The translations under genes and the position numbers were made by a program. The notes beneath the pieces are model-generated. The model saw only the letters and a program-made list of their open reading frames with translations. It searched no databases and was not told the origin of the DNA. Positions 1 to 64,000 of a stretch of 64,000 nucleotides of DNA are shown in pieces. Positions within the stretch are counted from its first letter, which is position 1. Each line of letters begins with the position of its first letter. The stretch is from Botryllus schlosseri (Eukaryota): the NCBI GenBank assembly GCA_051294905.1, contig CM119372.1, positions 38,380,001 through 38,444,000 on the forward strand, written 5' to 3'.

Positions 1-226
1 CCGATTCCTTATTTTCGATTCCGTATCCGCCGAGTATCTGCCAACTTGTAGCACGGCCCTCTTCTATGCTTTTTGTAAGACACCGCTTACGCGGATGAGA
101 TGGCGAGGAGGAACCTAGATAAACCTTTAACACTTGGGTAGGAATTCTGGAGTCGACCTCGGTCGGACTAGAACCCACAACCCATTGGTGTTGTAGCTGT
201 AAATTATCCCACTACGCTATCTCGCC
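1..226 (-). mobile_element. tRNA-derived SINE, cut by the window start
   Basis: The minus strand starts GGCGAGATAGCGTAGTGG (A-box-like), followed by GGGTTCTAGTCC (B-box-like). It is homologous to the copies at 54825-55111 and 31672-32784. Confidence 0.75.
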
Positions 227-2283
227 ACATCTCCATTCTTGGCAAGCTACTTAGTAAAGACATACACTTTTACCCGAGAATCAGTGATATCTAGATATCC
301 CGCCGAGAATGTAGGAAAGTATCTTTCGTTGTTGTACTACAACAAATTTTAATTATTTGCACCATAGTACGTCATGTACTGGAATTCATCAGGGCCATAT
401 TTTGTTTAAAAAATATTTTGTCATGTAAAAATTTGTCAGTTTTTGAGTCGAAAAATTTTTTTCAGGGAAAACTACTTCGTAAGGACAGACAGTTCAAACC
501 AAAAATGAGAATAAGTAGTACAATTCTAACATTTTTTGGGAAAACACCTATTTTGCATACGTTAGGTCAAAATTTGGTCAAAATTTAGTTTTTTAAGGTC
601 AAAAAATGTCAAAATTTAAATTTTGTAGTTTTTTAGGTAAAAAAAAATCGCCCTACTTATAAGTCAAGCTATTATTTGAGGTGTTTTCTCGTTGTTTTAC
701 TACTGTGTAATTTTCGATGTACTCAACGTGATTCCTACATCTGTGGGGGGGGGGGGGGATGTAACACGAGACATGGTCAAGTTATTGTGAGCCTCACATG
801 CTCGCTGGGGAGATTTTTCCCTCGTGTCCCGATAGACACTTGTTGAAGTTTAGTGCCTTTGTTGCTCGTAATATGATTGAATCAGTGATCGAAGTTAGGC
901 TAGATTTATGGATATAATGTACTAAAGGACATTATTTGTATGCTCAAGTATGGTATAAGTTCAGGCCATCATTCAGATGATTGTATTTTTATTGTGTAGA
1001 TCAGGGGTTCTCAACTTCCCTTGTACAACGGGCCGCATTTTTACAAATAAAGACCCTGCGGGCCGCAGAATATTATTATCATGTATTTGCGGGCTATTAT
1101 TAAATTCAGGCTACTATAGCCTATTTACCAGTCGTATACTGGCATTTAGTACGTTTTTATGCATTCAGGGGCATTAATGGACAGCGTTCGTAAGTTTACA
1201 GCGGCTGTTTTTTTGTGAGAATATGTATCTTCTAGCGGCGCAAGTAAATCCCTATATGGAGCCTGCATTGCATCCGTTTCCAAGTAGGTAGGTATATGCA
1301 CCCCCAAACCCTTCCAACAGAGAACTGAACTCCTTGTTTCAATGCGTGAGTGAGCAAGTATGAAATTACGGCCACTCTTTCGTTACAGAGGCCATTATCA
1401 TGACTTTCACCTCTCAGTGATATGAGAAGAAGTCTGTTGTTTGGAGTCATTTCTGAGCAAACCAATCCACCCTTCTCCTTTCCTTCCATGGCTGGTGGAA
1501 CCCTGCACCAACAGTTACAGGAGTCAGCTTTGTAAATTTGTTGTTTTTCGCATTTCCTCTGCAAATATGTCTATTCTGATAAAATGCACCCAGATACTCA
1601 GTTGGAATCGGTGGATTCGTCCAATGCTAGGCTAAAGTAGTCTACGCGGCAACACGGTTCAGAAATGCGATGAAAGATCGACCGGCATTGCTGTTACTCT
1701 TCTGGTCACGGTTGAATCAGACAACTGTAGCTTCGAAATTTGTCAGGTCATGATGTCATCGCTGCTAAGTTCGGGAAACAGCGAATATTCGCAGAGTATA
1801 TTGAAGTCGTATTGAAATCGCACCTTCTCTAGCAGATTTCTTTGGTTTAGCGATATTCTGAGCACTTTTGAACAATGCGTCTGTAACGTCGCTGCCAATT
1901 TTTACAATGCCAGAGATATGGGTTGCTGGGCTTGCCATCAAGCTAGCATCGTTTTTTCTAAGATCAGGCGATATGTGAAACTCCAGAAGAAACAGGCGTG
2001 GTATCATTTTAAGCTTCGCCGCTTCGTTACGACAACTGTTCTTTGACAAATATGACACATCGGTTTTCCATTTATATGTGGGAAAGCAAATTCATTGCTC
2101 CACGCAGAGTTAAAAACCCAGCTTTCGACGTTCTCGTTCCTAGTACTTATGTCTGCTCAAACCATTCACGGTGTGTGAAACACTTTTTAAAAGTGTTCTA
2201 CGCAGCGGGATTCTCTTGAAGCAGAGTGCAGCCGAATACTGATTCAAAACAAAATCAATCTAAACTTCAGCATAGGCCTATAT

Positions 2284-3569
2284 CAGGGGCGGGCAACTTC
2301 TCGAGTCGGCGGGCCGGATATAAGAAAATTAAGTGCTTGGCGGGCCGGATTGCACATTATTCTCCATTCATCCACATATAGGCTACAACGAATAAATCGT
2401 TTTAAATGAATGTATTTTAACGACAGCAATGTCACTTCAAAGCCATTACTCGCCGATAATGACGAAGACAATGTGAATTTGAGAATAGCATCGTCATACA
2501 GGCACCACCATGTCTGCTTCAATCTGATCAATCAACACACGGTGCAATCCCTAATTAAGATTTCAAGGCGTTCGATGACCCCGGTACCCCTAATTTACGA
2601 AGATATCAATTCATTAGGGTGGAGTAGGTGATGAGATAACGTCGTTGTTCAACTGTGTGGCCAGATTATTCTCGGTATTGAATTCATGAGGTCCGCGTCC
2701 TCTACGAAATTTGAAAAGTGGCCTTCGACCCGTTTTGAGTTGGCGACCCCTGGTATAAGCGGTGTCTTACTAGGGTTACCATGCGTCCTCTTTAAGAGGA
2801 TTTGTCCTCTTTTTTGACTTTTATGAAAGTGTCCTCGTGGGACGCCCAAATGTCCTCTTTTTGGAGAATTTTGGTTAAATACGTGGCAAAATCGACTGAG
2901 ATACAGTAAATTAGCACTGAAGTAACGCTCCAGCGGTTATTTCGGGAGATGAGCCGGAAAGTTGACCTTTTTTTTAGTCAACCAACTGGTAATGTGAAAG
3001 GAAAAACTGTATTTTGGGCGCTGGGCGAGAAAATTGACCATTCTTTTTTTAGTCAAACGACCACGAAGTGGGAAAAATTTACCATTTTTCCGGATTTTCC
3101 TCCGGTTTTGTAAGTCTGAAAATTTTAAAAAAGTTTCCTCTTTTCAGATTTCCAAAATATGTTAACCCTACGTCTTACAAAAGCCTAGAAGTGTGCCGTG
3201 GTACAATAAGTCGGCGGTTACGAAATGAAAAATAAGAAATATCAGCCAGGTGTAAATTACCATTGTAGTCGACAAACACCATGATTACCACAAACGACAT
3301 TATGGTTGAGTACATCGGGGCCTAGGCCCCGAGTACATCGTAAATGCCGATAATGCAAATCTTCTCGCTTCGGCAAACTTACGCGTAACCTCCACTCTCG
3401 CACTCTGCGCATACAAGTATATCATAACATACAGTCACTAAATTTGGAGGTAGTAAGCAAGTAGTGGGAAAGCTCGGCAGACTGGGGCCGCGGGCCACAT
3501 TATCATGTTAGACGGAAAACTCTCCGCGGGCCGGACAAAATCCCGCGGGCCGTATGTTGCCCACCCCTG
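2284..3569. mobile_element. Non-autonomous hAT (Charlie-like) element nested in 1002-3753
   Basis: TIR CAGGGGCGGGCAAC / GTTGCCCACCCCTG with one mismatch. Perfect TSD GCCTATAT (2276-2283, 3570-3577). Confidence 0.88.
2771..3170 (+). mobile_element. hAT MITE of the TAGGGTTACCAT family, nested in 2284-3569
   Basis: TIR TAGGGTTACCAT / ATGTTAACCCTA. TSD TGTCTTAC / CGTCTTAC. Paralogous to 16335-16660 and 21404-21708. Confidence 0.85.
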
Positions 3570-4226
3570 GCCTATATCATGATACCAGAACACATCAAAG
3601 AATGAATAATTAAACGACACAGAGACAGTGCGATAAGAAAGCTAAGTAGCTAAATTAATGTAACAATTCTGTGCCAGTAGTAATTGCTTCCGTAATGAAA
3701 GATGTCGCAGGCCGCAAAAGAAACGTCTGCGGGCCGCGGGTTGAGAACCCCTGGTGTAGATTGTAAGTTTAGAGCCTAGAGAGTTAACTGTTGTTAACCG
3801 CTATTGTGACCATTGCCTCGACGTTGACGTGATCTCTCTGTATAGTAAATTGCTATCCTATTCTATAATTGTTTGAGTTACATTTGACCGGGTCTCAGGG
3901 GTAGGCTCGGATTATAGGAAGCAAAGAAAGTGAGGTAGTAGTCTCAATTCGAGTTAGCAAGCTACTCGACAAGCCTAAATTGTTACAGCCAAAACTCTAA
4001 TCAAGTAAACATAACGAACTATCGTTTGAGCTAGGCAACGACCAAAACGTACGTTATAGACTCGACTATCCCTCCTTGAATACATATGTATGTTTTATCG
4101 AGATACTTTATCGGTCAATACACGGTCATTTCACCTGTTTTCTCGTCCTCACTACGAAATCCCGTAATCATAGTACCCAACCGAAACAATTAGGGAATCA
4201 AAGACCCAAGAACATGTGGAATATAA

Positions 4227-5264
4227 CATTGGTCAACACACATTTTGGTGCCAAGAAAGTTTCAACGGATTTAGGGTATTTGTAGGTCGTTGAATCCAAA
4301 AATGACATTAGTTTTTGCTGATTTGGCTCGATTTTTTTGAATATTCCATAGTTATGGTTCGAAAAGTGCTGAAAATACGCTAATTGTGACATAGGTAAAA
4401 TGCTCTTTGTATACTATGGATCTTTGTAAGCAACGGTTTTCGGGCATTCTTATGTCGCTGAATCCGAAAATGACATTAGTTTTTCCGAATAGACCCTATT
4501 CTTTGAGATATTCCACATTTTTGTTTGGAAAACTGCTCAAAATACGCAAATTTTGGCATAGGTAAATTTCATTATATACACATTAACTTCGATGAGTTCA
4601 CATCTGTCTCTTTGAGTGTGTGTAAGTGCATATACATGTTCTATTTCTGAAGCGATATCGTTGAAGACGCAATAGTTAACGCAGAGAGCCTTCTTCACGC
4701 CAGTCCCGTTTCATGTCAAAATCAAGCAAAAACTACAAAAGTTAGGCGATATTAGCGGTAAACAACGAATTTTTGTAAATCAAAAACAGGTGCCGTCAAA
4801 GCCCAAACACTACGTTCAGTAACGCTCAAAGTTCAGTTAGTAAGCTGTCAACGCACTCTAATCACTCATATACCTCCATTTTCAGTAAAAGCCCTTTGAT
4901 GTCTTTGCAGTAAAAAAGTTCATCTTGTTGGCTAAAATACGGAAGTAATTATTTCTCTCTTCCACGGTAAAATGTTATTCAAGCTCTCTAGTTCGAGGGC
5001 AGTTTTTGTCTATGAGTTTGGTACTTCCTCAGATTGAGGCACAGATCGCCGATAAGATTCTAAATCTGCATGATTCCAAGTATTCTGCGTACGAAGATTG
5101 AACAAAATATATAATAACTAAATAAACAAAAAATATCGATATCTCAAGAAGTAGAGCCAATTCAGAGAAACGGATGTCATTTTCGAACTCAACAGCCCAA
5201 ACATAGCTAAAAATCATTAAAATATCTTTAGCACTCAAAAAAAAGTTTTTTTGTTGGCCAAGTG
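4227..5264. mobile_element. Chapaev-3-like (CMC) non-autonomous element
   Basis: Ends CATTGGTCAAC ... GTTGGCCAAGTG with TAA on both sides. The paralogous host repeat at ~28090-28140 lacks the insert (empty site). Internal ~175-bp direct repeat at ~4280-4570. Confidence 0.7.
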
Positions 5265-5504
5265 TAACTTTAAGTTCCAGAAAAGCTGTGAAATCCACAT
5301 AACATTCCGTGGCCGGCCACAGAGCAGCTCGCAGCATAGTGTCCTATATGGTGTCGACACAAGTAAATCTCACGCCTCAGTGAAATTGTATCACGTCACA
5401 ATTTCCATTTGGCTAGAGGCAATTTGACGGTCATTTTTGACCGGCTTGCCGAGCATTAAATTTGGTAAAACGGACGGACAATTAGAGGACAATATAGGAC
5501 ACTA

Positions 5505-6062
5505 TGGTGTCGACACAGGCAAATCTCACGCCTCAGTAAAATCGTATCAAGTCACAATTTCCATTTGGCTACAGGCAATTTGACTGTCATTTTAGACCGG
5601 CTTGCCGAGAATTAAATTTGGGAAAACGGGTATCAATGGAAAGCTGACTCTGCACTGATTACGAAAATATAAATTTTATTCCGCTCGTGGCCCTAGAACT
5701 TCCACAATCAGCCTCGAATTTTTTATTGTTATGGAGATAGGCATTGGGACGCAACAATGCTGTCTGGCGAAACGAGAAAGTAGCTCAAGAGAAAAAGAGC
5801 CGGAAAGCATTGTTGCGTCCCAATGCCAATCTCCATAACGATGAAAAATTCCGTGCTGATTGTGGGAGTTCCAGGGCCACGAGCGGAATAAAATTTATAT
5901 TTTCGTAATCAGTGCAGAGTCAGCTTTCGATTGATACTCGTTTTACCAAATTTCATGCCCGGCAAGCCGGTCAAAAATGACCGTCAAATTGCCTGTAGCC
6001 AAATGGAAATTGTGACGTGATACAATTTCACTGAGGCGTGAGATTTGCCTGTGTCGACACCA
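5505..6062. repeat. Foldback (palindromic) MITE with ~256-bp arms
   Basis: 5505-5760 is the reverse complement of 5807-6062 (TGGTGTCGACACAGG...GCAACAATGC), with a 46-bp spacer. A partial third copy lies at 5349-5473. Confidence 0.9.
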
Positions 6063-6143
6063 CTGAGCTATATAAACACTGGAGTTCGCTACTCGCGATA
6101 TTTGCGTGATCAATTAGCCGCCATCTTTGAGTTAAGTTGATAG

Positions 6144-8102
6144 CAGGGCTGTGGAGTCGGAGTCGGATTCTGAGTAATTTCCGCTTGATATAGTCGGAGT
6201 CGTGAAAACTATAATAGCTGGAGTCGGAGTCGTGGGGAAAATACTGACTGGAGTCGGAGTTTGTGAGAATGACCCTGACTTCGACTCCGACTCCAACTTC
6301 TCCATCATGAAAATATTTGCTTTCAAAGAATTTTCAATAGAATTTTAATGTACCACCAATCACTGTTATTAATAACCTTAGCCATGCAGATCAGGTGCGG
6401 CAAGCCCGTGGCACGCAGGCCAAATTTGGCACACGAGAAGGTTAAGTGTGGCGTGCGAGTTAATTCTCGAAATTATTTATGACATCAGGTACAATTGCAG
6501 GGCCAACCAAAATTAGATTAGCATGACCGCGAAATTTGATGATGACTAAAACAACAGTTCTGACGCATTGACGTATCCAGGGGTCAGCCACATTTATCCT
6601 AGATCTTCGTATATGACCATAAAGTAGAATATTTCATAGCAGATTTATTTGATTCGAAATTTTTCTCGGTACTTCGCATGATTCATTGTCACTAGATTTC
6701 TTGCATTCAGTATTTGAGCCCCCTTCTGAAAATTATAAATACATATTATTCACAGAATTGAGTCTAACTATATTCGCAATTTGGAGATAACGTGTCGTCC
6801 AGCATGCGGCTTCGCTTGTGCACTCGCAGCGAGATCGTCGACAAAACATTTGCACAAAATACTAGAGGCATGTTCACTGATAGGCCTACTGTCGATTTTG
6901 CTGTCTAAACGTCGAATAATCATGTCCTTGCCAAATGAGCCCAGTGGTATACAGATGCGACCCCCAATGTATGTTAGCAACATATTTATTGGTATAATTC
7001 ATTATATTGCAAAAAAATTTCGCGCTTCGCGCGACCAGGGCCTGATTGCACACTGCACAGTTGCATGACATATTGTTATCAATTTTAGAGCGTATTAATA
7101 TAAGTCTTGTTTGCAATGTTACCTAATTCGGTTCGCTCCTATCGGACGACTAAAAAAAGGTTATCAACATTCCAGTTGCCCGCGCAATGGTTCGTAAATC
7201 TCATGTGTACCTTTTGTGCCCACCCCTGATATAGATAAAATTAGCCATTACTTGCAAATTACAACTCAGTTGCAGAGGGGAAGAAAATCGCAATATGCGT
7301 TTTCGCGATGCAGTCAAAATTGATGCAGTTTTTGGAATTATACCATGATACTGTGACAGAGCAAATGCATCGGCTGGTTTTGTAAAATTGTAAAAATGAT
7401 GTAAATATGACCAAACGATGCTTCCCACTTGACAAAATTGAAAATATTTGTAGTGTAGCTTAGCTGTTTGGGTCGAACAAATGATTAAGAAAGACTGCAA
7501 GTCCCAATCCTTTAATACTTGATTAAGTACATGTAGACTAGACATAGGCTATGTTCTTTGACTACGTAACTAAATTCTATTTATGACCAATGACTGTTAG
7601 TAGTAAGAGTGTGTGTGCTTGTAATCAGGATAGTGTGCAATGACAAAATTAGTAAGTTCAATCTCTTTATTTGTAGCTGACTCATACACAAGAGCTACAC
7701 TTGGAATTTTTATCTACATTATCATTATACAGGATTGGATATCTGCCATATTTGAATGATTCATACATTTCAGGATATTAGAGAGTCCATGTTATAAAAA
7801 CTTGAAAAGGGAAGGATAGTTAGCAAATCTTTCTTTCATGTTAATTGCATAGTGGATAATTCGAGCTGTGCTACAATGAAACAATTTGGTATGCCACCGT
7901 TAATCATATGTTTGCACATGTTTAATGGTTGTATGATAGTCATTCAACCGACAATGTGGCATATAATTTTCGTAGTAAATTGGTAATAATGCTGGAGTCG
8001 GAGTCGGTACGTTTAAAGACCCAGGAGTCGGAGTCGGTATATTGAAAATGTGCGGAGTCGGAGCCGGAGTCGGTGGTAAAATTTACCGACTCCACAGCCC
8101 TG
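6144..8102. mobile_element. Non-autonomous hAT element with GGAGTC subterminal repeats
   Basis: 17-bp TIR CAGGGCTGTGGAGTCGG. Perfect TSD GTTGATAG (6136-6143, 8103-8110). Confidence 0.9.
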
Positions 8103-10358
8103 GTTGATAGTTGCGCGGTAAGCTTGTAGTCAAGGCAAAAGTGGTTGGGTGACTGACTGTTTTGATTACTCGTTGGCCTGGAGGTATCGATTTCGATGGT
8201 CCGGACAGGATAAGGTTATATATGTGTCACCGTATGTATTCATTCACAAATATCTTCCTGATGTAGATTGCTTAACTCGTTGTATCCAGGTAAATAAACA
8301 TATGCTTCTGCTCAAAAATTCCTGGCCTTGAGTGCTGTTTTCACAATTACTGGGATAAGGCAATCATGACATTGATAATTCGATTTGGATATGATACCGT
8401 TGATCCCAAGGGAGCGTGGTGATGTTGTCTTCTTTATCCCTACAGCTTCAGTTTCAGGTACTGTGTATGGCAATTTGATTTGGATATGATGCCATCATTC
8501 CTTGGACAGCTTGCTGATGTTGTCTTTTTACTCATTATAGCTTCCGTTTCATGTACTGCGTCCTCGAATTGTTGATAGAAGCACACACTGTAATTTACTA
8601 TTCTTACAAATCTTTAAAACCACGATACAGGCACTTTTCAAGCGTAGACAAATAACCAAGCTATCAAATGATTGCAATGGATAATGTCAGTTTCGTTGTT
8701 ATTTTCCAGATACTGTATCTATAGCTAGTAAAAGCATCTATAGCTATGACAACCAGCTTCAAGTTAACCGGAGACTGCCTCAGAATTACCCTTGCCTTGA
8801 TACGAAATCTCACCACAATGGCGCTGATGTCAATGCTATTGCTGGCAGCTACGTGGTGGCTATGAATACTGCTGATGCAGGAAAATTCAGCATCATGTGA
8901 CATGGCAAAGGCACAGCTACAATCAAATTTATACCATCTAATTGTTATTCTACTTATTCATTGTGTCAAAGTGGTCCAAATATATCCTAGACAGTGAAAG
9001 TGGGGATATGTGAGTTATGTGTTGCAGTAAGGGTCAGCAATTTTTTGCAGAGGTGATCAAATGACAGAAGTAATATCTTTATATCATTGAATGAGAGAAA
9101 CAAGATGAATGCACAAGTCCTTATTTAGATCGGGGTAGAATTGCCTAGTGCTCACTGCAATTGACGCTATGTTGGTTACAGCAATCTGCGCTCTGAGAGT
9201 TTATAATCGTTATTGATCTTATCAGCGACAATAGAGATGAGGTGTGAAAGCATTTCCTACTCGGTGCGTTTTTGGATCAACCATTTCTGGGATCACGCGG
9301 TTGCTGCCTACCCGATCACTTTCTTCCGGCGCTGTAGGCCTACTGTCTCGTACCAAAATACTGACCTTTCGTTTTCAGAAACACCAGCCTTTCGTTTTCA
9401 TAAACGTCTTTCTGTTAACGAAATATTATAAAAAAGTAAAAAATGATGAACACAGAGAAACACATTCAATTAATTGTGATGCTCTTCACGTTGCCCTCGA
9501 CGTAATTAAGGGTTATCTGAAATTAAAATGTGGAATAAGTTAAGGCTAAATATCTGCAAACGAGGTATTTTGAACTAACCGATTCAGATTGTAGCTCGAG
9601 AGAAATGGATTGCTTCTTTTTCTCTTTGTTGCGTGGGATCATGACTGAAACGCCCACTCTATGGCGGCGACGTCTGCGCCGTGGTTTGAGGGGGTTGACA
9701 CTGTTTAGAATGAATGCACACCAAATAGACTAATCTTTGTTATGAGCTATGTTAAAAGTGAAAGGGACATAAAATATCTTGTCTGATAAAATTATATATC
9801 TGTCACTTTTCACTCCATGGGCTATTGTATTCAAGATTGAGGTAGCTTTCTAAAGCTAAAGCAGTTCAAAGGTAAACCTTGAAAAATATTTCTGAATAAA
9901 TAAATTGACAGTTTCGCACAAAGCTATAAGGACTATAGATGAACTCGGCTATGGAATTTGCAAATTCCACAGTATTTGTTTAGCATCTGAAAAAGATATT
10001 TCTTTTTAACTATGCTGAAGAAAACCCATAGGCCATTAATTGTATCGTTTCCTTGTAGTCCTACTCTTGCCTACATAGCATAAGCAAGAATTGAATACTA
10101 AACTGATTACTGCCCCAACTGCTTGTACTCAATCATGGACAGAATACGAAGGGTGAGATGGACATTATTACAGATATTGATGATGAACATTACATAGCTG
10201 ATATGGTGACACGGATTTCTGCTGGTAGTCTGGCCTGGTCATTTCGTTCATATATCTGCGACTAAATGTTCTGCTATCACTTTACCATGACCTATATATT
10301 ACAACTGCGGCTGATCTGGACATGTCTGGCTGCTATGCTTATTCTGTTATTCACTTAC

Positions 10359-10522
10359 CAATGGAAAGTTCTGGGGTATCGACGCTTTACTATCGACTCT
10401 CCATCACTACTGCCGTCACTATTACTTCTTGCATACGATTCATTGGATATCTTCTTCCGCCTTTTACTGCACCCATAGGCACAGCAAAGACTACCACCTG
10501 ATGAACGGACTATCTTCGACAT
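10359..10522 (-). pseudogene. First exon of a THAP-domain (P-transposase/THAP9-like) gene
   Basis: Hand translation: MSKIVRSSGGSLCCAYGCSKRRKK...KRRYPRTFH, then TG|GTAAGT splice donor. CxAxGC...FH is the THAP N-terminal signature. Downstream exons were not identified. Confidence 0.65.
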
Positions 10523-10802
10523 GTCGAATTACACAGAATATCAATATACGGACACGAGATATTGGGCTGAAACAAATTCTGAATGTTAGAATAATTAGTC
10601 ACTCAAAGCTCCATACGCATAAAATACTACAGACCCAATACGAATCAAATATATTTAAACACTGACCGCTTTTCCATTAGTCCCTGTACTAAATCACTTA
10701 ACCCTGTACCCACAATGCATCTGCCCATGGGGATCACGCAAATTTGCTTAGCCGGAGATAGCAGTAGTTCGGGGCTTGGTCGACAATATGTAGGACACTA
10801 TG

Positions 10803-12405
10803 CTCGCAGCTAGCTGTGGCAGGTGGCTCCCCTGATCTGATATGTTTTTCCAGCGGAATAGGTGGATAGTTGCAAACAATTCCAGTTTGTTATCTTTCGA
10901 ATAGCTGTGAACTGAAAAATGCCGGTCTGATACAATCCTTCAATTCTATTTCAGGTCTATGACACGTCCGCGATATACGGTTATATAAATATTTGATTAT
11001 CGTACTGCTATACATACGACATTCGCTATCCTCAACATCAATGGAGCTTGCACTCATATTGTTGGACGATGAGAATCGTGTCGATGAATCTATGAATATT
11101 TCCATGCTGTAGCAGCACTTGAACTCGACAAACTGCAGATTTGCTGCATATGTGAAAAAGGCATATATGTAGCATAACCTACCGGTACTATTGTATCCCA
11201 TGTCGCTGTTAGATCATGCTGCTTACCGATGTGGTGGGCATAATAAGACGAAAATGTGCCTGCGCTATATAATCGAATTACTGTTATAATAATAGATGAC
11301 TCCAGATACTTTGCGTCATCAAATGCAGCACCATCGATCGATGAGAAAATGCCTATGCCAAGCCTGCGTGTTGACCAATAGTCAATATGTATTTGTGGTT
11401 GATGCAAAGACCAATGGAATGCTTCCCGCAATCAATGTTCAGGGAACAATATTGATGACACAGACAAGTTCCAATCGTTCATTGTAGTTTAACATCTGAA
11501 TGCAGTGCAAATACTTATCACCGTGTAAAGTGCATCTGACCTGTCGTGTTTTCTGTGAGAAGCATGTATTCGGCATATTGCATTTAACTACTTGTATATA
11601 AATGATTGTAATCATATATTTAATTGCTTTCGATTTTGTGAAATTGGTAACGGAATAAACGAACATTTTGAAGCAAAGTATGGCGGTTTCATTATGTAGA
11701 ATAGTAAGGAGGGGCAGGGAGTCAGATTATCAACGTCTGCATCACTAATGGGCTTGGGCGATCGAGATGCGAAGAAACTGCAAGGCTATCAAGTCTACAC
11801 CACGGTTTTATTCCTCCACGCAATCCCAGTGCGTTGGGCGCCTGGCGTGAAAACTGTGGACACCAGTTTTCATGTAAAGTGGTTTGTTTATTTGTCTGAC
11901 CGAGCAATAAGGTGTACGCTCTAAAATTACTCTTTCAACTATCTAGTAAGTTCAAGGAACACATGTTCCAGTGGTGTTAGTTTACAGCGCACCACCCAGA
12001 GTAATTTTTCAATAGTCAGAAGGAATTAAATTCATGTATACAGCGAACACAGAAGGTAAACATGTGTAAAGCCGTGTTAATTTTGAACCCATCCCCAAAC
12101 TACTCATTGAAGTGGTAATATAACTTAAGTGCGTGCAATATTAGTGGAAGTCGTTTACCAACCAAGCCGCCAGCAATTTCGCAGTGCAAATGAAGAAGAT
12201 CTACTAGTCAAAGTGGACGCAAAGGGCGGATTTCGATCCAACTATATGTGCCAAAATCACGAACTGGCCATGAACTCGTGGCCGGCCACGAGGAATTCGT
12301 TTGACCGGCCATGAAATTCACTGTGGCCGACCAGGAGACAAAGCTTTTTCATGGCCTGCCACGAGATATTCGTTGCCGACCACGGGGAAGCTGTTACCCC
12401 TACTG
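10803..12405. mobile_element. Right part of an unclassified repeat ('family H') with GGCCGGCC subterminal motifs
   Basis: Collinear with 29686-30247 plus 43147-44236. Ends GGGGAAGCTGTTACCCCTACTG, like the end at 44236. Upstream parts lie at ~4050-4226 and 5265-5334. Confidence 0.65.
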
Positions 12406-14399
12406 CATTAATATAGGGCATAGGCTAGCCATCACCTCACTGAAATGAAGGGTTGAAATTAACAATATGACGTCATGGGGTTCACGTTCGCGTTCACACA
12501 GAACCTTTCAAAAGGTTCGCATTCACACGAACCTGAACCTATCAGAGGTTCACACCATCCATAGACGACAGTAGTACTCTTGCTGATCGCAGAAGTTGGA
12601 GAGCACCACAATGCCTTTAATATTGCCACTTTATGCAATTTATAAGCCTTACCTCCTTTGCAGCAGCAAGGAAATAGTTCTTCCAAGATGTATTTGTTCA
12701 ACATAGTCAAAAAGACCGTTATCACCGCCGGCATGATGGCGCTGTTGTTACGAATTAATTGCTTGAAGAACTCGAAAAACGGTGATGCACTAAAAGGCAT
12801 ATTGATTACCTTACTTAATAACCTGTAACCTTTGTCATGATAAAATCGAGAAGTAATATAAATCGTAATATACATAACTATAACTAATTACTATGTTACT
12901 ACTTCTTGCATACTAATGGTCGTTTACATTCCGTTCGTCTCCTAGTGATCTTATGCCTGGAACTTAAGAAACAGCTTATTGCTGGATTTTACGGAGTCTC
13001 TCAACGTTTCTATGGCAGGGTGAAAAATTAATTTTTCCATACGGGCCAAATGAGAAGGCTATAGTTATGGAACTGCTAATGATAACTGTGTAGAGTAGAG
13101 GATATTCTCGCTAACTGATTCTGGATTGCGTCAGACCAGGGTCACTTCCCTTGAAAATATTTCGTCGCGTATGGTAAACTAATATCCAGCACTATCAAAA
13201 ATGGCTGCAAAGTCTTGTGCTCTTCCTCACCACTTACGTTTGTGAACTAGGCTTTTCAAATATTTTAAATTATGCATCATGAAGAACAATTTTCGTGACA
13301 AATGTCGGTCGAACATAATTTACACCTGTGTCGCGCGTGGGCCGTGGAGCAGCGTCAAGCTCATAACTTGAAATAGAGGCGTGAATTGATTGCTAAAAGT
13401 AAATGAGTATACATTTTGCTTTCAAAAGTACGTTCATGACAAACGTTTATTGAAACTCGGAGAACTTTTCTCATGCCACTTATCAAGAGCTACCGTCACG
13501 ACAAAGGAAACAGTGTTGCCAACACCGGGCGAACAAAAATCGTTCAAATTGGGGTTGAAAATCGCTTATAGATGTCGCAAAATTTTGAAAAAAAAAGTCG
13601 CTAAATCTGATGAAATAATTCCAAAGCTGCTGAATTGAGACAGAATATCCAAACATTCTTGGCAGCTGTTTTATTCGACGTCAAACGTCACTAATCATAC
13701 TTTTAGTTCAATAGGCGCAACACGAATTGCCGTTGTAACGGAATTTGAGGAGGTAAATGGCAAGCCTCTATGGCGTGCGTTCTGATACGCAAGGCGGCGT
13801 CACGTTACCTCTGTGGTCGGCGAATAAAATTGGCTTGAACTTTATTCTCCCAATAGATGAAACATCAGCATTTGTCGAATGAGGCAATCAGTTCTTGACG
13901 GCGTAAAAGCGTCGGTAAAAGAACACACACATCGGACGACGGTCTAACTTCTAAAACAACGTTGCAGGCCATGATTGCTTGTGATTGGTGATAAGCGGTG
14001 CCATACCTCCTAGATCTTGCCTTGATCGATGAGTCCGTGAATACTTAATGTGACATATCGATGGTTGCTTTAAGGCGGTTGCCTTTTTCCTCAGTAGTGT
14101 TGGAGTAGTTTAATGCAACATGACATGAACCTACATTGCCGTTCGTTAATTAGCTGGCGAAGTAATCATCGCTACTTACAGTGAGAGTTCACCCAGTTAC
14201 ATTTTTTCCCATTCAACAATTCTGATCTAACCTTTTATAATATATAACATCACTTTATATACTAATATTTATTACATCTATTAGTCTGTTGCCTGTTAAT
14301 ACTTTCAACTTCACAAGGCTGACGCCAATAAATGACTATAGAAGATGATCACCATACCTCCTATCTATTGCTCTACCTCCTTTCGACCTACGTACCTGC

Positions 14400-14757
14400 T
14401 TTTTGAAACGAATATATTGGAAACTGTACGTGGCCATGGTACCAATCAACTCAACAACTTTTGGGGTAGTGGGTAGCTCATACAACATTTTTCATGTCTA
14501 TTCAGACCGAATTTTATCGTCAATATTAACGAGAGCATTTCAAGTTCCAATTTATTGCGGCGCTTCGACTTGACTTCATTCATGCTGATAAACACTCTCT
14601 CGATATCGGCATTCGAGTGCGGCATCAAGTGCACCAAGATGCGGATTGCAAATTCTGCTATTTCTGAGAATTGAATTAGACCCCGATGTATCTTGGCAAT
14701 CCAGTACCTCGGACCAAAATCGTTCGGTGTCGTCTGTGTAACGCCAACTGTTTAGAT
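14400..14757 (-). pseudogene. hAT transposase C-terminal dimerisation-domain remnant
   Basis: FWSEVLDCQDTSG...(frameshift)...LMPHSNADIERVFISMNEVKSKRRNKL matches the PxSNAxxERxFS...K..RN motif. Truncated at 14758 by a CAGTGGTTCTCAAC MITE end. Confidence 0.7.
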
Positions 14758-15603
14758 CAGTGGTTCTCAACCTTTTTGGATGACGGAGCCGCATTTCAAA
14801 CTTCAGAGTACGTATGGAGCCGCATGAAAACAATCGATTATAGGCTACTTATAACGTAAATTGGTGGCGGCCGCGCCTTACAATATAGTCCAGTTCTATC
14901 TCAAATACGGCGTATTTAGTGATATGAGAGTGTAATATTTTAAGAGTACTGACCGTGCTTCCTAACATAGACTGTAAATCGCGTAACGATCCATCAGATT
15001 TGTAGTTATAAAATTATATTAAAATTACATTTGTTGATGCGAGAGAAGTCATAATTTATGAAGACTGTGAAATATAGGCAATTCGATTACTCTGATGTCT
15101 ATATAGGCCTAGTCACTTCACTTGCACGACACTCGAAGATTGCGTTACATCGCTAAGGTCGATTTCCTGTGCCACTATCGATTTATAATGTCTGTATTAC
15201 GGCATTTGATTTTGCTTAGTTAGCAATTGGTTCCGCTGTGACAGCAGACTGGTAGTTTCGCGAACTGGGCGATTTTATTGTATTGCTTTGCATTTACTGC
15301 AAATATTCTGGGCGTCTTGGTAGCGCTTCGGCAATGAACATTGGACATTGGCAATGCTTGGTTAGGAAAGGTAGTGCCAGCGAGGCAATAATTCCTACTT
15401 TATGAACGATTACCGTAAAATTACGTGAATTCACCCTATAGTAGCATAGCATCTTATGAAATACATCGGACCCGGAACTACTTTTCAAACAACTGGTATC
15501 AGCTCCGGCGCTGGCTCCACTTGAATTTTATATAGAGCTCCGGATCCGTTGAAAAGGCATGTCTCCGGGGCTCCGGCTCCTTGATCCGGCTCTGGCTCCT
15601 AAG

Positions 15604-16082
15604 CAGAGATGAGCATGGATTAGGATTAGGATTTGAAAAAAACAGATTTGTGAAATTTTGTCGGATTTGGATTAGATTGAGATTAGAATTTTTTTCTGAA
15701 TGGATTAGGATTTGCATTGGATTTACTGATTTTCTGGGAAATTGAAACGCCGTGTGGCGATTGGCGACAAACTTTATTCAGAACAGTTATTAATGTACTT
15801 ACGGTACACTACACCACGATACACCCGGTACCAATGAACATGAGGGGTGCGGCCAATGCTTAGTTATCATAAATCAAGATAATTGTTGGTTGTGAAAGAG
15901 AAATTTCTAATTCCTGCCTTGCATAAATTAGCATTTTTTTTCTGATTTTCAAGTTAGAATCGGATTAGGATTGGACACGGATTTGAACATACAAACGTTC
16001 TGGATTCGGATTTGGATTAGGATTTGAAGCTTCGGATTTGGATTGGATCAGGACATAGAAATTCCAAATCCGCTCATCTCTG
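15604..16082 (+). mobile_element. hAT MITE with GGATTA/GGATTT repeats
   Basis: TIR CAGAGATGAGC / GCTCATCTCTG. Perfect TSD CTCCTAAG. Inserted into the terminus of a GGCTCC-repeat element that ends at ~16095. Confidence 0.9.
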
Positions 16083-16334
16083 CTCCTAAGCCCTGGTTAC
16101 AACTGGTGATATAATTCGCAAATAAAATACTTTCCAAAATACTGACATTGGTGACCGCGAAGAGGAAATATACTGAGAAGCAGCTCAAATATAGAGGTAT
16201 AAATATATTTAAAAACATATATGTTTTAAATACATATTTTATAATTAGATATATTTCCAAAGTGGTTCCCAACCGTGGGGAAATTCCCCCCTTAGGAGGA
16301 ATTTTGAGATTTTTAGAGTGATTTTAGCTTTAGG

Positions 16335-16660
16335 TAGAGTTACCATACGTCCTCTTTTCAGAGGATTTGTCCTCTTTTCTAACTGTTTTGAATGTGTTCT
16401 CGGAGGACGCCCTATTGTCCTCTTTTTTGAGAATTTTGGTTACATTTATAGCGAAATTTGACTGAGATCCCGTAAATCTGCACTGAAGTGACGCTCCGGC
16501 GGGTGTTTCGGGAGCCGAGTGGAAAGTTGACCTTTTTTTAGTCGAACTACCTCAAAGTGGGGAAAATTTACCATTTTTTGAGAATTCTCCTCAGGTTTTG
16601 CAAGTCTTAAAACTCTGAAAAAGTGTCCTCTTTTCAGATTTCCAAAATATGGTAGCCCTA
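16335..16660 (+). mobile_element. hAT MITE of the TAGGGTTACCAT family
   Basis: TAGAGTTACCATA ... TATGGTAGCCCTA. TSD GCTTTAGG / GCTTCAGG. Confidence 0.82.
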
Positions 16661-17057
16661 GCTTCAGGGTTGTAACGGATGATACACTGGTTTCACAAGA
16701 TTTTCAGATTTTTATGGTAGAACTATGAAACTACTCTTCTATAATTGTATGCTTCTTTTCGCAGATATTTAGGTAGCTGTAAATGCTTTTAAAAACCTGG
16801 CCTTTCAGTACAAATTCTAACCCCTTAAAAAGTGAGGCTCGCGAGACGATTTCGTTGAGCCGGCGACATCTTCTCGACCAAATTATTATTAAGTAGGGAA
16901 AGTCATGCCGAATTCACAGCACAAGGCCACTGGCGAAAATGTTTTGAGAGTTTTTAAGTAAACATCTGAGCTAACGTGAAAAACATATGAATTTCATCAA
17001 TTCAAGTCAAGACCATCGCAAAGCGAACTTGGTGATTTACTATTCGTGAGCAGCTAC

Positions 17058-17468
17058 CAGAGATGAGCATGGATTAGGATTAGGATTTGAAAAAGCAGGA
17101 TTTGTGAAATTTTGTCGGATTTGGATTGGATTAGGATTAGAGATTTTTTTCTGAACGGATTAGGATTTGGATTGGATTTACCAATTTTCTGGGAGATTAA
17201 TGTGTCGTGTGGCGAATGGCGACAAACTTTATTCAGATCAGTTATTGATGTACTTATAGTACACTACACTATGGTTCACTCGGTGCAAATGAACATGAGA
17301 GATGCAGCCCTATGCTAAGCCCTAAGCATTTTTTCTGAATTTTAAGTTGGAATCGGATTAGGATTGGACATGGACTTGAATATGAAAATTTTTTGGATTA
17401 GGTTTGGATTTGAAGTTTCGGATTTGGATTGGATTAGGACATACAAATTCCAAATCCGCTCATCTCAG
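17058..17468 (+). mobile_element. Second copy of the GGATTA-repeat hAT MITE
   Basis: CAGAGATGAGC...GCTCATCTCAG. TSD GCAGCTAC / GAAGCTAC. Collinear with 15604-16082 apart from an internal deletion. Confidence 0.85.
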
Positions 17469-17979
17469 GAAGCTACCCGACCGGTAAAAAACAAGCAAAA
17501 TTTAGCGTAATGTTGCCACAATGGAAAGTGGCCACCTAATTTTTATGATTTATAGTTATTTTCTAAATAACAGGTACACCTAGTGTTGAATAATTGATAT
17601 GAAAGTAGCCTCGGTACTTTACCGAAAGGAAATGGGATTCTCATTTGACATAGTTTGGGCATATCGGAATATTTTTGGGCATATATATTGCTCAGTCAAC
17701 AAATGGCTGTGCGTCACAAAACACCTTAGTAGTCACCGGCCACATTTTCGTAGGGGGGATGTTTTCCGAAATATCGGCCAAAGGGTTCCATGAGACGAAA
17801 AAGGTTGGGAACCAATGTGCTAGTCAATTATCTGTAACTACGTATTGTCGCGGCAAAGTAGATTTAACGGAATCAAAACGAAGCTTCTGGCAGTACAGAA
17901 TACATATTCTTCGAAATGCATTATGTGATATAGTTATAGCAATTGTGGAGTAAGCAGAGACGAGGTGGAGCACTCAACG

Positions 17980-18459
17980 TAGGGTTGTAATGACTCGAGT
18001 CACGATTTTCTGGTGATTCGACTTGGACTCGAGTCATTGCGCATGACTCGAACCAAGTCATATGAATCGACACTAGGACTGCCAAGACCGACATTTCATT
18101 GTAATTCCGGAGAATAGTAAAGTAAGCACATTAGTAGGATTTCGTCCATTGGTACTGGTATTTCAAAATGCGGCCAGAAACTGCTAAAAGCGAGAAAAAT
18201 TAGTATATTATAAATGCGAACAATTCTATATCACCAAACAGAGTTATAAAAAGTGGGTTTAACAAGACTTTAACTGGAAACTGAGCAGTCAACACTCTGA
18301 CTTGGACTCGAGTCATAATACCATGACTCGAACTCGACGCTCTACTCGCTGACTTGGACTCGGACTTGACTCGTTGATGAATCGAAAATGACTCGATTCA
18401 AATCTATAACAGTGAGATCGACTTGTGACTCGGAGCCTTGTGACTTGGTTACAACCCTG
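17980..18459 (-). mobile_element. hAT MITE of the GACTCGAGTC family
   Basis: TAGGGTTGTAA...TTACAACCCTG. Inverted homolog of 33496-33982. No TSD recovered. A further partial copy lies at ~23840-24236. Confidence 0.75.
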
Positions 18460-20428
18460 CATAACACAGAGTCTTTTGGGGCAGATTTTAGTTATCTTGA
18501 ACATTTTTTCTCTCTCCGCGCTATTTACCATGACGTAATTACTTGATTTTGGGAAACCCACAAAAATATCTATACGAAAACCTAATATCGTATGAAACCG
18601 TTTGGATGCTTCTGTCTAGGAGTGTGCACTGTGCAGCCTGTGGTACCGGCAATATTTTTTATGGACCAGTATTTTGGCGCTGGGCATTTTCACGTTGGGA
18701 TACACACATTTCGGACAAAATGCAACTGCTGCGTGCGGTGTATGAGTTGCAAACATGATTGGAAGCGATAACACATTGCATATGATAACCACCGCATGTT
18801 GACCAAAACGTTCGACATTGATATGTCCACTGTCCAGGCGCCGAAATCGGGGATGTATAGAGTTCTATAATTCCCTAGCCAAAATGACCGGCGCGATCAG
18901 TCCAGCGCCCGCACCCTGAGCTGCACGTCCTAAATGAGATCCACACAAATAAATGAGTCCCGTCCCGTGTCGAAATGTGGATTTTAAATTGTGTTCGTCG
19001 CGCGAAAGGATATATTGTTTTAGTTTCGTCTGATACGTGTATAAGCAATTCTAATATATCTGGAGCAACGACAACCTTTACCGCTATACCGCGATCTTTG
19101 AAGCTTTGCATACAAATATAGTGTCAGACAACTTAATTGTGACCGGAAACCGACTTGCATGATACAGGGTTTGGGACAATTTTTATCATTGGGCAATCTC
19201 ATCATAACATTTTTGATGGGCCTGTCACTTATTGACTCTGGTACTGAACATGGTTGACTAGGAAACGATCAAGGAAACCACAGAAGATCGACCATTACGC
19301 GACTAAATTTAAATTAGGCACATATATTACGTACATTAGGCGGCAGGTCTAGGGCGACAACGACCAAGATTGATACGCTTCACGACCAATACTGTAAGAT
19401 TCACTGACGTAACCAATGCCGTTACCAGCTGCAGGTAGGTGGTTCTTGTGATTCCTTGTTCGAAACGCTAAATATGACAAAATAAAAATAGTTTTCATGC
19501 AGATTAGTAATACTTTACAATTGTTTGATATTTTGGCACGCTGCCTACGAACGGTTACCGGCCCCTGGTTTATACCTTCCGAATCCTTTGAATGGCTATG
19601 CTGACCATGTTTCACAGCTCCCACTACAGTATTGTTGGCCTGAGAACTATTTCCTGAGGCGAAACTACGAACGCAGACTTTACCATGTTTTTTTGTTAAA
19701 CGACTATTCGCCGCGTCTTTATCACTGCTGCTTGATGTTAGCGGAGCAGTGGTTTTGCGCTTCGCTGATGAAACTCCCTTCATCCCCTCCATCTACCTTA
19801 TTTGGTAGTGGGACAATGTTGAACTAAACTAACTTACTGAACAGTACCCCTGAGATACGTAATCACTACAAACGACTAGGAACACTCTCACCGTATGCTA
19901 TAAACCTCCGACGAGATCAACGTATTTATTGGTTCACACCGCGACGAAGGTTGAGTTTGACACCCCTGATCTACACCAACAATGGGCGGCGCGCGGTGGC
20001 ACCAGCATATGCGATTTGTTATCGAATTTTCTGTAGTCTGTGTATCAACCCTCTGCTGATCGCCTCATACCTTAGTTGGAATATGCGGGTCAATATCCTA
20101 TCCATATCCTGTCATCAACGTGACATCAATGCACGAGCCTGTGTGCGTCATGTCGTTGTATCGACGTCAGATTTTTCAGGATAGTAAAGCTGCACTGCAT
20201 ATACATAATATCGTTGCTGCATCCATTCTAACTACACAAATCAAGAGTAATATTCAGCATGCATTTCGGGACTCAGAAATCCCCAAAATCCCGACTTCCG
20301 ACTTTTTATGGGAAATGTAATCAGGGGTGTCTAATCCGTAGTCCGCATGGTATTTGTCGAAATGTCTCACATCAACAACTTATAATCGCTTACGTATGGC
20401 CTTCTTTTTCTACTACTCTATATATTAG

Positions 20429-20605
20429 CAGTGTTCAGATCAAGTCACGGCGACTTTCGAGTCACGAGTCATCTCAAGTCATTTCACATTTGGACTCGAG
20501 TCAAGTCAAGTCAATCGATTTTCGAAGGTGACTCGAGTCAAGTCACGAGTCAAGTAACAATTCAAGTCACATTGAATTTTTAAAATATGAGTGATGATTC
20601 GAATT
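20429..20605 (-). repeat. End fragment of the CAGTGTTGGGAT hAT family
   Basis: Reverse complement of the right end of 52285-53166. Internal homology resumes at ~23600-23830, after several nested inserts. Confidence 0.65.
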
Positions 20606-21403
20606 CATTACATTCTGGCAGTTTTGTAAAAAACAGATTTATCCTGAATCAGATAACGGATATGAAGGTGAATGTACATAGAAAAAGGCCTGAAGGATTT
20701 CTGCAAGCGAGGCGACGCAATGACGCACAAAGATATCATTTATATATTATGCTCTTTTTTCAAGTAAACGAACTCGTAGACCAGGGGTTCTCAACCGGTG
20801 TGCCGCGGCACACTAGTGTGCCAATTGGACTGCTCAGGTGTGCCGCGAGCAAATGTGGTAAACTAGACCGAAGTATAAAACAAATACAAATTTTGAGTGT
20901 GACATTGATGATTTTTCTCTTGAATTTACCCGATCAATACACGCGGTGTAAAACCGGACGCAGTGAATAGATACAAGGATGTCGAGACGAACATAGTTAC
21001 GGTATCTCAATCTAGTATCTCAATCTGGCATCCCCATTAGGTCATGGATTGGGTCTTTCTCTGGGCTTTTTACTGTAATAACGCTCTGTGAACAGCAACG
21101 TACAGGGGTGGACAATCTCATAAATCTGCGACGCTTCGTAACTTGATACTGCACTGCCATCAATCCAACTGGAGCCTCCACCGTCAATGGGTGTTATACG
21201 CTAGCCCACATATATTAACTAAGCTCGGGCAATTAGACCGTGAGTTCGAGGTGTGACCGAAGGTGTTAACCTTTTACTTGTCCCCCCCCCCCCCATCAGA
21301 ACAAAAGGCAGAACAGGGACATGACGCAGGTTGATGACCTTTATTTGTTGCTATTTGTAGTCGTATTATTGCCATGTCTTCGTCATCGATGATTATTTTA
21401 CAC

Positions 21404-21708
21404 TAGGGTTACCATATTTTGGAAATCTGAAAAGAGGACAATTTTTCAGAATTTTCAGCCCAAAATACAGTATTTTCCTCCACGTTATCAGGTGGTTGGC
21501 TAAAAAAGGTCAACTTTTCACTCATCTCCCGAAATACCCACCGGGGCGTCACTATACGGTGCTGATTTACGGCATGTCAGTCGTAGTTTGCTATAGATAT
21601 GATTAAAATTCTCAAAAAAGAGGACAAAATCTTAAAAAAAGAGGACAAAAGGGCGTGCTCCGAGGACACTTTCAAAAAAGTATGAAAAGAGGACGTATGG
21701 TAACCCTA
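21404..21708 (-). mobile_element. hAT MITE of the TAGGGTTACCAT family
   Basis: Perfect TIR TAGGGTTACCATA / TATGGTAACCCTA. Perfect TSD TTTTACAC. Confidence 0.9.
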
Positions 21709-22305
21709 TTTTACACCATACCGATATTATTATTTGATTCCTGAGATGCCAACTTATAGCACGGTCTACTTTTCGCCAGACACCATCGAAAAATGAACTC
21801 ATTTGGAGGCGATGTTCACGCTTACAAATTAGAATTGCCAACATGGCCATTCACAATGCGATTGCTAGGTAGCGTGCCAGCACTACAGTTGAATGTAGGC
21901 TCATGGCGCAACGTTATGTTGCAGGCCACAAATTTGAGAATTGAGAAGTAGCCTAAAGTTGATCAAATGATATCAGCTAACAAATTTCCCCGCCGCTGAA
22001 CTATATTATCCCGGTTTGTTGGAATTACAATTGAACTGCGCATAGTTCGACGTTGTTAAGTGTATTATGAGAGAGTTTATATTCTCAAGACAGCTATGTA
22101 CGCCTAGACTTCGCAATAGTATAGTGGAGATCACCGTGGAATTATACGTAATCAAAGTTAGTTCAAATCCATCAAACGCCAGTTTCGGAAAATGTACCAT
22201 TACCAAACTCAACAACAAACAAATGAAGGAGTTGGAGAAACATTAGTTATTCTAATTTGCCGTGGGACATGCTGGCGAATTCTTTGCTGCAAGCTGCGAC
22301 AAATC

Positions 22306-22683
22306 AAAGCAATATAATATATGAACACGTGCCGATGTGACAGTCGGTATGCAGGTCGCACGTCTCAGCGCTTGCAGCAAAGAATTCGCCAGCATGTCCC
22401 ACGGCAAATTAGAATAACTAATGTTTCTCCAACTCCTTCATCGCCGTCTGTTGACAAACTGCGTGATTATGATCAAGTTACTGCTTGTAATTCGGCTATT
22501 GGACAGCATCTCTTATCCCATCCAGAATGTGCTGATCATTACAATGTCAGTCAATTTTCTATAGTTGCTCGTGGACGTTCTCTTTTTCATTTAAAGGTCC
22601 TGGAATCTACGATCATAAAGCTGCGAAAGCCGATTCTCTGTCGCCAGAAGGAACGCCTCTACACTCTTGGAATATTTCATTAA
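22306..22683 (+). pseudogene. Penelope-type GIY-YIG endonuclease fragment
   Basis: NIIYMNTCRCDSRYAGRTSQRLQQRIRQH...SAIGQHL...F.I.....LESTIIKLRKPILCRQKE fits the IY..C.C...Y.G.T...L..R..QH...E...I...P pattern of the Penelope endonuclease. No reverse transcriptase upstream. Confidence 0.85.
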
Positions 22684-22855
22684 TGTTATGTGTTGTGGTT
22701 TCGGTAATTTATAACCGAATATGTACTCGTTAACGTTTGTTTTGCACCGTAACTACCGTATCTTGCCCGTCTACTAGTTGTTTGTTTTTGTTATTATTAC
22801 GTCATACGGACAAAATAGTTCTTACATTTCGAATTTGATTCACCCATCACTGACG

Positions 22856-22895
22856 TTCGCTACTGATGAGAGTCAGTCGAAAAGGTTTTAGCGAA
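22856..22895 (+). ncRNA. Minimal type I hammerhead ribozyme motif
   Basis: TTCGCTA-CTGATGA-GAgtcagTC-GAAA-AGGT-TT-TAGCGAA: 7-bp stem I, conserved CUGAUGA and GAAA core, 2-bp stem II, near-palindromic stem III. Confidence 0.75.
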
Positions 22896-25348
22896 TAAAT
22901 TAACAATATGAAGTTATTGTTTCGCGTTATTCTGAAGTTCTGTACCACAAATCACTTGTTATCAATTTGCAAGTTAGATTGAGGTAAAGAGCCGAACACG
23001 CATTATCGTGACTTTATTTGCTCTTTTTATATAGCCTACTTACGAGACAGAAAATGGGAAATCGAGAAAAAAAGTTGGAGCAATGTATCATAAGGTAGCG
23101 AATTCTAATATGCCTAATCTCCTTGATCGTTTTGGACCTTATTTTCCAAGACATTAGGTAAAAACCACAACACAAACATGTGGTTTTTTCACCCTCTCGA
23201 CAAACTCCGGGACCTTTGTGTCAGCTCTCAAAAACAATTTCTGCCAGCAAGCATTCTTCACTCGCGAAAAATACGCTGTTTTGGATAGGACTGCAGAACA
23301 GATTTCACGACCTCTCCATCCAAGCACTATTACTATTATTCTTGTACAAAATCCAACAACTTTTTTGGCCGATAAGGGGTTTCGTGGAATAGTTGAATGC
23401 AAAACGAGGGGGAAAAGTTGCCTTTTTAATGAGACACTCGACAGCTAAAGCTATAGTAGCCAATTTGTTGCACATCCGAAAAAAATATCGTCAAGTATCG
23501 TCATCTTCTTTGTATAACAATTTTTAATTGGTTTGTGCGAATGAAATTTATTTTACAAAAGAAGCGTGATTGGAGCTCAAACATGCTGCAAAGCACTGAA
23601 TTAAATCATACAAAAGGGTTGGTAAAGGTGAGCACTGCGCAATGTAGCCTAAGCACTGAGCCATCTAAGAAACAGAGTTACGTTGTTATTAGAATATTCT
23701 ACTACTACTACGTGATTAAGCCGTGATTTTTTTGTTTGCGGCCAACTTATTTGTGATTTAGCAATGGAGGATAAGTGAAACGTACAATCAGGGAATGACT
23801 GCTGGTTTCTCTCTCAAATCGCAAAGAAGTCCGCCAGGCGCCAAGACCAACATTTCATTGTAATTTCGAAGAATTAAAGAACCAACACCATTGCGATTTC
23901 GTCTATTGGTACTGGTACTTGAAATTGCGACCATAAACTGCTAGAAGTGAGAAAAATTAGTAGATATAGATGCGAATCATTCGATATCACCTAACAGAGT
24001 TACAAAAATTGGGTTTAACAAGACTTTAACAGGGAACTGAGCAGTCCACACAATGACTTGGACTCGGACTCTAGTCATAATACCATGACTCGGACTCGAC
24101 CCTCTGCTCGATGACTTGGACTCGGACTGGACTCAGTGATGAATTGAAAATGACTCAACTTGACTCGAGTCAAAACTATGAAAGTTAGAATGACTTGTGA
24201 CTCGGAGCCTTGTGACTTGCGTTGGTTAAAACCCTGACTCAAAGTGACATTGAACTCAGTCACTTTTATACGCCGTCACGCATTGAAACCGTGAGAATTC
24301 CGTTTTTTCGTGGAAGGGTTCGAATAAAAGACACTTTCTACCAGAGAATGTATGGAAGTATCTTTCATTGCACTACAACAAATTTTAATTATTTGTGCCA
24401 TAATGTGAAATGTAACTACTGGGATTCTTCATAGGTCCCGATGTTGTTAAAATAATGTTTTTTTTTCATGTAAAGATCTGTCATTTTTCACATCAAAAAG
24501 TTTTTCTCAGGCCAAGCTACTTAGAGAGTCGGAGTCTTTATTTTCATCTAATCAAAATACATAAAAACAGACGGCAATGATGGTGGTACAGAAAATGTGC
24601 ATGCACAGTATTTGGTATCAGATAGGAATGATCGATTTACGACCGTGAAGGTCAACTAGTCTGATTATACCAGCATCAAACAAGTGCACTTGACTCTACA
24701 GTCTGGCTAATAACACTGTGCGGCATTTGAAAATTAATTTTCAAAGATCAAAGACGTTTTAACTGTTTTTGGAACAATTTTTTGCGCTGAACTCAAAAAT
24801 GCAACCAGTTTTTTTTTAATTTAATCAGGTCAAATTTACTTATTTAACTATGCAAGCTTTTGGTCATTATTGTAAAAAAAGAAACTAATTTTTTGGTAGC
24901 TTAATTGGTCATGATAGTGGTGAATTTTTTCAAGATGGTATTTTAATTTCAATTCAATCTTTTTGTAATGATATATATCCGCTTTAAATACTACTGCAAC
25001 ATTATAATACAGTTGAAATAAAGCACTTACAACCAACCAAGAAATCATAATTTTGTTCAATGGCGCTCAACCTAACAGAAGAAGGTAGAAGTTAATATGT
25101 TACACTATAGATACGTAAATAATATAAGATACAAACGATCTACGCTGACTATAAATGTCGCTTTAAAGATTCTCTTCCGTGTTTGGAGTTATGTGCAGAT
25201 CTCTCTTCAAGCACCAACGGCAATAATCTGCAAACATGTTTATGTCCGTGTATCTTAGATACATTTCTTCCATCTGGCGAAGGTCTTGGTGGAATCTCTC
25301 TTCTTGTTCTTCGCTGTAATCACCACAGTTGACTGGAAAGTAATAGTA

Positions 25349-26724
25349 GGGGAGACCGGGGACAAATGTAACTAGGGGCAAATGTAACAATCGACCTCAC
25401 CGCTAGTAGGATGGAGAAATCAGCTTGATATTTCAAGTGTGCATGCAGTAGTTATCTCTCCTATTATACCTGGAGTTACGTTGAGCTACTATGCGAAACC
25501 CCGGAATAATTTGCAAAAAACGAAATTTTTGACCCTTGAGTAAAGTTTTTCTGGTCTGGAATAATTTGTCTAGACGAATAGTACCTCAAGTAGTTACAAC
25601 GTAATATGTGTAGCTGGAACAATGTTACTATAGTCTACCGTGGTGATGGAAAGAATAGGACTTGCATCGCCGGGAAGGTACCATACTGAGACAATATTCA
25701 TGGTCGAGTGTGTCAGGGGCAATCGTAACACTCTGTTACTTTTGCCCCGTTACAATATGTTATCAATTCTGAATGTCTTTCTTCATATGTTGGTATTACT
25801 ATTCATCTACTGCAGAATAACCTTGCAACAGCCAGAAGTTCACCAGAACAGATACTGCCTTGCGATACCAATTCTAACCTTATCATCTGTCGAAACGGCC
25901 ATACAATAGTGGTGATGTGAATCTGACGGTTCGGTTATTTTCGTGATTCAACCACCCTTTCTCATATTGATCGACTTTTGGTGTGTCGAACTTCAATAGT
26001 CATGGCTTAATTCTCGTCCTCTGACTTTGATCATGGCCCACTTACATTTTGATATTTGATGTGAACAATTTATGTTAATTTTCTACAGCACAGATAAATG
26101 TCATTATAGCTTTGACGCCACACAATGTTGCGTCCTCGTTTTACTATACTATCATCGGCCTATTCAACCAAAATATGTTAGCCAGGTCGGTTTGGCACCT
26201 TCGCAGGTAACCGAATGACCAACCCATTATGCCCGCTCAACAGCAGAACCTTGGTAAAAGAGGCCGAATGTGTGTAGGGAGATGATGGAATGAATGTGTT
26301 TCTTGTACACTTTAAGCTTGAACAAGACACGAAGGGTGATATTGCATTCAGATGCCATAATTGCGACGGGGCGTAGCCTAGAAGCGTTCAAACGTCTCTT
26401 CCTTTAGTTTCATGCAATATTACAATTTGTGCTTCCGTTTTCGTTGTTCATTTAGTTTGTGTTTAGTTATAAGTAACACTGTTACAATTGCCCCGCAAGG
26501 GTGGTACAATTGCCCCTGGGTACGGGGCGATTGTAACATTTGAGCAGCGATTTTTGCGACCCAAAATTTCTATGATTGATTGTTGATTGAGTTCCAATTT
26601 CGTTTTCATATCAACTATCGAGTTGTTGGCTTCTTTATAAAAAACTTTGGAAGTGAAATTTCCACGAGAAAAGCACGTAATGTTGGAAAATACGAAAAGT
26701 GTTACAATTGTCCCCGGTCTCCCC
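25349..26724. mobile_element. Tc1/mariner-superfamily (pogo/Fot1-like) non-autonomous element
   Basis: TIR GGGGAGACCGGGGACAA(A/T)TGTAAC with TA on both sides. Removing it restores the Chapaev reading frame HFLSSHYYYFP. Confidence 0.88.
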
Positions 26725-26854
26725 TAATGAGAACTCAGAAAGTGCATTTTCACAAAACATGAGGGTTCCAAGGGATGGAAAGCTTTCAATCAGCTCTTTG
26801 ACATGTTCTTCGTAATCAGAGCTTCTATGTTTGAGACGGACTTTCAGCATTCCC

Positions 26855-27060
26855 GTGGCCACTCACTGGCCACGGATTTTTTTGTGGCCGGCCACAAATA
26901 TTCCGTGGCCGGCCATGAAAAGTGCTATTCCATGGCCGGCCACAGTGAATTTGATGGCCGGCCATGAAATTTCGCTGTGGCCGGCCACGAAACTTTCTTG
27001 GCCGGCCATGGAAAAGTCGATTTCATGGCCGGCCACAACGAATTTTCATAGCCGGCCGTA
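26855..27060. repeat. Array of ~8 palindromic GGCCGGCC motifs spaced ~21-27 bp apart
   Basis: Directly visible. Shorter arrays occur at 12265-12385 and 44150-44216. Confidence 0.85.
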
Positions 27061-28222
27061 ATATACCAACTCAATATTGAATATCAGTACTGTCCGTGCC
27101 CCAATCGTGGTCAAATGTATGATAAATTATGTTCTATTATGTGCGTACGGTCAATAAAACTAGGTGAGAGCGAGAGTTTAGCTCAGTTTATAAGCATTTT
27201 CGCCCGAAATACCAGAAGAATAGCGATATAGTGAAACGACAGGAAGAAGTCGAAACGATCAGGCAGAGTCTCTAAAATATCAATTAAAAACACACAAAAT
27301 GATGTAAAGAATGCATCAAAAATGGAGAGATCCGCTAAATGAATTAGGAAATAATGGTGCAGAAAGCTAGAAGCTATGAAGACAGTATCAAAACTGGTAA
27401 CCGGTAAGTGTTGATTTTTTTTGGTAAAAATATACCCGAATATTCGGCTGACACTCGTCACGGCTAATCGTAAGAAACTTTATATAATTAGAAAGAACAA
27501 TGTACACCAAATATATGACAGAAAATCTCTATAAGTTCCCCAAAAGCTGTGAAATTCACATGAAATTCTTTGGCCGGCCACAGAATAGATTGGAGCTCGC
27601 TGTGACCGGTGCTTTCCCCGTTCTGATATTGATTTTCTACGGAAAGATGTAAAATTGTGCATTGTACAGTTGCAATCGATTGTATAGTTCGTTATATTTT
27701 GTAAATATGCATGCCTGCGATTAAATAATAATGTCCTTCGTTTTTCAACCACGTTTATCGTTTAGGATCAGTCTGTGATGCAAAATTATACATATATATT
27801 TGATCATGTAGTTTAAGGGTGTAGGGGCAGTTTATAATCTTTCGTGAATTGCCCTGATGAATTTATGAATAGTACAATACTGTACTGGAAACTTGTCTTA
27901 ATTCACTGCAGATTTGTTCGATTTACGTTTAAGTTGACTCGAATATATCCCCTTGAATATCCTACATATGTATGTTCCATCGCGATACTTAATCGGTCAG
28001 TATGCGGTGATTTTTTCTGTTTTCTCGTTCTCAGTACTGAATATCGTAATCGCAGTACCCGAAAGAAACAAATAGGGAATCAAAGAACCAAGAATATGTG
28101 GAAAATACTCTTTAAGTCGCAGAAAAGCTGTGAAATCCACCGTACATTTTATGGCAGGCCACAGAGCAGCTCGCTGTGGCCGGTGCTTCCCCCGATCTGA
28201 TATCTCTTTTTAACGGTATACA

Positions 28223-28812
28223 TATAGAAATTAAACGTGGAACAGCAACGACCGATTTTGCAGCTTCGTTCCGCTTCGCTGAGGCTGGAATGGAGAATTG
28301 TTTTGCGTACGCGACTGTAGGATTTCTGGCAACCCGAAAGCTATCTTCCCGACCGCAGAAATTACTGAATCTGGTCTTGATCGAAAGCTACTGTTGCACC
28401 AATTCCGAAAATATAAATTAAAATATTGATCAGGCACTGATCCACCTAGAATCTGTCCTCCAAGTCTGAAATATCGACATTGTTTAGAACAATCGAGTAA
28501 CCGCAACACAATGGCCATAACAATGACCCGTTGCGACTCTTCGATTGTTCGAACAATGCCGATATTTCAGATTGGTGGACGGATTCTAGGTGGATCAGTG
28601 CCTGATCATTAGTTTAATTTATATTTTCGGAATCGGTGCAGCAGTAGCTTTCGATCAATACCAGATTTAATAATTTCTGCGCTCGGGAAGATAGCTTTTG
28701 GATTGCCAGAAATCCTACAGTCGCTTACGCAAAACGATTCCCCACTCCGGCTTCGGCGAAGTGGAACGAAGCTGCAAAATCGGTCGTTGCCGTTCCATGT
28801 TTAATTTCTATA
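28223..28812. repeat. Foldback (palindromic) MITE with ~285-bp arms
   Basis: 28223-28507 (TATAGAAATTAAACGTGGAAC...) is the reverse complement of 28530-28812, with a ~22-bp spacer. Confidence 0.9.
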
Positions 28813-28820
28813 GTATAGAG

Positions 28821-29677
28821 CAGTGGTTCTTAACCTTTTTCATATCGTTACCCTCAAGAAGAAAGTGACGGGACGCAATTACCCTTTTTCAAAAATTAAA
28901 AAATTACAGCTTGCACACTAATTGTATAACCGCATAAAGATTAACTCATAAAATGTATACTGAAATGTCTGATAGAAATAAAAAGTCAATGGGAAAGCTG
29001 GTGCTGTTTTTGTGTAATCCGGTAGTCAAATCTCATGTAATTGTCAATAGCAAACTTATTTCGTTTTGATAGATACTGTTGCAGAAAATTATACTTCACA
29101 GCAATAACTTAAAGGAATTCAATCAGAAAGTTCAATGTCATTATGACAAAGACTGGTAATTCATTTTGAAGGCAAACCAAAAAGGTTCCAAAATCTTCCC
29201 CTCGTTTTTTCGAAGGCATTTTGATCATTTCAGACTTAATTTCAATGACTAGACTAGACCACTACACTTTTTAATATTAACAATTATATTTCCACAATGC
29301 TGTTACTGCATTATATGGTAAAGCTAATCTTAGACGCCCCTTGTTGTCTTTCAATTCGCCAGCATGCGCAACAATATATGATCCGCACTACTGCAAAATA
29401 AATTGGACTTACCTAGCATTACACTAAACTACATTCGCCCCTGTTATTCATATTCACTATAATGGTTACTATGATATCACAGCAGGCATGGTGTGTTAGG
29501 TGCAACGAATACATACAAGCTCGCAAAAATATATGTTAGCCTACATTCATACTTGTGTTTGAAAATACTTCAGCGTTGTAAGTATATAAAAAAACACGTT
29601 AATTTGAATTACCCCCCCCCCCCAGAAATTGGTAAATTACCCCTTGGGGGTAATTACCCCCAGGTTAGGAACCACTG
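28821..29677. mobile_element. Non-autonomous hAT (Charlie-like) element
   Basis: TIR CAGTGGTTCTTAACC / GGTTAGGAACCACTG. Perfect TSD GTATAGAG. Confidence 0.9.
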
Positions 29678-31671
29678 GTATAGAGGATATATAGTTGCAA
29701 ACAATTCCATAGTTTGTTATCTTTCGTATAGCTGAATAGCAGGGAATTGGATAATGCCGGGCTGATACAATCCTTCCTTTCTGTATCAGGTCTATGAAAA
29801 GTCCACGATATACGGTTATATACATATTTGATAATCGTACTGCTACGCATACGACGTTCGCTATCCTCAACATCAATTGAGCTTGCTGCACTCATATTGT
29901 TGGACGATGATAATTGTGTCGACGAATCTATGAACTGCAATCTGCAACTGTACAAAAAGTCAACGATGTAGCCTAACCTACCGCCGGTACTAATGATAAA
30001 ATGTGGGGCTTTGTTCCCAGAAATTCGATTTTGGTAACGTTTCCGATCCCGTATAATTTGTATATATATATAGATATGCATCTAGGAGCCGTTTTTCCAG
30101 GTTGAAACAAATCATGTACGAATGAAATGGATGTCGCAGTCACTATCGATGGCGTGCATGCCAGAGGATTATGATTACTTGGGTGCAAGGATCGTTTTGC
30201 ATCGCATGTCGTTGTTAGATCAAGCTGCTAACCGATGTGGTGGGCATCCCAGCAAACACAAAACCGTAAAAGGATCATCCGGGATATCTCGATTAGGTTC
30301 TGATTTTCTAAGTGTCGAGGGAATGTCTAAAATACGTAGTAGGATGGTCTTGTGGTTATATTCAATCAGAATAAATTCATACTCGGTGTTGTTCCATCTC
30401 ATGCATTAGGCTTTGTTATATCCGGTAGTTAACCTAATAATGCAAATTTTCTATCTCTCGCTGGTATGACTAAAATACGTAGAAAGGATGACTTTGTCGG
30501 TACATTCAATCACGATGAATTCCCATCCGGTTTTGTTCGATCTCATGCAGTAGCTTCGTTCTACCATTAGAAAACAATGTTCTCCCTTCGTTTTATTGCG
30601 TGAGGATGTCACCGGTGTTGTATATTCGTGTTGTTGCTCTAAGGTCGAACAGTTTTGTTTTCTTCTGATATATATGATCTTCATTATATATATATTCGCT
30701 CTTTCGGTAATCTCGCATGTTCAACGAGTATGGCTAATAGTTTTATTCAGAGAATAACTAAATAAGTGAGATGTTGTACGTTTAGGAATATGATTATCGA
30801 TGCGTGACTTCTAGAATATTTCGGCGATTCAAATTTTACGTCATCGCGCGGGACAACGATTTGACGCGCAACAGGTCGCAGCCAGGCATAGTTCGCTCTT
30901 TCTGTATGGTAAATGCCGTAAATATATAGGAATTGTGACTGACTGAGGTAGCGGGTTAAAGCTATATACGGAGTAGCATATAGCTTATGGGGTATTTCGA
31001 ATTGCCTGTAGTATATGACGCCTTGAGCTGTTTGACTTTCTGCAAAACAGGTGTAGACAACTATAGAAAAGTTTCAGCTTTTCCAGGCTAGAATTAGAGC
31101 TAAACCGTTTTTTTTCCAAATTAGATTACAATTATATTACTGGCATTTCGCTCTAATTTAGTGAAATTAGACCACCATAATTATCTAGTTGTCCAAGTCG
31201 CTTCAAACATCTGAATTACCGGTATACCTATACATACGGTATATCATAATATTTATGCTTGAATTTTCTAGGTATATAAGTCATATAGATACATACCTGT
31301 AGAACACTGATTCGTGATTTTATAAAAGTTGGTGCAAGAATGGACATTTTCAACTTGATGTTGATTAATGGAGCAAAATCTGATATTTGAGTGCAATTAT
31401 ACCTCGAATCCAGTGACAAGATTATTAATCGTTGAAACCAAACGCAGCTTGTTTATGTTGGCCCAGAGAATTTGGCTAGCCAGACCATATTGATAGAATA
31501 TGGTCACAGTAAGATAATATTTTGGGCTAATTTACATGAACTTTCCAACATTTGATTTGATATGTCCGCTAAAACAGTTGTTATTCTGCTTTCGAATAAG
31601 ACCTAAATTGCTGATTTCAATGGTAACTGTGTTTGTCAAAGGCTGTAAAGGTAATTTCTTTTCCATGTTAG

Positions 31672-32784
31672 ATGTTTGTTTGTTTGTGGTGTTCATGGTG
31701 GTGGTTCGACTACACTGGCCATTTTACACCAGGCCGGTTCTTATTATTATCATTCCGTATCTGCCCGATTACCAGTGAACTCGGCACTTAGTGAATTCGG
31801 CCGCACAAACTCGGCACTTGGTGAATTCGGCCGTGGTAGATCTGGTAGCGGTACCGGTCGCCATGATTGGTTACTGGAATGTTTGCCGGTGAACTTGGCA
31901 CTTTGAGTGGTTGTCAATGTTGTACGGGGGTCAGGGTATGCGTAGATCACACAGTCACGGCATGATTAGATCACAGATTGCGTAATCGCGGGAAATAACG
32001 CGACGCTCTTCACTTGGTGAACTCGGCCCTTGGAGGAATTGGCACTAGAACACCTTCGCATTAGAAATGCATTTAATATGAATGAACAGTATCAAAAAGG
32101 AAATTTAAACGTGTCGTGGCTCGCGGTAGATCTCGTAATCTTGGGATCCTTCAACCCTGTTATCGAGACACCCTAACCCCAGAGTGGAATCGTCTCTCCA
32201 AAGGCAAAAAATAATTTATTTTGACGTGATCATGCGAAACATTTGTTGATGAGGAACACTGGCTTGTCGTGATCGATAAACGTAGAAGCGCCGCTTGATC
32301 TTCCACATTTTCGATCTCACATACAACGCCAAGATCCATCTTCTCAAAACTTACACGACACAGGCCCGTCACTCACGCCATCGATTCCAAGCAGACCGCG
32401 CGTGGTCGGTATATGAGCGCTGCGTTATTTCCCGCGGCTACGCAATCCGTGATCTAATCACGCCGTGACTGCGTGATCTACGGATGCCCTGACCTCCTTA
32501 CAAGATTGACGAATCACTTGATACTACTATCATTAGTTTATTAATTCATATTAATAGCTGTTAATACACTTCATTACAAAATTTCACGAGGGCCGAATTC
32601 ACCAATTGCCGAGTTCATCGGCAACCATCTGCCCACTTATAGCACGGCCCACTCCTAGGCTTTTTAAGACATGGCTATGCGGATCAGATGGCGAGGTGGA
32701 GCCTAGATAAACGGCCAACACTTCGGTAGGAATTATGGAGGCGAGGTGTCAGGCTCGAACCCGCAATTCATTGGTGTTTAGCTA
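31672..32784 (-). mobile_element. tRNA-derived SINE split by an insertion
   Basis: 31672-31766 plus 32627-32784 align to the SINE at 54825-55111. B-box-like GGGTTCGAGCC on the minus strand. Confidence 0.7.
31767..32626. mobile_element. TIR element with 8-bp TSD (Mutator- or Merlin-like MITE)
   Basis: ~35-bp imperfect TIR G(A/G)TT(A/G)CC..TGAACTCGGCA.TT.GTGAATTCGGCC. Perfect TSD ATCTGCCC. A second internal inverted repeat lies at ~31925-32005 / 32417-32500. Confidence 0.8.
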
Positions 32785-32866
32785 TAATGGACCGTAAAAT
32801 GGCACCGTAGCATTTGACATTTCGTGTGGCAATTGACTTTTGTGTGGAAAATTGTGTTCGTTTCAG

Positions 32867-34020
32867 AACTTATCCGAAACTTTTATTCCGTCATAGATTG
32901 TATATGATAAAACGATATCGTAATTGATCCTAGAAGAATTCCAAAGCCACTCACCACAAAGGAGGATTTAAAGAAGTTTGATGACATATTGAATGAAAGC
33001 AAAAGCCTTTGCAAGAGATGTGGTATGTTGAATCTGTTTTGTTATTTTCAAATGCTTGCCGATAGCAGACGGTATATATAAACGTAAGATGTGGAAGCTA
33101 TCAAGGTGTTATGTTTATTATTTTTAGAAATTCAGTCAGTCAAAGTGGACGATCGTATTGCTTGGATTATATTTAGGCTTATTTTAGCATCTTTGAGATG
33201 CAACTCTGAACGTGGACGGTCATGAACAGTCAACTAATTCTGTTCCTATATTGACATATCAGACATTTGCACTCGTACCGTTGGCGGCGACAATATTGGT
33301 CAGTCAGCAAAAAGCATCATGAAGAAGGTTGCCAGTCTGGTGAAATTATAGCAGAGTCGGAAAGAATGGGAAATACGCTTTCATCAACCTCCATTTGAAC
33401 AAGATCACATAGTAAGAGACATTCATGATATGCTGCAAATGTCACTGTGTTCTTTGTCTAGTCACCCCACTCATGTAACTATTGAGGCTTCATGCCAGGG
33501 TTGTAACCAAGTCACAAGGCTCCGAGTCGCAAGTCAATCTCACTTTTATAGTTTTGACTCGAGTCATTTTCAATTCACCACCGAGTCAAGTCCGAGTCCA
33601 AGTCAGCGAGCAGAGGGCCGAGTTCGAGTTATGGTATTATGACTCGAGCCAGAGTCATTGTGTTAGCTGCTCAGTTTCCAATTTAAGTCTTGTTAAACCA
33701 ACTTTTTATATATTTTTTGTGATATCGAGTGGGTCGCATTTATAATATACGAATTTTCCTTACTTTTAGCAGTTTCTGGCCGCATTTTCAAATACCAGTA
33801 TCAATAGACGAAATCCCAATAGCGATTTGCTGTACTATTCTTTGAAATAATAATGAAATGTCGGTCTTAGCCGTCTGAGTCTCAAGTCATGCGCAATGAG
33901 TCGAGTCATTTCAGTACTTTGAGAAGATGACCTGAGTCAAGTCGAGTCAACAGAAAAACCTGACTCGAGTCTTACAACCCTGCTTCATGCAATGAGCATT
34001 TACTCTGAAGATAAATAGTA
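32867..34020 (+). pseudogene. Spliced, degraded DUF4806-like accessory gene
   Basis: Segments RIPKPLTTKEDLKKFDDILNES (ending at GTATG) and RTVGGDNIGQSAKSIMKKVA..NYSRVGKNGKYAFINLHLNKI (ending at GTAAG) resemble the DUF4806 pattern. Frameshifted and interrupted by a MITE. Confidence 0.5.
33496..33982 (+). mobile_element. hAT MITE of the GACTCGAGTC family
   Basis: TIR CAGGGTTGTAA / TTACAACCCTG. Perfect TSD CTTCATGC. Confidence 0.9.
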
Positions 34021-35699
34021 ATTATATAACTGGTTGGTGGTACAAAATTTTAATACCGCTTTCAAAAGTACCTTCATGATAAACGTTATTGAAACCCGAA
34101 GAACTTTTTGCGTGCCTATTAAAGAGCTACCGGCACCATAAAGGAAGCAAAACAGAGTTGAATTCAAAACTAGATGGAGAATTATGAAGCATTAATGCCG
34201 AATTTAGAAATAACATCAATGGAGCCAGAACACAGCAACAATGCAGTGCATAACAACGGTTGCGTAAAACAGTATGAAAGCGTGACACAATTCTTTAATT
34301 ATTTATTATAGTGGTGCCCAACGTAAATACTATTTTATTAAAATCCGAATTTTTCGATGGCAATAACTCCGCTTCCACTTGTTTGAATCGAACCAAATTT
34401 GATGAACATCGTTTCTATACATAACCTAACACTTTCATGGGGTGAACAGAAAATTTTCAAATTTTTTCTATTTATTTTTATATAATAAATAGAAACTTTC
34501 TTTTCCTGTAGCAATGCGGCTACTGGTTGGAATTGAACCAAATTTGGTGTGTAGGCTTGAATTAGGTAACCTAACAATTTTATCAAGTAGCAAGAACGAT
34601 TTGAGAAAAAAAAGTCATTTTTTAAGAGCCCTAATGTCCATGTCAGAGAAACGTTTTAGGGTAGGCCTACTGACATGTCTCGCAGCGTTCTCTACATAAT
34701 TGTCAATTGCGATACAAACTGTTCGCTTGTATTGGTTAAGCCATCCAACTTCGAATTGTAAAATGTTGGGAGTCTTGATATCAAATTTTTGAAAGGTGCA
34801 CTTTGAGAAGATTTCGGAATCTGTCAAATTATACAAAAAAATTTAGCAAATTCTTTGACATATTTCATCCATTTGGGACTCGATCAACGTAAAAGAATTA
34901 GTAATTATTTTATACAATATATTGTATTTGTAGTTGAAGTATAGTAATAATTCTTATGGCTACCGCCAGTGGTGGCTTTATGATTGGGGGGGCCCTAGGC
35001 GAAACCTCCGGGGGGGGGGGGGGGGGCCCATATCCAAGTAATTGTAGCTTCTGGGGGGCTGCGCCCCCCAGACCCCCCGCGACAAACGTCAGATTGCTAA
35101 GTATCCATTTCGCAGGGGGTTTGTAAGTGCCGAGCCAGATGCTGGATTAGGCCTATGATCTATTTATTATCTGGAAAGGAGATATTGTTGCATGAATTGG
35201 CGTAAAGAAGAAATGCGTGACAATGCGACAAAACACCAGTAATACCAAGGGAACACATAACTACTGATAGCATCTTCAAAGACCTAGTTAGGGTTTGTTT
35301 CAACGTTTCACATGGACAAATGTCTTCAGGGGCGCTGATTGCATGATGTGCAAGAAGTTGACATATTGTGTTAAATTTGAAAAATAACACGAAGACTGAT
35401 GTGTGCATCACAAATATGTACCAAACATATGCCAAAGCATTACACATAACTCAAGTTGATAAGTTCGTTAAATAACAATGAACATCCCCTTCAGAAAAAT
35501 AAACTAAACACATTGGAATATTAATCTTAGGTGCACACGATTTTACGTAACTTTGCAAAGAGACGATCAAAGTATTCAATACCAATATAATCATGCAAAA
35601 AATGTGGTATAACAAGGCATAGAAATATAACCAGAAAAAGTGTGGTTACAAACAAGACGTTAAAACAGCAGTAATCTTCAAATGGTCCGATTTACCTTA

Positions 35700-38492
35700 T
35701 TACTTTATTAAGAAACAGCATTTTCTAGCTTTTTGCTTCGCAAACTCGTCAATTAGTAAGTTGTGATCAAGGCCATAATTTATTTCACTTTCTATACACA
35801 TCAGTGCCAATCCATTTAGACGCTCTTGGCTCATTCGAGATCGCAGAAAAGTCCTAATTAATTTCAATTTCGAGAATGAGCGTTCACCACTTGCCACAGA
35901 CACTGGTATGGTCAGAACTATTCGCAGAGCTCCAGACAGATAATGGTAGTCAGAAAGCATCCCGCCTTTGGCTAGATACCGCAACGCATCTAGAGCTGTT
36001 ACACCAGGACCTTTATTAGGAATACTAATAAAGGACTCGATTTCTCCCAACAAGACACCTGCATCAATGTCCTCACCAAGAAACTGCTCGATCTTATCAC
36101 ATGCCTCAGCTAAAACTTCACGACTTATTTTATCAGGCTTGAGTGTCATGATATTTAGTAATGTACTGAAGTTTGAGTAAAATTTACCCAATTGACTGAA
36201 TCTTTCTTCCATGGATAGAATGAAAGTGTCCACCATCACATTGAATACATCAACTTCATATTTCTTCTGAGCTGAGAGTATTTCCTCATTGTCAACGGCC
36301 TCATCAAAAAATCCAATTCGGCTTCTTTGCCTCGAGTGCTGAAATGAAGTTTGTATCTCCACTCCATCAACCACCATGCCTCTGACTAACTGATCTGCCT
36401 CATCCAGAGATTGCTGGAAGCCATCAAGACGAAAACGTCTGATCCAAGTAAGGAGACCAGAAATCATACTTTGCATGATGTCTACCTGGATGGACTGCTT
36501 TTGTAAATGCTGAGAGACAACATGAACTTGAAATAGCACCTTGTACCAGATAACAGAGCTAAGAATGAATTCATAGGAACAAACTTCTTTCAAAATCCCA
36601 GTTATATCAGCAGCACTTTTCCCATCACCTACAACCTGGGAACTCTGCAAAACCATTAGAAGTGAATTAATCACTCCATCCAAATGAAATCTCACCACTT
36701 CTACAGACCGAATTTTACTCTCCCAACGAGTGTCGCTGGGATACTTCACAACTTTACTGCAATTTTCTTGCAGAATGTTCCATCGTTTGGTAGAGGATGA
36801 AAATGCCGAATACAGTTTTTGGAGAAAACCAAAGTAAACATAGAATCTTGTACAACATTTTGCAGCATCACAGAGAACCAGATTCAAGGAATGAGATCCA
36901 CAGGGCATGAAAAATGCATGTTCATTCAAATCCAAAATTTTCTTTTGTACACCAGCATTCCGGCCAGCCATGTTCGCACCATTATCATACCCCTGACCTC
37001 TACAATTCGCAATATCCAAACCAAGCTCTTCCAGTCGATCAAGCAAAGCCTTAGTGAGACCCAACGAGGTAGTTTCTTTAACATTAAGAAAGCCAGTGAA
37101 ATGCTCTCTTACAGAAACATCCCCTTCAGTATCCACATATCGAACTACAAGCGTCATTTGTTCTTCATGGCTGCAATCAGGAGTACAATCAAGAATGACA
37201 CTGAAGTATGTGCATCTACGAACATCATAAGTTATTTGATCAAGAATATTTTTTCCCACCAAGGAAATCAACTCATTTTGAATATTTTTACCTAAATAAT
37301 TATCGGGTAACTGTTGATTCTTTACTTTCTGAGTATGCTCTGCAAGAACTGGATCAAACTTGGCTAGAAGTTCAACAAGGCCTAGAAATTGACCTTGATG
37401 TGGATCCTCTAGCCGTTCATGTCCAGCAGTACCTCGTAACGCACAGTGATTTCTTGCTAAGTACTGGATGATTGCAAGCAAGCGTTTAAGAATAGACCTC
37501 CAGTATTCAACAAGTTCACTGTGCTTACTTTGGATATTCTTCTGTAAAACTGTTGGATTTTTGAGAGCTGCACTATTTTCCGAAAACAAGTGAAGTGCTT
37601 TGAAATGATCTCTAGAAACTTCATGTTCGCTCAATATTTTACCAAGATTTTTCCAGTCGCTGCAACCATCATGGACTAGGCTACTTTCACCACAGGAGAA
37701 TAATTTACAGTGGAAGCAATACACTGAATCGGTCGACTTCGAGTATACTAACCAAGAACGCTTCTGTAGTTTCTGATTTTTCAGCTTCCTCTGAAAATGA
37801 GTCACAGAGAACTTTCTGTCTTTAGTGACAGGAAACACAACACAACTCAAATCATCTTGAACTGGCCCCCTCAAAACAACTTCATTCTTCTCTGATGTAC
37901 TTAGTCTATATGGCCATACTCCAATATCATCCAATTTTCCTACTACCTCTTTGGTAATGGTAATAGAATGAACAGCAGTAGAAGAGTGATCTGATACAGA
38001 TTCAAATCTGGGCCGAGACTGAGTAGAACAGCAGCCTTGAGATTCCATCAGTACAGCACCTGGTTTGCCAGAAGAAGCATTTCTGACTGGTCCTTCAGCG
38101 GTACCTGTACTACTAAAGCTTGGCTGTTGTGAGATGTTTGCTGAATTAACTACAGTATTTTCAGTAATTTCACAGTTTTTGCTCACAATACCAACAGGCT
38201 CACCTCCCACGGAATCACTACACTTTGGCTGCGCTGTGGTAACTGATAATTCTCCGGTACAATGATCTCTTGAGCTCTCTCCTTCGACTACAACAGGGAG
38301 TTCCTCATCTGGCATTATCATTGATGAAAAAGCAGCACCATCCTCAATTTGTTCAGAACATTCCTGAGCTGACATAGATGGCTTGAAATATTTGTGTAGC
38401 AGTCCAAAATTTGCATCGTCACTTTCTTTCCGAATCTGAACCAACTTCCTTTTCTGAGATCCCGACTTACATTTAGCATGTACTCGCGGCAT
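35700..38492 (-). CDS. hAT transposase, 930 aa (TTF-type zinc finger, DUF4371, hAT dimerisation domain; often annotated ZMYM1-like)
   Basis: WLVYSKSTDSVYCFHCKLF..H..H zinc finger; ILDCTPD; GQGYDNG; CGSHSLNL (CxxH); DTRWES; SVASGERSFSKLKLIRTFLRSRMSQERL. Uninterrupted single ORF. Confidence 0.95.
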   Translation of the reverse strand: MPRVHAKCKSGSQKRKLVQIRKESDDANFGLLHKYFKPSMSAQECSEQIEDGAAFSSMIMPDEELPVVVEGESSRDHCTGELSVTTAQPKCSDSVGGEPVGIVSKNCEITENTVVNSANISQQPSFSSTGTAEGPVRNASSGKPGAVLMESQGCCSTQSRPRFESVSDHSSTAVHSITITKEVVGKLDDIGVWPYRLSTSEKNEVVLRGPVQDDLSCVVFPVTKDRKFSVTHFQRKLKNQKLQKRSWLVYSKSTDSVYCFHCKLFSCGESSLVHDGCSDWKNLGKILSEHEVSRDHFKALHLFSENSAALKNPTVLQKNIQSKHSELVEYWRSILKRLLAIIQYLARNHCALRGTAGHERLEDPHQGQFLGLVELLAKFDPVLAEHTQKVKNQQLPDNYLGKNIQNELISLVGKNILDQITYDVRRCTYFSVILDCTPDCSHEEQMTLVVRYVDTEGDVSVREHFTGFLNVKETTSLGLTKALLDRLEELGLDIANCRGQGYDNGANMAGRNAGVQKKILDLNEHAFFMPCGSHSLNLVLCDAAKCCTRFYVYFGFLQKLYSAFSSSTKRWNILQENCSKVVKYPSDTRWESKIRSVEVVRFHLDGVINSLLMVLQSSQVVGDGKSAADITGILKEVCSYEFILSSVIWYKVLFQVHVVSQHLQKQSIQVDIMQSMISGLLTWIRRFRLDGFQQSLDEADQLVRGMVVDGVEIQTSFQHSRQRSRIGFFDEAVDNEEILSAQKKYEVDVFNVMVDTFILSMEERFSQLGKFYSNFSTLLNIMTLKPDKISREVLAEACDKIEQFLGEDIDAGVLLGEIESFISIPNKGPGVTALDALRYLAKGGMLSDYHYLSGALRIVLTIPVSVASGERSFSKLKLIRTFLRSRMSQERLNGLALMCIESEINYGLDHNLLIDEFAKQKARKCCFLIK

Positions 38493-38714
38493 TGTAGCCG
38501 ATAATTACGAGATATTGATGCTACCAATTACAACATGACATATAAATGAGTGATACAAAACTCTTCGTATCTAAATAAATGTACGGTTATCAACCGGCGA
38601 GTGCGCAGTACTAAATATGCTGTTTACCGAGTCATCTTTATATTCAACTGGTAGGCCCATTTCAAGAATGCAATGGTCAAAATTGTCTTATGCAACACCT
38701 GATCAATCAATACT

Positions 38715-40320
38715 TTCCTCTGCCCTGCTGAAATTGATTCCAATTCTAAATTGCTAGGTCTCAATTCAAAACATAGATTTTTGGGGTATAAAATATCAGG
38801 CATCAGGCCACTACAACCTTTCTTGTAAACAAGATCTATCTGGTATTTGTAGTACATCACCATTAAAAAACATGGAACTCTGTTTGAAAAATCACCTTCT
38901 GCCAACACTAGAAACATTTTCTGATTGACTGTACCGGGTGCACATTGGTCATGGTAAAGTTTGAAAATACGATCCCAATCCGTAGACAAGGAATGAATAA
39001 ACTTACAATCCTGACAACCCTGAGAATGGATTCCCATTCAGAAAAGACCTGAAGGCACAAATCACCAGAGTGATGAGAATGGCTCATTAAACAACAATAT
39101 ATATAGTAACCTACATGTTTTCTTTTGCTTTCAAAATACTATTTCCTTTAATATTTTGGATATCCAGACTCAATGTGGACTTGCTGGGCGTGCTTCATAT
39201 GTCCAAAAACTTTGCCAGAATTGTATATTCCTAGATTAGAATAACTTTATACTGCGCCTGTAAAAAAATTGAAATATTTTAAAATTATGGATCGACAGTT
39301 GTACCATAATGAGCAGATATTATCAATTATAGTTAGCTATTTGCAATACTAAATAACCTGCCATATGGATATGATGTCAATGTCATGCACTATAGTATAC
39401 ACATTACACACACACTGCAAAAATGATTCACAAGAAATTGAGTATATTACAGTACAAAACTGTCATGATACCGCATTAGCGGTACACCCGAACACTTCAC
39501 TTCATTGATGAAATCACTTTCATAAGGTTAGAGTACATCCAAACGAAGTTGCATGAAAAATCAAAAAGCTGCAAAAAGTTGCTTGAAAAAATGAAGCAAA
39601 GTTGAAATACCTGATTCCTCCAAACAGCTTAAAACACCATACTACATAACTTCCGAGTATTTAGGAAGCTGCCAGAAGCTGTAAAAAAAAGTTGCAAAAA
39701 CTTGCCCTGTGATCATTTAATTCTTTCCTCTGCCCTGCTGAAATTGATTCCATTGCTAAATTGTTTGGTCACATTTTGGTCTTTTTCTGTGACATCATAT
39801 TAAATTATCAACCTCACAACAAATTGAATATATGTGGCCTTCCGTACACCTTTCTCAATGATAGCCATTCAAACCTTTCAAATATCGACAGAGATTTTTG
39901 AGGCATAGAATATCAGGCATTAGGCCGCTAGAAACTTTCCTGCATGCAAGATCTATTGCATATCTATCTGTAGTACACCACCAATTAAAAGACATCCACC
40001 TGTGATAAAAAAAAAACGCTTTGTGACAACACCATAAACAGTTTCTGACTGACTGTACCGGGTGCAAATATAGTGTGGTAAAGCTTTGAAAATACGCTGC
40101 CAATCCGCGGACAAGAAATGAACAAATTTACCATCATGACAACCCTTGGAATGGATTTCCATTCAGAAAAGGCCTAATTCACAACTAATATGTTGAGTCA
40201 TGAGAATGGTTCAGTAAACAACAATATATAGGCTATAATAGCCTACATGCTTTCATTGGCTTTTCAAATGACTATTTCCTTTGATATTTTGGATATTCAG
40301 GCAATCAGGCTCAGTGTGGC
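38715..40320 (-). repeat. Internal ~0.5-kb direct duplication inside the hAT element
   Basis: ~38715-39180 is collinear with ~39723-40320. Both translate MG/EIHS.GC.D.KF.H.LS.DW.RIFK...GLMPDIL..KNLC. Confidence 0.8.
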
Positions 40321-40494
40321 CTCGCTTCATTAGAAATTAACATACCATATGAAAGCTGGCATCAAGAGCTAGCAAGTAGAATCTCACACAAACATATACT
40401 GGAAAATTTTGATGCACTGAAATATACACTGCTGCCGCTAGGAAGTATATATTCAATAATAATTCCTTGCATGTTATAATATGACCTCATTGAC

Positions 40495-41425
40495 ATAAAA
40501 TAGAAATAAGCTCTTTTAAAAAGCACAGAAATTCAATTATCGAACACCGTTTATAGTACCATATTCTACATCGGTAGACCTGCATGTATTTTCGCGGTTA
40601 TTCGCAAAATGAGTACGAAAATTCGCATAAATGTGGGAGGGGGGGCCCTCATGAATTCAAAGTAAGCTCTTAGCGGGTACAGAAATTTAATGATAGACTG
40701 TTAAGTGTTTACGGTACCATATTCGACATCGGTAAATATATTTTCACGGTTATTCGCAAAATGATAACATTCGCGTAAATGTAGGAGGGGGGCCCTTTAG
40801 GTACTGTCAAAATGGATAGAGATCATAAAATCAAAGTGAGCTCTTGCAACTAGTGCAGAAATTTAATGATCCACTACTGCTTACGGTACTATATTTTACA
40901 TATGTAGGCAGTAGGCCTACATGTATTTTCACGGCTATTCGCAAAATGATAACTAAAATTTGCATAAATGTAGGAGGGGCCCCCCCTATAAAATCAAAGT
41001 AAGCTCTTTTAGCGGGTTGACTACTGTTTACGGTATTATATTCTACATGGGTACATGTATTTTCGCAGTTATCTGCAAAATGATAACATTCGCGTAAATG
41101 TACGAGGGGGGCCCTTTAACTAATGGCAAAATGGATAGAGATTATAAAATCGAAGTGAGCTCTTGCACCAAGTGCAGGAATTTAATGATCGACAATTGCT
41201 TACGGTACCATATTCTACATTGGTGCATGGATTTTTGTGGTTATTCGTAAAATGTTAACTAAAAAATGTGAATTGATGTTTGACCCCTCTTTACGGTACA
41301 ATACCAAGATTCTTTATGGATACAAGGATTCCGCGGTTATTCGGAAAATGGTAATACTTGAAAAAAGCGCGTAAACCGGAGAAATAGTTGAAAAAAGCGC
41401 GTAAACTGAGGAGGGGGGGCCCTCG
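40495..41425. repeat. Subterminal tandem array of ~155-175-bp units
   Basis: Five to six copies of ...TTACGGTACCATATTCTACAT...TTTTCGCGGTTATTCGCAAAATG...AAATGTAGGAGGGGGGCCC, with alternating long and short variants. Confidence 0.85.
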
Positions 41426-44400
41426 AAAGCGCGTAAATCAACCAGGGGGGCCCTAGGCGACCGCCTACCTCGCCTACCCCAAAAGCCACCACTGGTTACC
41501 GCACTTGTAACGATTCACGGCCATAACTGGAATAATTAGAATCATGTAACTTTCAAATTGTCATGCATTTTGCAACAACATTGTTCTCAATTTTCAAGGT
41601 GCTGACCATTGGAGGAAGAATCACCCTTAAGCCGGGAATTCACGATCCGTAAACGCGGCCGACTGTTTCTCTCCTCAAGAGGAAGGAAGAGAAAAAGGGA
41701 GCAGAAATAGCAAGAGTGTGACAAGTCGCGTCCATTCGCTTAAATGCGTATTTCCATCCGCGAAGCGCGAAGTAGTAGGTGGGAAAACTAATGGGCGTTT
41801 GGTTAGCGCTTTATAAGGTTGACTCCAGCGCTGTATTTGCTGAATGTTGCGGTGAAATAGGGGTGGTGTCATTTGGTATCAATATTGACTATTAAAAGAC
41901 CATTTGTTAGTGGTCATGGATTTGTTCGGCCAGTATGCAGTAATTTCTGATGGTCACTTCCCGGGCTTCTGTTCTCTAACCCCTCATGATTGTTATTCTG
42001 CTTCTAGTAAGACTGTCGATTCTAATGTTTTATCGTATCATTTGTCGGAGGTTTCGCTCGCTTTTTTACAACGTTTTGCTCTCTGCTAAGTCAATTACTG
42101 GCTCAGTATCACTACAGCCTAAGAAACTGCACTAATTCTCATTTTAATGTCTTGCTGGTTATCTTGCTGTCAATTCTAATAATTTGTTAATGTCTATACC
42201 AGTGCCGCCACTCAAATGTTTTGTTCTCTGTACACAATATTGTTAGGTCTTCAGCTTTCCAGGCAGAGTATCATTCCACTTTCTAGACTTGAGTATACAT
42301 CTCTCCAACTAGCTGCCAAATAACTGATTCATTTGGATTGTTGAATTGATCATTTATGACAGAATGTGAAGAAGTTTTAGTCAAGAATTCTTTTTGTGTT
42401 AGTGGCTGTTTTCAAAGGTTGCTGAAGTAGTCATCGTTGATCTTGATAATCAAGTAGAAGTGGCGATTGAAGTCAGTTCTCTAGTCATATAATAATAAAA
42501 ATATAATTATAAAAACTGGAAAACTTGAGTGGAAATAGTCCAGAATAAAATCCATTTTAGTAAGTATGGGTGAAAAAAATGTAGGAGTCATTCGTTACTC
42601 GCTACCTCTGCCATTTTCGCAGTACGAATGTCTTAGCAAATAATCGTCATTTTCATTTTATTTCTACAGGGTGTTGAAAAGAAAACGCCAGAGGGATTAT
42701 CATCATCAGACGATGAAACCTTCTGATTACTGACTGTTCTCATAGTTTCATTCATTGCTACTTGGCCCTACAAGTAATTTCGTTCGTTTCATTTTTTACA
42801 CCGGCATTATTTACTTGCCAATTCGTTTTGAATTAAATTACCGCAAATGTGATTAATATGTAGTAGATAATGTGGGGTGTGTGTGTGTACGCAGCCGTGA
42901 TCAGGTTATCCCCAGTGGTAGAAAACAGGTTATTATATCAGGATATTCTTTTAATGTAGGATCTACATTCTACTCACCATGTTTAAAGGCTGTAGCATCT
43001 GCATAATATTTACATTATTGAAGGACATGGAAAAGACATTGAATTGAGTCGACACAAAATCCCCCTTTCTACGACCTGCCGAGATCTAATATTTACTATA
43101 TCAGGCTCGGCTTTCTACATCTTTGGTCTGTACTGTGTTTACTGGGATAGGACGTAAATGCGTCTGCTTTATAATCGAATTACTGTTATAATAGGCCTAA
43201 TAGATCACTCCAGATACTTTGCGTCATCAAATCCAGTACCATCGACCGACGAAAAAATGCCTATGCCTGCGTATTGACCAATATTCATAATATATTTGTG
43301 GTTAATGCAAGGAGCAATGGAATGTTTCCCCACACAATGTACGGGGAACAATTTTGATGACACAGAGAAGTTCGAATCGTTCATTATAGTTTAGCATCTG
43401 AAGGCAGTGCAAATGCTATCGCTGTGTAAAGTGCATCTGATCTCTCGTGCCCCTGGGTGTCTTCTATGAAAAGCATGCATTCGACACACTGTATTGAACT
43501 ACTTGTATGTGAGTGATTGTAATCATATCTTCAATTGCTTTCGATTTTGGGAAATTGGTAATAAAGAAATAAACGAACTTTTTCAAGAAAAATATGACGG
43601 AGGGGTAGGGAGTTGGATTATCTGCGTTTGCATCACTAATGTGCATGGACGATGGAGAAGCGAAGAGACTGCAAGGCTATCGAGTCTGCACCACGCTTTT
43701 ATCTCTTCACACAATCCCAGTGCGTTCATCTGTGGAAGCTGTGGACAACAGTTTTAATGTAAAGTCGTTTGTCTGGCCGAGCAATAAGATGTATACGCAT
43801 TAACATTACTCTATCAACTTTCTAGGAAGTTCAATGAACACATGTTTCGGTGTTATAGTTTACAACGCACCGCCAAAGAGTAAGTTTTCATACTCAGAGG
43901 GAAGTAAATTCATTTCTACAGCGAACACAGAAAGTAAACATGTGTGGAACCATGGTAATTTCGAACCAATTCCCGAACTGCTTAATATAGTGGTAATGTG
44001 ACTTGACTACATGCGATATTAGTGGAAGCTGTCTACGCAAACCCAACCGCCAGCAAATTCGTAGTGTAAATGAAGAAGATCTACACAAGTATAGCCAAAG
44101 TAGAGGCAAAGGGCGGATTTTTATCCAACTAGATGTGCCAAAATCACGAACTGGCCACGAGAAAACGCTTTTTTATGGCCGGCCATGAAAAAATCTGTGG
44201 CCAGTAAGTGGCCACGGGAAAGCTGAGACCCCACTGCTATGTTTTCCCAGAAAGTTTAAATTACTACTCTAAAAGCTGTCCATGGTTTTTTCTACTGCAC
44301 CCATGTGTGTAGTGAAACCATCGTGCTTGATCAGTTCACAGATATGTGACCTATCAAAGACTCCTCTGATCCTACCTTCACTTCAGAGATACGGGGAATT

Positions 44401-44481
44401 TAATAAGTAAAACAAGAGAAAGTGTAAAAACTGAAAATGACAGAAGGGCTTCAGAACATTCAATTGGAAGAGTGACTGAAG

Positions 44482-47080
44482 CAGTGGCGGCTCGTCCTAT
44501 AGGGCAACTGGGGCATTGCCCCACCTAAAATTCTGTTCAATAACAATTTAACCATTTATAGACGCACAGCAATCAATATATACCGAGATCACAGCGAAAC
44601 CCGCGTTCTTCTTGTGATTTCGCTTGCAAATGCCCATACATAGCGAAGTCTCTGCGAAAATCGAATTCTCTTCTGTGTTTTCGCTTTGTGAATGCCTAGC
44701 CGGGGCTTGCCCCGGTAGCGATCATAACAAGCTTTCACTATCTATTCTCTCAAAGCCGCGCACAATAAAGAAACGGTGATTTACTCTCTCCTATTCGTAA
44801 AATGGCCGAGCAACCGGGGCAAATATTCCTGGTCGCCCCTAAGGTGTGATGTAACAATCGTATGTATATCTGAACTCGGTTACCGCAATATGCGTTGAGT
44901 CGACCTTTGCTGGTATAGGTCGATTTTGACGGTGTTTCGCACCATGATAATTCTTGAAACTTGGTATGATATATCGTGAAGGTAGTATTTAACACTGCTC
45001 CAAGTTTCAGGCTTGCTACTTAAAGATAAGGGTAGTAATTCCGTTTCCGAAGTTCAGTGTGTGCTGATCTATCATGTACATAGTACAGCAAACAGATTTT
45101 ACTCAAAAGCCGGTATTGGTCTCCATTGATTTTGATGATGTTCTATACCTAGATCGGCCATGACATTTGGCACCGTAAGTGTTGGTATCGATCGACCGCT
45201 GTAACAAGTTTTAAGTTTGTCACTGATCTTTGTGGGTGGTAATTTCGTTTCCAAAGTCGAGTAAGAGCTGACTCTTCATTTATCGCTAACAAATTTACGC
45301 AAAAGCCGTTATTGGTCTCTATTGATTTTAACGATGTTCCATACCTAGATCTGTCATGAGCTTTTGCACGGTATGTCTTGATTTTAGTATCGAACGTGGT
45401 GCCAAGTCTCAACGTTGACACTCAATGATTGAGGCAGTTATTTCTTTTTCGAGGTCGAGTATGGTAGAGATGCGCGCTGATCTGATACTTAGCCTACCTA
45501 CGTCATTGCGGATCTCACGCAAAAGCCGGTGTCGGTCTGTGCTAATCTATAGTCTGCGTTCCATAACGAGATCGGTGATGATATTTCCAATGGAATATCT
45601 CGATGATCGCATGAAACAGCTAACCAAGATTCTCGGTTTGCATTCAAATATTCACATAATTTTATGTTCGCCAATGTCCATTTCACTGTGAAATTGTGGC
45701 CTTCTTCAAACCATTTGCTTACAATCCCCTGTTGAATGCGATAGCTATTTCATTTTCGATGTCGGCTATTCCTCGATCTATTTTAGTCAAAGTTCGGTGT
45801 TCGTCTGTTAGTATTTATTTTGACAGTGTACCATACCGGAATGGGTTATGAGATTGCGTATGCTACTTCTCGGTGATTTCTTGTAACAGTATACTAAGTT
45901 TACGGCTTTTATTCATGTATTTATTGATTAATATATTTTCCAACGGCGATTTCGCAGCAGACTTATAGACAGTAAGCCGTATGTGTTGTGTCACAGTCTC
46001 CAGTTTCAAGGCCAAAATGTCCTATGTTGTTCCGAGACCGAAGTTCCGAGGCTGCTGTCCTTAGTTCTTCAAAGACCATTCAAATTGATGTTCTGGATTC
46101 AATATGACAGGCCCAATCTATGAGATAACAATTGCGTATGTGTCCGAACTCGTTGAGCTTTCCAGTTAGGCTTACGCAATCTCTCGAGTTCTAGTCATTG
46201 GAATTAGTCAGGTCAAGTCAAGTGCGAACATGAATCGTATTGAATCTTTGCTCCGTACGTAGTTTACGCAGTTGCCTTTAGAGCGAAAATGAGAGGTCTA
46301 GAAGTTGTCCAGTCTATTGATCCAATCGTACGCCGGGTGCCTCCGCTTTGGTTGCCTATTATCACCTGGTCGTAACCAGAGATGGCCACAGTCCGGTTCA
46401 GGAGCCGGAGCAGGATTTCAATGTTTTTTTTACCTGGCCGGACTGGATCCGGATTTTGAATTTGGGGTGACGGTCGGATTTTAGCCGGATTTTTTTGCTG
46501 TGATATGATTAATTAGCATTGTTCCGGCAGGATTTTTTCGGATTCCGAACTGGACATTCACCAGCCGGATTTCTTTGGACTCTGAATTTCCAATTGCCAG
46601 CCGGATCCGGATAGATTCGGATCCCGAAATTTTGGAATCCGCCCATCTCTGGTCGTAACCACCAGCTCAGTGGTCGTAACACACCAGGATCGTGTACGAA
46701 ACACTTTCGGACGGGCTTAGAAAAATTAGGGTCTATCGATTTGCGTAATCTCTAACTCTACCATGAAATCATAACGCATGCTACTAAGGATGACCTGATA
46801 CTTGATTCGTGGCATAGGGACGATTCTTAGTTCACGAACATTTTGTAAAATAATCCTTTGATTAAAAATAAATGAATAAAACATTTGTTACTACACTTCA
46901 AGTCACGGCTCACCGGCAAACCTCTCGCGGCACCTACGTTAAAATCACTGTTGTCGGGAAATTCATGTGACCATCATAAAGTTACTTTTTTACGTTGGAA
47001 AACGCCATTGTGACGTCATGTTGATAAAAGTCGCTCGCAGCCCTTGCCCCACCACCCGATATTGTCACGAGCCGCCACTG
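44482..47080. mobile_element. Non-autonomous hAT-like element without a matching TSD
   Basis: 14-bp TIR CAGTGGCGGCTCGT / ACGAGCCGCCACTG. The flanks GACTGAAG and CAAATGCC differ. Internal ~200-bp tandem repeats at ~45090-45640. Confidence 0.65.
46377..46651 (+). mobile_element. hAT MITE (275 bp, CCGGA motifs)
   Basis: TIR CAGAGATGG / CCATCTCTG. Perfect TSD GTCGTAAC. Confidence 0.9.
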
Positions 47081-48498
47081 CAAATGCCAATGGTTGGGGT
47101 GTGTTTTATGATAAGTTTGTAGGCCTATTTGGCTAATTCACACCCAAATTCAGTACCCAAAAGGTGTGATGACTCAAAAACACCCAGCACAGGGTTGTGA
47201 ATTGCGAAAACACGCCATTTTCGTTTACCGTGGGGTTACCACGCAGTAGAGTTACCACGCAGTCAACAAAAGTGTGTACATTCAATGCCGAACCAGGCGA
47301 AGATAATGAAGGAGAGAACTGAACGCATCCATTTTGACACTACAGTGAGGCGGCACCTTTAATGTACAAAAACTGATCGCTTTCGAAATCAAAAGATCGA
47401 TCGTTCGTCTTTTCATCGGTCGCCCGGGCAGATTGGTGTCAGTGTTATTAACCAAGCAAATTGCATATGAATATCACGTGGCTTCAACGTGACGTTTCTT
47501 CTAACTAGCTTTGCTAGGTTAGTGAGCAGTTGAGCGAGGAGGGATTGTTATGTCATAAGTTATCGGATGTTGTTTACCTCTGCACACTTAAAGTTTGAAT
47601 TACATTCCATCTGTACCGCCGAATTGTATCTCCGTGACTATAGCGATGAAATAGAATATGAATGAAGTTCTTCGTTGAGACAAGCTAAGCAAGAGATAGT
47701 TCGGGCTGTTATTAAATTTTTTACATGCTTGATTAGATGTATATCGGTAGTCAAATGGTGTTTCGAATAGCAGTTCAATCACATTAATTGCTGGTTAGCG
47801 TTAGGCTTGTAAAATAGGACTTGATATAAATGTTGACTTTGACTTTTCCGTGACCTGAAATGTCAGGTTGGCGGCAGTGAACACTGAACAGTGGGATACT
47901 TGTCTAGTAATTAGTGCTCTGAACGTAACGCGTACTACCGGTCCGTTGATATTTTAAGGCTAAACCACCAAAGAGTATACCCTCGCCGAATTTCGACGTG
48001 ATGTGGTTTAGGCTTTGACATCATTTGTTAGTGCATTCATTAATAAAGGCTATGTTTATTAACGAACACGGGATATGCTCAAACCATCTATTGTCTCTGT
48101 CTGCAATAGGGGAGATGTGGTACCGATGAAACACTGGGACCGGAAATACTTGAAAAATTCTCGGTGATAATCCCATGGTTACAGTATTCGACTTTGTCTA
48201 CAATGGCATGCTGGCAGAATTTTTCCTCACATGCCAAAAATTTCAACCTGCGGGAGTTATGGGGTCTGTGACCAATGCCTTACGTGTTAAGGGGTTCAAA
48301 GTAAATTTGGATCGAAATACACATTTTTATATATCACCTTCCAGAATAACAAACCCGCAATAATTTTTTCTGTGAATTATAGGGCTTGTATCAAGGTATA
48401 TAATGACTCATATTTTTTGAGTCAATGCCATCCTCGAGTGGAGTATTTTCAAATCAATTACAATATTTATAGGGTGGGGGACCTATGATACCTTAGCC

Positions 48499-50433
48499 CA
48501 GTGCTTTTCAACCTGTGTGACGGTTCGCACTTGTGCGAATGACAAAAATTGCAGTGCGAATGACGAAGGTGGTGCGAACAGTGCGAATGAAAATCCGGAT
48601 CAAGTGTGAATGAAAATCGTGCATTATTGTTAATTTTTCTGACGTGGAATAATTCAAATAAACCTAATGGGAAATTTATTTCAGTGCAACTTTTGCAGTG
48701 GCGAAGCAATTGTAAAACCTTGTTTACCTTACGACGCACCGCTAATCGTAGAGCTCACAAGCCGTAGTGAATTAATATTTTCGCGCTATTATTATTACGT
48801 AAGCAAAAGCCTGGTTTGGTTTGAAAGCTGGTGTAATGGAAGACATACAGTATATCAGCCCGTCTAAGCCTGCGACGCGCTAAATGAAAGAATGACGTCA
48901 AATTGACTTTCTGCTTTCTTTCGTTGAACGTAAACAATCATAGTATTTTCGTAATAACTGTTCGATTAGCGCCGCGAGGGGCGAGGATAGTAGTAAATAC
49001 CATCATTGCAGTATCACATTTGCAAGCTACGGTTACGCAAATTTTTTCCCCTTCAAGGTTATTAAAGTACGAACCGCAAAAGGTGTAATTTTGGGTCGAC
49101 ACGATGTCAGAGCTATCTGTTAATATGTGTGTACTGTGTTGTGTATGTTTGTTGAATTTATTGCAAAACGTCCTGCCATCGTTTTTGCATATCCAAGGCC
49201 ACTGTGTTTGGTAGCCAACAAGCGAGACACACAGAAAATATCGCTTTATTATGAGAATTCATGATAAAATTTGTCCGACTGGTTTTTCTGGAAAACATGG
49301 TCGAAGACCGTTGGGATGAATTAGTGTAGGGGTGTGTGTGCAACGAGCGAGTTCAGGCCTATGTGACTCATTCATTCCGAGGCCAATCCCTTCTACGTTG
49401 GGGCACATGAAAACGTAAAGTTTTGGCCAACAAACTGCTGATAAAATGCGGTTTCAAAAACATTAGCGGCGACAAAACCTTGGTCTAAAAATGATGGATG
49501 CTAGATGGCCAAATCTTTCGATAAGGATATGCTCCGTTGTCGATTCGGAATAGTACAACTGCGACACGCAGAGGAATTTAATTTACCCTAATTTGAAATC
49601 GCGTGCGTCAGACATGATTTGTATAGATCTGTGTTGGGTAGAGTTGTGGTGTGCGCGTTTTGCACGTCATACATGTCCGTAAAATCGTAGCATAACAGTG
49701 TAATATTAAAAATGAACCTCTTTTATGGGTGAGGCTCGGGTCGCGAGATGCCACAAAAATTCAGATTTTGATGGTAGTCTAATAGTTGCTTTACCGTTAT
49801 TGAATAGCAGTTATGAATTCTCAAGCTAGATTAACCTAAAGAGCAGAAAACACAGTATCGTGATTTTATTTGCTCTTCTTGTATACTCGCGAGACAATAG
49901 TTGGAGCAACGTATCATTAGATAGCGACGTGCCTACTCTCCTTGATCGTTTTGCACCTTATGTTCCAAGGCATAAGGCAAAAGCCTCAACACAAACATGC
50001 GGGTTTTTCACCCTTTCGACAAACTGGAGCCTCCAAAACCTTTGTGTCCGCTCTCAAAAACGATTTCTGCCAGCAGACATTTTTCAATCGCGAAAAATAC
50101 GCTGTATTTTGAATAGGAGTGCAGAACAGATTTTAAGACCTATGGCCCTCCCAGCACTAGTAGACGTTCTTGTACAAAACCCAACAACTTATGTGGCGGA
50201 GAAGGGTTCTATTGAAATAGTTGAATCAAAACGAGCGAAAAAAGTTGCCTTTCAAATGAGACACATGATTGATAGCTCATGCTACTTAGTAGCACATTTG
50301 TTGCACAGTTGAACAAAACGTTGTTAAGTATCTTCATCTTCTTCTTGAATAGCAATTTTCGATTAGCCTGTGCGAAGGAAATTTATTCTACAAAAAAAGT
50401 GCGAATAGGACTCAAAAAGGTTGAAAAGCACTG
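48499..50433. mobile_element. Non-autonomous hAT (Charlie-like) element
   Basis: 16-bp TIR CAGTGCTTTTCAACCT / AGGTTGAAAAGCACTG. Perfect TSD CCTTAGCC. Its right part is homologous to ~23040-23598. Confidence 0.9.
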
Positions 50434-50594
50434 CCTTAGCCAAATCAAGCAAAATAGTTGGACCAACTTATCACTTAAAACAGAAACACGCCTACATATA
50501 TGGAGACTGTAAATCAGAGTTACCTGTGGTGCTTTATCGCTATTGCGAGGTATTTGAAAGTCAAGTCGAAATGTCGATTTTCCGGTAATATGTA

Positions 50595-51542
50595 GGGGAG
50601 ATGTGGTACCGATGGATCACTGGGACCGAAAATACTTTGCAAATTCTCTATGATAATTCCATGCTTACACTCCGCGCACTTTTCTACAATTGCATGCTGG
50701 CAAAATCTTTCCTCGCATACAAAAAATTTCGACGTGCGCGAGCTATGGGGTCTCTGAGAGATGTTTTTTGTTTTGGGGGGTGTAGACTAAATTTCGATCG
50801 ACACATACAATTTTCTTTGTAACCTTCAACACGAACAAACCAGCGATCATTTTTAATGTGAAGTGTAGGGCTTGTATCAGGCTATATAATGGCACCTATT
50901 ATTTTTTCAATACCTTTCTTGAGTGGAATTTTTTTCGATTCATGTATAAAATTCGTTGGGTGGGGACCGATGATACAATAGCCAAATCAAGCAAACTAAT
51001 CAAGCATATTAATCATCCAACATCTGAAACATGCCTACGTATAGAAACTCTTTATTTAATAATTGCATATGATGTTTTATCGCTATAACGAGGTATTTGG
51101 ATGTCACACTGTCGATTTTCGGGCAATATGTATGTACCCTCAAATTTATAAGTTCGATCCTAAATCGAAACGTGATTTTATGGCAACATTTGAGTTATTA
51201 TTTATTCTATTTTTTGACGGTTGCGACCAAACATTCTTCTATGGCTTACTGCAGCTTAGATTAAAATACTGAGCCAGAAATCTGAGTTTTTGAGAGTATG
51301 TCTCATAGGTCCCTTGTTCGTGTGCCATTGGACCCACCGGGTGGGGACCGATGACACGTTCGAGCAACAAATTTTGAACGTCCATTAATATTTTTTGAAA
51401 GACGGATATTCATGTATGTGTGTGCGATAGGTAGAGCTTGTATCAAAGTGCTGAGCCAGCAAAAGATCTGCTGTTTTCGGCTGAACATTTCGCGGCCAGC
51501 GATCATTTTCCAATTTTTGATCCGTCGGTACCACATCTCCCC
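50595..51542. mobile_element. Inner copy of the same Tc1/mariner-type MITE family
   Basis: TA|GGGGAGATGTGGTACCGATGGATCA ... TGATCCGTCGGTACCACATCTCCCC|TA. Confidence 0.88.
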
Positions 51543-52284
51543 TATGTGGCATTAATTTTGAAAGTTTTGGCGGAAATCAAAACGTGATTTTATCCCAACA
51601 TTTGAGTTGATATCTATGTTATTCTTGTAAGAGGCGACGAAACATTCTTCATTGCCATGTTGTAGCTTAAATTATAGCACACAACAAAACAAGTAGAAAA
51701 ATTTGAGTTTTGTGCGTATGTCTCATAGGTCCCATGGTCGTGTGCTATTTGACCCACCGGGTGGGGACCGATGATACGTTCGAGCAACACATTTTAAACG
51801 TTTATAATATCCATGTAAATGTCCGCGATAGTTAGAGCTTGTATCAAAGTGTTGAGGCAGCAAATGATCCGCTCATCTCGGCAGAAGATTTGAGGGCCAG
51901 AGATCATTCTGCAATTTTTGATCCATCCGTACCACATCTCCCCTTTTGTGACTGAATTTACAATCATCGATTTCGTTGCAACGGTTGGCATATCAACTGT
52001 TCAGACAAATACTATATCTTGCAATAATTTCTGATTACAATTTGTGATACTCATTCATTTCAGTTAATCACCGAGGTATTTTGATGCTATATTTAGCCTT
52101 TATTTTACTATGAAGACTGATGCCATGAAGTGATTGCGATATGCCCAAATATCAGTATAAGTCTGATAGTGAATTGAAAAGAATACAGCGTTGGCGAAGG
52201 CATCAGTTTATAAAGCATCGTCCTCTAAGCATTGGTTCAACCGGCCGCGTCAATGTCCATTTTAAGCCGATTATGACGACTAAT

Positions 52285-53166
52285 CAGTGTTGGGATGACT
52301 CAAGTCAACTTTTTCGAGTGACTTGACTTGACTCGAGTCACTTTGCAAAAATTACTTGACTTGACTCGGCGCTTCAGAAATGTGGATTGACTCGTGACTC
52401 GGAGCAAAATTTACGAGTCAATTTCAAGTCATCAAGCAAACGGTGTCGATTAAATCTCTGTATCTTGTTTTATGTTCGGATTATTCGCGATACGCCGGCT
52501 TGACTTCTGAGAGAAACCAGTCATACACTGATTGTACCTTTCACTGATTCCCCTTGTTACATCACAAATAAAGTGACCGAAAACGAAATGATGACAGCTT
52601 ACGTTTATGTGCTAGCAGAAAATAATCTAATAGCAACGTATCTGTTTCTTAGACGGCTCAGTGCTTACATCGCGCAGTGCCCACCTTAACCAATCATCTC
52701 CTTGTATGATTTGAATCGAACGAATATAGTTTATGTGTTCATATTCTCACGGATATCAACTTGCTTCAACTTCTCGACACTTCGTATTCGATCCTCTATT
52801 TTGGCTCACGTATTTTATTAGCTGCTCTACGTCTGTGAGAGCGATACAACGCCTTTTTGCATATATATTTGACTTGATACTTGGTATTTTATTCAAGATA
52901 TATAACCAAAACATCTGTCTTTCACTCATCCATCAAAATGTAGTGACTTTGAATCATCACTCATGCTTCGAAAATTCAATTTGACTTGAATTGTGAATTG
53001 ACTCGTGACTTGACTTGACTTGACTCGACTTGACTCGAGTCACCTCCGAAAAACGAATGACTTGACTTGACTCGAGTCACCTACGAAAATCGATTGACTT
53101 GACTTGACTCGAGTCAAAATGTGCGATGACTCGTGACTCGAAAGTAGTGACTTGATCCCAACACTG
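52285..53166. mobile_element. Non-autonomous hAT element with GACTT/GACTCGAGTC repeats
   Basis: TIR CAGTGTTGGGAT / ATCCCAACACTG. Perfect TSD CGACTAAT. Confidence 0.9.
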
Positions 53167-54824
53167 CGACTAATAATATCTGACTCACAATACATCGCAT
53201 GAATTTGAGGCCAGTGAAATTACCCAGATATCAGAGACCACGCCACGCCCAAACTTGGGAGAAATCATTCACAATTTGGCTCTGAATGAAGTTAGCGTGC
53301 CACACGGTGAGTTGGGTGCTGATGGTGCCTCCGCGTTGCCTTGATCCTATTCTTCCCGCCAAAGCACAGATTTGTTTGATAAACAAGATCTTGTCTGTAT
53401 TTATATTCAAGAGCAGGAATATCAAACTTTTCATGGCAAGAATATCTCTCTGTATCTCGACTGGAATTAATATGTCGTTTTACGCATTTTATATGACGGT
53501 CTGTATTTAACCGGTATTTTGAGTGTATGCTCGTGATGGATTTTATCATAACTAACACGACTATGCAAACATATTGTCAAATTGTGTTTTGCATGATAAG
53601 GGTTGATATATCTGCCAGAAAACAACAATGATTCAGGTAGCGGTAGGGTTAATAGCGGTTGTAAGCTGAAGTAACGAGAGGGTTAATGCACGGCACCAAA
53701 CGGGTTAACAAGTCTGCAGCTAAAGTGCGAAAATGCTATCTTTTGAAGAATCATTTTGACATCGAATGCGCATGATACGACGGGCATTCGCTTCCCATTT
53801 TGTTGACTGGGATCCGTCCTCTTTTAGGAAGATTTGTCTTCCTTTTTCAGATTTTTAAAAATGTTCACCGATAATGCGCGCCTAAATGTCCTCATTTTTG
53901 GCAATATCTCCTCATTTACAGCTTTAACAGCTGGCATAATGGACAGGTTCAACTGCAAATCGGCATAAATGACGTGAAATAGGTAATGTGGGCGTCCGAG
54001 CGGGTAATACAGGAGTCGAATGAAAGTATATACCTTTTATTTTTTTAGTCATCACCACAAAATTCAGGTAAAAAGTGGGTAAATTGGGACCGGGGAAAAG
54101 TGTTGACCTTTACTCTTTTCCTAGTCAACTCAACCAAATTTACATTAAATATTGCAAAATCGGTTGTTTTCAGTTCAGATAAACTAACTTTTTCAACTAA
54201 AAAGTGTCATCCTTTTGCGATTCCAAATCATAATAACTCTAGTACTGCGAGATGGAGGCATTTCATTTAAAACTATTAGGTGCAGTCACGACGGTCGACC
54301 AACAGTCCCGTTTTCTGAGGCAGCATACCTATACAGTAGGGGTCCATAACCTGTGAGATATGGATCCTCTGGGGCCATGAGTCTTTTTCAGAGTGGCCTG
54401 GAAAATTTTTTATCATAGGGTCTACTAAATTATAATTTCATAACATAACAAGTGAACGATAGAAATTGCTGGAACAGGTGGCAGCCCATAATTCGACTAT
54501 ATATTGTGGGAAAAGTACACCCTAACAGAAGGAACTCGTTACGCCATTGGTGTTGCCTTTACCACCGACATATTGTTTTAAATGCCTGCTTTAAACTATG
54601 TTACTTCTACGGACAAAAATCATAGCAGTGTCTTTGATATTTGGTATGACATGGGACTGGCTCTTTCAACTAGCAGAGCAATAATAGGCTGAAACATCGT
54701 CACATTACCTGAATATGTAATACATAATTAATGTACGATCATCTATAATTTGTAACACCTCCATCGTCGCCAGCATCGTCTACAAGCAATCATACGTGAT
54801 CATAATCAGAATTCAAAATCAGAC

Positions 54825-54856
<32 letters not shown>

Positions 54857-55111
54857 GTGGTATTCATGGTGTTTGTCGACTACAATGGTCATTTACACCA
54901 GGCCGATATTCGATTTTTGATTCCGTAACTGTCGATTTGTAGCACGGTCCACTTCTAGGCTTTTTGTAAGACACCGCTTACGCGGATGATATGACGGGGA
55001 GGAGCGTACCTCCAACACTTCGGTTGGAATTTTTGAATCTACCTCGGTCGGACTCCAACCCACAACCCATTTATGTTGTAGCTGTGGATTACACCACTAC
55101 GCTATCTCGCC
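54825..55111 (-). mobile_element. Full-length tRNA-derived SINE with (ACA)n tail
   Basis: Minus strand GGCGAGATAGCGTAGTGG (A box) ... GGGTTGGAGTCC (B-box-like), ending in (CAA)n. Possible degenerate TSD AAAATC(A/T)GA(C/A)TGTTGT. Confidence 0.8.
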
Positions 55112-55399
55112 ACAAAAAATCTGAATGTTGTGGTGGTACGTTGTATGTAGTGGTGTACTAATTTGTAACTACACAACTGATATCACATAGTTTAGTTTCG
55201 TCCGAACAGTACGAAGACACTTTTCAAGGCCAAACCTCGCATTTCATACTGGTCTCTGAAAAGGATTTGATGTAAATATCAATTGTTTTATTTTATATTT
55301 CGTACGAAAAGTATATGCCAGTTTTTTCTTTTGAACACGCAGTTGATGCGCAATTCATTTTCAGCTCCAATAATAATAATCAATAGTAATATATTAGAT

Positions 55400-56743
55400 C
55401 AGTGGTTCCCAACGTGGGCGATATCGCCCCCCAGGGGGCGATTTGTCGGTCCAGGGGGGCGAAAATAGCCAAGGGGGCGATAGGGGGGCGAAAACGGACG
55501 AAGGGGGCGATAGGGGGGCGATGACGCGTTGAAATGGCTATATTGGCGTCCATGACCGTAACTGCCACACCCAAGCCCCCAATTGAGATGGGGGGCCCGA
55601 GCTCGAATGGGGCGCACAATTTGTTCGTGAATTAACATTAATTATAGAGTATTATTTTGGAAATTTAGGCAACTTTTTCAAAAAATTTTCGCGCTGCGCG
55701 CCATTTCGTGGTCATGTATTTCTTGCTTATTGGATACTCTTCCTTCAAGAAATAATACGCATGAGGTATAGACATGGGCATCTCGGCGTCAGCCATTATC
55801 ACACCATGACGCACCAAGACATATGAAGTTTCAGGACATGTCACATGCGACTCCGAGAAGTGTGCCAGAACGAAAAAACCTTGGCGGAAAAGGCCTGCCT
55901 TTATGCTGACCGACTTCGATATATATGCGATATACATATATATTTAATTGTCCATAGGCGCCTAAATGGCTGGCGCCAAATGTTCCTGTTCTGTCCAATC
56001 AGAACCCCACAAATAAATGCCATCTTGCAGAGAAAAATTAGTTGCCAGTGCAGAAATACCAATTTGAAATCGTGTGCGTCTTTTAGTTTAGTACGTATGG
56101 GCGATTTGAATATCTTTTGACATAGCAGACAGGCCACGAAATGTCATTACGTAACGAAGTCATTATACCCACGGGTCCGCCCGAATATGTTCAATTATTA
56201 TTTACGAGCCCTACATTTTCCAAGACACCTCACTCAGCTTTACCGGTAAATCTGAATACATGAGCAGAGAGAGGATAACAAATTGACAGCAATATTTATG
56301 CAATTCCCGATCATATTGACCGATTCAATCATGAATAATAGAAATTTTTCGCGCTTCGCGAAATAAACCGACTAACTTACGAGTCCAACAATTTGTGCCG
56401 AGAAGTAGCGGTAAAGAGGTATCAGGGGAGTGCAGAAGTTTGCTTTATCGCCCTATGGAGGGGGTCAAGACCAACGTATAGGGGGGGGGGGGGCTAGCGA
56501 AGTGCTGTTACGGTCCTTTGGGAATCAAGTCGGAGAAATCACTTTTTTGTTAGTCAACTCACCAAAATTTAGTCGGAAAAGTGTAATTTCTAGGTCGAGC
56601 CGTAAAGTTGACCTTTTTTCTTAGTCAACTCGCCCGTGATTTCAGTCTGTATCCCCATTTTTGTGTTCCCAATATTTGGGGGGCGATGATCGGTGTGGAG
56701 TTTGAAAAGGGGGCGATGAGTCGAAAAAGGTTGGGAACCACTG
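55400..56743. mobile_element. Non-autonomous hAT (Charlie-like) element with GGGGGCGA repeats
   Basis: TIR CAGTGGTTCCCAAC / GTTGGGAACCACTG. Perfect TSD TATTAGAT. Confidence 0.9.
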
Positions 56744-59700
56744 TATTAGATGAACAGTTAGATGTGTTCAGCAGTGTAATTTTGTTACTTTGTGGTTCCC
56801 CGAAGGCCTGCTGATTAGCGTAGAGGTTGCCCCGATTAAGAACCATTGATATAATTGAAACCAACATTAACCAAATATATTTTCAGTTCCTGCCGTTGCT
56901 GTAAACAAGTCTGTATCAACGTTCAATATCATGAGAAGCTCTCGGGAAAAGAGAAAAGGTTCGTCTTGAGTCCTATATGTAGGCCCACGTAGTAGGGATT
57001 GTGCAAACCAATTAAATTTTCGGACTCACGCATGACACGAACACATGACTTCATGTCAAGTCATTGGGACACAATATTGCCTTCCTATCTACATCCAAGT
57101 TTGTTACCGGAGTTGTACGCAGAGTATATGCTTTTGGTATCAATTACCGGAATTTAATAGCCTCTTGTGATTCTATCTTATAACAACTCGTTGGTAAAAG
57201 TCCTGTCGTTGAAGCCAATTTCCGGCCAACATTATTATTAATATTATTAAAAGTTTTCAGTGGCACTTATCACCTGTTAAGTTAAGGTCTTGTGTGCGAC
57301 GGACGCAAATAAGTTCAGGAAAACGGGTGTATCAGATGTATCTACTACTTGATAGGACAATTTCAGAAACAGCGGACCAACGAAAACCTACATTTCTCAG
57401 CCTGGATTGCTGGACTGCTCCAAGAATTTCACAAGACTGGATTTAAGTACAATTTGTTTTTGCATCGGAAACGAACCAATTTATTATTTAAAACCTAATA
57501 CTATGGTATTTCAACTAATATTCTTGTTGATCAGAATGATTTGGAAGTGCAAGATATATTTTAGTTTTCTAGTGAATTTCCTCTGTGCTACCACCGCGAA
57601 GTATATAGCAAGTGAAAGAACATTGAAATTCAAGGATTTGTCTCTGGAAAATTCCTGATTTTTCGAAAACAAAACGTTCTCAGGGAATATTCTACCAACG
57701 TTCTTTTGCGCACGTGACCCTCTGAAATATCAACGTTTGCACACGGATCACAATCATGGAAATAGAGTTCGCACCATCCCTACTTTCTAGATCAAATATA
57801 AAATATATTATTATATGTGGAATTTTTTACTATTATTAATCTTATATTCTTGTTTCATAAACGTATTTACTTATGTATCGTTTTTAGATTTTGTTAGCAT
57901 GCGAATATCGACACCGGTCCATTCCATATCTCTGTATATGGGTATAGAAATTACGGATTGCGAAAGTTGGAAAGATAAGCATTCATCATACATAAGTCCA
58001 TGATTTGTCCGCACGCCTATATAGATGCAAAATACACAGCATTATAGCTATTTTGCCGAGCGGAGACCAGTATTCATTCAATAGAATCTGCTTGCATTAG
58101 ACTAGAATGTGGGCACTGGGCATGTTGTTCCACCACTGTCGAATTACCGGATATATGATGGTTTACCAGCTAGTATCCATAATGATGTGGAGATTACTTT
58201 ATTTGGCAGCAAATTCCCTGGTTACTGGTTTCGTTGCTGGTCACTGCGCTGTGTCTAAAATGAAGATCTAATTAGGACAAAATTTGAAAAAATTTGCACC
58301 GCACTGTAAAAAATAAAGGTGGGTTTTTGGCTAAAATTGAGGTGGAAACAATAATTCCTCCTTTCATGAGAGGTAGGAACATACTATACACCTATGCCGA
58401 AGGTAAAATACGTCTTCCCACCTCCAACAATAGATCTCCCACCTCCCAAAACCCTCCTATAAAGTGATATAGGATACATCACTTTATAAGGAGGGTTTTG
58501 GGAGGTGGAAGATGTATTTTCGCACGAGATCATAAACTGCGTCGTCGTCAACAAATATACAAAAGCTGTCGTAACGTCGTTTTTGGTGAACCCGTGATAT
58601 ATTACAAATGCTGCGGAACGAGCCCCTATGACTTGGAACGGCAGTCCGAACACATGGATAGCGTCAGATGACGTGCGTAAGTTGACGAGTTCTGCTTAGC
58701 TGATTGGTCATGCAACGGAAATTTATTAATGTTTGGATTGCTATATACGTCCATAAATGTCCGGAATTTCAGTGTAATTAAATTCAATTTCCAGGTTCAG
58801 TAATTTTTTATAATTTATGAAAATATGCACAGCTCCGACAGTTATCGAACATGTCCACATTCAAATCAAAATACACACAATTTACACTGAATCAACACCA
58901 TAGTCAGATCAAGATTACAGGACCACAGCCTGACATATCGATCTCGCCTTCAACCACATTTTTTATCACCTGATAATGAATATGAACGCGAATGCGTAAT
59001 TATAAAAGACCTCCATCTGTAGTTGATCATGATCACACACGATTCAACAATGCTGAAGAGACTTTATTACACGTCCGTCCGCCAAAGCGGTCAGTAGCAA
59101 AAGCGGAAGTGAAAGCACGATGCGATGATACTACAACTGACGTAAGGGGCAGTATAAAAACAGCTGCTACACTATTCCGATCAAACTTGAGAAGTGCCTA
59201 TTACAGCAGTCTCACAAAATACCATAAAAAAGTTAAAAATCATCAACATAACCGCAAACACGCGCATGACCGCACCACATTTGCAGAACACTAGCCCCAA
59301 ACTAACATCAACGAACAAATTCCCTAAACTAAAACCCTAACAACGCCGCGCCACGTCACGGGGAGAGTTACATGCTCCATCCCCTCTTCGTAACATCGGA
59401 CCGGGAGAGACACAAGCTCAATCCCTTCCACACGCGCCAACATCAGTTCCGCCAGTGAAACAGTTATTATGAAGTGAAGCAGCCAGTGAAGTCTTCAAAC
59501 TTCTCATATTGATGCAAAACTGCTTCTTCAATCGGTTCAGATAGCCAATGCCATAATCGAATTTCTGCCAATCTTTCAGCATACCGTTACTGTCCAGGAA
59601 TCTTGAGAATTGCAGCCAAATTAATGAAGTAACGGTTTTAGTGTGCTCGCCATTGTAAAAGACCTCCGTCTGTAGTTGATCACACACGATTCAACAAAGC

Positions 59701-59778
59701 TGCAGAGACTTTACTTTAAGTCCGTCCGCCGAAGAGGCCAAAAGCAAAAGAGGAAGTGAAAGCACGATGAGATGAATT

Positions 59779-61270
59779 CAGAGATGTGCGGATTCCAGAT
59801 TTTGGGAGTCGTATCCATGCTGATCCAACAGTCAAATAGGATTTTGGAGTCCGAAAGTTGAGTAACAAAATTAGGATCCGAAAAAATACTGCTATTTCAC
59901 ATAAATATAGCCTGCAAAACAGACATTAACATAATAATCAACAAATTAGTATCAATAAATGCCTTACAAGGGTTTATTTATATTACATTTCAAATCAATA
60001 ATGTTAGTTACGGTATATATTTTGAATATAAATGCAAGTGGTAGGAACTAGGTTGGGAAAATAAGCTAAAAGACTGTGAGAACAGAGAAAGCAATATTAG
60101 TTGCCTTATAGAGAGGGTAAACATAAGTAACCCATGCATGCCATGATGCATTGCTGATGCCAACAACAAAATTTAATATTGTGTTACTGTGACTTGGCCA
60201 AGACCACTAGGCCTGCTACCATAGTACTCCTGAAGAATGAAACTAAATTTTCACAAGAAGTAAGCAGTCACTGAACAGCCATGTATCAAACAAAATGAAT
60301 GAATCAATCAAAATGATCTCTTGATAAATCAGCACAGCAATGAATAGGACATATAAATATTATGGGATACTGTAAAACCTGCAAAACCCGCAAAACTTGC
60401 AAAACTCGCAAAAGCAAGGCTTATTCAGGAAATAGTAGGTATCTTTTACAATATTGTCGCTGTCTGTAGGCCTCAAGATATCATGGATTAGTTATGGAAT
60501 TAAACTGCTTGTAACTATGCAGCAGGGTTTTGTGGGTGACTAGCAGGGTTTTGCAGTTGACCATGAGGGTTTTGCGGTTGTCCAGAATATAATTATATAA
60601 TCAGCATGATGGTGTGTGCAATCAATCAGAGAGTACCGGTAGTATCAGTTCTAGTGTGTTTCCGAAATCATAAACATGACCAATTGACCATGCCAGCATA
60701 TATTCATACATTACCTCACCACACAATCATTCCAAATGACATCAGAAATCAGAACCACCAGTTACGGTACCTCTGCAACAACACCGACACCTCGCTCCTC
60801 TGTCATCCTGACAACTGATATCAAGTAACCTAATGGTTGATGAACATGCAGGATAAGAATCAATGTCTGACGAACAACTGAATTCGAAAACAAACACTTC
60901 TGCAGCTCGCTGGCAAGAACCTGCCGCCGTCCTCGTCCAACATTCATCATCACATCGCTGCACCAGAAACTTCATGATGTTGCTTACGTATTTCAACCAC
61001 GTGACGGGTATCAGCGGTTTCAACGTTCCCGGAACCAGCCTGGGCTTGATCCATAGCAATGAATGCCTTTTACTACGAAAATAATATCGAAGCAACTTTT
61101 TTCGTTGAATATTAGATATCTTGAACCCTTTTTCACCCAATATTTGTTATGAATATCAAATCCTGTGTAATTCCGGCTCATGGCAGTTTCAGAATCCAGC
61201 TCCTATCCGACCACAGTAAAATTCATCAAAATCCTGCTCCTGCTACTGAACCGGACTGTGCCCATCTCTG
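59779..61270 (-). mobile_element. 1.5-kb hAT element, the long relative of MITE 46377-46651
   Basis: Both ends match the MITE ends in inverted orientation. It interrupts a local duplicate whose empty form is at ~59100-59160. Confidence 0.8.
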
Positions 61271-61726
61271 GGGATGATACAACAACTGACGTAGGGGTTA
61301 GTATAGAGCACGGTTGCTACATAATTATCCGAATTCGTTAGTGGACGCTGAGGCATTCAGTGTTTTAAGCCTAAAAATATGGTAATTCTGCCCCTGCAAA
61401 ATACTGAATAATTGACTTGTAAACGCAATGTAGCGCTAATTCAAATGGATGGAATTTTCCACTGCTGTTCAGATTCGGATAGAATTAAACACTGGCTTAG
61501 TGAGCGAAGGAAAATTTTTGACTAATAATCAAGAATTGTCAATGAATTAAGGTGGTATAAATTCAAATGAAACAAGTGGGTCAAAATTGCGCAAAATCCG
61601 GTTCGAACACTATCCGAGTCCGGTCGATGTTATTGCTAACACGTGGCCGAGAGTCTGCGGTCTGCGACAAGTTGAAATTGCTGCTGTTCTTGGTGGTGTT
61701 GGGCGATAGTATCTCGTTTTAGGATC

Positions 61727-64000
61727 ATGGATTGGACTTGTCCTTTTGAGTCGTGCAGCCTAAAATCATTCTATAGCCGTGAATATCTATTAAGTCATTT
61801 ACGTAGCAAATGGCATGGTTCGTGTGAGACGTACTTCTGTAAAATCGGGTCGTGCGGTCATGTTTCCGGTACATACCAAAGCTACAGAATGCATCTACTT
61901 CATAAACACGCGACGTTGCAGACCAGCATACCTGCGATGGAACTGACGGATGACAGTGATGAACCGGTGTTGACCGAAGCTATGGATGATCAGGGCCACC
62001 AGTCTGGAAAATCTACTGCCTGTCAAAAAGCAAGCTCTGTCAAATTCAGGGAAGCTTGCTTGAAGTTCAACTTATCTATGCTGGAGAAATTTTCGCTGTC
62101 TAGATCTGCCGCCAGGGATATTATGCGTTCCATTGTAAATATATTGGAAGATTATACAGATATCTCTCCAAATGACTTGGGTCAAGTAGTCGATCAGTCA
62201 CAGAGCGCATACATGTTTAAAAAATCATTGCTACGTATTGGCTTGATTGAGCCGATTGAAAAGTTTCCGTTACAAGGCGATAATTGCAGCTACCATTACA
62301 TTCCGATATTGAGTGTTCTTGAAAATTATATTTCTCACAAAGATGTTATTGAAAGTATGAACAGGAACCTCACTGCAAACTCGAACTGGTTTTTGAATGA
62401 TTTCTGTGATGGAACCCTATTCATGAACAATTCCTTTTTCAAATCCGACCGCAGCTTATTGCGTATTCACCTGTACGTTGATGATGTTGAAATATGCAAT
62501 CCTATTGGAAGTGCGAAAAATTTGCATAAATTAACGTGTTTCTATTTTTGTCTTGGTAATGTTGAATCGAAATATCTTTCGAACCTCCGGAACATTCATC
62601 CTGTACTTATTGCTAAAAGCTCACTTGTGAAGAAGGCAGGCTACGCGAGTATACTTGAACCCCTGTACAATGATTTGAAAATATTAGAATCCAATGGCAT
62701 CACTGTGACTCTTTTCAATGGCCAAACTAAAACGTTCAGGGGCGGCTTAGCGACTGTTTCTGCTGATAATTTGGGTAGTCATGACATAGGTGGATTTCGA
62801 AGATGCTTCAGTAGTGGTAGGATATGTCGATTTTGTTATTGTGAATATGACGATTTGAGTCATAAATATTCCGAGCACATGTTTGAGATGAGAAATTTAT
62901 CCGCTCATGAACGCCATGTGCGAGATGTTTTCAATGATCCAACACTAGAAAGTGTTTATGGTGTTCGGAGGGGTAGCCCATTTGCTGGACTTCAGTCTTT
63001 CGATGTCATAAACGGGTTATGTTGTGATATAATGCATGACATCTGGCTTGGCATGGCGAAATATTTGTTGAACTTTTTAATTGAGAAAGTTGTCATGTGT
63101 ACAATGACAAAATCTGATCTGATTGAGTTGATACATAGCTTCCCCTTTGGCAAATACGAACGGCGTAATCGGCCTAATTATAATGGGTCTGCCTCCTCAC
63201 TGACTGCTTCACAAACATGGTGCTTGTTCAATCATTTCGGTCTAATAGTGGGTGGTTATGTTGAAGACGGCAATGAAATTTGGGAATTATATTTGATGCT
63301 ATGCTGGATTTCGGATATAATTTTTGCGAAACGCGTATCAATGGATATGGTGAGTGAATTGAATGTGTTGGTGCCCGATTTTTACAGTGCAGTCATAGAA
63401 TGCGCTCCAGATATCATAAAGCCAAAGCTACACATGATGTTACACTATGCATCTCTGGTTCGAAGTACGGTCCTCTGTACCATGGGTCAATCTGCTGCTT
63501 TCGCTTTGAATCTTATCATCAAATTGTAAAGAAAATCTGTCGAAGTTCTAAAAATTTCAAAAATATCAGCTTAACAGTCTCTAGTCGTTTGATGCAACGA
63601 AAATGTTGGGAAATGATGGCTACAAACTGCTTGTGTAACTTTCCACTAAATGTTAACATTGAGAAAGTTTTGGTGTCGACGCTACCAAATTTTTATCGCA
63701 CCTTATTGGGCTTTGAAATTTTGCAAAATGACACAATGGAAATTGGTAAATCTAAAATATTTGATGATGGTTTTAACAGGTACGAATGCAGTGCCATATA
63801 TATTGTAAGCGAAAACGACGATGGTCCTATATTTTGTAAAGTCGAATACATTATACTTATTGCCAACCAATGGAAAATATTGGGAAAATTGATTGAATCA
63901 TTATATTTCTCTCGTCATCTGCATTGTTATTCTGTTCACGAAACTGATCGTTACCATGCTTTTTTGCCGAATGAATTGATCTACCAAAGACCTTTTGATG
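61727..64000 (+). pseudogene. C2H2 zinc-finger EnSpm/CACTA-like (CMC) transposase with one frameshift at ~63462; incomplete at the window edge
   Basis: Two N-terminal C2H2-like fingers; LYVDDVEICNPIG..HKL..YF.LGN; ADNLGSH..GGF..CRFC; DIMHD..LG; KPKLH..LHY. The -1 frame continues KYGPL..RFESYHQ..K..NFKNI and stays open to 64000. Confidence 0.8.

Follow-up and report, generated by a model that had tools for sequence, protein, structure and literature searches.

The window analysed here, a stretch of 64,000 nucleotides, contains a genuine nest of transposons inserted into one another, as documented by TSDs, empty sites and the alignment of a paralogue. The find is largely ordinary: animal genomes rich in repeats contain such clusters of cut-and-paste elements. 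Seven inserts of the stack have TIRs flush against their TSDs, and four of these TSDs are perfect (8/8). In the window, an exact pair of 8-mers occurs by chance at an empirical rate of 3 × 10−5, a pair of 2-mers at 0.07. Four inserts (25349–26724, 28223–28812, 28821–29677 and 33496–33982) had been overlooked by the first-pass annotation.

The elements were compared with contigs of four public runs (X1, X5, X7 and X15) out of 24 listed; X7 carries the label of organism C, not A. Out of 1,170 joints the 15 best supported were used, together with 32 pieces out of about 158,900. Contig depth is the mean over a contig, not a copy number. Seven of the 32 contig rows were left out of the divergence tally: X1 records 1–4 and X15 record 9 correspond to the TA-TSD element at 82–86%, X1 record 7 to the 5′ part of the coding hAT at 87%, and X15 record 10 to the MITE at 28821 at 89%. 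These rows show older relatives of the three families. Rfam yielded seven matches, all under the gathering score, six of them on palindromic subterminal repeats of the 17.4-kb element (L2).

The Chapaev3-like remnant and the 17.4-kb element

The outermost element is a Chapaev3-like remnant on the reverse strand, present in three pieces. Its 3′ end (24714–25348) encodes transposase residues ~496–557 and has a CAC terminus preceded by A-TAA, the one end present. The middle piece (26727–26832) ends in the H(4)H motif, here HFLSSH, and holds the left TSD of L2 (26825–26832). The most 5′ surviving piece (44245–44421) starts from residue ~396. The pieces are collinear with residues 396–557 of P0002, a 557-residue protein with at least 15 copies attributed to Clavelina lepadiformis, and 110 of 163 columns (67%) are identical. 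Codons are neither gained nor lost at either junction. The expectation that excision would restore a collinear reading frame thus held for the collinearity and for both junctions; removal of L2 alone, however, is insufficient, and five frameshifts stay.

Residues 1–395 were not found within the window by tblastn with six homologues, nor did a terminus scan of the window find a second terminus matching the CAC at 24714. The CAG-ended element beside the break (44482–47080) has no TSD. The homologues bear no family name; the putative assignment to Chapaev3 rests on the H(4)H motif and the target site (PMC4079192). In the description given there, CAC..GTG termini, a TWA TSD between A and T and the H(4)H motif characterise Chapaev3 transposons. 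The remnant agrees in the CAC end, in the motif and, at its sole end, in the target, yet just 162 residues at the C-terminal end of 557 are preserved, along with a single terminus. It is also split by a non-autonomous element with a TIR of ~24 bp (25349–26724), which its TA TSD suggests to be Tc1/mariner-like. The empty-site joint of this element was seen in three of the four runs and, in addition, in one 98% contig.

As had been annotated, the remnant is split by L2 (26833–44236; 17,404 bp), an old non-autonomous element with the 8-bp TSD CTATGTTT on both sides (8/8). Without its inner inserts, L2 measures about 3.0 kb. It has a CAG right end and an inner TIR matching in 49 of 55 positions, whereas the left end has degenerated on the outer side, differing from the right end of L2 at about half of the first 12 bases and from the coding hAT of the window at 7 of 11, against 2 mismatches of 11 at the right end. 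For at least five changes in 12 terminal bases, P is 2 × 10−6 at 2% divergence. According to the rule of Repbase, as worded in PMC4455052, a hAT member shows in its first 11 bases at most one mismatch to a known member; L2 exceeds this against the coding hAT of the window, the sole hAT compared. L2 may therefore be called hAT-like only: its 8-bp TSD fits hAT, its termini are off. It differs by 11–13% from two listed contigs. In X7, the depth over its flank is 6–16, and the piece listed there is 89% alike.

L2 contains two MITEs that share a target. The palindromic one (28223–28812; 590 bp), with a 7-bp TSD (6/7), we take to be P-like by its end and TSD features. The other (28821–29677) is of hAT type and has the TSD GTATAGAG (8/8). 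A joint from 28219 to 29684, without either MITE, was seen in three of the four runs.

A paralogue of L2, 82–91% alike and 5′-incomplete, lies on the forward strand at 4059–12405, its start being approximate. It holds empty sites and aligns across the empty site of L3, the CCCAG-ended element described below. A collinear match to 10803–12405 had been proposed; the paralogue indeed spans the empty site, but it begins at ~4059 and is itself split twice, by inserts at 4227–5264 and 5335–10802. The first of these is a Chapaev3-like derivative (reverse strand) with the TSD TAA and a trace of transposase at 4877–4975. This is reciprocal nesting, the reverse of levels 1 and 2 of the stack. At the empty L3 site, the paralogue has three extra bases, which read as TSD-base-TSD and also as a plain ATA slip. 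The first 1.1 kb of L2 has no convincing match in the paralogue; a loose alignment of this part with 3400–4050 was discounted as gap-ridden noise.

The CCCAG-ended element, its probable passengers and the coding hAT

L2 is split, again as annotated, by L3 (30248–43146; 12,899 bp, or 6,363 bp without the coding hAT). The TIR of L3 matches in 12 of 13 positions, with a chance of about 10−6. Its TSD is AT, which as a 2-mer alone would have a chance of 0.07, and is backed by the empty site in the paralogue. From deep public contigs, we infer a young, multicopy and ~98% homogeneous family of composite elements of 6.4 kb. The backbone contigs of X5 show 29 differences in 2,127 letters (depth 95–257), those of X7 78 in 3,437 letters (depth 34–43), which puts the divergence of L3 from its family contigs at 1.4–2.3%. 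One X7 contig, record 25, ends at the left end of L3. The joint that omits the hAT (34956 to 41493) occurs in all four runs; in X5 (256.7) and X7 (43.2) it is as deep as the backbone. The dominant form of L3 lacks the hAT and appears to carry the SINE, the inner MITE and the hAT-type MITE described below. The joint from 31199 to 33496, at low depth (20.4 in X1, 324.3 in X15; sides 20–24), shows that another form exists.

The L3 backbone includes a decayed gene on the forward strand (32938–33406), probably intron-bearing. Its relative is P0103 (E 2 × 10−10), and DUF4806 is a weak lead (0.88; 16% of members). P0105 (E 9 × 10−4) was dropped as a relative, being a long repetitive protein. Of the 134 frames listed for L3, 32 were selected for Pfam and gave no match with E below 0.04, and the read-through P0102 gave none; P0103 and P0104 yielded no family above the cut-off. 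A very deep repeat at ~34300–34700 showed no TIR/TSD boundary.

CCC-ended animal EnSpm elements exist; a literature search gave no confirmation of them. In the literature found on CCCAG-ended EnSpm elements and on composite carriers, this family is undescribed; subscription papers, Repbase and supplements may differ. The AT/AT duplication of L3 agrees with the 2–4 bp stated for CMC-EnSpm in PMC4482050, whereas its CC..GG termini stand against the CA..TG that PMC12730594 gives for most cases. The non-autonomous CMC-EnSpm elements EnSpm-N49/N49B of zebrafish, as presented in PMC13189230, resemble L3 in their 2-bp TSD, short TIR and lack of a transposase, but L3 ends in CC..GG, not CA..TG, and no transposase ties it to this group. 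ISL2EU, for which PMC4482050 mentions an AT TSD within A|AT|T, was rejected on the flanks, the site of L3 being C|AT|A. The one metagenome locus that matched a 20-base motif of L3, L001, is otherwise unlike the window and was set aside as a chance match.

L3 contains a tRNA-type SINE on the reverse strand (31670–32800, ends approximate; CAAA tail), split by an 860-bp MITE (31767–32626) with the TSD ATCTGCCC (8/8); both are probably cargo of the L3 master. That the SINE is split in this way had been proposed and is borne out by its collinearity with three free copies in the window after excision. All four copies have CAA/CAAA tails. By the Pol III A/B box consensus, both free copies with a head have the A and the B box (0.28 matches per shuffled window), while the L3-borne copy, on its sense strand, has kept the B box and its A box has decayed. 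The head was not recognised as a tRNA by ARAGORN, nor by Rfam at E ≤ 1 in 24600–56000. Around the L3-borne SINE there is no direct repeat of at least 6 bp. It is 82–86% like the free copies; SINE and inner MITE differ by 14–18% from their own families, the MITE arms being 87% alike. In X7, record 26 (depth 34.4, 15 differences) runs from the backbone through the SINE tail into 37 letters of the MITE, and record 27 (depth 35.7, 18 differences) from the SINE head into the backbone. The depth of record 26 also fits a deep backbone plus a shallow SINE part.

Merlin elements have GG termini. The inner MITE ends in GG on the right and in GA on the left, and no coding partner was seen in the window. 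Its TSD has the size given for Merlin, 8–9 bp in PMC4482050, although 8 bp is not diagnostic alone, since hAT also gives 8. By TSD and right end, the MITE is probably Merlin-like.

A further MITE of hAT type (33496–33982) has the TSD CTTCATGC (8/8), with 86% likeness to two free copies found in the window. At least a portion of the L3 family probably carries it: P0104, from another public contig, reads from the backbone into it, and X5 record 19, at 40% of backbone depth, reaches 27 letters into it, below the bar of 31 letters.

The coding hAT (34967–41494; 6,528 bp, reverse strand) is intact and lies inside L3, as had been claimed. Its TIR is perfect (13/13) and its TSD matches in 7 of 8 positions; the empty site, seen in all four runs, bears the right-hand copy, so that the left copy is the changed one. 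The frame at 35700–38504 has 934 codons from stop to stop and encodes an intact transposase of 930 residues. The DDE triad (D435, D503, E870), CxxH, RW and a dimerisation domain lie in this one open frame. The pieces of the hAT have depths of 3.9–4.4 in X5, the bins of its frame 0.3–2.4 in X7. Its divergence is 0.6–2.6%, overlapping the range of L3. With hAT transposases containing a TTF zinc finger, DUF4371 and Dimer_Tnp_hAT (“ZMYM1-like”) it shares domains, catalytic motifs, the 8-bp TSD and CAG ends, yet it is only 50% identical to the closest of 87 matches. To judge from its sequence, it is a new, structurally intact and low-copy family member.

Order of insertion

The containment had been described correctly, and for the locus the order Chapaev, L2, L3, hAT is supported by divergence and by the decayed left end of L2. 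Four levels were assembled there. L3 and hAT divergences overlap, hence the placement of L3 before hAT rests on parsimony. Nesting depth, however, is not order of arrival. The proposed five-level order stands for these four elements but not for SINE and MITE, which were probably pre-loaded; both are far more diverged from their own families than L3 is from its family. The proposed relative chronology of superfamilies does not follow: the Chapaev3-like insert inside the L2 paralogue makes such an order unreadable from one stack, and hAT types occur at levels 2, 3 and 4.

Quite probably, we are dealing with an ordinary cut-and-paste cluster built in two places, partly at the locus and partly earlier in an ancestor of L3. 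At the locus, a Chapaev3 copy would have decayed and received the old 3-kb L2 and, later than L2, the TA-TSD element, while two MITEs would have entered L2 at a common target. A 6.4-kb copy of the CCCAG family would have inserted much later into the already dead L2 and, finally, the coding hAT into this copy. Elsewhere and earlier, the ancestor of L3, a deleted element whose gene had decayed, would have acquired the SINE, which was then struck by the 8-bp-TSD MITE, a hAT MITE being added too. This composite may have been copied many times in trans, as the ends alone are required. Junctions, TSDs, empty sites and identities are observed, whereas the copy numbers, the trans-mobilisation, the cargo state of most L3 copies and the hAT as last arrival are what we infer from them.

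SINE and inner MITE most likely entered the L3 ancestor elsewhere and arrived as cargo, since the 82–86% likeness to free copies implies that they predate the jump of L3 to this site. The evidence consists of the two X7 contigs, both of one run, and of absences among the best-listed joints and pieces. If the SINE parts of records 26 and 27 came from free copies at 15% divergence, counts as low as theirs would be expected with P = 0.002 and 0.003. A clean skip joint for SINE, inner MITE or 33496 MITE is not among the best 15 of 1,170 joints.

Alternatively, all five levels could have been inserted at the locus in turn, SINE and MITE being younger than the arrival of L3. The geometry is compatible with this, each of the inner elements shows a TSD or matches an empty site, and the two X7 records could be alleles of the locus that the assembler attached to deep backbone. 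We nevertheless consider this unlikely. The 14–18% divergence of SINE and MITE from their families contrasts with about 2% for L3; if most L3 copies lacked the SINE, a joint skipping it should reach the depth of the hAT-less joint, and none is among the best 15; and the shallow L2 flank in X7, with its 89% piece, implies that the locus is not the source of the depth of 35–43.

That larger composites (L2 plus L3, or L3 plus hAT) jumped as a unit, in which case the four-level order would not reflect arrival dates, is quite unlikely. L3 probably tolerates cargo, and the TSD of L2 is perfect while that of the hAT has one change; at 7% per copy, however, a perfect TSD has P = 0.31, and one change at 1.5% has P = 0.21. 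The three extra bases in the paralogue are a possible excision footprint, but also a plain slip. The left end of L2 has changed more than the 2% age of L3 would allow.

A misjoin of repeats by the assembler is extremely improbable: no listed piece spans the stretch, empty-site joints for L2 or L3 are absent among the best 15 of 1,170 joints and pieces bridging either hAT junction among the 32 of about 158,900, but the flush TIRs and perfect TSDs of the inserts, the continuous codons at both Chapaev junctions and three empty sites (TA-TSD element, MITE pair in L2, hAT) at predicted places in independent runs speak against it.

Known nests and the meaning of the stack

Transposon clusters have been used for relative dating, e.g., by TRANScendence (PMC5657132). 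TCF/IMA (Giordano et al. 2007, PMC1914374) reads nested interruptions as newer in older, describes an 11-kb human cluster of five levels and reports, in its results on genome-wide matrices, overlapping activity periods. Such dating relies on genome-wide matrices, whereas here we have one stack of uncatalogued invertebrate families. That old insertions can spread with their host element is an established caveat: among the examples in PMC1914374, MLT1F1 in L1MC3/L1MD3 entered a master once and was propagated by the host element. As with the probable passengers of L3, the inner element is not an independent later event; here, however, a non-autonomous DNA transposon would act as carrier, and its cargo would be nested and accompanied by a second MITE. 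MER6, introduced in PMC6887750 as a short mariner-derived MITE carrying a SINE V domain, likewise had SINE sequence spread by a burst of a non-autonomous DNA transposon, but L3, at 6.4 kb, ends in CCCAG, duplicates 2 bp of its target and holds several passengers.

The stack is thus mainly a worked caution for reading nests as timelines. If the cargo reading is true, a single ancient insertion of SINE and MITE would enter an interruption matrix of this genome as many times as there are L3 copies, both would be placed after L3 in age, and divergence landscapes would display a spurious recent peak of the two. It is conceivable, though unlikely, that the CCCAG family is a serial carrier, each burst copying a master with more dead passengers. 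The 12.9-kb copy would then be the next round, mobile as a unit and bringing along an intact transposase from a different superfamily; the family might number some hundreds of CC..GG-ended copies and would lack a described autonomous partner. No long-standing question is opened by the stack; it provides curated ends for about eight uncatalogued families, plus a structurally intact low-copy hAT.

The nest and its outer levels

The window is repeat-dense eukaryotic DNA with a GC content of 40%, and parts of it are present in 20 of the 24 listed public runs. Four of these, all as short-read contigs, were compared with 24600-44500. The nest in this region is real yet ordinary. Clusters this deep, and their use for relative dating, are standard (PMC1914374, PMC5657132). 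The first-pass description of the nest is confirmed in part, and its interpretation likewise finds partial support. The main value of the nest lies in the finding that, of the five levels, two are probably cargo.

The outermost level is a Chapaev3-like remnant, whose nearest named relative comes from an ascidian. Residues 396-557 of the 557-aa protein P0002 are collinear with three minus-strand pieces (44421-44245, 26832-26727 and 25348-25143), 110 of 163 columns being identical. The first-pass annotation had expected excision to yield a collinear Chapaev-3 reading frame. The remnant is indeed collinear, yet has no open frame, for it carries five frameshifts and two stops near edges. Its interruption by a 17,404-bp element, here called L2 (26833-44236), is borne out by the 8-bp TSD CTATGTTT at both sides (chance 3e-5). 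L2 is not the single split that had been proposed, however: a TA-TSD element of 1,376 bp (25349-26724) also interrupts the remnant, and its empty site is present in three of the four runs. Codons are continuous at both Chapaev junctions, none being gained or lost. The Chapaev end at 24714 reads CAC, preceded by A-TAA, which agrees with the target rule A-TWA-T stated for Chapaev3 (PMC4079192). Residues 1-395 and the second terminus were not found in the window. A CAG-ended element at 44482-47080, its first 11 bases one difference from those of the coding hAT, has no TSD, and some 60 bp separate it from the end of the Chapaev match; an adjoining deletion may therefore have removed the Chapaev 5' part.

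L2 measures about 3.0 kb without its inserts; the inner TIR matches at 49/55, and the outer left end is decayed. Its last 1.9 kb are matched at 82-91% by a paralogue ending at 12405. The copy starts near 4059 rather than at 10803 and is itself split twice, by a Chapaev3-like derivative (4227-5264; TSD TAA; transposase trace, E 8e-4) and by a P-like 5.5-kb element (5335-10802; CATAG ends, 7-bp TSD). The latter contains a CAG-ended 8-bp-TSD element (6144-8102) and a 558-bp palindrome (5505-6062) that has its core motif in common with a palindrome in L2; its excision leaves 7 extra bases resembling a third, decayed TSD copy. The L2 palindrome (590 bp from 28223, TSD 6/7) and an 857-bp hAT-type MITE (TSD 8/8) used the same target, and a joint omitting both occurs in three of the four runs. 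Across 28216-29685 these two unrelated MITEs stand on a single common target sequence with zero bases between them, their insertion order being unreadable.

L3 and the elements inside it

Inside L2 lies L3, a CCCAG-ended element of 12,899 bp (30248-43146; TIR 12/13, TSD AT), or 6,363 bp without the hAT. The paralogue alignment spans its site with 3 extra bases; the empty site at 11240-11245 (versus 30246-30247/43147-43148) reads AT-A-AT, which would be either the footprint of an excision or simple slippage. No transposase was detectable in L3. P0103, a relative of the decayed gene at 32938-33406 (E 2e-10), points weakly to DUF4806. The 2-bp TSD agrees with the CMC group, whereas the ends CC..GG disagree with its usual CA..TG. 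The flanks of L3 exclude ISL2EU. CMC-EnSpm is a tentative best guess for the superfamily. A literature search, with Repbase entries and supplements outside its reach, returned no description of this CCCAG family.

Elsewhere, a 617-codon open frame on the plus strand (61676-63529) has no Pfam hit and apparently continues beyond a frameshift; we take its motifs to be reminiscent of animal EnSpm/Mirage-type transposases.

The SINE in L3 is, as had been noted, split by an 8-bp-TSD MITE (31767-32626; TSD 8/8, arms 87%). Its rejoined halves are collinear with three free copies, 82-86% alike; these are 85-89% alike among themselves, and the two free heads contain A and B boxes. No TSD was found for the SINE. 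Another hAT-type MITE (33496-33982; TSD 8/8) resembles two free copies at 86%. The repeat at 34300-34700, among the deepest of the stretch, is probably a further passenger; neither TIR nor TSD was found for it, and contigs of the public runs X5 and X7 both end at 34675.

The intact hAT was confirmed. At 34967-41494 it has an open 930-aa frame with DUF4371 and dimerisation domains and all catalytic motifs (best relative 50%). Its empty site is seen in 4/4 runs with the right-hand TSD copy; therefore, the left copy has changed. The 5' region (38700-41264) includes an internal duplication of 400 bp along with a 170-330-bp tandem array and, near 39683, a very deep short repeat; contigs that are 95% alike and of higher depth here suggest that non-autonomous derivatives may exist.

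Probable cargo and order of insertion

L3 is a young multicopy family. It differs by 1.4% from X5 contigs (depth 95-257) and by 2.3% from X7 contigs (depth 34-43); hAT pieces reach a depth of about 4 in X5 and 2 or less in X7. Contig depth is not equal to copy number, but if depths of 8-12 in run X1 and 42-59 in run X15 are single-copy, the hAT would have some 7-8 copies and L3 some hundreds.

A hAT-less L3 form occurs at backbone depth, i.e., that of L3 outside its passengers. At this depth, and 97-98% alike, one X7 contig runs from the backbone through the SINE tail and 37 letters into the MITE, and another joins the SINE head to the backbone. Among the best 15 of 1,170 joints, none was cleanly SINE-less or MITE-less. 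A bin wholly within the MITE has 0.5-1.2 times the depth of a backbone bin in 4/4 runs. An X5 contig extends 27 letters into the MITE at 33496; for P0104, which comes from another public contig, the reading continues 56 codons into this MITE. The direct evidence is two contigs of one run, and mean depth can mask a shallow part. The simplest reading is that the passengers would have entered one L3 ancestor a single time and then multiplied along with L3. They match a caveat already named in PMC1914374, that of ancient insertions propagated by their host element. The spread of a SINE sequence through a MITE burst is described for MER6 (PMC6887750).

The divergences form two groups. The Chapaev remnant, L2, the SINE, its MITE, the MITE at 33496 and the palindrome are 10-18% from their relatives; L3, the TA element and the hAT are 1-3% from the nearest contig, the TA element being 98% alike to one contig and 82-86% to five others. 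Of the insertion order that had been called recoverable, Chapaev before L2 before L3 stands at this locus, with the hAT last by parsimony; the probable cargo levels drop out of it. L2 was probably immobile before L3 arrived, because its left end has more changes than an age of 2% allows. The proposed chronology of superfamilies does not follow: in the window, Chapaev3-like sequence surrounds one L2-family copy and lies within another, so that no order between superfamilies is derivable.

Other elements in the window

A 219-bp hairpin with 72-bp perfect arms (22223-22683) adjoins a frame without Pfam hit, presumably reminiscent of a Penelope GIY-YIG end. An element with TAGGGGAGATG ends (48104-51948) is nested in another member of its family and is in turn interrupted, at 48499-50433, by an element with CAG ends and an 8-bp TSD. 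A further nest, at 1002-3753, consists of a CAG-ended 8-bp-TSD element that contains another of this kind, one copy of the SINE and a MITE with TAGGGTTACC ends.
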